Part shown: positions 1 through 64,000 of the stretch, piece by piece | Numbering within the stretch: position 1 is the first letter of the stretch | Layout: every line of letters begins with the position of its first letter | NCBI GenBank assembly: GCA_021613535.1 | Contig: CP075493.1 | Location: 6,448,001 to 6,512,000 of the forward strand | Length of the DNA stretch: 64,000 nucleotides | Source: Adineta vaga | Lineage: Eukaryota > Animalia > Rotifera | Direction of reading: 5' to 3' | Made by a program: the position numbers and the translations under genes | Notes under the pieces: generated by a model | The model's input: only the letters and a program-made list of their open reading frames with translations | What the model was told of the DNA's origin: nothing | The model's database searches: none

Positions 1-3000
1 GTTTTTCATGAAATTAAAAATCCCGATGATGTTGTTTTTCTTCTTTTGTTCAATGCTTGTGCTCAAACGGAAACAAAAGATGCACTGAAGTTAGTTAAAA
101 ATGTTTGGAAAAAATTCTCATCAAACTTTCACTCAAATTCATATATTGTGTCGTCAGTAATTGATGCATTGATGAAATGTGGTGATGTAAAAGAGGGAGA
201 ATCAGTGTTCCGAAACTCAACAACGAAAGATTTATCTATATATGGATCGCTTATGAAAGGTCTGTATTTGCTTAGGTGACACAGATAACAAAGCAGTGTG
301 ATTTTTTTTAGGTTATGTAAAAAATGAAATGCCTGAAAAAGCAATTGATATTTTTCATCAAATTGAAAGTCCAAATGATGTTATTGTTCTTCTTTTATTC
401 AATGCGTGCGCTCAATTGGAAACGGAAGATGCCCTGAATTTAGTCAGAGATGTTTGGGGAAAACTTCTCCCAGAATTTTGTTCCAACTCGTATGTTTTAT
501 CATCAGTGATCGATGCCCTGATGAAATGTGGTGATGTAAAGGAAGCAGAATTTGTATTTGAAAAATCAACAACGAAAGATTTACCTATGTTTGGAGCATT
601 ATTGAAAGGTTTGTACTCACTCTAATGATACTCTCATTAAAATATAGATATTTGTTTACTAGGTTATGTTAAACATGAAATGCCTGAAAAAGCAATTCAT
701 CTATTCGATCAGATAAACAATCCTGACGACGTTGCTATTCTTCTTCTATTTAATGCTTGTGCACAATTGGGTAACAAAGATGCATTAGATCGAGTTAAGA
801 ATGTTTGGAAAACGATTCCATTGAAGTTTTATACAAATACTAATCTAGTAGCATCATTGATCGATGCATTAATGAAGTGTGGTGACGTTGAAAGTGCACG
901 ATCAGTATTTGATTCATGTAAATCAAAAACATTACATATGTTTAACGCACTTATGAATGGTTTGTATCTATTTTGATTGCGAATGAAATCAAATGTAGTT
1001 GTTTATCTTCAGGTTATATAAAAAATCAAAAGTCTGAACAAGCGATCAGTATTTTTAAGCTGATTAAAACTCCTGATGCTGTTACAATCACCATTCTGTT
1101 GAATGCTTGTGCTCAACTGAAAACGAAAGAAGCATTGGAATTAGTGAAAGATGTGTGGAACAGACTTCCATCCGAATTCGTCTCAAATGTCTATGTTAAA
1201 TCTTCGATGATTGATGCCCTGATGAAATGTGGTGATGTAAAGGAAGCAGAATTTGTATTTGAAAAATCAACAACGAAAGATTTACCTATGCTCGGAGCAG
1301 TTATGAAAGGTCAGAAATTGTTTAGGATGGAAAACCTATAGTTTCATTCATATATTTTATTTCAGGCTATATTGTTAACGACATGGCACCTAAAGCAATA
1401 AGTCTATATAATGAAATAAAAAGTGGGTTTTTTTGAGGAAGAGAATCTCTCCATGAGAATATTGTATTTGGTGTGCTGATTTAGAAAATAATGCCAACCA
1501 ATTGAATGACATTCTTCATATACTTGCAATTAATGCTGCAGCTAAAACTGGAATGTTCTCGCAATGTCAATCGATCGTTAAAGCAATTCCAGTCGAGCTT
1601 TTGTCCACTCATAAATTTGCTGCGGCATTTATTGATATGTGGGTATGACCGCAAACTGTATTTTTTTAAAAGTTTTCGACAAGAGATATATTTATAAATT
1701 TAGGGCAAAGCTGGATCTATTGTAAAAGCAGAAGAAGTCTTTCAGCAGCATTCACCACTAGATCGTGCCGGCTATGGAGCAATGAGTAAGATTCTTGCAA
1801 AAATTTGCTTAAGAATTTTGTCTTTTTATTTTTTGTAGTTAATGCTTATGGATTGAATGGAATGGGTTTAAAAGCAGTTGAGCTTTTTCATCGTGTTCCG
1901 TCCGAATATATTGATGAACCAACCAATGTTTCTGTTCTTAATGCTTGTTCACATTCAGGTCTTGTTGACGAAGCTCGATCCATCTTCAACAATATTCAGA
2001 ACAAAACAGAGCGTATATATACTGTCATGGTAATGAACGTTATATGTTCTTTGTATCGCTTAATACTCAACTGATCTCCTTTTTTTGCAGGTTGATGTTC
2101 TTAGCCGAGCATTTCTTTTTGAAGAAGCTGAAGCATTGATCAATGAGTATGAACAAACTCATCCACCTTTGTTGCATATGTATAGTAAGTACATATTTCT
2201 TCGATTCGCCTTCGACTTTAAAAGAAAATATGCTTGGGAAAGAAGTATATATTTGAATCTGATTGGGAAATTAATTAGGGATGATCAGTTTTCATTTGAG
2301 AGCTGTTACTCTTTTTCTATACATTATTCAGTGGCTTTGATAGAATAAAACAATTATTTATGATATTTATTCAGAAACAAATACTATTTTGAATGATAGA
2401 CAGTGCGCACACAGATGAATAAACTTTCCCTGTTGGTTGCAACTGATAAACCAAAGCTCTTAGCAATAAAGTTACTTATCTTTAATTATAAACAAATATT
2501 CAAACAAAAATTACTTTCTTTTTTTTGTCTCAACTTTTGTGTAGTGGCATTATTGTCCGGTGCCAGAAATAGTAGAAACAAACATCTAGGTGAAAAGATG
2601 TATCATCGAATGAAAATAATCTTTCCGCAATCATCTGATCCACTGGTGCCAGCTACAGTACTATTATCAAATATTTATTGTGCAACAGGTGATTTAGAGA
2701 AAGCATCAACAATTAAAAATGATTTAATCAAATCAGGTGCAAAAAAACGAGTTGGTTTGACATGGACCGATACTAATGGTGAAATATTCGTAAGTTCATG
2801 ATCAAGAAAAAGTGTTTCTGTGGATATGAATTTTGTTCTTTTTAGGAATTTCGTGCACATGATCAATCTCATCCACGTTCTGCTGAAATATATATCGAAC
2901 TAGAAAAGATCTCAAGAGAACTCATTCAACATGGTCATACATAGAATTCCAGTTGGATCACACGTCCGATACAAGCAGATGAAACTGTAGAATCTGTACT

Positions 3001-3271
3001 TTGTGGGCATAGCGAAAAGCTGGCAATAGCATGGAATTTTGTCGCAAATCCCAATACAAAAATGATTCAAGTGACAAAAAACTTGCGAGTTTGTGGAGAT
3101 TGTCGTAAGTATTTCTTGGATTTTTGTTTTTATTCTCTAATTATCTATGGTATAGATGAAGCAACAAAATTGATTGCTGCGATTCGTAAATGTCATATTA
3201 TCGTTCGTGATGCGAATCGAATACATCACTTTGGACCTGATGGTGTTTGCTCGTGCAACGATTATTTCTGA
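1..3271 (+). CDS. PLS-class pentatricopeptide repeat protein with E1/E2/E+ and DYW deaminase domain, copy 1 (5' end outside window; in-frame TAG at 2942-2944)
   Basis: Exons read by hand: <1-259, 312-608, 663-959, 1013-1309, 1366-1422, 1485-1642, 1704-1785, 1839-2029, 2091-2184, 2545-2789, 2846-3104, 3156-3271; all introns GT-AG. PPR motifs (LFNACAQL, SLIDALMKCGDV, VLNACSHSGLVDEA), E motif (VLLSNIY), PG-box-like KKRVGLTW, then FRAHDQSHP, HSEKLA (HxE), KNLRVCGDCH (CxxC), IIVRDANRIHHF, and C-terminal CSCNDYF. Confidence 0.93.
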
Positions 3272-4200
3272 ACGATATCCTTCTTCATTTTGTATCGGTG
3301 AATTTCAGTTTTTTTCCATGTATGATTGAATCTCAATAAAAGAATTTATATTCATTTTTGTTTGTTTGTCGTTTTATTCAAGATATGGATGAGAGTTTGA
3401 GTATTCATTGAATACAGAAGTATTTGTTCGTAAAAAAACGCTGGTTTCTTTTCAAGATTTTCAATTGTTTTTATAACTTCTTTAGGTGTACCTTCGGCAA
3501 AAAAACATTTTTGAATTAATTTCTGAAATAGAAGATAATTCTTTTTAATAGCTTGATATGCTATTTTAATGTAATTAACTGTTGGATTGGAAAGATAATT
3601 ATGATTAGATTTATCATATAAATAATCATCAAGATTTTTTGCAAATATATCAAGAAGTTCGCTTGAATAATTTTCGATATGTTTAACAATTTCTTCTTCA
3701 ATTTCATATTTATTAGCATAATTCTCATCCCAATGATATAATGTTTTTTCTAAGAAAAAATTGTATTCTTTTCCATAAGTTAAAATTCATTTTCTTCCAA
3801 TGAATTTATTGTTACTTGAAATGTTGGAAGAGATTTTTGTACAATTATTCAACAAAAAGCAGCTCTTATTATAATCACATCCGGTAATGATGAATTGAAA
3901 ATATTTTCAAGTGATTGATTTAATTCATTTGAAATCTTTTGTTTTCTACTCGATTTTGGTGTTGAAATATAGATAATTTCCAAATGTAAGTAAACAAATA
4001 TTTAAAACATTAGATGAATATGACCCTTCAGTAATCAATTGCAAAGCAGCATAATATGCAAAATATTTTAAAGATTTATCTGTTTGATACTCAGAATATT
4101 TTTCCATCTCTGATAAAGTATTTGATTTAATTATTAAATAACAAGAAATATTTTCAATAATTTTTGAAAGATTTTTCTTAATTGATAAATTTAAATAATT
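1366..4200 (+). repeat. Segmental direct repeat, unit A (3' half of PPR-DYW gene plus 3' end of NACHT gene)
   Basis: Nearly identical to 18342-21116 (offset 16916 nt after the long intron); identity stops abruptly at 4200/21116. Confidence 0.95.
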
Positions 4201-6854
4201 AATTATTTATTTTGCAACTTTCAAGCTCATAATTTTTCCATACGATGAAAAATCATTCCATAATTGATCTAATTCTTTCTTATTTGTAAAGTTTCCATAT
4301 CAAATGCTAATTCTGTCATATACATTAATGATAGAAGAAGAGTATTCGATAGATAAAATGATGTTTTTTTAATAAAATATTTTTTGAAGAAAATAGTAGA
4401 ATTTAAATGAAAAACTTCGGAGAGTTTGGAATTTTTTTAATAAATATGAATAAACAATGTGAAAGATTAGAATTACTGAGTTTTTGTTTCAATGCTATGA
4501 ATACTGCTTCTTGATTGTGTTTATCATTGGAGAATTTCTCAATAATAATTTGAGGCATTTGATGAAACGCTAATGGTTGATATTCGTGTATTGAATAACA
4601 TCGCATGAATAATAATGTTCCTATTAATAATGGAAGATTTCGCAATAAATTTTGCAATAAATTGATCATTTTTAATTTTAAATCTTCTCTTCGTTTGATT
4701 TCAAAGATCAATGGGTTTTCATATTCAAAAGAATACTAAAAGCAAAGATTTGTTAGATTGGATTATTTATATTTGTTACAATAATATACATTTCATGACT
4801 TTCTTCAATTGAAATATTTAAACATTTAATAACTTGGAAACGATATTGAGCTTGAAAAAGCCCTGCGAATACAAGTGATGTAATTAAGAATTGTAAATCT
4901 TTTCGATCATTTTCTAGTAAATTATTCGCATGAAAAACACGTTGTCTTTCTATTCCAGTAAGTTTTTTCAAATCGATTAGTTCATCAATACACATTTGTT
5001 CAAAGAGAAGCGTTTACTAAACTAACGATATTTTTCGTTTTGTTTTGTAATAAAAGAGTGAGAAGATAATTTTCAATCATATAATTAGGAAATGGTAATC
5101 GAAATCTAGATAGAGCAAGATAATAGTTCGAATTATTCGTATCAATATGTTCTAAATGTATTAAAGATTGTAATAAAAATAGAACTCGTGATAACAAATT
5201 CATTTCATTGATGAAATCGTTAATCATACAATACTATAAATTTTGTAGATGTTGTTGTATAAAAGTAAATGATTTTGATGAAATTTGTTCAGCAATTTCT
5301 ATTGAATTTTTTTCATTTGTATGATTTTTGTTATTTCGTATAGGAAGAAACTATTTTAGTGTAAATGAAAGAATAAAACATAATAATAATGGATTGGTTA
5401 TGAAGAATTTGGCACGTTTTTTAAACATATATTCAATAATATTCGATCGTCGAGTTGATAAATATTTCATCATTTCTTGATTTAATTCAATACCTTCATC
5501 GGACGAAATCTTTAAAATACTTTTTTCAGCTTCTATCATCCATTTCTTAATACATATTTTTGATTTTTTTATGTTCCATTAATACTAATGAATAATGATG
5601 AATATAGGAACCAAGAATTGGATAAAATTGATAACCAATTGTACGACTTATTAGAATTAGTTGATTTTCACTCGTTGTTTTCGGTGGTCCTTTTTCATAA
5701 TAAACTGTTTTTCCATCAGGTAAGATTGATCTGTGTGTTATATCATCAAATGAAGAACTAAAGTCAGGAGTACATATAAGACCAATAATTTCTTCTCTTC
5801 GACGAACATCATCAATTTCATCAAGTCCATCGAGAAGAATCAATGCGTGACCACGATCTATAAATTCTTCAAAGATATTTTCTTTCTCATCAGAAAGAAT
5901 ATTAATATAATCTTTTAATGTTTTAGTTTCATGTTGATAAAGCCACGTGGAAAATTCATTAATACGAACTAAAATTGGAATACGAGTTGGAACGTATCGA
6001 TTTCTATTTAAACTAACTTGTTCTTGATTATGCTAAGCAGCTTCAGCAAAGATATACATAATCCATCGAAAAAGTTTAGATTTTCCACTTCCCGGATTCC
6101 CTAGAATAACAATACATCGATCATATTCTAACAGTTCTTCAATTGTTTTTGATTTACCAAATCCAAAGAGTTCTTCTTCAATCGAAGGTAAAAATTGTTC
6201 AAATCATGATTGACTGTTCGACATGTTCCAATAAATGTAGCAAAATGACCATCAATATTTGCTAAAAAACGATTTGAACAATCAAGTCTTATATCAATAC
6301 ATTGCAGATGTTCTTCAATTGAACTTTTTTGAATGCTTGATGGTTGATTTAATTGACAATTATTACGAAGAAAATCATTGATATTTTCTATTAAATCATT
6401 TACTTGTACTTTTGAATAAAGATAAATACAACTTTGAAGATATTCGTTGATAAATTTCGCATTTTCATTTATTAATTGTTTTAAATTCTTTCGTTTCCCA
6501 AATTTTCGTTGAAATTCTATTTCACGTTGCATTAGTTTCTTCTCATTTTTGATTTTTTTAAGAAAATTATTCCAATTTTTGTCCATACTTGCTTCACCAT
6601 TTGGACCTTTAAGCACATAAATTAGATCATCATATAGACTAAATCCAAAAATCTTCCACAAGTTTGTTATTGTTACTCATTAAGCCATCTAATTGTCGAC
6701 AAAATAATTCAATCCATTCATTTTCTGTTGAATTTAGTTTAATAAAAAGATCACGAATATCATTTAAAGTACGTTGATAAATAACAGTTTTCAATGTTTC
6801 GTTTTCTGATAAATATTCGATTGACTTTATCGCACGTGTAATTACCTTATGCAT
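3374..6854 (-). pseudogene. Decayed NACHT-family NTPase gene
   Basis: Minus strand gives Walker A CIVILGNPGSGKS (~6079-6117), then RIPILVRINEF and Walker B GHALILLDGLDEI (~5820-5852). The frame is broken by stops (e.g. TAG after FAEAA) and frameshifts into many short ORFs. Likely C-terminus ...SHPYLE* at 3374. Confidence 0.8.
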
Positions 6855-7133
6855 AACTTATTCAACAAGGAATAATTTTTATGATGCAATGTTTTAGTTT
6901 TATAAAAATATAGCATTTACTTGTAACGATTTTAAGACAGAAATAGGTTTAGCGTTGATAGAATACCATTGTCTTTTTTGTTTCTTTATGCTATATTGTT
7001 TCATATAAAGCAAGTGTGCACATCTTTTCCTCCAGAATAGAGAACGAATTTGAATGTAAGTGGAAAAGAAAATAAATATAAGAGAAATTTGAGACAGTTT
7101 GTTAAAGTCACATAGGAGGTATTGCACATAAGC

Positions 7134-7400
7134 CATCTCATAACTTTGCTCAATGATCATCTCCAATTTGGCTGATATTTGTACAGTAGGTAGACCATGT
7201 CAAGTTAGAAAGAAATCCCAAAATTTCAGCTCAAACGAATAAGCCGTTCCAGAGATATAAACGTTACAAGTGCCGGGACAGATGTTTAATTTGAGCACTT
7301 TTTCGTCGAACTGCTTTTAGTAAATTTTGAATATCTCACGAATAATATAAGATAACAACGAGATTTTTTTACCACGAATACTCTCCGAGATGGGCTATCG
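7134..7400. mobile_element. Possible DNA-transposon/MITE relic
   Basis: Non-coding segment with ATAACTT...AAATTT...GAGATAT / ATATCTC motifs reminiscent of DNA-transposon subterminal regions; no clear TIR pair found. Confidence 0.25.
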
Positions 7401-8179
7401 TTTGATAAATTTGACACTGATTACAGCAGCTCTTAATTTCATTATTTAATTTATATTTAAGTACTAATTTAAGAAAAATCAATAATATGGTTTTATTAGC
7501 AAGCAACGCTCATCTGTAGGATTCTCTGACCCCTTTCTGAAAGAATTATAATGATGATTAACGCATCTATATTCTTTAAAAAAACTCTCTTAAAGAGAAG
7601 AAACACTGATCAAAATTTCTTTCCTTTATTTTATGTTTTGATTTTGTTCAGCATCATTGAAAACCTCTAGATCCAAATTTTTGGCGCATTTGGTTGAACG
7701 AATAAAAAAAATACATCAATTCTACTGACTAAGCACTCCAAAAACTATTTTGAGATTTTGTCAAAAAATATGCCTAGAAATCGAGGTTTGTTTAGACTCT
7801 AAGAGCTATATGGAATTATTCGTTTGATATATTAAAAGATACCGCATCGAAAACTAAACAAAATCCTCTATTTAGATATTATCTTTCTGTGGACTGATCG
7901 GTACTAGTCGAACATAAAAATACGTAAATTTGATGAGTATGATGATATTAATTGTTTCCTGTAATGACAAACTGGTTGAGTAGCTAACCGCCTCTCACGG
8001 TATGATGTTTATTGACTACTCTACATGACCAGAATGTCCCTACTTCACAATAAGACACACGCTTATATAGAGAGAGGAAGAGAAGTGTACATACAGACCA
8101 ATGAAGCGAAGATAAGAACGAAAGAATGAACCGAGAAGTCAAACGGTAATACGACCGATAGAATGATATTGTTCTCGTC

Positions 8180-9000
8180 ACATTTCCATCTATTGGCTTT
8201 CATACATATAATATCTGATGTGATGAATAAAACTTCAGTAGAAAGAAAATAATTGATAAGAAACTGTTCAAAAATATCAACTACTTCAGATTTGAATTTA
8301 AAAGACGCATATGTCAAATCAATCAACATCATGTCACATAAATTTGGTTGTGTAGGACCATATTGACGTAATAAATTTACTGATAAATAACGAAATCATT
8401 GAACATATGATAATAAACAAATCAATTGATCGAAATTAATTGAATCATCGATGATTAGTTATTCGATTGAACTATATGAGAAAGCCATAACGTATTGTGT
8501 ATATTTCGGAAAGTAGAGGTAATTGATCTCAAATTGTGTAGAAGGGAAATAATATGAAAGTGTTCCACAATAGATTTTTAATGTTGAGAAAATCTGAAAT
8601 AAAACAGTTTCTCGTAATATTAACGTAAAATACGATATCAACTAAAAATTAAATAGGTTTCTAAAAAAAACAGTCGAATCTTCCAGTTAGGTCTTCTATT
8701 ATAAACCTATAGATTTACGTAAATCAATAGACATCATTATATTCTACAGAAAAATAAAATAATAGGAATCTATTGAAAGACGATAATATGAGAAAGATAT
8801 ATCACATGGTGCTTTAAACAAATATTACCTTTAAAAGACAATGATCAAGAAAATATTAAAACATTTATGATAATTAAATGAAGATAGAGCTCCTCTAATA
8901 AATTACTGCTTATGTCTATGAATAATAAAAAAAATGAGTGGAAATATAGATGAGATTTACGAAACGTTAGTTTTTAATTTTGTTCTCATTTCGTAAGTCT
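8180..9000 (-). pseudogene. Degenerate relic of a lineage-specific F-box/leucine-rich family gene
   Basis: Minus-strand fragments YSSIE*LIIDDSINFDQLICLLSYVQ*FRYLSV...DIFEQFLINYFLSTEVLFIT...MKANRW resemble the leucine-rich body of expanded bdelloid F-box proteins (recalled pattern); contains internal stops. Confidence 0.4.
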
Positions 9001-10729
9001 AAATATGGAAGTTTTTATCTCTTTTGCTATGAAAATAGAAAAGAAGAACTTCTTCTACACAAGACATTAACAGTATTATCTGTTTTCCTTTGAATCTAAA
9101 ACAATGAAGAAAAGAGCGAACAATTATATACTCTATAATTTTGGTCAATATGTATATCTTTTCTGATAGATGAGAATTTTTTTTATCTGAAAACATCGAG
9201 TATCAAAAAATAAAGAAAAAGAATGTATTGAATTTTTTGTATGGATTCAATAGTTATTTATCTAAGTATGACAATCGATTATATTCGTTTACAGTCGATT
9301 ATTTTAAAATTTATAAGATCATCTTTCTAATGACTCTTGAAAATGTCTTCATTTTTATCTTGTTTATGATCCAAAACTCATTTGAATTCTCATTGTATGG
9401 ATGCTGTGAAATTGTTCAAAGGTTATAGATGACTATATTATATGAGTTCGATATTTTTTACAAATATATTTAGAACATTTCAATCAAAATTGATCAAATC
9501 AATTCAAACGAAGTTTATCCTTAATTATGCCATCTCTTTTCGGCTAATGTTAAATATGATTTGTTAAAATACTAATATTATATGAAAGGAAATATCCATT
9601 TAGTGTAAATATGACAATTATATACTTCATCAATACATTCATAGTCAAAAAGTCCCTGATCAATATGCCACTGGTTCAATGAAAAAAATGTCATAATATA
9701 TGCGTTGCTGGTATATTTTCGAAGAATCTTCATGACAATTGATGAATTTAGAAAGGCAGTTAACATCGATTTCTCAAAAAAAACAAAATCGCCATATTAG
9801 ACAAACAAACTATTATGGATGTATATTCAACAACTAAATGTTCATTATCATGTGTATTTAATTGAACGTATACAGCAAGAAAAATTTCAATAGATCTAGT
9901 ATAGTCGGTTTCATCGACACCGATGATGAATGTATTCAAAAAGAAATATGTGTGAACTCGAGATAGAACTACTTCACCACTCGCGAATCATTGCTACTCT
10001 TGTAATTCTCTGAATGTCAATGAGAGAATAGGAATGGAATATAAGTACCAGTTACCATATAAACATGAAACACTCTTTGTGTTTACAAATGCATCTCGCC
10101 GCATTTCGTTGAAACTCGAATATATCGGATAATGCATCCAGATGCGATTTATACCGTAAATTATGTCTATACGCAGTTGTTAGTAGAGCCTGAGATGGAA
10201 ACTTTTCTCTAGAAAGTTTCTATTATAATTATGTTGAAATATGTACGAATACAAAACATCTTTCTATCTTTAAACATCAAACGTCAAATTCAAGAAGCAA
10301 CTAAATGAAGTTATAAAACTCGTCATCCACTCTATCTTGACGTCAACCCCAACTCTCTAGCGTTCCAAATATAGCAAAGATTTCCGATGTACTCAGGTAT
10401 TAAACTAAGCTCTCCATTACGAAAAATATTCAAAATGAAGTTCGGAAGCATCTTCTGCCACGTTTTTAATCACAACATAATGTTTAAGAGATAATTTCCC
10501 AGTCGTTCGCAATAGATCAGTGATAGGAATGAGTGCAGCAGACCCATTAAAAGTCTTATATGATGCGCCAACGGTCGTCCTTCTACTTCATACCCTTTGC
10601 ATTGTTCAAAATTTTTGATGAGACACTCTCTTAAGACTAGACAGCTTCAGAAGATATGACCTTATACCCATCAAACTTCCCGCATAACTGATAAATTATA
10701 GTGCATTTTAAACACGCACGAGTGATTGG

Positions 10730-11424
10730 ATACTAGGTACAGTACTTTGTACTTTTGGTATTTTTCCTCGAGAAATTAGGGTACTTAGTACATTTTTCTA
10801 GCACATAGACTTATGCCTAGTATTTATACTTTGTACTAAATACTTAAATTTAGGTACAATTACTTTAGTACAATGTAATTTAGTACCGGTACTATAGTAC
10901 ATGTGAACTGAGTACGGTATTAGTACTTCGTATAAGTACATTTGGTTAATATTTTGTTTTTGCATAATTTTGAAGAGTCTATTCATAGGCTAGAATTGCA
11001 AAATCTTTTAGAACATTATAACTATATTTATCTATTACCACTCGAAATTAAATAAAAATAGTATTGCCCATAAAAATGTATATAAATAATTATTAGATTT
11101 TTATCTTCAACTTTGTATTCCTTCTATAGATGTCACTAACGGATCCATATAGCGAGTATAAGTGCTAAAAATAATTATTAAAACTAAGAATGATATTTAA
11201 TACAAGTACATGTGATTGATTATTGATACTAGTACAATGTACCTTAGTAAAAGTACTAAAGTAAAAATATTTTAGTACAGGTACTAGAGTCCAAGGACTA
11301 TAGTGCATCAGTATTTAGTACTGTACTACAGTGACTGTACTAATGTAAAATACTTGATATTCTAAGTACCGAATATATTTGCGAAGTAAAAAGTAAATGT
11401 ACTGTAGTAACTGTACCGCTACTG
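10730..11424. repeat. GTAC/AGTAC-rich interspersed element, probably a non-autonomous DNA transposon
   Basis: About 26 GTAC words in ~690 nt by hand count, against ~2 expected at this base composition. They form two clusters (10737-10940 and 11206-11416) around an AT-rich core. Confidence 0.55.
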
Positions 11425-11647
11425 ATGCGATCACTGACACTCATGTTCGCTTTCTCGGACATACACAGATCAATAGTTTAGATGCAAAGCCATCTCTCAC
11501 ACACCAAACTCATGAGTTTACAACAAAAAACGCCATCATCCGATTAATACGACTTCGAAGCACAATGTGCAATTATTTTTCTACACATCAGTTTCCTCCA
11601 AAAACATTCTCCAGAAAAAAACACTACAAAACAACGTTCCTTGAACC

Positions 11648-12836
11648 CTAACTATACAATCTCAACCTGTTTCCTAAAACATTCCGAAAGTATTCTGCTC
11701 GTTCTTTCCCAATTTCATTGCCCCAAAGACTTAGTCTGGTGAGTGCCTATAGACGACAGATAGCATGGACATGTCAACTAGGTGAAGGGCGAATGAATAT
11801 TACCATGTTTGTTCGCAATGCCTCAACAATATGTTGTGCTCCTTGATCCCCGATTTGATTGATCCGGAGATCTAGTGTGGTGAGTGTCTATAGACGAGAG
11901 AGATAGCATAAATGTATCAACTAGGTGAAGAGCGAATGAATATTACCGTGTTTGTTCGCAAGGCATCAACAATATGTTGTGCTCCTCGTTCCCCGATTTG
12001 ATTGTGTCCGAAGTTTAGTGTGGTGAAAGTCTATATATACAATGTATGTGTAAGGCAATCGGAACTTCAAATCAACGCTTTTCAATTAGATGTAGTATTA
12101 TAAAAGAGTTGTCGTTGTGGTGTGTGAAAGAGTTCAGAAAGTGCTTAGTTTGGGTTCATCGAGTAAACAGAAAAATCGTTGCTTGACTGATTATTACTGA
12201 GTTAATGTTTTAATCGTCTCATGAGTAGAGTGAGTACTGTACTGAAGGTAATGATACTTCTTCATTTCAAATGGTTTTGGATTGTTGTTTTTATAGTTGG
12301 TTTGCGAGAGATAGTATTGAATCGAGGCAGAATATGAAACAGTTCACTTTATTTTATTCGGTGTGTTTCAAAGATAGTTCTGGCATTTTTTAGGAGTTGC
12401 AATACAGACATTCGTTTGAAATGGGAAAGGTGATTAATAATTCTGCGGTTTTATTCTTGTGCGGCACATGAGTGCACGTTTAATAAGATTAAAATTGTAT
12501 GGACACGGATAGAAAAGAACAGGTGAGAGGAAGGGTTGTTTTAATAGCATCAGTCAATGTTGTGTTTGATTGACTCGTAGAAATTACTCCGGAATTTTAA
12601 ATGTTTTTTTCTTTGTGTAAACTCATCAAGTTAGATAATGTGGGGCTCATGCGTGCTTGAACAGACGAGAAAATAGTTAAAGCATTTAGGAAACTTACTT
12701 GATAGCGATGATAAATGTTAAGAATTTGATTAAAACGTTGGGAAACATTTTGCATTGAAAAAAATAGTGTAATATTAGTCAGATGATCCAAAATCCGATA
12801 GACAAGTTCGATCGGTAATGGTGAAAATGTGTACAT
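11648..12836 (-). CDS. Small F-box-like + RI/NLRC3-type leucine-rich repeat protein (134 aa), one LRR per exon
   Basis: Exon 12836-12699 MYTFSPLPIELVYRILDHL...HRYQ (F-box-like); 12030-11947 TFTTLNFGHNQIGERGAQHIVDALRTNT; 11887-11804 TLTTLDLRINQIGDQGAQHIVEALRTNM; 11746-11648 ALTRLSLWGNEIGKERAEYF...LYS*. All introns are phase 0, GT-AG. Confidence 0.8.
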
Positions 12837-13325
12837 ATTTTCTTCAGATTCCACAAAAGTTTGTTCAAAATATAAGCTATTGAATATATTTTGTTGCTTA
12901 TGAGAAGAAATTCGCTTTATTACTGAAAATATTTTATTTTTGTTATTGAAAAAAGAGAACGGAATCTGAGATCGAAATAAAATACATTCAAGTTTTAATG
13001 GCCAGAGACCGCCAGTGTCAACGTGATTCACGTTGATGCCGACGACAATAGAGTTACGAAATTGTATGCAGCTTATTTTTTTATTTATTTCGACCGAAGT
13101 CTGACGATTTCAACAAAAGCGAATAGTTAGTTTATATAGAAAGATCGCGTTAATGTATATGTTGAGTATGGAGTTTCGTCTGTTGTGTATGATTATGAGT
13201 GTCAGTATACTCTCAAGGTACGTATTTTTTATTAGTAATTTTTTCGTTTCACAAAAGAGTTCATTTTAAGAAAGGATACTTTTGCACGTGATATTCAACA
13301 AAATTTCAATCAGAAAAGAAAATCT

Positions 13326-13447
13326 TTGAGGGTAGGTATCGATAGTCTATTCTTTTCACGCCCACGCTGCCGGAAGTTTTATAGGATTTGGGGATCCAGG
13401 ATCCGCTTTTTTTCCTTGAACACCCACACCCACAACCACACCCTCAA
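13326..13447. mobile_element. Short MITE-like element
   Basis: 8-bp inverted ends TTGAGGGT...ACCCTCAA with CCCACA-type subterminal repeats; GC-richer than flanks. Confidence 0.45.
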
Positions 13448-14933
13448 TATCAATGAGAGTCGTCATAAAAATATCATTAATGTTTCAAAACACTCAAAAT
13501 GAGCATCTACGTAATAAAACATGAAATATCAGGACATTTTTAAGCAAAAAGGAAAACATGAGAAAAATAAACACGCTGTGGGAATTGCATTCGTCGTAGA
13601 AGATCTTAGTGAAGAAAACAAGGAAGTATTTTTTCTAGTTCATTTTGAATGCATTGAATAAAATTACCTTATAAATACTCTTAAGAAGAATTTACATTTC
13701 AACAGCAGGAATGAGTTTAGAGATGAATTATACAAAAGATTTTGTAAGTGCTAACATCCGTCATGATCGAAGTATTTGATGAAAAAGAATTTCGTTTATT
13801 TCTTGGTTTCGAAAATCAAGAAAAAGATAAAGCAAGAGATTTAACTCAATATGATGCTCAAGCATTTGCTGTACGTAAAAAATCATGTTACTTTGTTGTT
13901 TTTTCTCGAAACGAATTTTAGTCATCTCCAGTAGTTCAAATATTAACATATGAAATTGTTTTAGATGTTGCTGTTGATGATTTTTTTAAAGATCCATATA
14001 GTTATGAAGCTTACACAACAGATATAACTAATGATAAAGATCATAAATATGAGCTTGGATCTGATGTTAGAATTAGTGCATTAGATGTTCCAAAGAAATT
14101 GTTCAATATGATGCAATTGGAGCAATGTTTTATTATGCAGACATGAATCAGAATTTGGATTTTTTCACATTCAGTTTAATTGAAAAAGAACTTTTATTCT
14201 TGCCGAAATGTTTAATTAATTTTTCTCTTTTTAGTTTCTTTTTTTCTTAAATAAATAATCAAATTATTTTCATTATCAGTCACGATTGATGATAATTAGG
14301 AAAAAAGTATGTATTGAACAGCACACAACCGTGTTCAACTTCTGTCTTTCAATAAAGAAAATGAATGAAAAATAGTTGTACAGTGTATGTAGAATTCTAA
14401 CAAATATGATCATTGTTTTATATGCTTCCTTGTAATTCTTATGTTTATTTTATCGAAATAAAAATACAGTAGTGAACAGTACAGTGTGAAAGAGAAAAAA
14501 GAATATCGAATTATTAGAATGCAATGAATCACATCATAGAAGATTTATACAGACACTAAGCAACGAATAGACCATACAAAACTGTTAATTGTTCACTGAT
14601 GTTTGTTTAACCAACTTTGTGTTATGTTTGAATGAAAACTGGACCATTCAGATCTGAAAAACATGGGCATTATTAGTTATTAGAAAAATTATTTCGACTA
14701 ACCTTTTACAATTATCTCTTTTAAACGCATTGTAATACCTTGAATAGATACAGTAAATTTATCCGATGAATATTTGACTTCTTCATTATCTCTATCTTCA
14801 ATTCCAACACATAGATAAAGACTTGATGCCTTGTCGCTTGCAGGTAGATTAATTACGATTGTTTTCGGGAGATAGGAAATATCTTCTGCAAGCAATATTT
14901 TAGAATCACATCCTTCTGTGCTTCCCAAAACTA

Positions 14934-15132
14934 CCCAGGACGATCATTCCGGTGGTCGGAAACGGCGTCTGAAACGACCGAAAACGGTTAGAAAAAAGAA
15001 ATTTACTGCCTTAGTTTTGACCGTATTTCTATACATTTAAGGGTTAACGGATTACGGTGGCGTACTAGTGCCGGTTTTCGCCGTTTTTCCATCGTTTAAG
15101 GCAGTTTACGACGCCGCTTTCTTTCACCTGGG
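14934..15132. mobile_element. ~200-bp MITE with CCCAGG...CCTGGG termini
   Basis: Inverted ends CCCAGG/CCTGGG with TA on the left and GTA on the right; interior rich in inverted AAACGG/CCGTTT-like words; non-coding and GC-rich relative to flanks. Confidence 0.65.
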
Positions 15133-16785
15133 GTAATATTCTTTGATTATTAAAGAATAAATCTTGGCCACTGATATGTTTGATTAGAAAAACTGCACGT
15201 AACATCTAAAGTACAACCAATTAAAGTCATAAATAATACAATAGATTAGTTATTAAATGTAAGAAAATTTCAACTACTTATCTAAATCCAGATATTGAAT
15301 ACAATTTAATATAAAAACCTTGAAAGAAAAAAAGTAAACCAAAAGAATTAACACTAATAGAGACATCGTTTTATGGAGTATATAATCTCATAATTTTCCT
15401 CCTTTTCTATTTGTGGTCAGTTTAAATGAATGGATAATATTTGGAATAAATTCGTTCGTTCTTCTTTTCCTGCAAGTTGAGTATCTGTATGTAATGAATA
15501 ATACTTTTTTGATCTTTTCATGAATAAAACAAAATTTTATTTCGTCTGTGATGACTGCAGGGTCATTGATTTGTTCAGTATAAATGAGAGTCACATAGTT
15601 TGATAATTTAATTTTATGAAAATCGTCGACTATTGATCGATAATAATTGACTGGTTGGTTTTGATTGTTATTCTAAAAAAATTTATTCAGGTTTTGACAC
15701 ATTTTCGTATTTAAAGGAATAATTCTGTAAACGTATTCTGTAAGATTTCTTGATTAAGAGATATTTCAATTTTAAAAAGACAGTCAATTACTTTTCTAAA
15801 ATAGACAAAAGCAAACAGATCATTAATCATATGATACAACATGTTCCTCATATTTCGCTTAATCACCACATTTTTAAAGATAAGAATCGTTCTTCAAGTA
15901 TAATAATTCAGTTCCGAAATGTTATTAGTACTGTGAATGCATCCAGTAACACTGATGAATGATCGACTCTGTTCCTTGTAGTGGTGATAAAATAATAACG
16001 ATAATAATCACTATCGCTTCATCTCAACACATTATGTCTCATATGCACAGTTGTTTCGAATGTTATTCATCCTAGAAAGAAAGTTTTTTTTTCAATAAAA
16101 TATATCAATTAGCTCATGAAAATTATGTTAATAATGATTTAATTGACATAGATTTACTAAACCATTATTCTGGATTTATTCCAATTCATTGTTTCAGAAG
16201 ATTTTCTACTTTCAGATCAATTAATATTTATGTATTTTCACTTTCCAACATATTCTATCTTATTGATAAGCACTACTCGTAATGATCTGTGTCATTTCCA
16301 GAATCATAATCACAGTTTGCTATAAGCTTTTTCAGTCATTCATGGGTAGTTACAGGTATTCATCTATGGATTAATCTCTCTGTAGACTAGTTAAGTCTAC
16401 GGAAGATTATGTCTATGATGAATAACAGCATAGAATGATCGAATGAAGATTAAACTATCTCATCAGATAGCGACAACTGTTGACTTGACACCTATTTGCT
16501 GTGAAGAACAGATCGCCTTCTAACCTATTCGAAAAGAGAAATGACCAGTAATGAAACAGAGCTGGAAACTCCGTCTCCGTTCGTTAGCTTGTCATCTTGA
16601 AATCCAAAAACAGAACCGAAGTAGACCCAGGCAGACTAGCACCCAAAAAGGGCGTATGGGATGTGAGGAATACTAATTTCTATTTTCAATTAAATTTGTA
16701 TCGCAAAAAATCCAGATAGAATGTTTGCTTCTAGACTTAGTCGTTTCACTGTCTGTCAATTGAGAGACGTAAATATTATTTTCCA

Positions 16786-19700
16786 ATGTGGTCAAGATTA
16801 CTGTTAAATAAAAATTACAAAAATGTGTTATTTGTTACAAAGCTCTCGAAATCCATCCAATCCAAGATCGATTTGGGATATCAGATGAAATTATTGAATG
16901 AGAAGAAACAGTTTAAACAATCGATTGATTTATTTGAACATTCGAAAGATCAGAATGTGAAACAGCTTTCAAGTTTCATTATTTGTCAAGCGTTGAAAGC
17001 GTGTGGGCAACTCGGTGATTTACAGCGTGGTTCAAATATTCATCGTTTCATTTCTTCTAGCTCAAGCATTGATCACGTTGTATTAACCGCATTGATTCAG
17101 TTTTACAGTGAGTAAACCGAACAAAAAAATGTCATTAATTTTTGAATGAAATAGTGCAATGCAATGATGTAAAACGTGCTGAATCTGTTTTCACTGAAAT
17201 AGCTAATAAAGCATTATTTCACTATGGAGCGATGATGAAAGGTAAAACGTTTTGCAATATGTGAAAAAATTGTTCTTACCTCTGTTTAGGTTATGTTAAA
17301 CATGGAATGCCTGAAAAAGCAATCAATCTATTTGATCAGATAAACAATCCTAATGATGTTACTATTCTTCTTCTATTCAATGCTTGTGCACAATTGGGTA
17401 ACAAGGATGCATTAGATCGAGTTAAGAATGTTTGGCAAACGATTCCATCCAAATTTTATACAAATACTAATCTAGTAGCATCATTGATCGATGCATTAAT
17501 GAAGTGTGGTGATGTGGAAAATGCACGATCAGTATTTGATTCGTGTAAATCAAAAACAATACATATGTTTGGTGCACTGTGGATGGTTTGTATAAGTTTT
17601 GAATACGAATATAATTAAGTAGTTTTGTTTATCTTCAGGTTATGTCAAAAATGGAATGCCCCAACAGGCGATTAATCTATTCGATCAGATCAAAGCTCCG
17701 GATGATGTTACTATTCTTCTTCTATTCAATGCTTGTGCACAATTGGGTAACAAGGATGCATTAGATCGAGTTAAAAATGTTTGGAAAAGTATTCCATCCA
17801 AATTTTATACAAATACTAATCTAGTAGCATCATTGATCGATGCATTAATGAAGTGTGGTGATGTGGAAAATGCACGATCAGTATTTGATTCGTGTAAATC
17901 AAAAACAATACATATGTTTGGTGCACTAATGGATGGTTTGTATAAGTTTTGAATATGAATGTAATTAAGTAGTGCTGTTTATCTTCAGGTTATGTCAAAA
18001 ATGGCATGCCTCAACAGGCAATTGATATATTCAAGCTAATTAAATATCATGATGTTGTTATTATCACCATTCTCTTGAATGCTTGTGCTCAGCTGGGAAC
18101 GACGGAATCGCTGAACTTAGTGAAATATGTTTGGAAGAGACTTCCACCAGAATTCTCCTCGAATGGCTATGTTCTCTCTTCTGGAATCGATGCATTGATG
18201 AAATGTGGTGATGTAAAAGAGGCAAAATTTGTGTTTGAAAAATCAACAACGAAACATGTAGCTATGTTTGGAGCACTTATGAAAGGTCAGAAATCGTTTA
18301 TGATCGAAAACTAAAAGTGTCATTCTGATGACTTATTTCAGGTTATATTGTTAACGACATGGCACCTAAAGCAATAAGTCTATATAATGAAATTAAAAGT
18401 GGGTTTTTTTGAGGAAGAGAATCTCTCCATGAGAATATTGTATTTGGTGTGCTGATTTAGAAAATAATGCCAACCAATTGAATGACATTCTTCATATACT
18501 TGCAATTAATGCTGCAGCTAAAACTGGAATGCTCTCGCAATGTCAATCGATCGTTAAAGCAATTCCAGTCGAGCTTTTGTCCACTCATAAATTTGCTGCG
18601 GCATTTATTGATATGTGGGTATGACCGCAAACTGTATTTTTTTAAATGTTTAACAAGAGATGTATTTATAAATTTAGGGCAAAGCTGGATCTATTGTAAA
18701 AGCAGAAGAAGTCTTTCAGCAGCATTCACCACTAGATCATGCCGGCTATGGAGCAATGAGTAAGATTTATGCAGAAATTTGCTTAAGAATCTTGTCTTTT
18801 TATTTTTTGTAGTTAATGCTTATGGATTGAATGGAATGGGTTTAAAAGCAGTTGAGCTTTTTCATCGTGTTCCATCCGAATATATTGATGAACCAACCAA
18901 TGTTTGTGTTCTTAATGCTTGCTCACATTCAGGTCTTGTTGACGAAGCTCGATCCATCTTCAACAATATTCAGAACAAAACAGAACGTATATATACTGTC
19001 ATGGTAATGAACGTTATATGTTCTTTGTATCGCTTAATACTCAACTGATCTCTTTTTTTTGCAGGTTGATGTTCTTAGCCGAGCATTTCTTTTTGAAGAA
19101 GCTGAAGCATTGATCAATGAGTATGAACAAACTCATCCACCTTTGTTGCAAATGTATAGTAAGTACATATTTGAGTTTGATTTGAAGATTAATTACGAAT
19201 GATGCGGTTTCAATCGAGAGCTGCTACTCTTTTTCTATGCGTTATCCAACAGTTTTGATAGAATAAAATAATTATTTATGATACCCATTCAGAAACAAAA
19301 ACTAGTTTGAGCGATAAACAGTGCTCATTTAAATGAATAAACTTTCTCTGTTGGTTCCAAATGAGAAAAAACTTCTCTTAACACTAGATCCACTTCTCTT
19401 TAGTTGCAAAAAAAGATTCAAATAAAAATGATTTTCTATCTTGTCTCATCTTTTGTTTAGTGGCGTTATTGTCCGGTGCCAGAAATAGTAGAAACAAGCA
19501 TCTAGGTGAAAAGATGTATCATCAAATGAAAATAATCTTTCCGCAATCATCTGATCCACTGGTGCCAGCTGCAGTACTATTATCAAATATTTATTGTGCA
19601 ACAGGTGATTTAGAGAAAGCATCAGCGATTAAAAATGATTTAATCAAATCAGGTGCAAAAAAACGAGTTGGTTTGACATGGACCGATACTAATGGTGAAA

Positions 19701-20187
19701 TATTCGTAAGTTCATGATCAAGAAAAAGTGTTTCTGTGGATATGAATTTTGTTCTTTTTAGGAATTTCGTGCACATGATCAATCTCATCCACGTTCTGCT
19801 GAAATATATATCGAACTAGAAAAGATCTCAAAAGAACTCATTCAACATGGTCATACATAGACTTCCAGTTGGATCACACGTCCGATACAAGCAGATGAAA
19901 CTGTAGAATCTGTACTTTGTGGGCATAGCGAAAAGCTGGCAATAACATGGAATTTTCTCGCAAATCCCAATACAAAAATGATCCAAGTGACAAAAAACTT
20001 GCGAGCTTGTGGAGATTGTCGTAAGTATTTCTTGGATTTTTGTTTTTATTCTCTAATTATCTATGATATAGATGAAGCAACAAAATTGATTGCTGCGATT
20101 CGTAAATGTCATATCATCGTTCATGATGCGAATCGAATACATCATTTTGGACCTGATGGTGTTTGCTTGTGCAACGATTATTTCTGA
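16786..20187 (+). pseudogene. PLS-class PPR-E-DYW gene, copy 2 (complete locus; 1-nt frameshift at end of exon 3; in-frame TAG at 19858-19860)
   Basis: Exons 16786-17107, 17155-17241, 17290-17585 (296 nt), 17639-17935, 17989-18285, then from 18342 the same 3' exon series as copy 1, ending HSEKLA...CGDCH...CLCNDYF* at 20187. Confidence 0.9.
17290..17988 (+). repeat. Tandem duplication of one PLS exon+intron unit (349/350 nt)
   Basis: 17290-17638 and 17639-17988 are near-identical over most of their length, including the intron (gtttgtataagttttgaata...gtttatcttcag). Confidence 0.9.
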
Positions 20188-21116
20188 ACGATCTCCTTCT
20201 TCATTTTGTATCGGTGCATTTCAGTTTTCTTCCATGTATGATTGAATCTCAATAAAAGAATTTATATTCATTTTTGTTTGTTTGTCGTTTTATTCAAGAT
20301 ATGGATGAGAGTTTGAGTATTCATTGAATACAGAAGTATTTGTTCGTAAGAAAACGCTGGTTTCTTTTCAAGATTTTCAATTGTTTTTATAACTTCTTTA
20401 GGTGTACATTTGGCAAAAATACATTTTTGAATTAATTTCTGAAATAGAAGATAATTCTTTTTAATAGCTTGATATGCTATTTTAATGTAATTAACTGTTG
20501 GATTGGAAAGATAATTATGATTAGATTTATCATATAAATAATCATCAAGATTTTTTGCAAATGTATCAAGAAGTTCGCTTGAATAATTTTCGATATGTAT
20601 AACAACTTCTTCTTCAATTTCATATTTATTAGCATAATTCTTATCCCAATGATATAATGTTTTTTCTAAGAAAAAATTGTATTCTTTTCCATAAGTTAAA
20701 ATTCATTTTCTTCCAATAAATTTATTGTTACTTGAGATGTTGGAAGAGATTTTTGTACAATTATTCAACAAAAAGCAGCTCTTATTATAATCACATCCGG
20801 TAATGATGAATTGAAAATATTTTCAAGTGATTGATTTAATTCATTTGAAATCTTTTGTTTTCTATTCGATTTTGGTGTTGAAATATAGATAATTTCCAAA
20901 TGTAAGTAAACAAATATTTAAAACATTAGATGAATATGACCCTTCAGTAATCAATTGCAAAGCAGCATAATATGCAAAATATTTTAAAGATTTATCTGTT
21001 TGATACTCAGAATATTTTTCCATCTCTGATAAAGTATTTGATTCAATTATTAAATAACAAGAAATATTTTCAATAATTTTTGAAAGATTTTTCTTAATTG
21101 ATAAATTTAAATAATT
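18342..21116 (+). repeat. Segmental direct repeat, unit B
   Basis: Near-identical to 1366-4200; ends at ...ttaaataatt (21116). Confidence 0.95.
20290..21116 (-). pseudogene. Duplicated 3' fragment of the NACHT pseudogene
   Basis: Copy of 3374-4200; the NTPase core is not included. Confidence 0.75.
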
Positions 21117-21844
21117 CGTTATCCATTTTTCATTCTAATTCTTCTCACCTCATTCTTGATCCATATATACTTTCTCATACGATTCCATGACAGATGCTCC
21201 CGAGGACCAGATCAAGTCCCAATCAAAAGCAAAACTTACTCTCTGTGTCGCCCACACACATCTTGTTAATCAAAAGTTAAGGAAAACAAAAAGAAAAAGA
21301 AACATATGAATGCATATCACATTCGTACCCGTGCATACGAGATTGACATATATAATTATGGAGCATGCACAAGTGAAAAATTTCAGAAAAAGAAAACGAA
21401 CACATAACAATACAAACAAAGAAAAACTCATCACATTGATTTAGTTATATCTGAGAGCACAGAAGAAGACAAAGAAAATATGACAAGAGAAACAAGGAAA
21501 AGAAACGAAATGCAAAACTCGAGCAATACCATTAAATGTGGCACAAGTAGAAAAATTAGACACCGAATTTTTCTTGTTCTTGAAATCACCTCCAAGAACA
21601 CATGAAACCGGTTGTCAGAAGACAAGAAAAAATAAAGGAATGTAACGAAAAACATATATTGATCATTCAGATAAATATATATATATATATATGTGTATAG
21701 ATAGATAGTATATGTGTGTTGCACGAACAAACACTATCATTCGATAAACGTAAACGGAAAGTATGTTGATTGTATTATATACAAAAAAGAAACGAAAAAG
21801 GAAAATGAAAAAGCAAAAATTGATTTGTTTTTTGTTTTTTCTCA

Positions 21845-24455
21845 TCATTCCTGAAGACAACGATAGACTTCAGAACGATTCAAACGAAATTGTGTCCAAC
21901 AACGTGGACCAGTAAAGCGAAAAGCATTATTTGTTATATTTGCTAATGGTTCTGAATTGTTAACAGTTGCTAGACGAGAGTCAGTAGAACCTAATCAGAT
22001 AATTTACAATCGAGATTGTTCATTGATTAGAAGAGTAACTTACGTCGATTACGTTGAGATTTTTCTGGAGTATTTGTTAGCTGAGGTTTCTTTATTACAG
22101 ATGTTGGCTCGTCAGGTTGCCCTCGAGGTAATATGCGATATTGAATTGGACGAACAGAGGAAGTCGATTTCTTTCCTGTTTGATGTTTTATTGATAAGGG
22201 ATGTTTATTTTCATCATCATTTGACATGGGAGGTGTTAGTTGATTATCATCTAGAGAAAAGAAGACATAAGATTTTTCATAAGAATGAGATTGTTTGTAT
22301 TATCATAATTTAGACATTTGATCATGCAAAAAAAGACCATCAATCATACATAAATTATCATTGTCATCTCTTTTTCTTCTCATAGAGTCTTTCTAAACTC
22401 ATGTATGAATGTCTGAACTAAATACTTTGAAGAATCTGTTGCTATTTCGACATTTCACATAGTCAGATAAGAAAAAGCATTCCCTATTTCGAGTTAAGTT
22501 TGTTGTGTTTTTAGGATTTTCTCTAGAGACATCGACGATGTCCGACATACGAATTTACTTATAACAGTGAATGAACATCATGGGATGATTAATGATGTTA
22601 TTGTCTACGACAAAAATAGTGTGAGTAGGAGGATTAGGAATATGTGCTCTTGGGATTATCATATGTACGTCACAGACAAGTGCACAAGTCATCCAGTTGA
22701 ATCTATTTCTTTCATCGAAGAAGAGAATCTCTTTAAAAACAAATAATTACTCACGTATTATATTAACGGCATTAGTTGAACTTTTTTCTCTCATTAGTAA
22801 CGTTTCTGTCATAGTTGTATTATCAGTGACAGTAATAGAATCATTCTTGAGTATTTGAGAGAAATGTCTTTGAATTGTATCTTGAACACTCAATTGTTTT
22901 TGATAATTATTTGATGATAAATTTTCTTGTTCATTCGAAGTTGGTACAGTTAAATTAGCAATAATTTTACTTGAATGTTTTCGATGTTCACGCATTGATG
23001 TACCATCACGAACTTTAAAAACCATATATATATATTAAATCAAAATTCTTCTCATAGATAAATAAATCTTTGTCACTCAGCACTTCTTAGCATTAATATC
23101 CTCTCATGAAATGTTCGAGAGATAAGTGATGTTTATCATCATTGTGACAAGATTTCTTTCACTTACTAAATGACGACGTTTGTGGATCAACGCCAAAGAG
23201 ATTTTGTTGAAGATTGATCGAATAGGTAGGACCATGATAGGTAGCTGTTCGTCGTCGTGATAGTTGTTGTTGTTGTTGTTGATAGTGTGGATAATGCTGT
23301 TGTGGTTGATGGTGATGATGATGATGATGATGATGACTTTTTTCATTAGCATTATCTGAATCACCATTTGATGATGTATATACTCCACGTTCTTGATTGA
23401 TCCATCGACGAATATCTCTGCAAAGTAGATTCGAACCATCAAATAATGTTATGATATACTGTTAAACAAATGAATCAAATCAATTCATTTTCTTACTTGA
23501 TAAATGGTATGACCATAAAGAATGCTTTTGGATTTAGATTTAATTTTATTTGTGATGTTGCATCACGTCGATGAATTGGTAAGTCAGCGATTGGAAACCA
23601 ACGCATTTCCTAAAAAAGAAAAAGTGAAATATTATATTCTTTTAGAAATTCAACATTTGAAGAAAAGTTTCGGTACATACTTTAATTTCATTTTTTGTTT
23701 TCGGAGCAAATTTCGTATCTAATGGTACTTGTTTAACCATATACAATCGAACAAGTTGTCCATTAAGTTCACGTTCTAAATATTGATCTTCGAAAGCACG
23801 ATCTTTCATATCAAAACCAACTTCTTCTAATACCTATAGAATATATTGTTACATAAAAGCCATTAGAAAAATGACATAGATTTGTTTTTCTCTTACTTCT
23901 CGGATGGCACATTTGAACGGACTTTCATTTTCTTGAACTTTTCCTTTCGGAAATCCCCAACTTTCTCGATTATAAAATCCTCGTACTAATAAAACATGTT
24001 CATAAGATGGATCAATTAAAACTGCTCCATAAGTTGGTACACTTAATTTATATCCACGCCATTTTGAAACGATTTCATCAAGATTATGAACATAATCACG
24101 AAGAAAAGGACAATGTAGGAAAACTAAGATTTAAAGAAAAACATCGAGAATAAATATATTGTTAATTTGTTTTATACTTTGTTGTGCAAAATCTTTGATA
24201 TTACAGATACGTAAATCATCATCATCTTCACAATAAAAATCAATATAAAACCAATGTGCTAATTCTACAGCGAATAATACTCGGACAAGATCATCACGTT
24301 GTTCAGCAGGAATATTAATAATAAAACGACTAAAATACAAACAAAAAAACTTTGTTACTGTTGTTGTTGTTGTTTTTCGTATATAACACGATGTATTACC
24401 TGCATAGATCGTCTAATACTTTGACTGGTATTTGTTGTTGTTGATCAGATGACAT
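21845..24455 (-). CDS. DCP2: mRNA-decapping enzyme 2 (multi-exon)
   Basis: MSSDQQQQIPVKVLDDLCSRFIINIP...LFAVELAHWFYIDFY (Box A), VPTYGAVL, Nudix box [27 protein letters not shown], Q/H-rich tail, and last exon ...WTQFRLNRSEVYRCLQE*. Confidence 0.92.
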
Positions 24456-24751
24456 AATAAATTAGATAGGAAAAGAAAAAAAGAGATAAGGAGGGATAGA
24501 TGGAATAGAAGAAAAAAAGAGAGGAGGATTTGGGAGTTGAATTCGTTTTGTCGTTTTTTTTTTACATCGAAAATGACAAACACATTGTCATATAAATATG
24601 TTCCTCTCCATTCACATTGGATCAAAATTTATACGAGTAGGTAAACTATGGATGCATAGCATGAGATGAGATTGAGAAGATAATGAAATGATCTAACTAA
24701 CATTCATTCATTTTATCTAAGAACGAAAAAGATAAATAAAAAAAGATCACA

Positions 24752-25282
24752 ATGCCTTTAAAAGGTATTCCTCAAGCAATCTCACCGGAATTACTCTATG
24801 CCTTAGCATCAATGGGTCATGGCGATGAAATCGTCTTGGCTGATTCGAATTTTCCATCCGACTCCATTGCGCGAGCGAATAATGCTCGTTTAATTTCATG
24901 CGATGGTTTACCAATTCCGAAATTACTTCGTCAAATCTTAAAATTATTTCCGTTAGATCAATACGTTTCTCAACCAGTAGCATTAATGGATTTAGTTGAT
25001 GGTGATAAAAAGAAAGGTTTAGATGTACCTATATGGAACGAATATAAACAAATTGTCGGAGAGAATGTACAATTTGAAATGGTTGAACGTTTTCAATTTT
25101 ATGAACGAGCTAAGAAATGTTTCGCAGTTGTTCGTAAGTATAAATATCGATCGATTTATCGTCTAATATCTTCTGATCTTTTAGGTACGGGTGAAAGTGC
25201 AATTTATGCAAATATTATTTTGAAGAAAGGTGTCATCCCGAAGAAACCATCGAAGAATGAAAATGATGATGATGCTGAATAA
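24752..25282 (+). CDS. FUOM: Fucose mutarotase (RbsD/FucU family)
   Basis: MPLKGIP...SPELLYALASMGHGDEIVLADSNFP...ERFQFYERAKKCFAVVRTGE...YANIILKKGV; one 51-nt intron 25134-25184. Confidence 0.93.
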   Translation: MPLKGIPQAISPELLYALASMGHGDEIVLADSNFPSDSIARANNARLISCDGLPIPKLLRQILKLFPLDQYVSQPVALMDLVDGDKKKGLDVPIWNEYKQIVGENVQFEMVERFQFYERAKKCFAVVRKYKYRSIYRLISSDLLGTGESAIYANIILKKGVIPKKPSKNENDDDAE

Positions 25283-25484
25283 TTAATCAATGATCAATAA
25301 CTATCGCTAGATTCTTCTTTTCATTTCTTCTGTGATTTTTAGTTAATTTCGATAAAAAAAAGTAATTATTAAAACGTTCCAATACAAACTACGGACTCTT
25401 TTAGATAAAAAAAAAAACTTGAATAAATAAATTCATAATAATATAGTACAAGCAAATATTTGTTTTATCCAAAAGAAAAAGAAT

Positions 25485-28400
25485 ATGAATACTTCGTAAG
25501 CAAATCGTTCTTTCAGACGAAAGTGTGATGCCTAGATTATTTATAGATCTTCATCTGTTCATAATCTTTTATCAAATTTAAAGTCCATTGTTGAATTGAT
25601 AATCAAATTTCCAGGTGATTCCTTAACATCACAATATGGTGCAATAGAACGCATTCGATCTGCTATACTATCGATTCTATCGCATGGTCTTAAACAGGTG
25701 TGTTTTGTTTGATAGAAAACTTATTAGATAGAAAAATTTCATTGTAGCGTAATAATGAAAGATTGACGTATATTCAGCATTAAAATAACCTTTATGGATG
25801 ATGTGATTCATTTATAAACTTTTTAGTAATGTATTTCTAGAAAAATGAATCAAACATGAAAAGAATGTAGATTATCATATGGGTCAATTATTTGATTCTT
25901 CTCCGAGAGACATTCGAATATTTCCTACGTAATAAGATTTCATGGAAATAAAAATTGCTACTCGTTTTTCTTTTCCAAACCACACAATGTTGAATAATGT
26001 AAATAAAGAAAACAGACTCAAACACTTTAATTGAAAAATATCACATGTCATGCAAAACAAAGTATCTCTTTTTCTTATTTAGAAAACAGGAGAGATCTCG
26101 GAACAATTATGGCAATTCATTATACGTTTAAATTCCAATTCACAAAAACATATACATTTATTACAAGATATTTATCATAAAGAAAATCTTCGCCTAACAG
26201 TTGAACAATGGATTGATCAATCAGTTATAACTCAATGTTTATCTCAACAAATATCCTATGTTGAAAATAATATGGATTTACTTGAACAATATTATTCTAG
26301 TATGTGGAATATTTTCTTTTATTATTTTCTGCTGAGTGAAATAGACATTTATTTGATGAAATTTTTTAAGAATTTGCACAAAATATACGACTAACGTCGA
26401 CGTCCAATATAGGGTCGTATATTTTTTGTAAAATGATGTCTTCGATCAGGAACAAAAATAAGATATTCGCCCTTACGATATACGAAATAACCCGTACCGC
26501 GTAGATGACGTTCTAATAGGACATTGTTGTTCTCGTAGAGAGTATTTTCATTTGAATGAATCGATCGACGATTGATATTGAAAGATAAGGATGCATTGGA
26601 AACAGATATAAGGAAACAGCAGATGAATAAAATGGTTAATGAACAAGATACAACACGATTTGTTGTCGACGTGTTGTTCGTTGTTTGAGTAAAGAAGAAG
26701 AGCATTGATTGATGTTAAATTATACTCTCCTCCTTCTTCTTCTAGGATATTTTCGCGTACACTAAAATCAGTTGCCGTGTATTCGTCGTATTCTATTGAA
26801 ATTGAAGGGAAAAAACAAAAGAAATATTATATCAAAAATCAAATAATCAATAATAGATCGGAAATATTCTACTTGCCTTCTATGTTTTTGTTATAGAATT
26901 CTAGACAAATCCTGATTGACTTATTCTTTTGCTCGAGAATAAAACGTGATTATTGTATTTTCATTTTAATCTTCAAAAATCAAAGAGTCTAGCATGAAAA
27001 AAAGAAATTAGAACTAGGCATGTTTAATAAGTCGATTTTCAAAGACAAAAACGATTTTTTTATTTCTATTTTCTTTCTTTCTTTCTTTCTCGTCTATCAT
27101 TGTCAACAGAAAAGTTTACCAAACGTCTCTTATTTGTTCTCTATGAAATATACATTTGTGCATTGTGAGTGTAAAATCATCATCAATGATCTCATGTTCA
27201 GTGTTTTTACATGAGAGATAAATTATCATGTCTGTACTTACGGAATTGATGATAATGATGAGGATTAATTTTAAAATACTTCGAATGTTGTTAAAAGCAG
27301 CATTCAACGAAGCAATCTTAAAAAGAAAATACCAAGCAGAAAGGATAGAGTTAAGTAAGAAGCAAACAAGTCGATGTTTCTTTTCTATTTCTTCGCTTGA
27401 ATAAAAATCTGTTTGACTAAAAATCTGACAGAATCTCTTTCTCTTGTCATTAACACATATGAAAATATTACTAGAGCGTGGGATGAAAAGGGTTGGATGA
27501 CGATAGTAATGTCATTGATGATGATGAATGCATGAGTTCAACAATTGAATAGAAAGAAAAGAATGTTAAGGATTGCTAAACATATGTAGAAGAGCTGAAC
27601 GAATCAAATGCACGAGGAACTAATGTAGTCGAATACGAACGAAAGAATATAAATAGTATACATGTCGATTTCAATCGGAAAATACTAGAAGAATCAATAT
27701 GATAGTAATTCAATTCAAATAATAAGAAATTAACAAACGGGAAAAACGAGTTGTGATCGATAGTTATTGTTCAACTGTCTCTAGCGGATCTTATTATTAC
27801 GCTTTACTAAATATTAGGGGAAAAAATATTGAGCAAACGAATGAACATTAGTCTTTTTTAATCAAAACGTGCTTTTTACTAACTATTTTTTTTTCTCCAT
27901 GACATATGTTCAGTTTTCTCTTGTCTATGGTATTAATTATCTCAAAGCGTTTCGATCCAGTCAATTACATTTCAAATTAGAGTTTTTATCTTCCTTTTCT
28001 AGGTCATGCTTTTATGCGAAAATTGCATTTATATCATGCTTTTGTTATTTGTATACGTACTGTCGAATCGAGTGATCCATCGTTACTTCTTACTATTGAT
28101 CCCAAATTGGTAAATATAGAATTGAAGAAAAAAAAATACTCTTCATTATTTTTATATTTCTAATTAATAGTCTATCTATGGGGATATTCAGGAACCACCA
28201 GAAGTTCTAACAAATGATGAGATATCTAATTCATATGCATTGTCAATATCGAAAACACAAAGTAATGATAGTAATGCGGCTGTATCTAAACTATCTGTTG
28301 ATGATAGTCAATATAAAGTCTGTAAGTGAAACAGATTGTCTTTGTTATTTAAAACAAAATTTTTTTTTCTCCGTGTAGTTCCAGTTGCTCAACGTCGTAT

Positions 28401-31063
28401 TCTTCATCGTCGTATTCATAGTGATCCGATATTTCATGTCCCCAATAATCCAAATAATTACTCTCATGTCACATCGTCTGTTCTACTCCATGAAATTAGT
28501 TTCAATAATCAAGAAAATTCACCTAATGTTTCTTATTCATGTGAGTACGGATCTAGTTACGATTCTCGTACAGATTCTTTTCTATCCATTGAACAATCAT
28601 TACCATTGGAGAGTAATAAACGTCAATCAATATCAAGTAAAATAACATTGATCGATGAGGAAGAAAATCAATTTTATCAATCTACAATGTTTCCAACAGA
28701 TTCAAACGTAACACAGAGTAAATCTAATGAAAATGAAATGCAGATTATCTGATTCTTTTTTCGTAAATTTTCTAGAAGATTGTTTGCCACATTCGTCACT
28801 TTTCTGGCCAAGAAAAAATCAAACATTAGATAATTACATACGTGAATGTGATTCTCAAACACGGACAGATGTGGAAAAAGTAAATTTTATTCATAAATAT
28901 TTCTATTCATCTGTTCGCTTTTCTAGGAAAATGCACATTTTTATTTCAGTGAAGCAATTATATCAGCTCTTGAATATATTAAATTTAGTGAAAAATGTAA
29001 GAAATATTTTGAAGCATCAGATGAAAATATTATGACATTGAATTCATTTGATTATTCGACGAATAATTCAAAGTATGTTTAATCAGAGACTACTCTCTCT
29101 CTCTCTAGTTTGTTTCTTATGATAATTTAGTTCAAATGATTTCTCCGCAGAAACTATAGGTAATTATTTATTAAATTTGATTAATTTTAATTCGTAATTT
29201 AGCATTAGCGATAATGGATTCATGGAAGAATCATAAAATACCAACGGCTATTGAATTATTTTGGATGATTCCATATCAAGAAGAAATAATCGAAGAAGTA
29301 CAGTTGAATTATTCGGTATTAGTTGATGTTCTATATAACTTTCTTTTCTTTTTTGAAGTTACCATCATCTGAAGATAGCAAATCAATCGAACAAATTGGT
29401 AATTATTCTTCTTCTGTAGACAATAGTCAAAGAGTAAGAAAATATCTCTTGATTTTCTTATCGTACAATGATTTCTATCGAAGATCTTACGTCGAGGAAA
29501 TAGTCATTGGGCACCACCACGTGAACAATTGATCTTTCATATTCATCAATCAATAAGGTACGTGAAAAAATGCTTACAATTATCTATTGTTTTCATGTAT
29601 ATACGGAGATCAGTGATTTTTATCATTATGAATGCACTCAAATTGTAACTTTATCTGTTATTCATTGATATTTGTACAAAATAACATTGTTTGAACATAA
29701 TTACAGGTATTGCGATTAATACTACTAAGTAAAGGATATTACTAGAAACGTGCTTTTAAAATGACTTTAATTCTAAGAAAAAAAAGTATAGTCTGGCAAT
29801 AATCAGTATCGTATGGGATTATTTGAACACATAATTGAATAGAATAATTCCTATTTCCATAATTCAGCACGTTTGTTTTCAATTAATTATTAAACAAAAA
29901 TGCACTCTTACTTTTCTTCAATAGAAATTTAATGAGGAAAAAGCAGTACATATAATCAATTGATATGTACGATACAGAAAAAATGTTTAAAACAAACTAA
30001 ACAATGTGAATTTGACTTTTAAATCTTACTTGTTTTTTTGTCCCATAGTCGTGAAAGTCAATTAAAAAAACAAAATCATCTATGTGCTGGTTGTGGACGT
30101 GATGTTGAAAAAGGTTATGCTCATCGATTTCGATATTGTGAATATACCGGTAGGATAATTTCATCAATAGGAGCATTTTTATAAAACATTCTATTTTTCC
30201 TAGGCAAATTTTTCTGTCGTAGTTGTCATTCAGACAAAAAATTTTATCTACCCTCTTATATTATCACGAAATGGGAATTTTCCAATAAACATAGTATATC
30301 CAATTTTGCATATGATTATTTAAATCGTATTTATACAGAACCGTTCTTTAATATTTATGATCTTAATACAAAATTATATGAAAAAAGTAATACATTGAGA
30401 ATGATGAATCAACTTCGTTGGGCATTGTATTTTCTCAGAAATTACATAACAACATGTCGTTTTGCTGAAGAACAAGGGTAGGACAAATTCTTCAAATTGA
30501 TATTTGTAAATATCTAATCGATTTGCTGTCTAGTCATCAACAAACTTTACAATCAATACCACCCTATGTATATGAACATCCACATACTTATTCATTACAA
30601 GATTTAGTTAAAGTAAATACATCGTTGATTACATTTGAGTTTTTGTAATGTATTTTTTTTCTAGACTAAATTAGGTGAATTACATAAAGAATACGAACCG
30701 ATTGTCGTAAATTTACGTGAACATGTTCTATCATGCTCGTTATGTTATGCTAAAGGTTACATATGTGAAATATGTCAAGATGATAAGAGTATTCTATTTC
30801 CGTTTAATGTTCAAACAACAAGCATCTGTCCTGGTTAGTATTGATTTCGTTTTAATAAAGATAAATGAGATGAAATCATTTCTTCTTTACAGTTTGTCAA
30901 TCATGTTTTCATATTTTTTGTCATGAAAAAAAGAAATTTATTTGTCCAAAATGTGAACGAACCAAACATCGTAGGTTAGTACGAAATAAATCAATGAATT
31001 CAATATTGAAAAAATATTTTTCTCTTCTATTCTAGTACAATTACTTCTGTAAAATCCAAGTAG
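25485..31063 (+). CDS. RUBCN: Rubicon (RUN domain + C-terminal Cys-rich Rubicon-homology domain), multi-exon
   Basis: N-terminal [10 protein letters not shown]...[21 protein letters not shown] matches the Rubicon RUN start; the RUN domain continues at 26083-26300 and from 28002. C-terminal QNHLCAGCG...[16 protein letters not shown]...CPKCER; stop TAG 31061-31063. Confidence 0.88.
26391..26705 (-). CDS. Secreted peptide (neuropeptide-like) precursor nested antisense in a RUBCN intron
   Basis: 104-aa ORF with a hydrophobic signal-like segment ([21 protein letters not shown]), dibasic sites (RR, RK, RR) and terminal G-RRR amidation signal; lies in the RUBCN intron ~26301-28001. Confidence 0.7.
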   Translation of the reverse strand: MLFFFTQTTNNTSTTNRVVSCSLTILFICCFLISVSNASLSFNINRRSIHSNENTLYENNNVLLERHLRGTGYFVYRKGEYLIFVPDRRHHFTKNIRPYIGRRR

Positions 31064-31619
31064 AAAACATCCATAAATGATCAAAACAATTTCAGTGATT
31101 TCCAGTGTCTTTCATTACGCGTTATTATTGTTGTTGTTTATTTTTTTAATTAAGATAATTTTCCATACATATCAATCAATAATATTTTATTCTGATTAAA
31201 ATATAATAAACAAAAAGAAGCATTTCAATCGACAGATAATAATCTATCATTGATTAAGTCAAGAGAAGAGAAAAAGGGGTCGGTTAACTGTCTTTCTTAA
31301 TCTGCGACATACGTTTGTGAAGTTTATATCATGATAGTCTCGCATCTATTTATCTCTACAGACGAGTGCGACTGATGACATTAATTGATCGTTGCTCGAT
31401 GACGAGCACTGAAAGAAATGATCTTGTACAATCAATAGCGAGGAGGAAGAAAATCGAAAGACAAAACATCATTACTCTATCATGTATTTTCAATGGAATG
31501 AATGTCAGAAGCAGTGTATTGTAACGTTGGATACACAGAAAGGAAAAGGACAACAATCTAATGATAATAGATATCGACACGTTCCTTCAGATTTCTTCTC
31601 CATATAGTATTTATCTTCG

Positions 31620-34600
31620 ATGAATACAAGTCGATTTACAATTGTCCGACGTTTTGGTCGAAGCTTTTTATTACCATCACATGGTCACATCTCGATTAAT
31701 AATGAGTAAGAATCATTTTCTTTATTAGTACTGTTACTTTCATGTCATATCGTTAGACAAAAAAGAAAAGTCTTGGTAATCTCAATAGAATATATATTGT
31801 CAGATGGGACAAAGAGAGAGAGAGAAAAAACCAGCAAGGCTTCAATCTATCAGCGGAAAAGAGGCTGATGATGATCAAATAGAATCTATCTTTTTGCTTG
31901 ATATACTTATTATTATTATTATATTCTACGATCTTTCTCTAAATTGACGACAATTGCTTCTAAGTAAGACTTAATTTACTTTCGAATGAAGAGTTTGTTG
32001 ACAAGGGAAAACAAAGTTTTTCTCTATTTGAACTGTCGTTTCTAGTCTAATATATATATATATATAGATACGTCATTGAAAAACTATCTTGAATAATAGA
32101 TTGATCATGTATGACATTTTAACTGTTATCTTCCATTTTCATGATGTACATTATGTGTACTATTTTGTCGTTTATTCTTATTAGAATAAGAGAATGTGTT
32201 GCATTGATATGACATGGCAAAAGTAAATGAGACATAAAATAAGTTTGTATTTCAAGCAGACACACATATATCCTACAGAGTCAATCCATTTATCTCTCTA
32301 TCTATATATATAGCATTGTATCAGTGATGATAGTAAAAAAGATATTTGAAAGTATAAGTTAAGTGATTAATACCGAAATATCCAAAGTATTTGATTTCAT
32401 ATGAACAATAATAATAATAAATTAACACATCGATCAGCACAAATTGTTTTGATTAAAGAACGTATTCGCCATGCGACACTATTACGGACACATTCATTGC
32501 CTATATCATTTTATAGTGACATGAAAAACAGGTAATTTTTTATCGTCTTCTTATTGGTTCGAGTATCTTTCCATCTTTTTTTTCCAATTATTCTAACAAT
32601 AAATTAATTAATACAAGACTCTCTATTGAATACTCTCTCGAGAGTATTCGGACGTTCTCTCTTTCTCATTTTTTTTCCTTGTTGATATAATCGAAAAAGT
32701 TGATCATCGATCATTCTGTCATTTCTTTGACATGAACACGATGACAACAGCATCAACAGTAACAACAACGAATTTACATCGTATAGATTCCGCATCTTCT
32801 CGTCGTGTAATTATCGTTCGACAGATGAGTTTTAAAGTCAAACCAACAATAAGTACATTGAACTTCGAACCTGATCTTCACCAACTTTCTTCTTTTCCGA
32901 CATCTGAAAAACACCGGAAATCGCTGTTCAAGTAGGTTTTATTCTCTGTTTCTCTATCTACAAATATGTTAATATTTATTTTCTGTGATGATATTAGTCG
33001 AAGAATGCCATATAGATGTTCTTAGTTATGATTAAATACAATCTCGTTTTCACGGCATGATATCATATTAATTATACATCGAATATATCAATTGAGAAGA
33101 ATGTTAGATTTAGAGAGAGAGATATTGAATGTTGAATGAATTGTTTGTGACATTATTACTCTTCTTAAATAACGAATAAGAATCAACAGGATGCATCGAC
33201 TTTCTTATTAGTCGTGTTTATACTAAAGTATATTAGGAGTAGTGACTAGAAGAACAGATGCTGATGATTTTCTGTGAAATAACGCGTAACAATGGGGTGA
33301 CGGCCAGCTTGATAACATAATTCTTTCTTTTCTCTCTTAGCATTTGTTCGCTGACGATAACAGTCAGATATACACGCGTACAGCTGAATGCCGATCAAAC
33401 AAGCAGAAACAGCAGTGTTGTCTAGTGCCATTTCTTTTTTTTTCTGTCTTGCACTGTTAGTGTACTCTATTCTGCATTGATTAGAAAAAAGACACCGATC
33501 TGCTTCTTCTTTTTTTTTCTTCATCGATGTGTATATGTGTACATATACAGTCTTTACTGGTTCGATTGTATCCTTGTGTTTACTGATCTGATTTTTCTCG
33601 AGGATACGAATAATCCAAAATTGTCTTTCGAACAGAATTAAGACAAGAAATGCGTCCTGGTCAAGTTTTTGTTGTTTATCGTTCTGCAGCACTTTCGTTG
33701 GCCAAATCAAAGTATGCAATCGAAGCGAGAAATCAATTTTTTCTGCTTCTTCTCTTCATCGTCTAGTTGATCGACATTGAATCTGATATATATTTTTTTT
33801 TCTATTACAGTATGCGCCGTCGACAAGCTAAAAATTCTGCAGCAACAGATGATCAACGAGTTTGTACAAAAGACAATTGTTTAAAATGTTGCAAGAAATC
33901 AACAGCATTTCTTTTTTCACGTGTGGGATTATTTCTTGTTATGATGGGTTATGTTGCTTTTGGTGGAATCTTATTTCAATTACTTGAAGCAGGAAATGAA
34001 TCGAAAATGCGTAGTAGTATGGCAGAAGAACTTGATAAGACGTTAAAAAAACTATGGAATGTTACTTTGAAAGCTAATTCTGTTCCTGAAGAATATAAAC
34101 GAGGCAATTTTAGCCGTTGGGCAACGCCAGAACTAGCGTAAGTATTCTACATTTTTTCTTTTCTCGTATCTATAGACAAGAAACGAATGATCGTTTTTTT
34201 TTCGTTCAGTGCATTTGAAGATACAGTTAAAGTTAAAGTACAAGAAGGTTTTGATGGACGAACAGTTGATTCTGATCATGATTGGAATTATTTCGGAGCT
34301 GTTCTTTATGCTGTAACACTTGTTTCAACAATTGGTAAGACAAATTGAACATTAATAAGTGTTGACAAGGCCATAGATACTTGTCTGCCTTGAAATATCA
34401 TTGATTAACTGAAAGATGCATTGAGTTGAACTTTTCTTCGCCTACATAGGATATGGTCATATAACAACAAAGACAATGCAAGGTAAAATAGCAACAATTC
34501 TTTATAGTGCATTTGGCGTACCATTAATGATGCTTTTCGTTGCTAATATTGGTTCGACGATGGCAAAAATGTTTTCATTTGTATTTACACGTTTAACAAT

Positions 34601-36522
34601 GATTCTCTGTTGTCGATTAAGTAATAAAAAGAAACGAACATTAAAATATCGACAAAAATTACTTGAAAAAGCAAGTCAATCACAATATATTGTGGATGAT
34701 AAACCGCCAATTACAATTTATAATCAAGAAACAAAATCAAATTTAAAAGCAATACCAGATGAAAAATTTCAACCATCATCAACCGTATCAAAACCAATAA
34801 TTCCTTCACTTACAAGTTCGACAACGGATGTTCCAGCTGATATAAGACAATTATCAGCAGATATGCGTTTAAATTTGTTAACAGGTATTACTAATCAAAC
34901 TAAACCACGTTCTTTAGCATCATCAGTTAATTCAGTTGTCGAAAAACCAAAAGATGCACTTGTTCGTATTAATGAACTTATTCGACAGAATTCTGTTCAA
35001 AATATCGAACTGAGAAATGATCATGAAGATGAAGACATTCGACGAAAATCAATCGATATTAATCAAATACAATATTATACTAATGAAACAAATAAACTAA
35101 CAAGTAATTTGGATAATTCGACACAAGAAAAAACATTAGAAGCTAATGAGAAGGACGAGAACAATATGAAACAAGTAAGTTATCGTACATCGTATAAACT
35201 TTCGATGAATGTCGAAAAATTTCATTAGCCAATTCTATCGATGAAATATGTTTTTATAAGCAAATCTATATTTAACTATTTCATAAAATACTTCAATGCT
35301 AATAATAGGTTATTAAAACAAAATCAAAGAAATAGTTAGCATTCCTATTGCTAATCAATTTATTTATATTTGGTATTGTTTACAGCATTTCTTTCATAGA
35401 AACAGATAACAAAATAGACAAACAAATAGAAAAATAGAAAGGAGATTGATTATACTGCTAATTTCCAGCGTACATATAAGCGGCCTACAAAATAACCCTA
35501 GAATTTGTAATTTTTTATTTATTAAAAGTCTATAGGTCAATGATACATATCATATTCCGTAAACAAAAATATCAGATGATTGTACCAAGAAATTCTGAGT
35601 TTGATCTCAACTATAAATAGGAACATTTTTTTTAATATTATGTTTTTCTTTCTAGGTTGCTATAGCAGAGGAAGTTACGACTATTTCCGATAGTGACACA
35701 AAGAAGAAATCAAAGAAAGCAGATAAAAAAAATTTAAAACGTTCAAAATCGGAATCAACGCATAATCGTCAAGTAAATAAAAAACCGGTTTCTGATCCTT
35801 CATCCGTGAATGAGACAGAAACATCTAATACACCAACGAAACCTGCACGTCGACGATTTTTTTCACGAAAAAATGATAAATTAAAGAAACAGAGTGCAGT
35901 TGATGATGGAACGAATGAAAGCTTATTATTACAACAACAACAACAACAAAAGCAGCAACCACAGACAACGACTATTGATGAAATTCATCAAACCAGCGCA
36001 AAATTATCACGTAAATCTCAAAGTTTCAATGAAACTTCAACGCGTATTTTACCGCCACCACCTAACTATGAACAATCAACGACAAGTGACATAACTCCAT
36101 TACCACCAACTGTGACATGGAAAGGAGAACATGAATTTTATCCAGCTGTCGATTTAACAAATGGTAATTTTGAAGATGAAGAAGATTTTGATGATGATGA
36201 CGAAGAAATGAGTGTTCCATTACTTGTCACAGTTTTTGTCATTCCGCTTTATTTAACACTTGGAGCTATTCTTTTTACTATTTGGGAAGAATGGAGTTTT
36301 CTGAATTCATTTTATTTTTGTTTTATTACAATTACAACCATCGGTTTTGGAGATTTCGTACCTGGAGCATCATTAAAAGTTGAAGCTGAAAAAGGCAAAC
36401 TTATATCTGCAGCTGTGTATATTCTTTTTGGTCTCGTTTTAATTGCAATGTGTGTTAATTTAATGAAAGAACAATTAAGTCAAAAAGTCAAACGAGTTGC
36501 CAACAAATTGGGTAATTTTTAA
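31620..36522 (+). CDS. Two-pore domain (K2P, TWK/KCNK18-like) potassium channel; common exon from 33811, three candidate alternative first exons
   Basis: TM1 VGLFLVMMGYVAFGGILFQLLE; pore 1 WNYFGAVLYAVTLVSTIGYGH; long M2-M3 loop; pore 2 WSFLNSFYFCFITITTIGFGDFVP; TM4; stop at 36522. Confidence 0.9.
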
Positions 36523-37184
36523 ATATTAGGAACTTGTTTTCTCAATTATATATTCATGTTCGTTTTTTCTTGTCTATGTATCTTTCTGAATGAATGAATA
36601 AACTAACAACTCTGACATTATAGAATGTGATTAGGTATATAACTTAGAAATATCTATTAATCAATAATAGTGAACAATATATGATACAGTCATTGTGGTA
36701 TAAACATGTTTTATCTTTATCATGTGTAGTTTGTTAGTACACTATCGAAAGATCTGAAGGACACTTATGTGTTCTTGTTCATACGATTATCATCATATCT
36801 CGTCTCGTTCGTGTGTGCATATTGTAAATCAAGATGAAATTCATTCATGAATCACACACGATGTTCATTATAGAAAATGCCTTCACTATGAACTAAAAAT
36901 TTCGAACAATTCAAACTGCATCACTGTTTCTTCTTTATATGCATTTGATTTTGTGGTAGATGAAACTTTTATTTTTCTCTCATACACATAACAATATTTG
37001 ACCTTCCTCTCATTCAAAGCGCCATCTTTTCAAATCAAATGAGGGCATAGAACACTGTACGAAGATTGGTGAATCCATATGATACCAATTGATATCCTCT
37101 CCTATCGAGACAAACGAACGACATAATTTGAAAAAAAAAGTTCAACCATTATCATCTAACTTTTATTCATTATCCAATTCTAAT

Positions 37185-39270
37185 ATGCTTGTTTTATTCG
37201 AAACATCCGCTGGTTATGCTGTGTTTAAAGTTTGTTATTTCATTAAACCATCCTTTTCTTTGAGTTTCTATTTGTTTGAATATTTTAGTTACTTGATGAA
37301 AAAAAATTAAAAGAAACCGAAAATTTATATGCTGATTTTGAATCACCTGAAAAGGCAGCTAAAATGTAAGATTAAATAGTTTTGATGAAGCTTTGTTTTT
37401 CACATTGTTTTTTAACTTATTTCTAGTTTGAAATTAGTTAATTTTGAAAAATTTGATGATACAACAGAAGCACTTGCAGTAGCAACAGCAACTGTTGAAG
37501 GAAAAATCTCTAAACCATTAAAGAAATTACTTAAGCGTTTAGTGAATCCGGATGTTCAAGAACAATTACTTGTTTCAGATTCTGCACTTGGCAAATCAAT
37601 TAAAGTTTGTTTGAAAAAGATTCGTCTGATAATTGTATGATTTTTTTTAATTGATTTATTTTTAGGAAAAATTTAGTTTCGATTGTGTTTGTAATAGTTC
37701 AGTTCAAGATCTTATGCGTGTTATTCGTTCACAAGCGGATAGCCTTTTACAAATTGATGAAAAAGAATTAGCTGCTATGCGTATTGGTTTAGCTCATAGG
37801 TAAAATAATCACTCGAATTATCCTATAATCAATTATGTAGAATACAAATCACGTCACCAAATAGATAATTAATTGAAGAACTCTCTTTTTCTTTTAGTTT
37901 GTCACGTTACAAACTGAAATTTTCTCCTGATAAAGTTGATACAATGATTGTTCAAGCTATCTGTATGTATTATTCAATCTTATTCGATACTATTTCTTTA
38001 CATTTACTCATTTTTCTATAGCTTTATTGGATGATCTTGACAAGGAAGTTAATAATTACATCATGCGATGTAAAGAATGGTATGGTTGGCATTTTCCTGA
38101 ATTGGCTAAAATTATTCAAGATAATATCGCCTTTTGCAAAACAGTTCAACGCATTGGTTCGTGATTTTTCTACTACGAAACTTGTTGTTTATATCATTGA
38201 AATCAATAGGTTATCGAACAGCTGCAGCTGAACTTGATTTAACCGATATCTTACCACCCGATGTTGAAGCACAAGTGAAAGAAGCAGCAGAAATCTCCAT
38301 GGGCACAGAAATATCCGAAGAAGATATTACAAATATTCGTCATCTTTGTTTTCAAGTAAGTCTAATTCAATTATGTTACACCGGAAAAATACCAATAATC
38401 TATGATGATGCATATTACCGCCCCAGTCTGAACATCAGATTATGTTGATTGGTCTATAAAACTGAGATTATTGGTTCTTTTATGATAGAAAATAGATAAA
38501 TAAATAAATAAGCACAAATTCCATTTGATTTCTATAGGTTATCGAAATATCAGAATATCGTTCACAATTATTTGAATATCTCAAAAATCGTATGATGGCT
38601 GTTGCACCAAACTTAACTGTTCTTGTTGGTGAACTTGTTGGTGCTCGACTTATTGCACATGCCGGATCATTACTCAATCTTGCTAAACATCCAGCATCAA
38701 CCGTACAAATCTTGGGCGCTGAAAAAGCTTTGTTTCGAGCTATGAAAACTAAACATGATACACCAAAATATGGTTTGATCTATCATGCTTCATTAGTTGG
38801 TCAAACATCGGCTAAACTCAAAGGAAAAGTTAGTCGCATGTTGGCAGCCAAATCGGCCTTAGCAATTCGTGTCGATGCACTTGGTGAAGATACGGAAGCA
38901 AGCATGGGCATTGATCAACGGGCAGATCTTGAAAAGAAATTTTCATTATTAGAACAGAATGCAGTAAGTTAAACGAAAGAAAATCTTTTATTGTCGAATC
39001 ATGTGATATTTTAGACAAAACGAATATCGGGTACGGGTAAAATGCAAGCGAAATTCGAAAAATACCAAAAAAATTCGTATGTTATCTTCTTTTTTTTTCG
39101 GATTCATTCATCCTTTGTAACATATATATGTATGTTTTAGTGATAGAGGACAATTCAATCAGGATCAATCTTCAACATTACCTCATAAACGCCATTCCGA
39201 TTTTGGTGGACGAGGTGGTGCTAATAAACGATTTAAAAGTGAAAACATGAGTAAATCCTTCGTAGTTTAA
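37185..39270 (+). CDS. NOP58: Nucleolar protein 58 (C/D snoRNP core protein)
   Basis: [51 protein letters not shown], Nop domain [20 protein letters not shown]...[10 protein letters not shown]. Confidence 0.93.
38391..38475 (+). ncRNA. SNORD31: Intronic box C/D snoRNA, U31/SNORD31 (yeast snR67) type
   Basis: Perfect 10-bp terminal stem (accaataatc/gattattggt); box C ATGATGA 38402-38408; guide TACCGCCCCAGT 38416-38427; box D' CTGA 38428-38431; C'-like TGTTGA; box D CTGA 38462-38465. The guide is complementary to the conserved LSU rRNA P-loop sequence ACUGGGGCGGUA. Confidence 0.9.
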
Positions 39271-40116
39271 TCTAGTTGTATTGGTTTTTTTGTGCGGCTA
39301 TGTATGCCCGTAATTGTTATTTGTTTTTTTTTGTAATGAAATAGATAACGAAAACAAAGAGATGAAAAAAGTTTTTCATTAATGAAAACAAACTATCCTA
39401 TTCCTGACTTCTCACTTGAAATACTTGTTCAATAGAATTTCAAGTAGTAAACGTCAGGTAAAGAAAACTATAACTCTTCAATCCAAAATAACCTTGCTGT
39501 CGCTTTCTTTTGCTTACATCGATAAGGTTAAAGGCATAGAAATGAGTACAAAAAAAAAAGAAAAAAAATTCTTTTTTTTTTTTGAATACAGACTATAATT
39601 TAGGCATAATGCTTTACATTGATGGACAAACTCAAACATGACATCCGTTGTGCTTTCGTTATAATTATAGTGTATGCACAGTTATACCGGAAAATAGAAC
39701 GGAAAAGAAATCTTTTTTTTTTGGTTGCATATGAATGATGACTGAATAGCATCGAACTAGGATTTCTTTTGAGTTTTATAGTAATAGAATCAAAAGAAAA
39801 TCAATATGAGTCTGCAAATAAATCTGTAACATACTTCATCATAATCGCATGTAAATGTAAGTCGTTTCAATCAAATGTAAAATTAAGCTTTACTATCAAA
39901 ATAATTCATAAACAAAAAAATGTACACAAATCTAATACATAGATTAATATAAGTTACCATCATCAACATATAGAATCAACAATTGATTATATTTATATAC
40001 AAGTAGAATAGAAATCTTCAGTCTTTCTGGGTTCATTTTATTCATTTGAAATACGAACCAATAGAAATATCTTTTAACATCATATTTCTATTGGCTAGAA
40101 AGCGGAAAAAATCTCT

Positions 40117-40192
40117 GCTTTCTTTCTCTTTCTCTCTCTCTCTCTCTCTCGTTGACATTTCTTTAGCTCTCTCTCTCTCTGTCTCTTTCTCA
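40117..40192. repeat. (CT)n-rich microsatellite upstream of Distal-less
   Basis: Two runs of CT dinucleotides. Confidence 0.8.
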
Positions 40193-40524
40193 TTCAAATT
40201 ACCCGTAATTATTATCGTTGAAACGACCACACATCGTCTATCGTCAAGTTGTTGTAAAGAATAAAGAACCCACAAGCAGATCATTATTATCATCATCATC
40301 ATCAGGCTAATCTTTTAAAAAAAAAGACAATTTACTCTCCAATTGATCGTTTTTCTTTCTTTGTATTGTATTCATCAATGAATCGTTAACCGTAATTATC
40401 GGAGGGAAATTACGCTTACGCTCGTCTAACTTCATTAATTTCTTATTCATCTCTATTATTATTTCATCGGACAAATTATAACTATCGAAATTATTCCAAA
40501 CGAAAAAAGAAAAGAAGAAAAGAA

Positions 40525-41378
40525 ATGATGCATAATGAGCCAATCCAAACACTTCCATCAAATGCATTTCTTGATTTTACTAATCAACTACCACCACCAA
40601 CTTCACTCGACGTGTCTAATACTTCCAATCAACAGCAATACTCCAATTTTCTTCACAATGCATATCCACCATCCGTACAAGAACAATTTTACTCCTCACA
40701 CTATCCATATCCATACAATATACCATATCCATCCTTATCGGTAGATTCCAATATTGATGATAAATGTCATTATGATACACCACCAAAATTAACAATCAAA
40801 GGAAAGAAAATTCGTAAACCAAGAACCATCTATTCGAGTATGCAATTGCAAGTATTAAATAAACGTTTTCAACGTACACAATATCTTGCATTACCGGAAC
40901 GTGCTGAATTAGCTGCTTCACTTGGATTAACTCAAACACAAGTAGAATAATTTAGTTTTACGCAAAACAAACAAATTCTCTGTTTCGTTTTTACTTTTAG
41001 GTAAAAATTTGGTTTCAAAATAAACGAAGTAAACAAAAAAAAGTTGTTAAAAATGTTAGTCATCATTCATCGTCGTCTTCCCAACCCTCTAACCCAAATC
41101 TATCACCAAATCATCATCTGTCACGAACAATAAACAATAAATCTAGTGATTCTATGTTTTTAGTAAAACAAGAACATCAACATCAACAACAACAACAAGC
41201 TACTTCATCATCATCAACAACATCATCATCAGCAGCATCATCAACATCAAATAATTCCAATTCATTTATTCTAGATGCAGCAACATCATCATCTCCATAT
41301 GGACATGCATTGGATTATCCCAATAATCCAAATCATTTTTGGTCTGTACCACCACAACCACCATATGCGACTATTTAA
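40525..41378 (+). CDS. Dll: Distal-less/Dlx homeobox protein
   Basis: Homeodomain [45 protein letters not shown]|[11 protein letters not shown]; intron 40942-41000 at the usual TQ/VK position. Confidence 0.96.
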
Positions 41379-43691
41379 ACAATAAAAACGAACTTTATTA
41401 TGGGACAAAAGATAGTTGTGAAAACGTTTTTTTCTTTTTTTCGATGTGTTTTTTTCTCTTTCGTTTTTTTTTGATTATGTGTATTAGAATGCAAGAAATG
41501 AAAAAAAAAGAAACATATTATTGTTGTATTTGTTCAGAAAAGGAAAAGCAAAGCTAAAGATTTCAGTTATCTTGAGTCATCTATGAATTAGTGTAACTAC
41601 GATCGTTTTTCTTCGCTTTAAATTTTAATAGAGAAATTAAAAATCTATCGATAAAAGTACGATTTCATCACCTTCAAAAAGACGAAGCTGTGTTTATGAT
41701 CATTCACTCTTCTTCATGTATACATATTGCACAGTTAAAAGCCTTGCGGCATGATGATTATTAAGTGAAGAGAGGAAAAGAAAGGACAATTATCTTCTCA
41801 TTTCGATACTGTTTTTCACCTGATCTCTTCAGTGAAGAGATGCTAATCTTCCCTCTCAAGTCGAGAAAAGAAAAGAAAGAAACATATTTTTAACACAAAG
41901 ACATCTGCTCTATCGCACGCGTCCAATTGAAGATGATCATATTCTTATTACAAACTTTCAACTCTGATTTCCGTTCATGTGTTGTTCTTTTTTTCACCAA
42001 TGTATACTAATTATAATCCAACATCTATCCTCCTTCTCTTCCATTAGTCGACAGGCAATGTTATAATTAGATAGAATTTACCACTGAAGAAAGAAGAAAT
42101 ATATATATATATATATATTTTGAAGATTCTCTACATTTAACGTTTGATTGAACTTTCTTTCGGCTTTGATTGTTGTTGTGTTATTCATCAGCAGGACTAC
42201 ATCCTTTTCTTTTGCAAAGCCGATTAAAATAACTGAGTTTTTTGATCTTTTTTACAATGCTTGAATGATCTGTTCGTGGCGAACATTTTTAATCCTTCGA
42301 TCGATAGTGACAAGCTCCTGTTGAAATTAGTTCTGACAGTAAGAACAATAAAGACTAATTATGTCGTTCGTGATAACATGCTGCGGTAGTGACTGTTACT
42401 TTTGATCAACAATTTGATATTGAATGAATACAGTAGAAGAATACAATTGAAAGACGAAAAGAAAAAAGAATGTTTTTGACAGATTTATCTTCTCAGAAAA
42501 AAAAATTTATATTGCTGGCTAATAATTGACACTAGGTGGTCTTCTTTGAATAAATAGATTAGCGTGTATCTGTACAGATCATATGTGCATGTGTATAGTC
42601 AATTAACCTTGAACAGATTTGAGTGATGTAATTGTTGTTGCTTTATCGACCGATAGTCATCACACTATGAGTTAAGCAAGGTGTGAAAAGCTACATCGCG
42701 ATTGATTGAGGGGCGGAATAAGAATTAAGGAGAAGAAGAATACTAATCGTTATTGCTTAAGGCATGTTTTTCTTCTGATTTGATAGTTTCATCTTAGAAA
42801 TTGATGTATATTCCTTTGCAGAATCAAGATTTGAGAAAGAAAAGTTCATTATTTGAAATTTCTCTTATATTTATCTGGTGTCATACGTACAAATCTTCAA
42901 GTAATGTTGACAAAAACAGAAACAATATCAGTTATCGTTTCTCAATGATATTTGTTTTTTGAATTTAATCTATAAAAGTACCGAAAACCACAGGATTTGA
43001 TTTGGTTGATGGTTTATTTTATATTAATTAATAGTTCTTTTGAATAGAGCATTAATCAAGTATCGACCTGGAGATCAACTAAAGTGTACACGAAGAAGAA
43101 TTTTTTCACAGATTGATTATTTATCATCATATTAAATTTGTATGTGAAAAATATTCCTTTAGAAAAACAAGTTTGTCATATAATCGATGTAAACAGAAAA
43201 CAGGTTGTTTATTTGCTTATAAATTTTGTAAAATGAAATAAATGAAAGCATCATTGATGTTGCAATACATTGATTGTTAGTGATCAATATCAATTATTTT
43301 TATTGATAAAAGAAAAGCTTTAAGACAAAACATTGAACGATATCTCTAATTGTAACCTAATATAAAAGAAGACAACCAAGGTTTTCTCAAACTATAAGAT
43401 CAAAAAGTCAAGGTCAGTCAGTAACGACCATTTTCTATTACACCTTCGTTTACATATACATGTGTAGTACACTTGAAAGGAGAAAAAAAAGTCGTTCGTT
43501 CTTCACCAGAAAATGTACAGAGGAAATACGCATGTAAATGTTATTTTTCAATAGAAGGTTAAATAAGTCATGCTTGATCGCTCTTTGTTCTTTTTCCTAC
43601 TTCACATTCCTCTTCATTCGACTGTGCATATCACGTCGTCAACATTACATTTGCCGTTCGAACTATTAACTTATTGATGTTTGTATAACAA

Positions 43692-45846
43692 ATGGCTGCA
43701 AATAAAAAACCAAATGGTGGTCATGTTATCTATGATTCCGGTGCTGATATGGCAACCGGGAAGAAACGAGCAGGTAAAACTATCAATAGAATAGATAGAT
43801 TCTAATAGTGCTAGCTTATCTTTATTTGACTTAGTATTACCTGGTGGTGGTGGAGTAAGTGTAGCTGAACGTGCACGTTTATTTGGTGCTCAAATTCCAC
43901 ATTCATCACCTGAGAAAGCTTATAATTCAGCCAGTCATGTTACTGGACGACCTCCGCTTAGCAATCAGTCAACTAAATCGAATGTCATCCATCAAGAAAG
44001 GAACTATCAACCGCGCAAAACAGATATTGATCAACGACCAAAACAAAATACATCTTAGTAAAAGACAATATCTTTTCGAAGAAACAAATATTTGCTTTCA
44101 TTTAGTTCTAATCCACCACGAACATTCAATACTCATCGTTCAGCAACAGACATCAATGAACGATCAAAACGTGAACAACTACCACCACCATCATCATCAT
44201 CAACAATTTATACTCAAAGCTATTCAAAAGCAGCACCATCCTACAACAATCATAAATCACAATCACCACCTCGCCGTCGGCCAGTTAATTCGTATGATAG
44301 TTTTCAGCATGTAAGCCCACAAACACAAACATTCAGTAAAACAAAGCATGTTCAAAGAATACCGAGTGATACATATTCATCCGAAGAAGAAGATACATAT
44401 TCAGCATTATATGATAGACCACGTTCTTCACGACATCCCAATTATCAATCATCGAATTATTTTCGACCAATACAAGATCCATTAGAAGTCTTATTTAAAG
44501 ATGCACCAAAGGAATATATTCAATTTCAAGCTCCTGTACAACAATCTTCTAAAGATACCAATAATTTACAACCATTCGATTTAGGAAGCTTAATCAATCG
44601 TATTCAACAAGATTATATGGATAATGCTCGACCATATGTATCTAGTGTACAATTTGTGCAACATGATCAAAGTTTAGCAAATATTGGTTTTCTAACACCA
44701 GCAACAAGTCGAAAAGGTTACTTTTGTTTTGAATATTTTATCCATTCTATGAGTATTTGTATTACAGATTATTCAAAACGAGCCGGAGATATTTATAATC
44801 ATCGAGCACCAATTTCAAATCATTATGATGTTATTGATACTAATGGTTTTTATCCGTATGAAAAAATGCGTTCAAAATCACACTATACTGATAACAATTA
44901 TTCTTCAATAAGAAGACGACGACATCATAAACGATATCATAATCAGGCATCATCTCCGATACGTAAGGAAAATAGATCGATAGAAAGTCTATAATCGATT
45001 TGATAATTTAGATGTTTTGGAAATCTCTTCTGCAACAAAATCTCCACTACGATCAGAAAGTAAATAATAAAGAATTAAAAACCTTCTATTTATGTTATAT
45101 TATTTAGGTCCACCGGTTACTTCGATTGCAAAAATACCTACACCTGTTGCAGAAAGTTCCAGTGAAGAAGAAGCTACACAAGCAACTACGCAACCAGATG
45201 CTACGAAAACAGAGGCAACTGAATCCGAGTCTGAAGAAGAATCAGAAGAAGAAGAAGAAGATGATGATGATGATGAAGAAGAAGAGAGTGCTCCGGCTCC
45301 AGCATTACCGCCTTCTATACCAGCGATCAATGGAACTGCTCGTTCTGCAGTAGCTTCAGGAAATCCAACAACACAAGTCAATGGAAATACTCGTTCGACG
45401 TTACCAAATCAAACTCCAACAACAATGGCTCGAAATCAAGCCCCAGTAGAAAGTGAAAGTGAAGACAGTGATAGCGAAAAATCCGAATCCGAATCTGATA
45501 GTGACAGTGATGATGACGATAAGAAGAAGAAAAAGAAGAAGAAAAAGCCAATAGTACCCACTTCGCCAGCTGCTCGATCGAATCCTCCACGAACAACAAC
45601 ACTAGGAACACCACAAGCAAATGCTCGCGCAGTTCCACAACGAGGAGCATATGAAAAATATGATCTAAATCAACCACAAGAATCATCTAGTAAGTCAAAT
45701 CATATTTCTTCAAACTTGAATATCAATATTCCATGTAACTTTTAGATCCACCTAGTTCTTATGAAATTCCAGAACCAGAAAAATCAGGATCTATCGGTGG
45801 TAAATTGAAATCTTTTACAAGTAAATTTCGTCGAAACAAATCTTAA
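43692..45846 (+). CDS. Unknown low-complexity protein (Ser/Pro-rich, acidic tracts, poly-Lys)
   Basis: Long ORFs joined by GT-AG introns from ATG 43692 to TAA 45844-45846; no recognisable domain. Confidence 0.65.
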
Positions 45847-46013
45847 TCTGTTCATAGAATTTCATTTCTATATATAACTTTCGATTTTCATACGATTTAT
45901 TGTTAATATATATATTCTATATTTTCGTTATTTTCGCGGCGAAAAAAATAAATTCTTCTCATATATTCATCGTTTCGAAAAAAAACCTATCCGATTTATT
46001 CATATTTAATTCA

Positions 46014-48736
46014 ATGGCTCATCTGGAAAAATTGCCAATACTTCGGAAGTATAGTTCATTAACATGTGATATTCTTTCGGAATTACGTCACTCCGGTGAA
46101 TATTCTGATGTGATTTTACGTACCGATGATCAACGCTTATTTAAAGTTCATCGAGCTATACTTTGTTGTAAGATATACACATACATTGATTGATTTCCTG
46201 TTTTCATTCTCTTCAAAGCATGTAGTGCATTCTTTCGAGCATTGTTTACAAATGGAATGAATGAAACGACTGATCGAATTGTTGACATTCATGATATTCA
46301 TGGTGATATTATGCAATTAATACTTGATTATACATATACACGTGAAATTAAATTGAATGAAAATCATATTTTTCAACTTCTACAAGCAGCTAATCAATTG
46401 CAAGTATTAGAATTAGTTTCGTTATGTGAAAATTATCTATATGAAAAATTGACTCCAGAAAATATCTTAGGAATTCGAGAATTTGCAGCATTCTTTTGTA
46501 AGTTTATCGAATAAGAATCGATTGATAAGATATTAGGATTATCATTCGTATAGTTTGTAGAAGACTCTATGAACAAACACAAATTTATCTTTTGTATGTA
46601 AAACAAATTGTTTTCTTTCTCTATGTCGAATTGTTTGTAGAAGTCATTTTACAGAAATATCAATAAAAAGTGAAGAATTTATTGAATTACAGCTTGAACA
46701 AATGATTGAAATACTCAATTCAGATGAATTAAATATAAAAAGTGAAGAAGCTGCTTTCGATGCAATTATACGATGGATTGATTGTAAAATCGATGAAAGA
46801 AAACCAGTAGGGAAAAACTATCTGACAATATAGAAATATTATCGAGATTTTATTGATTATTGAAAACAAATTCTTTCTTTTATATATACTAGCATATAGT
46901 GGATTTACTTAAATGTGTTCGTTTGGGTTTATTAACAACGAATTTCTTTCTTGAAAAAGTTAAATGTCATCCGTATATAATGAATAATGAAGATTGTAAA
47001 CCATTAGTTATTGATACATTGAAATATTTGTATGAATTAGATGTTGATACTTATCAAGTTTGTTATTCGATTACGAGAAAAAAGAAGAAATCAAGTCTTT
47101 TGATAATTTTGTTTTGAAAAGGATCTTATTGTACAAAATCCTATTGCTAGACCACGTCTTCCTCATGAAATCCTTTTTGTATGTGGTGGATGGTCTGGTG
47201 GTAGTCCAACATCAGTTGTCGAATTATACGATGTTAATATATTTTCAATTGATTGAAGGAATATTTGAATTCTATATAATATTTGTTTAGACTCGTGCAG
47301 ATAAATGGATTCAATTACCATTCAATGACAAATGTAGATTGTACTTATAATAACAAATATATGAATGAAAAAATTGTTTAGTTCCTCGTGCTTATCATGG
47401 CATTGTTACAGTTAATCGTTTGATTTATATCATTGGTGGTTTTGATGGAATGGAATATTTTAATTCATGTCGAAGTTTTGATTCGCAATTACTTCAGTGG
47501 AATGAAATTGCACCTATGAATATCAAACGGTAATTCATTCATCTTGATTGTTATCATATAGCATTTTAGTTGTTCTAAAAGATGTTATGTTAGTGTCGCT
47601 GTACATGATGGATTGATTTATGCTATAGTAAATTTGTTTAAATGCTTTCACTTCTTCTGGATACAAACGAAATTTAGGGTGGATTTGATGGTCATCTCCG
47701 ACAAAATACAGCTGAAAGATATTCACCTGTATCGAATCAATGGCTTCCAATTCCACATATGCATGCACAACGATCAGGTTTCATCCGAAAGAAGTTCTGT
47801 TTTTCGAATCTATATATTGTATTTTAATAGATGCATCGGCAACTGTTTTAAATGGTACATTTGATTGATGAATGAAATTTGCTCATATTCGATTTAAGAT
47901 AGATAGAATCTATATCTGTGGAGGATTTAATGGACAAGAATGTATGAATAGTGCAGAATATTTTGATCCAAAAACTAATCAATGGACAATAATTGCACCG
48001 ATGCAAAATCGACGATCAGGTGTTGGAGTAATAGCCTATCATAATTGTATCTATGCATTGTTTGTAACGACGATAATTTTTGTTGATTTATTATAAAAGA
48101 AATTGGTTGCTTTAGAGGTGGATTTAATGGTTCAACACGAATGAATTCTGGCGAAAGATACAATCCGAAAACGAATACTTGGATAACTGTACCGGATATG
48201 TATAATCCAAGAAGTAATTTTGCTATTGAAGTATGTTCTTTCTTTTTGAATAAAATTAATGTAATGTAGCTTTCTTAAAGATAGTGGATGATTATTTATT
48301 TGTTATTGGTAATTTAAAAAATAGTTCTGTTTCTTTTTTTTTGATAAATGGTTGTTATTCATAGGTGGTTTTAATGGTGTCACGACGATTTTTAATGTCG
48401 AATGTTTCGATGATTTAACAGAAGAATGGTATGCTATAATAATTGATCATTTCTATAGAATAATGATTCGAGTTTCTTTTTATTGCGAGGTATGATGCAG
48501 CTGATATGAATATTTTTCGTTCAGCTCTATCTGCTTGTGTTCTTTCGGGTCTTGAAAATATTCGTAATTTGATTATGTTTGCAAGACAACAAATTATTGA
48601 TGAACAACGATTGAAAGATTCCAGTACAATCAAGAGAGATTCAATTCAATCATCAATTATTCCTGTTGGAACTTTATCTGCAGCTGTAGGTGCGCTATCA
48701 GCAACAATTGATAATATAACGAGAAATCATGTATGA
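46014..48736 (+). CDS. KLHL10: BTB-BACK-Kelch protein, KLHL10-like
   Basis: BTB FKVHRAILC...FRALFTNGM; BACK domain; RPRLPHEILFVCGGWSGGSPT as in KLHL10; several GGF(D/N)G kelch repeats. Confidence 0.8.
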
Positions 48737-49275
48737 AAAAAAAAGAATCTTTTTATCCAAATCTGAACATAAAGATAATCAAGTTGACACTTTTGTAGCT
48801 ATGCATAGTATTAATTCTATTTTCTGATATAATTAGTTAGGAATAAATGCAGAAAAAAAAAGAAGAATTGAATTATAAGAATTGCTATATTATACGAATA
48901 AAAAGAACAAGAAGCAGAAGAACATACAACACGAAAGGAATGCCATAAAACAAAGAAAAACGGGTATGATCTGTATCGATGCTGAAATGCTTTTGTCTAT
49001 CGTCACATAGTTTGATCTTATTCTACTAATGAGATAAATGATCGAATTATGTACTTTGGTAAACATCGAGTATTTGTTTTTATCACATACACAAGCTATG
49101 GAATGAAGAATAAGAGAAAGAAAAAGAGAGATTCTACTGTTCGAGAACATATGAATATATAGTCAACTCAATAAATATTAATTGAGATTAGAAGGTTAAT
49201 ACTAATTGCGGTGACGACTAAAGGAAAATGAATACGTCTATTGATAAAATGATGAATGTCATCGTTAGAATAGAT

Positions 49276-50539
49276 CTATGCTTTAACTGAACGTTTTTTG
49301 CTGTCATTATCTGATGATTTTGTTGTTGTTCGTACTAATCTAAAGAAGACAAACACATGCATCATGAAAGATTTATTTGTAAGTAGTGCACTCTTAACTT
49401 ACGGATCATTAGCTTGATCTTGTTCATCATCATCTGTTACTGTTGTTCTTTTATTTGATTTTTGTCGTCTTTCAAAAATTAAAATAACTGCAACAAGAAC
49501 AAGTACAACACCGACAATGCCAAGGAATGGCCAAAGTGCCGCTAATCGATCTAATATACAAAAATGAATAAATCTTATTCCAAATTTAAACTGATACATA
49601 CCTTTTACACGTAATAAAACAGTAAATTTTATTCCATTCAATTCACACCTGTAATAACCACGATGACTTTTTTTTGTATGTTCAATATTTAATTTATTTT
49701 GATCAACTTTGACACCATCTGGTAAGTCATTGAATAATTTATCATCAGGACTGAATCTCCATTCAACATCGTTTAAATTTGTTTGATCTTTTGGTTCGAT
49801 TAAACATGTCAACTGTAGTGATTGATCTTCACTACGTCGAACTGATCCATGCGTTGCATCTAAGTTTTCACTTGCTCGATCTGTTTCAATGCCTTGTGGA
49901 GATGCTTTTACTAGAGAAGAAAAGCAATACATATCAAAATAATCATCATTAAAACAATAAATGAAATTTATTTACCTGCTATTTTATCAAATCTACAGGC
50001 AGATGGTACTTCATATCCGGATTTTTTTGTTTTAACATACCAGTATCTAACATCAGCATCACTTTGTACTAAACAAAAAGATAGAATTTACATTAGAAGA
50101 AATCTTTTGTTTGTTTTTGTTCTTTAATACCGAAGATCTTTATTGTTAAAACTGATTCTTTGTTCGTTTTTTTAACAACATAATGACCAGGTTTATCATG
50201 ACTTACAGGAACACCATCTTTATACCATTCATCAAATTCACCATCACCTTCACCCTCATATATACATGTTAAATTAAGCTCATGTTTTAATACAGCTTTA
50301 AGATTAACAGTTGTTCGTGGTTCTCCAATATATTTTGCATTGAGATAAAAAACACAATTCAATACTAAATATAAAGAGAAAAATCATTGTACCGGAAATT
50401 GAACCGAGCTTTAAGGGATTTCAATCATAGTGATAATTGAATTTAGGTTAGAATTGATAAGGGATCTTTTTTTTACATCGTTTACATTTTATAATTCAAT
50501 ACCTGTAAACAATGCCAGAAGCATTTGTGAAAATATCAT
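49276..50539 (-). CDS. BSG: Basigin/neuroplastin-family two-Ig-domain membrane protein
   Basis: Two Ig domains (LTC...WYKDG; LTC...W...GYYRC) followed by the diagnostic LRVKDRLAALWPFLGIV...LIFERR transmembrane segment. Confidence 0.85.
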
Positions 50540-50889
50540 TGATCAGAGCTGATGAATTGGAATGATTGAATGACAAAAAAACATTCGTTCCCTTGTTATT
50601 GTTGTTCTTATTATTGTTTATTTTTTTAATTTAATAAATATGAATGTTAGATTATAAAAACGAATTTTTTTTAAAATTTTTTCTCTAAATTCGAAACAAA
50701 AATTAAAGATAAGAAAAATATCTTTTCTATTTTATCATTTGTCTAGAAACCAACCAATCAGATCAGGCAGAAGATTTATTTTTTTATCTTTTTTTTCTCT
50801 TGTTAGTTACGTTACATCAGTGATTAATAAGAACAGAACCTTTTTTCGACACGACGGCAGGTATTCTAAATCGGCTCAGCGCATTCATC

Positions 50890-52382
50890 ATGAATACGTA
50901 TGCTAAATTGATTACACGACTACAACCAAATGGTCGTCATTTACTTCAACAACATCAAAAGCAGAGTCTTCCATCTGTAATATTCTTCTTTTTTTTTCTT
51001 CTTATGTCAACCATGGAAAGAGTGTCATTTTATGCTGTTTTAGGTAGTATCTTCTATAAGAAAAGCAAGTAGTTCAGGAACACTTGAATATGATACACCA
51101 AAAGCATATAAACTTCATATGCTTGACCAAGGTCCAAATACTCATGTCTCGTGCAATCGTGAAGAAGGTTTAGATTTCTATAAAAAAATGCAAGTTGTCC
51201 GTCGGATGGAAGCATCTGCTAATAATATGTATAAATCAAAATTGATTCGAGGTTTTTGTCATCTTTACTCGGGACAAGTTCGTATTCGTTTCTCTTTAAA
51301 GTAATGAAATGATTTGATTAATATGTTTTTCAGGAAGCTGTTTGTGTCGGAATGAAGGCATCAATGGATAAAAATGATTCATTGATTACTGCGTATCGTG
51401 CACATGGTTGGACTTATATGATGGGCGTTTCTGTCACTGGTATCTTAGCAGAACTAACAGGTAAAAAAACTGGTTGTGCAGAAGGACGAGGTGGAAGTAT
51501 GCATATGTATGCACCGAATTTCTACGGTGGTAATGGTATTGTTGGAGCTCAAGTTCCGTTAGGCGCTGGTGTATGTATATTAAAAAGACAGAAATGTAAA
51601 ATAAACTTTGATTGATTTTTCTGTAGGTTGCTTTTGCTCATAAATATCGTGGAGAATCGAATGTTTGTATTGCTTTGTACGGAGATGGAGCTGCAAATCA
51701 AGGACAAGTCTTTGAAGCATTTAATATGGCTAAATTATGGTCATTACCATGTATTTTTGTATGTGAAAATAATGGTTATGGCATGGGTACTAGTACAGAA
51801 CGTGCTAGTGCTAATCCAAATTTTTATACTCGATGCGAATATATTCCGGGTATATGGGTTGATGGTATGGATATTCTTGCTGTACGTGAAGCAACAAGAT
51901 TTGCTCGAGATTGGTGTACATCTGGAAAGGGTCCAATGATTATGGAAATGGCAACATATCGTTATTTTGGGCATTCCATGTCTGATCCTGGAACAAGGTA
52001 TTTGAAAGAGACGTGACGTAATCTTATAAGTAGTCTTCTTTCTTTTGTAGCTATCGAACTCGTGAAGAAATTCAAGATGTTCGAAAAAGCCGTGATCCAA
52101 TCACATCATTCAGAGAAAAACTTATTCAAGCCAATTTAGCTACTGATGAAGAATTTAAAGTATTTACTTTTTAATTTTCTCCTTATTAAATTCATTTAAT
52201 AATGTCACTTTTAGAATATTGATAATGAAGTCAAAAAGATCATTGAAGATGCAGAAAATCATGCGCAAAATGATCCCGAATTACATGTTGATGAATTATA
52301 TTCGCATGTGTATTCCAATCCACCTGCCGGATTCAAAATTCGTGGATGTGATAATTTTACATTTAAAGACAAAAGCAAATAA
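50890..52382 (+). CDS. PDHA1: Pyruvate dehydrogenase E1 alpha subunit
   Basis: [30 protein letters not shown]...[16 protein letters not shown] motif [10 protein letters not shown]...[16 protein letters not shown]. Confidence 0.97.
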
Positions 52383-52539
52383 ACATTTCCCTTTTCATTT
52401 ATTTTCTTGAATCTCACACATACATTGTCATTTGTGTTCATTTTATTTATTTTTGCAATTTTCAAGTCATATAAAGCACAGGATAGACAAATTTCCATAT
52501 ATTCTTTAGATTATATATATATATAGAGAGAGAGAGAGA

Positions 52540-53948
52540 ATGACTGAATCAACATCTACTGAACAATCTAAACCATCTACTTCGTCATGGTTCAGTAATT
52601 TTGATTTAACCAATCAATTGACGAATTTAAGCTCATCAATTGTTCAAGCAACAACCAAAGTTGGTGCAGTTGCAAATACTATTGTTCAAAAGTCGTTGCC
52701 ACAACGACCTTCAACACCGAATGAGAATGAAGAACCAAATACTGAATCTAATAAAGATTTAACTAGTAAATGATAGCTTGATTTCATTTTAACGTTATCT
52801 CTATGCTTTCTTTAGGTATTTTAACGGATTTCAGCTCAAGTGTAATAAAAAGTGCTCAACAATTGAAACAAGCTGTTGAACAAAAAACAATTCTGGGACA
52901 TTTTACAAAAGAACACGAGAAATTTCTAACAGAAAAACGCACTCAACAACGTCGGGAAGAATCAGCTGTTCCACCATGGGTTGGTTATAAAGAAGAAGAA
53001 GAAATGAAAAAACAAATCTTAGCTCTTTCACAAGTTTGTTTCAATTTAATTTTCATTCAATCAAATTCATCTGTAAATAATTCTTGTATTTAGGAACAAC
53101 GTATCTTTCTTCGAGATCCACCACCAGGTGCTAATTATCATTTTGACATGATTACTGCGTATCCAATAGCCTTAGCAACTCTTGAAGTTGATGAAAATTT
53201 GAAAAAAATGCGTTTTGAACTTGTTCCAAAAAAGTAAAGTTTTCTCGTTGTGAAGAATGTTGAATATAGATAACAAAATGCACTTTAGAATTACGGAAGA
53301 ATCATTTTGGTGTAATTATTTTTATCGAGTTAGTTTGATCAAACAATCAACTCAATTGAACGCTTTAGCAAATGAAAATAGTAATGTTTCTTCTGATATG
53401 CTTTTTTTTCAACTTTGAATCTATTTTAGCAAATTCCCAAGCAATAAATGAAGCAGATACCTCATCTACTCACGCTGGTAAGTCGAGAACATACTCAAGT
53501 CAGAGCTATTTCCAAATCGGATAAGACTATAGATAAAATGCGAGATTATTTCGTGACGGCAACATATTTTCTCTATTAATTTTGATTCCAGATCGTCGAA
53601 CATCTGAATTAAATGATAAAATGTTTGATGGTAATCAAGATTTTGTTAGTGAAGATTATGATACAACAGATATTAATATGGATGATATTCGTCGTGAAAT
53701 TGAACAATTAAGTATTACAAAGAAAAATTCTACGAAAACAAAATCTAGTAGTCCAGGTAAGATTCGATCATTGTCTAAAAACATTTCTCATCGATTTTTT
53801 TTGTGTAGATTTAGATGAACGAGAATGGGTTAAAGCATTGGATGATGAACTTGAGAATGTTTCAACTGAACAACTTGAAAATGTTTCAGCTGAAGAACTC
53901 GAAGCTCAAATAAATGAAGTTTTATCTGGTAAAACAACATGGGAATAG
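52540..53948 (+). CDS. SYAP1: Synapse-associated protein 1 / Sap47 (BSD domain)
   Basis: VPPWVGY...KKQILALSQ...FLRDPP...MRFELVPK...[18 protein letters not shown]. Confidence 0.88.
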
Positions 53949-54180
53949 ATTTCCATGATTTTAAATTTGATCATTGTAAAGAGATTTTGTTTTGTATACA
54001 GTGAATATGCGAATGAATAACTTCTTCTTTTTTTTTTGTATGTACGTCTATTACAACTATTCTTTTTTTTCTTCGAAAATAAATTTATTATGGTGTCGCT
54101 ATACAAATATATATATATATATATATATATATCTATTTATATCTAATTGGCATGTTTATTATTTTAGACGAAAGATCGAG

Positions 54181-55788
54181 ATGACGAAAAGAAAAGTTGG
54201 TTAGTAATATTTAAAAAATAAATGACTACTGATATGGTATATATTGTGTTTTCGTTTCTTCATCGTAGCAGTAACAATTCGTGATAATGACCTTGCAAGT
54301 GTGTGATTATTTTTCTTCCGTTCTTTTCTCCTTTCATTGAATTTTAGAAGTAAACATGGGAATAAGTCCAAGTGAACTGAATGATGATGAGGGTGAAGAA
54401 GATTTGATTTATTGATCGGATTTATTTCATAATTCAAGTTTTTATCTTTAGAAAAGCAAACTAATGCTAAACGTCGTCGAACTGACAAGAGAAATACACC
54501 GATGACTCATATCGAATACGATTCTTTACAAGAATATGGATATCATTTTAAAAGTAAACCTTGGTTGTATAAATCTCAATGTAATATCAATCTGATTTGA
54601 AATAGATGATAAATTAGTTTCCATAGAATCTAATGAACCCTTCAAATTTGATGTATTTGATGATAAAGAAGAAAATCAAAAACGATATGAAACAATTGGT
54701 AAATTAATTGATAATGCTGTATTTGATCTACTTGAGAGTACATGTAAATTACAACGTGTGACAGTACCGGTAAGTTAAACTATCTGATTTGAACATCAAA
54801 TTGTAATTTATTTGAAAAGATCGATGCCAAACGAAATGAAAAGACCAGTTTCATTTTTGTAAGCAATGATTTATCAACAGCTAAATATTTAATGATCATT
54901 ATTCATGGTACAGGAGTTGTTCGAGCTGGTCAATGGTCTCGAAAGTAAGATATTATTTCGTTTATTTTATGAATTCTATTACTGTTTGATTTCATAGGTT
55001 GATTATCAATGAAGGATTAGAGATTGGTTCTCAAATGGAATACATTCGACGAGCTCGAGCAGCTGGTTATGCTGTTATTGTTACTAATACCAATTTAAAT
55101 GACTTTCAATCATCTCGATCTCTTCGTCGTCATTCAACACATCCTATTCGCGTATAGAAATATTTCACTATTGAAATAAAAAACGATTAAAATATCTTTT
55201 TTTAAAGGGAAGTAGCTCTGCTGAAGAACATGGATGTTACGTATGGGAACATTTTGTTCGTCCAAGTCCTGCCAAACATATTTGTATTATGGCACATTCA
55301 TACGGAGGAGCGGTAGTACTTGAAATGGTTTGCCACAATTCTTTTTTCTTACACCCATCCTTTTGATATCCTTGTTTTTACTTTAGGCTCGTCAATTCCT
55401 CAAAGAATTTGAGCAATATGTTTTTGCTATTGCATTAACTGATTCACCTATGACAGTGTATGGACGACGTGTGAAAAAAAATGTTTTACAAATGTTAAAA
55501 CAAGTATGTTGTGCATTTCCTTGTTTTTAAACGAATAAAATAAAATTATATTTGACTAGAAAACGATCAATTGGGTTACAGATACAGAAAAAACAGATAC
55601 TGTTATAGGCGAAAGTGATTGTTGTCAATTAAGATCTGCAGGTAATTTGAAAGAAGCAAAATAGAAATATGAATCAACTTAACATGCATGATTTAGGACA
55701 TACTATACATGAATGGACATCACATACAGCTATAGATGCAATTTTTAAATATTTTGCTGCTAAACGACAAAAACTTGAACAAAATTAA
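54181..55788 (+). CDS. FAM172A: FAM172A/ARB2A (Arb2 domain)
   Basis: NQKRYETIG...[28 protein letters not shown]...AHSYGG...AIALTDS...SAGHTIHEWTS; the extreme 5' exons are less certain. Confidence 0.88.
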
Positions 55789-55973
55789 GCTTTTATTTCA
55801 ATTGTGATATAGAACATTTGAATGAACGATTTTCCTTTTTTTTTGTGTATTTTGTGATATATACTAATGTAGAATTAGATAACTTTAATGCATATGATTT
55901 ATCGACATAATAATCGTTGGTTTTACTTTTAGATGGTTAAATCAACAAATCGACAATCAAATTTTTTCCTTAG

Positions 55974-58723
55974 GAATTCTTGTCGATTTTGCTTCAGCAA
56001 ATCAATGTGGTTTAGCACCAGGTTTTCAATCACTTTACAGTATTTTACAAGCAACAAAAACTAAAATGGGTGCACGAACATTACGTGCAAATTTAATGGA
56101 ACCTTTAATTGGTAAATATCAATCTTTCGCACTATTTTTTGATTTCTCATTATATACAATTTTTAGATGTTTCTTCAATTCAATATCGACAAGATGCTGT
56201 TGAGAATTTTATTGATGATGAAAAATTGATGTTTCAAGTACAAACTATTCTTTTACATTTTTCTGATGTTGAACGTAGGATCAATTGAACATTGACTTCA
56301 GTTTTTGTAAAGAAGATGTTTACTCCATAGGAATCATTCTGGCGTGTATTCAAGAAAATCCAAGTCGAACTGTACCAGCGGCTGAAAAACGTATTACAAT
56401 GATCAATCAACTTCGACGTATTCTTGATGTTTTACCAACACTTCAACAAGCATTGGAACAATCGACATCTGAACTGTTGAAAAATCTCTGTTCGGTAAAT
56501 TATTTATCTATTTTTCATACAGAAAAAGAGAAGGAAAAACAAGGTTTTGTAGACTTTAAATGATCCACGTTTTCAATTAATGTTGGATATTCTCAATTCA
56601 CAATTAACAACAGAACAAACAGTTTCAAGCAATAGTTTTCTTGGTGCAAAGATTCGACGGATTTTTTCTATGCGAGTAAATTGATGTTCATTCTTAGACA
56701 ATCGATGAAATTGTTGAATTTGTAGAGTGGTTTCGATGAACGATTGGATAGTTTACGTGCTGATGTTATTGTTGTTATCGATGATGTTGAATGTAAGTTT
56801 GATTTAATTACTTGTTCAATTGTTTATTTCTTTCCAATAGCATTGGAAAAAGAATTTTCCGAACGATTTAATATGCCCGTTCGATATAATTTGACAAATG
56901 CTCGTGGCTTTTCATTGGAACTTATTGGTGAATTTAAAGGTGCTCTACCAGCAAATGTTATTTCAGTAGCAAAACGACAAAAGTCAACATTTATTACAAC
57001 ACTTCAATTAGCTCATTTATCGGATCGATTCGAACTATTATACAATGATATATGTCTTTTAACTGATCAGTAAGGAATCGGACTTTCGAATAAAACTATC
57101 TTTTATTATTTTTTTTAGAATTATTCTAATACTTCTTGCTAAAATTCGATCACATTTTGGTTGTATGTATCGTCTTGTCGAAGCTGTTTCAATTATCGAT
57201 ATGTTACAATCATTTGCTGAAGTTTCGAAAGCTCGAGATTATGTTCGGCCAATGTTTGGTGCAAATACGAAAATCAGCAAAGCTCGTCATCCAGTTATTG
57301 ATCTCTTTGGTCAACAAAAACCGATTGCAAATGATATTGAATTATATCCAGAACAAAATATTATTCTTGTTACAGGACCAAATATGAGTGGTAAATCAAC
57401 GTATCTTCGACAAATTGCACTTTTGCAAGTCTTAGCACAGATCGGTAATTCGATTTTTTTGAAAGATAAGTTTAATGAATATTCGTTTTATGTTCATTAT
57501 AAAAGGTTGCTTTGTACCAGCTGAACAAGCGCGATTTCGAATTGTGAGTAGAATGAAATCTTATGTTTTAATTTGTTAAATTTTGTTTGATATTTAGGTT
57601 CACGAAATTTTTTCAAAAATTCGTCATCATGATAATTTATTTACAGGACAATCGACATTCTCGTCTGAAATGCATCATATTGCATTTATTCTAAATTGTA
57701 TGACATCACATTCAATGATTATTCTCGATGAAGTAAATATTCGATTTTCGTACATTAAATTATTCTTCATCTTTTTTCAATTAGATCTGTTCAAGTACAT
57801 CAACCAATGAAGGTATATATAGTATCAAGAATTTAATTATACAAACGTTTGTATATTTTGTTCGATTAGGTTTAGCATTAGCTACAAGTTTAACTGAAAC
57901 ATTATGTCGTACACAAGCATTTGTAGTTATTTCAACACATTTTCAACAATTGACATCGATTGGATATATCTATCGAAATGTTGCTAATTATCATTTTGAT
58001 GTTATTTATAATGAGAAACTTATCAGTGATACAGAAAGTGATTCAACACATCGTTTACGTCGATTTCATCCACAGAATATAATTGATCAATTGAAAGAAC
58101 AAAATACAATCATTTATTCATATACACTTCGACCAGGAATCTGTAAAAATCTTCATTACGGTAAGAATAGAAATATTATTTAAAGGAACGAATGATTTCG
58201 GAAATATTTCTAGGTATTGCTTTAGCATCACAAATTGAAGATTTACAAACAGTGGTGGAATTAGCGAAATGTATAGCAAAATATTACATTCGAAAGAAAG
58301 AGGTAATGTTTCTAGATATAACCAATAATCACTTTCATGTTGCGTCCTCCGTTTTCTTTACACAACTATTTGAGAAGCTGTTAGGATTTCTTTATGTTTT
58401 GAATGGATAATTCTACAATGATCTGTTTTTAGTCAATTATGAATTATATGTCGAGTATTCCAAATTTATTAATGAAACGAGTGATCATTGTGAAAGGTTA
58501 TTGTGATTTAATTTATGATTTCTCAAATAATGCAATGCAATTTGTTGAACAACAACGTGTTTTTCTTGAAAACTTTCAAAAACGAATGCATGAATATTGG
58601 TCAACATCAGCTTCCATAACCACTGCCACAATAACAACAACAACAACATCATCATCACCACATGATGACAGTGATGAAACTAGAATGGAATCAATATCAT
58701 CACCTACAATTGAAAGTTCTTAA
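55974..58723 (+). CDS. MSH4: MutS homolog 4 (meiotic MutS-gamma), apparently lacking the N-terminal connector region
   Basis: SLYSIL...TKTKMGARTLRANLMEPL (domain III start); ARHPV; [46 protein letters not shown]; HYG. The start codon could not be resolved. Confidence 0.78.
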
Positions 58724-61624
58724 AAAGTTTTTGTACATTTATTTTATATCTGATAATAATAGTAGATAAACTAGTGAAATAATAGTAAATATTTGATATT
58801 ATTTATGATGAATAAAAATGATTTATTTTGAAACATAATTTTAGAATTTCTCATCTAATCTAATCAAGTTTATAGTAGTTATAATTGAATCAATTGACTT
58901 ATGGTTGGTGTGCAGATTTTGTATAAAAATAGATTAATTTACGACAATGATGGATTGAATATTCATATGTACTATAAACTTACATGTCATTAAATCTGCA
59001 GTTATCTGTATTTGTTATTACGATACGTATCTTTATGAAATATTCGTATGACTGATTAATGATGAATAGTGAATAGGAAAAACTTGATATTACATGATTT
59101 ACGCAATTATAGTAGGAGTTAATTATGAAATTCTTTTATTAGCATTGTTTGTTCTATTAATACATCAGATTCATCCGAAGTGCGTACCCGTGTTGATACT
59201 TCTAGCAATCTTTCTGAAAATAAACTACACTAATAGACGAATGAATGCCAGTGTATACAGAAAATTATCATACCATGATCTATTTGAATTCTTGTCTAAA
59301 TTTAATTATATAACAATAGTTAATTTGAATTTGAAAAACTTGATACAAGAATCTTGAATATGATGACTCAATATGAGTATATAAATAGATAAATGCACAT
59401 GCACACTTAGAAGTGTGACCTACCGATAGAATACTTGATGATTGATTTGTGTATGTAAGATTGGTAACTCACAAAACAGTTGTGCTTTGTTTTCTATTGA
59501 TAGTGCATATACGATACGAATGTTTGCTCATCCCATATGGTAGAGTTTGACAAAGAATCAAAGAGCACATCGAATTGAATATACATGTTTTAGTTTTAGG
59601 TATCACTATAGAGAATTCAGGACTCAAATTTGAAATATTGTATAACTATTACAAATCAAAGACTTGTAAACAAACTATATAGATAGAAGTTATATGATAT
59701 ATAATTGCATCCTCTTCAATGATACGTTTTGTTATACAAACTTTCTATTCTTATTCATAATATAAAGAGGACTTGAAAATTTATTCTTATACTTGTCTAT
59801 CGACACATATGATAGAAATATCAGATGACATTCTATGCAGTGTCTATTACCTAAATAAAATAGCTTTAGTAGTAGTTATAGATGATATGTGATGGAAATG
59901 AAATATGAACCGAAATATAGTTGCTGTTAGAGAGACATGAGAAGGACAAATGATGTCTATGCTAATAATATCGAAAATGACCCAAGCAATTATCTGATAT
60001 GATTTTCTGTATTTTTTGAATAAACAACACTTTATTGAATATCAACGAATACATAGAAAAACATTTTCCTTTGTCTATCTATGAAATAATCGAACGAATA
60101 TTGCTCTATTTGGAGTGCATTCAATCACGGATCGGTTTTGTCAATCTGTAACCATGATGAATAGTTAATTCATTTTAAATATCGATTTCGTCAAAATATA
60201 CCTTGAAGTTGAATAATTACACTGGATTTCCGGAAGCTTTTTTCACTTCGATAGTTATAGATGAAATAGTCATCTATCCTTCAGAGAAAACTAAACTATC
60301 GTGTTTCGTTAACTAGACCTACTTTTTTATTTATAAATAATCAAAATTCCATTAACTGACTAAATCAATATTTCTTCTATATTCGGAAACAAGTTGGTAT
60401 GTTCTTTAAGTCTTCTTTAATCTCAGTTAGTAAATAACATATGTAATTACGTTCGTTATGCATCATTGTAAATCACTAAACTAAAGTACTTGTTTATTTT
60501 TAATGTTCTCTCTTGATGTATTTAGTGATACAATTCTTCTTTCTCTCTCTTTTTTTTTGTAAAGTGCTATTGTCAAGGTTCTTTTCTTTTTCTTCTTCTT
60601 CGTCTGTCCCTCTTCAAATGCCTTGAGTTATTATCATCATTCTGTTCAACACAATCGTTTATAGAAAGCAATACAGAAAAACTGATAAAGAAATTCTGCA
60701 AGAGCTCGTTTTTTTCCTTCTTCATCATTCTATGTCTTACAGAAATGAATAACCAATCAGACATTATAACAATACGTCTCGAGGATAACACCTTAAATAA
60801 CTAGTCGATTCGCTATTACAGCTTTTGGCAGGGTCAAACGCGATAGTTGATGACTTGATAAGTGCTCTGTAGAGATACATAATCGATGGATGTTTGTTTT
60901 GATTTCTTAACGTTAAAAAACAATCTATTAGGTCTATTTACATCTCACTCATCAGCAGTATTATATATATAAAATAAAGATAGATATGTTCTGCTCTTGA
61001 AATCTTTAATGATATAGTTTGATATTATTATCTATTTAGACAATACAGTATCATTTGGAAAAGCTTGCGTACATATAGATTAATGATTGATTATAACTTG
61101 TAATAGTCAAACAATAGTTCATCGACATAAAACATATATGTATGTGGCCTAATAACTCCTATTTACTATGTAAATACAATTGGCTGGATATTGAGTATGA
61201 ACATCTTACATGATTACGTATGTGTAATATTTGTTTATGAAGCGTGTGATATGAAGAAACTCAATGGGTGGTCTCTAATACTCGTCTGCAACTCATTTAC
61301 ACCTTGACTATTTTTTTTGCCTCTTTTTCTTTTCTGGCATCTCTATACATATAAATAACATCATCATCATTACCGTACTTGAGTTAGAACAACATCGACA
61401 AGAAGCTTTGAGATAGAGAAAAGAAAGGAAGAAAAAACGCAAACGATGGTCAATCAAACACGCGTTTGCCACTTGTGTTGATTCAATTTACAAATCTTTT
61501 CTGTTGGATAAATTGCTTCATCTTTAGCAGACTCATCTCTCGTCAATTATCGTAATATGTCCGTACCTTTTACTCAACACATCCATCTCTCGCACTTGAT
61601 ATCCATCATCACTGTCTGTATATC

Positions 61625-61656
<32 letters not shown>

Positions 61657-62202
61657 GGTTTTCTTTTATTCTATATCTGAAAAACTTCTTTTGTTTCTAT
61701 GTTCCTGTTTCTATACAACGATATTGTACGTACAATGTTTACTGTGGCACCACATGCGAATAGAATCAATGACGAGAGAAGAGAGACAGAGAAGAAAAAG
61801 AAAAGAAGAAATCAACTACTTGTATCGTACGTAATCATTCGTGCTGTTGCAACTAGTAGCAATGTCGTGAGAAATTTTCTTTCTCATTTCTCTCCTGTTC
61901 GTTTAATCATCCATATTATCTTGATTAACCATCCATGTAAGAATTAAAGATAAATGTAATGAACACAAGAGATTTTACTTTTTTTCATTTCACCATTGAC
62001 ACGTGTTCCAATTAACATCTTTTACAATTCTAGTCTCATTTAACTTAATTAGAATGTTCTTTTCCAAGGTCAAAACGATAACGCCTCTCTCTGTCTCTTT
62101 CTCTCTCCATCTCATCCCACTTAGTTTACATGATAAACCTAAGTACCATTAATAGCATATGTTTATTTCAGATTCTAATCATGAGATGAACAATTGAATG
62201 TC

Positions 62203-64000
62203 ATGTTTTTATTTCTATTTATTTATTTTTATCTTCTTCCTTTAACATTATCATCATCATCATCATCAAATACGTATGTTCTATCTGGTATACCAAATAC
62301 TTACATAGCCTTTGATTCTTGGCGTCCATGTTTAACAGGTTACATTCGTTTTGATATACGAACGAATTCAAAAGATGGTACATTAGCTTATATTGATGAT
62401 CGTGGTAAATTTGATTTCTTCTATTTAAAATTAATCGAAGGTAAACTTCGATTGCTATTCAATTTGGGAAGTGATCGACAAGCAATTAATGTAAATATGA
62501 AAATCAATGATGATCAATGGCATACAATATTAATTCGACGTAATGGACAAAGTACAACATTAAGTATTGATAATGGTTTCGTACAAAATTCTACTATTAC
62601 TCATTCGGAAGATTTATATTTTGGTGGTGCTATTTATAATGAATATGAAGCATCACCATTTTATTTCGGAGGTAAAGAAAAATGATCATTGAAGAATGTT
62701 GACAAGAGATATCCGTCGTTTTCTTTTTCACTCGTTGATGTCTGGAGATAGTTGTCTTTTGGAATTATTTTCGGATGAATGAAAATAGATTGATTAGGTT
62801 TCTTTTTTCTACTGGAGAAAATTAGTTTTATTGACAAATAGACAACCTTGATCTATAGTCGATTTCTTCCTATCAAAATCATCAGACTATCGAAATAATT
62901 AGCTTAATTTTTCATCGATATCTCGTCCGATAGATTTCATTCGGAAAGAATTCGATAAGAACATTCTTATTCTATCTAAATAATTTCTTCAAGATCGAAT
63001 AACTTGCATTATTTTTCAGGTATTCCAGCTGTTTTAGAACGGCCAAGTTCAGGAAATCTTTCATCATTTGATGTTTATATGCAACCACGTTTTCGTGGTC
63101 AACTACGAAATATAGTCTATAGAAACTGTACGAATCCAAGTTTAATTCAACCAAATCAAATTGATATATCTGGTGGTGTATCATTAATTCCAAATCAATA
63201 TTGTTCAGAAAAGAATTGTGGTAGTGGAATTTGTTTGATTACTGAAATTAATTATCACTGTTTATGTGATGAAACCAGTTATCAAGGTAGTCATTGTCAA
63301 TACGAACGACCATCGAATGAATTAACATTTCATGGTAAACAATATTTAAAATATGATTTATTACGTTCTATCTCAAGTTTAAATGAAATATTGACATTTG
63401 AATTTAAAACAAATCATTATAATGGTCTTCTTTTTCAATTAATTGATTCACAAATCTATATTAAATTAAAACAAGGACAATTATTCATTGAATATCGTTT
63501 GAATAATAATTCATGGTATGAATCATCAACGAAAGATCTTTTTCTAGTGGATAATCAATGGCATTACGTACAAATTAAACGTAAATCAGGACAACTATCA
63601 ATGTTAATTGATCAATATCAAATACCATTAGAAAATGATTTTTCTATTGATGAAATATTTCATTTTAAAGAGATTTTCATTGGTGGAAATAATAATTTTC
63701 ATTTCGAAAAATTCTATGGTTGTTTAAAAGATATTTCAATAACATGGAATGAAAATTTTACAATTGATTTAAATAAATCTTCAACAAATTTTCATGAATA
63801 TGGTTTTATACGTAATAAAAATTGTAAATCATTAATTAATCCGATTCAATTTCTTAGTTCATCATCCTATATATCATTACAATTAAAAAATCTTACACAA
63901 CAAATCAATATTTCATTTCGTTTTGAAACATATTCATCGGATTGTATACTTTTCTATGGTCAATCGAATCAACATTTTCTTGGTTTAGATCTTCTCGATG
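62203..64000 (+). CDS. Neurexin-like protein (signal peptide, LamG-EGF-LamG...), 3' end outside window
   Basis: Hydrophobic leader; LamG FDIRTNSKDGTLAYIDDRGKFDFFYLKLIEGKLRLLFNLG...INDDQWH; EGF C...CLCDETSYQGSHC; second LamG FEFKT...GLLF...DNQWH...FYGCL. Confidence 0.85.

What the first reader, a model, noticed from the sequence alone, without database searches (positions are those of the whole stretch)
1..20187. Animal PPR-DYW genes with a cassette-built RNA-recognition array: one PLS period per symmetric exon on a constant deaminase half
Seen: the array exons are 297 nt (312-608, 663-959, 1013-1309, 17639-17935, 17989-18285; 17290-17585 is 1 nt short). All are phase 1-1, with the intron always in the Gly codon of LMKG|Y, so each exon is one 99-aa period (31+37+31). 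The two loci have near-identical 3' halves but different numbers and orders of cassettes. Copy 1 is ...alpha-alpha-beta-alpha and copy 2 is beta-beta-alpha, where alpha ends TTK(D/H) and beta ends KSKT. Known: plant PLS-DYW proteins are C-to-U editing factors reading about one base per motif, and most angiosperm ones are intronless. DYW-PPR genes have been noted in bdelloids as likely horizontal acquisitions, with no function I know of. Inference: frame-neutral cassettes let duplication, unequal crossover or exon skipping reprogram specificity in 3-base steps on a fixed catalytic module. This would be a diversifying RNA recognition/editing system, either mitochondrial or anti-parasite.
Basis: partly seen in the sequence, partly recalled or inferred. 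Interest (0 to 1): 0.9.

Follow-up and report, generated by a model that had tools for sequence, protein, structure and literature searches.

The report
Exon-cassette PPR-DYW genes, both truncated
Two neighbouring copies of a plant-type RNA-editing-factor gene in a bdelloid rotifer build their RNA-binding repeat array from identical-length 297-base exons that multiply by unequal recombination, but both copies carry the same stop codon in front of the deaminase, so neither can encode the enzyme.

Summary
In the window, five exons are exactly 297 nt and one is 296 nt. All are ag|GT...G|gt, phase 1-1, split in a Gly codon, and each carries one P-L-S period of 31+37+31 residues. Copy 1 starts upstream of the window and has 8 cassettes; copy 2 has 3.

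The architecture is family-wide. It occurs in at least 8 loci of this genome and on 3 contigs from other organisms. Exon trees, co-duplicated introns and chimeric cassettes show that arrays grow by in-register unequal recombination inside each gene. The copies' flanks differ by about 2%, while their cassettes differ at dS 0.3-0.4, a mosaic history that gene conversion would explain.

The functional reading is not supported. Both copies share TAC>TAG before the HxE/CxDCH site. Copy 2 also has a frameshift and a decaying DYW remainder. RNA contigs show both copies spliced as modelled, the TAG unedited in copy 2, and no cassette skipping. PPR code positions are not hypervariable.

The bdelloid DYW family is already published, but I found no account of its exon architecture. 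The scan's first readers had noted the same locus from the neighbouring window.

One thing is unexplained: lesions in several paralogues cluster at the E+/DYW boundary.

The parts
1..259 (+). Copy 1, cassette 5 of 8 (alpha). Partial: the exon starts 37 nt upstream of the window.
   Evidence: L031 7963-8259
312..608 (+). Copy 1, cassette 6 (alpha), 297 nt, phase 1-1
663..959 (+). Copy 1, cassette 7 (beta), 297 nt. It is 97-98% identical to cassettes 1 and 3, which lie upstream of the window.
1013..1309 (+). Copy 1, cassette 8 (alpha), 297 nt. It is 97% identical to cassette 2.
1366..2789 (+). Copy 1, six constant exons (1366-1422, 1485-1642, 1704-1785, 1839-2029, 2091-2184, 2545-2789). They carry a further PLS-like unit, P2-L2-S2-like motifs and E1/E2.
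   Evidence: Exon ends mapped from the RNA joints of copy 2 through the alignment. Pfam PPR and E_motif.
2846..3104 (+). Copy 1, exon with the E+ motif and the first part of the DYW deaminase (HSEKLA, CGDC). It is interrupted by TAG.
2942..2944 (+). In-frame TAG of copy 1. The intact paralogue at C1:8.76 Mb has TAC here, and the rest of the family has Tyr or Phe.
3156..3271 (+). Copy 1, last exon: the His of CxDCH, RDANRIHHF, CSCNDYF, then TGA.
15749..21129 (+). Duplicated block holding copy 2. It matches the copy 1 block, which runs from upstream of the window to window 4213.
16786..17107 (+). Copy 2, exon 1, starting at the ATG. The N-terminus is basic and free of acidic residues (presequence-like; my inference).
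   Evidence: c2-specific RNA contigs with 0 mismatches; loose ends at 17107 and 17155
17155..17241 (+). Copy 2, exon 2. It ends in an S motif plus P(1-9) and a split Gly.
   Evidence: It is identical to the same exon of the C1:8.76 Mb paralogue.
17290..17585 (+). Copy 2, cassette 1 (beta), 296 nt. A 1-nt deletion near its 3' end shifts the frame.
   Evidence: The junction from exon 2 is seen in RNA contigs.
17639..17935 (+). Copy 2, cassette 2 (beta), 297 nt
17989..18285 (+). Copy 2, cassette 3 (alpha), 297 nt. It groups with the last cassette of the C1:8.76 Mb paralogue.
   Evidence: 100/96
18342..19705 (+). Copy 2, six constant exons (18342-18398, 18461-18618, 18678-18759, 18813-19003, 19065-19158, 19461-19705).
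   Evidence: Every intron is seen as a GT..AG joint in RNA-like runs X1, X2 or X7 and not in DNA run X8.
19762..20020 (+). Copy 2, E+/DYW exon with TAG at 19858-19860.
   Evidence: (contigs with 0 mismatches across the TAG)
20072..20187 (+). Copy 2, last exon. It carries derived changes at conserved sites (R>H in RDANR, S>L in CSC).

Best explanation
The region holds two tandem paralogues, 18.7 kb apart, of the horizontally acquired plant-type PPR-E-E+-DYW family of bdelloid rotifers. The genome is 100.8 Mb in 6 contigs; that it is Adineta vaga is my inference.

Gene anatomy:
- Exon 1 starts with a presequence-like N-terminus.
- Exon 2 ends in an S motif plus the first 9 residues of a P motif.
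- Then come n cassettes. Each is one 297-nt phase 1-1 exon holding P(11-31)+L(37)+S(31)+P(1-9), with a ~53-nt intron in the Gly-10 codon of the P motif.
- Eight constant exons follow, carrying a further PLS-like unit, P2-L2-S2-like motifs, E1, E2, E+ and DYW.

How the array arose and changes: the periodic intron follows from how the array grows. One ancestral intron was copied along with its cassette by in-register unequal homologous recombination between cassettes. This is shown by breakpoints inside exons, introns duplicated with their exons, and cassettes that cluster within genes. Array length therefore differs between paralogues (1 to 8). Ectopic conversion most simply explains the near-identical flanks of the two window copies.

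State of the two copies: neither encodes a deaminase, because both share TAC>TAG 33 codons into the E+/DYW exon, upstream of HxE and CxDCH.
- Copy 2 also has a 1-nt deletion in cassette 1 and six derived amino-acid changes after the stop. It is a transcribed pseudogene.
- Copy 1 is otherwise open. Its duplicated cassettes evolved under purifying selection. It is either a very young pseudogene or an E+-type truncated protein (not decided).

Inferred, not shown: the intact family members are mitochondrial site-specific C-to-U RNA editing or RNA-binding factors, as in plants.
For: Architecture.

Full copy 1 and its 8 cassettes.

Family-wide 297-nt units: found in L031-L036, L042 and L048. They are also on three public contigs, L051-L053, with GC 0.36-0.47; L051 has a TGF-beta neighbour, so it is from an animal.

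Within-gene cassette clades:
- c1 e1/e3/e7, support 99/80
- c1 e2/e8/e4, support 100/99
- L33, four of five cassettes, 100/100
- L34 e2/e4/e5, 99/97
- M52 e1/e2, 100/98

Duplication at DNA level: introns are co-duplicated (i1=i3=i7, i2=i6), and cassette 2 is cassette 8's head joined to cassette 6's tail and intron.

Mosaic history:
- Flanks and constant exons of c1 and c2 differ by 0-5 per 100 nt.
- In the long intron c1 is closer to the C1:8.76 Mb paralogue than to c2.
- Exon 2 of c2 is identical to that paralogue.
- Cassette dS is 0.29-0.40, against 0.036 in the constant half.

Loss of the deaminase: the TAG replaces a Tyr/Phe conserved in the family. Polarised by the paralogue, c2 has 6 nonsynonymous and 0 synonymous changes after the TAG, and c1 has 0 and 2.

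Selection on copy 1: its beta cassettes show omega 0.04-0.26, with 16 synonymous and 6 nonsynonymous differences.

Transcription and splicing:
- All 8 constant-half introns appear as GT..AG joints in X1, X2 or X7 and none in DNA run X8.
- c2-specific contigs cross the TAG with 0 mismatches.
- c1-specific letters at 19571 and 19627 are present in RNA-like contigs.

The family and its transfer from plants are published: PMC13386178 (60 DYW genes in A. vaga, 58 expressed) and PMC4202320.
Against: - The age of the TAG relative to the cassette duplications in copy 1 is not resolved. Copy 1 shows no decay after its stop, so it may still be used (by readthrough or as an E+-type protein).
- The RNA evidence comes from assembled contigs whose RNA label is a guess. 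It cannot show levels, rare isoforms or partial editing.
- Cassette-to-cassette junctions of copy 2 were not recovered.
- No function has been tested for any member.
- The species identity of the genome and of contigs L051-L053 is inferred.
Confidence: 0.8

Rival explanations
1. First reader's reading. The cassette exons are an adaptive device: frame-neutral cassettes are duplicated, crossed over or skipped in splicing to retarget a fixed deaminase. This would give a diversifying RNA recognition and editing system, either mitochondrial or anti-parasite.
For: Array length and order differ between very close paralogues while the flanks differ by only about 2%. Cassettes turn over independently in each gene. 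All cassette exons are symmetric, so skipping would stay in frame. Purifying selection acts on cassettes.
Against: - Both window copies lack a translatable deaminase.
- No skipping joint was seen; the two odd joints are non-canonical and fit mis-laid paralogue contigs.
- Breakpoints lie inside exons, so phase symmetry is not needed.
- Code positions rank 25th to 56th of 98 in variability and are often non-canonical, for example Gly at P5 and Thr or Val at S-last.
- Near-identical repeated cassettes would read a periodic RNA, which is unlike a single editing site.
Confidence: 0.1
2. Copy 1 (and perhaps L034 and L044) is a functional E+-type PPR protein. It would be truncated right after the E+ motif, keep its RNA-binding array and use a DYW deaminase supplied in trans, as plant E+ proteins do. 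The recurrent stops at this boundary would then be selected.
For: - Lesions cluster at codons 32-41 of the E+/DYW exon in independent paralogues: TAG at 33 in c1/c2, TGG>TGA at 37 in L034, L044 and L010, a frameshift after 37 in L014, and a fragment starting at about 41 in L003. About 30 other loci are open there.
- Copy 1 and L034 are otherwise open through their cassettes and the constant exons recovered.
- They hold the two longest arrays, 8 and 6 cassettes.
- Cassettes of copy 1 are under purifying selection.
- Copy 1 is transcribed.
- PMC13386178 lists an expressed E+ subgroup in A. vaga.
- An earlier scan note reports a stand-alone E-DYW gene in this genome (s1-502191, unchecked).
Against: - The clustering was noticed post hoc. 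TGG is among the most stop-prone codons under GC>AT bias.
- Copy 1's DYW remainder shows no decay, which fits a very recent stop as well as anything else.
- Copy 2 carries the same stop and is clearly decaying.
- A stop 162 nt before the last exon junction would expose the mRNA to nonsense-mediated decay in many animals (general knowledge).
- No trans partner was tested.
Confidence: 0.2
3. Both copies are plain dead pseudogenes, and the long array of copy 1 is neutral repeat expansion after loss of function.
For: The shared nonsense codon. The frameshift and the 6:0 nonsynonymous-to-synonymous changes after the stop in copy 2. The largest arrays are in genes with a stop.
Against: Copy 1's triplicated beta cassettes differ mostly at synonymous sites (16S:6N), and their dS of 0.05-0.11 exceeds the c1-c2 constant-half dS of 0.036. 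The duplications therefore predate the last common state of the TAG-bearing segment and evolved under constraint. The rest of copy 1 has no other lesion in the exons examined.
Confidence: 0.3
4. The two copies are an assembly artefact: two haplotypes of one locus placed in tandem.
For: The assembly is haploid for what I take to be a diploid animal. The flanks are 97-99% identical.
Against: About 11.5 kb of unrelated sequence lies between the blocks. Cassette dS of 0.3-0.4 is far above allelic levels. Contigs with 0 mismatches on copy 2 exist in an independent DNA run, together with copy-1-type letters.
Confidence: 0.03

Closest known systems
Bdelloid rotifer DYW-subgroup PPR genes (PMC13386178, Mol Biol Evol 2026; PMC4202320; Schallenberg-Rudinger et al. 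2013 as cited there)
   Same: Same family: a PPR array plus E, E+ and DYW, in a bdelloid-type genome, present in many copies, expressed, and regarded as acquired from plants.
   Different: In the parts I read and searched, those papers treat domain trees, counts and expression. They do not treat exon structure, cassette turnover or the broken state of these two loci.
Land-plant PLS-class PPR-DYW C-to-U editing factors (for example moss PPR56, PMC10482289)
   Same: P-L-S triplets, E1/E2, the E+ region, and a DYW domain with HxE and CxDCH. The motif register matches the plant consensus (KCG in S, ACA in L), as recalled from my own knowledge.
   Different: - The P motif is 31 rather than 35 residues, and L is 37.
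- The C-terminus is DYF.
- There is an intron in every triplet, whereas most angiosperm genes are intronless.
- Code positions are often non-canonical.
- In the window copies the deaminase part is behind a stop.
Plant E+ subgroup PPR proteins (truncated DYW, deaminase supplied in trans; my own knowledge)
   Same: The reading frame of both copies ends a few residues after the E+ motif, where plant E+ proteins end.
   Different: Here the end is a point nonsense mutation, with the DYW sequence still present downstream. No trans partner has been shown.
Tandem exon duplication in repeat proteins with symmetric phase 1-1 exons (general metazoan pattern; my own knowledge)
   Same: One structural repeat per symmetric exon, and growth by unequal recombination with the introns copied along.
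   Different: Here it occurs in a horizontally acquired helical-repeat RNA-binding array, and the unit is three PPR motifs cut inside the P motif.

Membership tests
PLS-class PPR-DYW editing factors | Tandem PPR motifs in P-L-S triplets | tested here: met
   Pfam PPR above cut-off in every cassette. The 99-residue period is 31+37+31, with conserved KCG and NACAQ landmarks.
PLS-class PPR-DYW editing factors | E (E1/E2) and E+ motifs between the array and DYW | tested here: met
   E_motif scores 26.9 bits against a cut-off of 27.3 on the single exon, which is borderline. Eplus_motif scores 29.9 against 24.
PLS-class PPR-DYW editing factors | DYW deaminase domain with HxE and CxDCH in one open reading frame | tested here: not met
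   The sequence is present: PF14432 at 51 and 38 bits, with HSEKLA and CGDC|H. However, an in-frame TAG lies upstream of HxE in both copies. It is met in the paralogue at C1:8.76 Mb and in about 23 of 30 sampled loci.
PLS-class PPR-DYW editing factors | C-terminal DYW tripeptide | tested here: inconclusive
   The end is DYF; other family members have DYF, DHF or DFF. PMC13386178 says the tripeptide varies in non-plant members.
PLS-class PPR-DYW editing factors | Canonical position-5/last code residues that specify bases | tested here: inconclusive
   P5 is mostly Gly and P-last is Asp or Asn. S5 is Thr, Ser or Ala, and S-last is Thr, Asp, Val or His. Many combinations are non-canonical.
PLS-class PPR-DYW editing factors | Organelle targeting and site-specific C-to-U editing activity | not testable with these tools
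   Only a basic, acid-free N-terminus was seen. I found no report of editing in A. vaga.
Bdelloid DYW-PPR family | Close paralogues in the same genome sharing intron positions (Gly-10 of the P motif before the first cassette; CxDC|H) | tested here: met
   There are 69 PF14432 matches at about 40 loci, most of them split at profile position about 58. An ag|GT acceptor before the first cassette is found in nearly all loci examined.
Plant-like E+ subgroup (truncated, trans-DYW) | Reading frame ending after E+, with evidence that the truncated protein is maintained and partners with a DYW protein | tested here: inconclusive
   The position of the end fits. Maintenance is unclear: pre-stop omega is 0.32 on 15 changes. 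A partner was not tested.

The most novel reading that the evidence does not exclude
In bdelloid rotifers the acquired PLS arrays would be rebuilt continually by cassette-level unequal recombination. Stops placed precisely at the E+/DYW boundary would arise repeatedly and be kept, splitting the family into deaminase-bearing members and long-array E+-type specificity factors (copy 1, L034) that use a deaminase in trans. That would be an independent animal replay of the plant DYW / E+ division of labour.
Probability: 0.15. Interest if true: 0.75.

Novelty: new variant of a known kind. Interest (0 to 1): 0.45.

Why it matters
The family itself is published, so its presence in an animal is not new.

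What is new, as far as the papers I could search show, is the gene architecture. One P-L-S triplet sits in each symmetric 297-nt exon, and this is conserved across diverged paralogues and across species.

The introns act as built-in markers. They show directly that the triplet is the unit by which a PLS array grows and shrinks, and that arrays turn over much faster than the rest of the gene. This gives a tractable natural system for asking how PPR target specificity evolves after horizontal transfer.

The finding also carries a caution. The two loci in this window cannot make a deaminase, so functional work should start from an intact paralogue. The clustering of lesions at the E+/DYW boundary deserves a proper test.

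Tried and rejected
- Cassette skipping. The only cassette-region joints in RNA contigs (17513>18189 and 17542>17988) are non-canonical (GT..TC, GT..CA) and have a short side or many mismatches. The second fits the normal e1-e2 junction of the C1:8.76 Mb paralogue laid on copy 2. I rejected both as evidence of skipping.
- Editing of the TAG. Copy-2-specific contigs cross it unchanged. Partial recoding cannot be excluded from contigs.
- Hypervariable code positions. Not found.
- Fetching the remaining 20 family loci.
- Self-BLAST at 92% identity missed the short duplicated cassettes. I replaced it with a window-by-window comparison.
- Literature. I found no report of the exon structure of rotifer PPR genes or of RNA editing in A. 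vaga.
- Spliced model. All searches were exon by exon, by reference. dN/dS was summed per exon, leaving out split codons.
- Reads tool.
- Not attempted: intron positions in plant or protist donor genes, a formal recombination test, and a targeting-peptide predictor.
Full report
**What is there**

The window is AT-rich eukaryotic DNA (GC about 0.30). It lies at C1:6,448,001-6,512,000 of a 100.8-Mb genome in 6 contigs. From the size, the chromosome number and the gene content I take it to be the bdelloid rotifer Adineta vaga; this is an inference.

The finding's exons are as described:
- 312-608, 663-959, 1013-1309, 17639-17935 and 17989-18285 are 297 nt each.
- 17290-17585 is 296 nt.
- Each follows ag and precedes gt, and each is cut after the first base of a Gly codon.

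Searched exon by exon, Pfam finds the following:
- PPR repeats in all cassettes;
- the E motif in 2547-2789;
- the E+ motif in 2846-2941;
- DYW_deaminase in 2945-3103 and 3158-3268.

**Full gene models**

Copy 1 begins upstream of the window, with its ATG at L031:6050. It has eight cassettes in the order beta, alpha, beta, alpha, alpha, alpha, beta, alpha. The window holds the last three and most of the fifth.

Copy 2 lies wholly in the window:
- ATG at 16786;
- exon 2 at 17155-17241;
- three cassettes;
- eight constant exons ending at 20187.

Each cassette holds residues 11-31 of a 31-residue P motif, a 37-residue L motif, a 31-residue S motif and residues 1-9 of the next P motif. The intron sits in Gly-10 of P. 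As a result, position 5 and the last position of that P motif are encoded by different exons.

**RNA evidence**

The reads tool gave assembled contigs only. In three RNA-like runs (X1, X2, X7), every intron of the constant half of copy 2 appears as a GT..AG joint. None appears in the DNA run X8, and the 302-nt intron has no RNA depth.
- Copy 2: contigs with zero mismatches cover its exon 1, the exon 2 to cassette 1 junction, and the DYW exon across the TAG.
- Copy 1: its specific letters at 19571 and 19627 are present in RNA-like contigs.
- The C1:8.76 Mb paralogue: its specific letters at 19961, 19983 and 19987 are also present.

So all three genes are transcribed and spliced as modelled. The TAG of copy 2 is unchanged in the contigs that cross it. 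No cassette-skipping joint was seen, which is weak evidence because contigs drop rare forms.

**Both copies are broken**

A three-way alignment with the close paralogue at C1:8.76 Mb (L032) shows TAC (Tyr) where both window copies have TAG. This is codon 33 of the E+/DYW exon, upstream of HSEKLA and CGDC|H. Across the family this residue is Tyr or Phe.

Copy 2 also has a 1-nt deletion in cassette 1. Polarised by L032, it has six derived amino-acid changes and no synonymous change after the TAG, including changes in RDANR, CSC and HSEKLAIAW. Copy 1 has none and two.

So copy 2 is a transcribed pseudogene. Copy 1 is otherwise open, and its status is undecided.

**The architecture is a family trait**

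PF14432 finds 69 matches at about 40 loci, many of them near chromosome ends. A cassette profile finds exactly 297-nt phase 1-1 units in eight or more loci, with 1 to 8 cassettes each. An ag|GT acceptor before the first cassette is present in nearly all loci examined.

A protein search with one cassette returned fragments on public metagenome and Logan contigs. Three of these contigs (L051-L053) have GC of 0.36-0.47, and one has a TGF-beta gene next door, so it is from an animal. Each carries three 297-nt cassettes with ~52-nt introns at the same codon. The intron is therefore old and shared between species.

**How arrays change**

In exon trees, internal cassettes group within genes:

| Group | Support |
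|---|---|
| c1 e1/e3/e7 | 99/80 |
| c1 e2/e8/e4 | 100/99 |
| L33, four of five cassettes | 100/100 |
| L34 e2/e4/e5 | 99/97 |
| M52 e1/e2 | 100/98 |

A terminal cassette type, and the last cassettes of copy 2 and L032, group across genes or species.

In copy 1 the introns are duplicated with their exons (i1=i3=i7; i2=i6). Cassette 2 is the head of cassette 8 joined to the tail and intron of cassette 6. Cassette 4 is chimeric too. Breakpoints thus lie inside exons. This is in-register unequal homologous recombination, which keeps the frame whatever the intron phase.

The periodic intron is most simply the one ancestral intron copied along with each new cassette (inference).

**Mosaic history**

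- Copies 1 and 2 differ by 0-5 per 100 nt in the promoter, exon 1, most constant exons with their short introns, and the 3' flank up to window position 4171.
- In the long intron, copy 1 is closer to L032 than to copy 2.
- Exon 2 of copy 2 is identical to that of L032.
- Cassette dS between the copies is 0.29-0.40, against 0.036 for the constant half.

Either the flanks were homogenised by gene conversion or the arrays were replaced. In both cases the array evolves on a different schedule from the rest of the gene.

The three beta cassettes of copy 1 differ mostly at synonymous sites (16 synonymous, 6 nonsynonymous; dS 0.05-0.11). So they were duplicated in a gene under constraint.

**What is not supported**

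- The residues that set base specificity in plant PPRs are not among the variable columns (ranks 25 to 56 of 98). They are often non-canonical, for example Gly at P5.
- Nothing points to an anti-parasite role.
- I found no report of RNA editing in A. vaga.

**An unexplained pattern**

Lesions in the DYW part of paralogues cluster at codons 32-41 of the same exon:

| Locus | Lesion |
|---|---|
| copies 1 and 2 | TAG at codon 33 |
| L034 (6 cassettes) | TGG>TGA at codon 37 |
| L044 | TGG>TGA at codon 37 |
| L010 (decayed) | TAA at codon 32 and TGA at codon 37 |
| L014 | frameshift just after codon 37 |
| L003 | fragment whose homology starts at about codon 41 |

About 30 other loci are open there. 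L034's cassettes and the constant exons I could recover are open apart from that stop; one short exon was not found.

The 123 DYW codons offer 41-46 codons one step from a stop and 10-16 transition paths. The cluster is therefore unlikely by chance, but it was noticed post hoc. It could reflect selection for clean E+-type truncation, leaky UGA decoding, or a mutational hotspot.

**Comparison with what is known**

- The bdelloid DYW family and its plant origin are published. PMC13386178 reports 191 PPR genes and 60 DYW genes in A. vaga, 58 of them expressed. PMC4202320 also covers the family.
- The text I searched says nothing about the exons or introns of the rotifer genes.
- First readers of this scan noted the eight cassettes, the chimeric cassettes and the shared TAG on the neighbouring window. 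I tested these notes here and they hold.

**Verdict**

- The evolutionary part of the interpretation (duplication and unequal crossover of cassettes) is supported.
- The mechanistic and functional part is not supported for these loci. That part comprises skipping, a fixed active deaminase and a diversifying system.
- Interest is moderate: this is a new gene-architecture variant of a known family, plus an open question about boundary truncations.

Noticed in passing
window 2942-2944 and 19858-19860; L034:7554-7556; L044 (minus strand) about 6032-6034; L010; L014; L003: Stops, a frameshift and a truncation in independent DYW paralogues cluster at codons 32-41 of the E+/DYW exon. Three of them are independent TGG>TGA changes at the same Trp codon. 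The two longest arrays (8 and 6 cassettes) are in genes with such a stop.
   Followed up: partly
window 4400-8350, minus strand: A string of short open frames lies between the two PPR copies. One has an LLDGLDE Walker-B-like motif typical of NACHT/NB-ARC NTPases. Pfam gave no hit on the pieces tried, so it may be a decayed or intron-rich gene.
   Followed up: partly
L031:1-3231 (C1:6440001-6443231) and window 21587-24814: A further 3.2-kb block is 97.8% identical between the sequence upstream of copy 1 and the sequence downstream of copy 2. The duplication is therefore not a simple tandem of one unit.
   Followed up: no
window 24752-25282 (+); 35806-36522 (+); 49399-49932 (-): Ordinary animal genes: an intronless RbsD/FucU mutarotase-family frame (1.3e-36), a two-pore/K+ channel exon (Ion_trans_2) and an immunoglobulin-domain exon.
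   Followed up: no
L001 / L039 (C3:12.78 Mb) and L013 (C5:14.69 Mb): These are divergent DYW genes whose deaminase region is one open frame without the CxDC|H intron that the rest of the family shares. L001 has CIDC and ends in DHF. They may be a separate acquisition or retrocopies.
   Followed up: no
L051:7369-7480: On the other-species contig L051, the last DYW exon is in two frames (a frameshift after RDANRIHHF). Broken copies therefore occur in other species too.
   Followed up: no
window 19945 and 19957: All contigs of the 2013 DNA run X8, and most RNA contigs, read G at both places, where the reference copy 2 has A and C. This is either haplotype or strain variation or an ongoing exchange with copy 1.
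   Followed up: no
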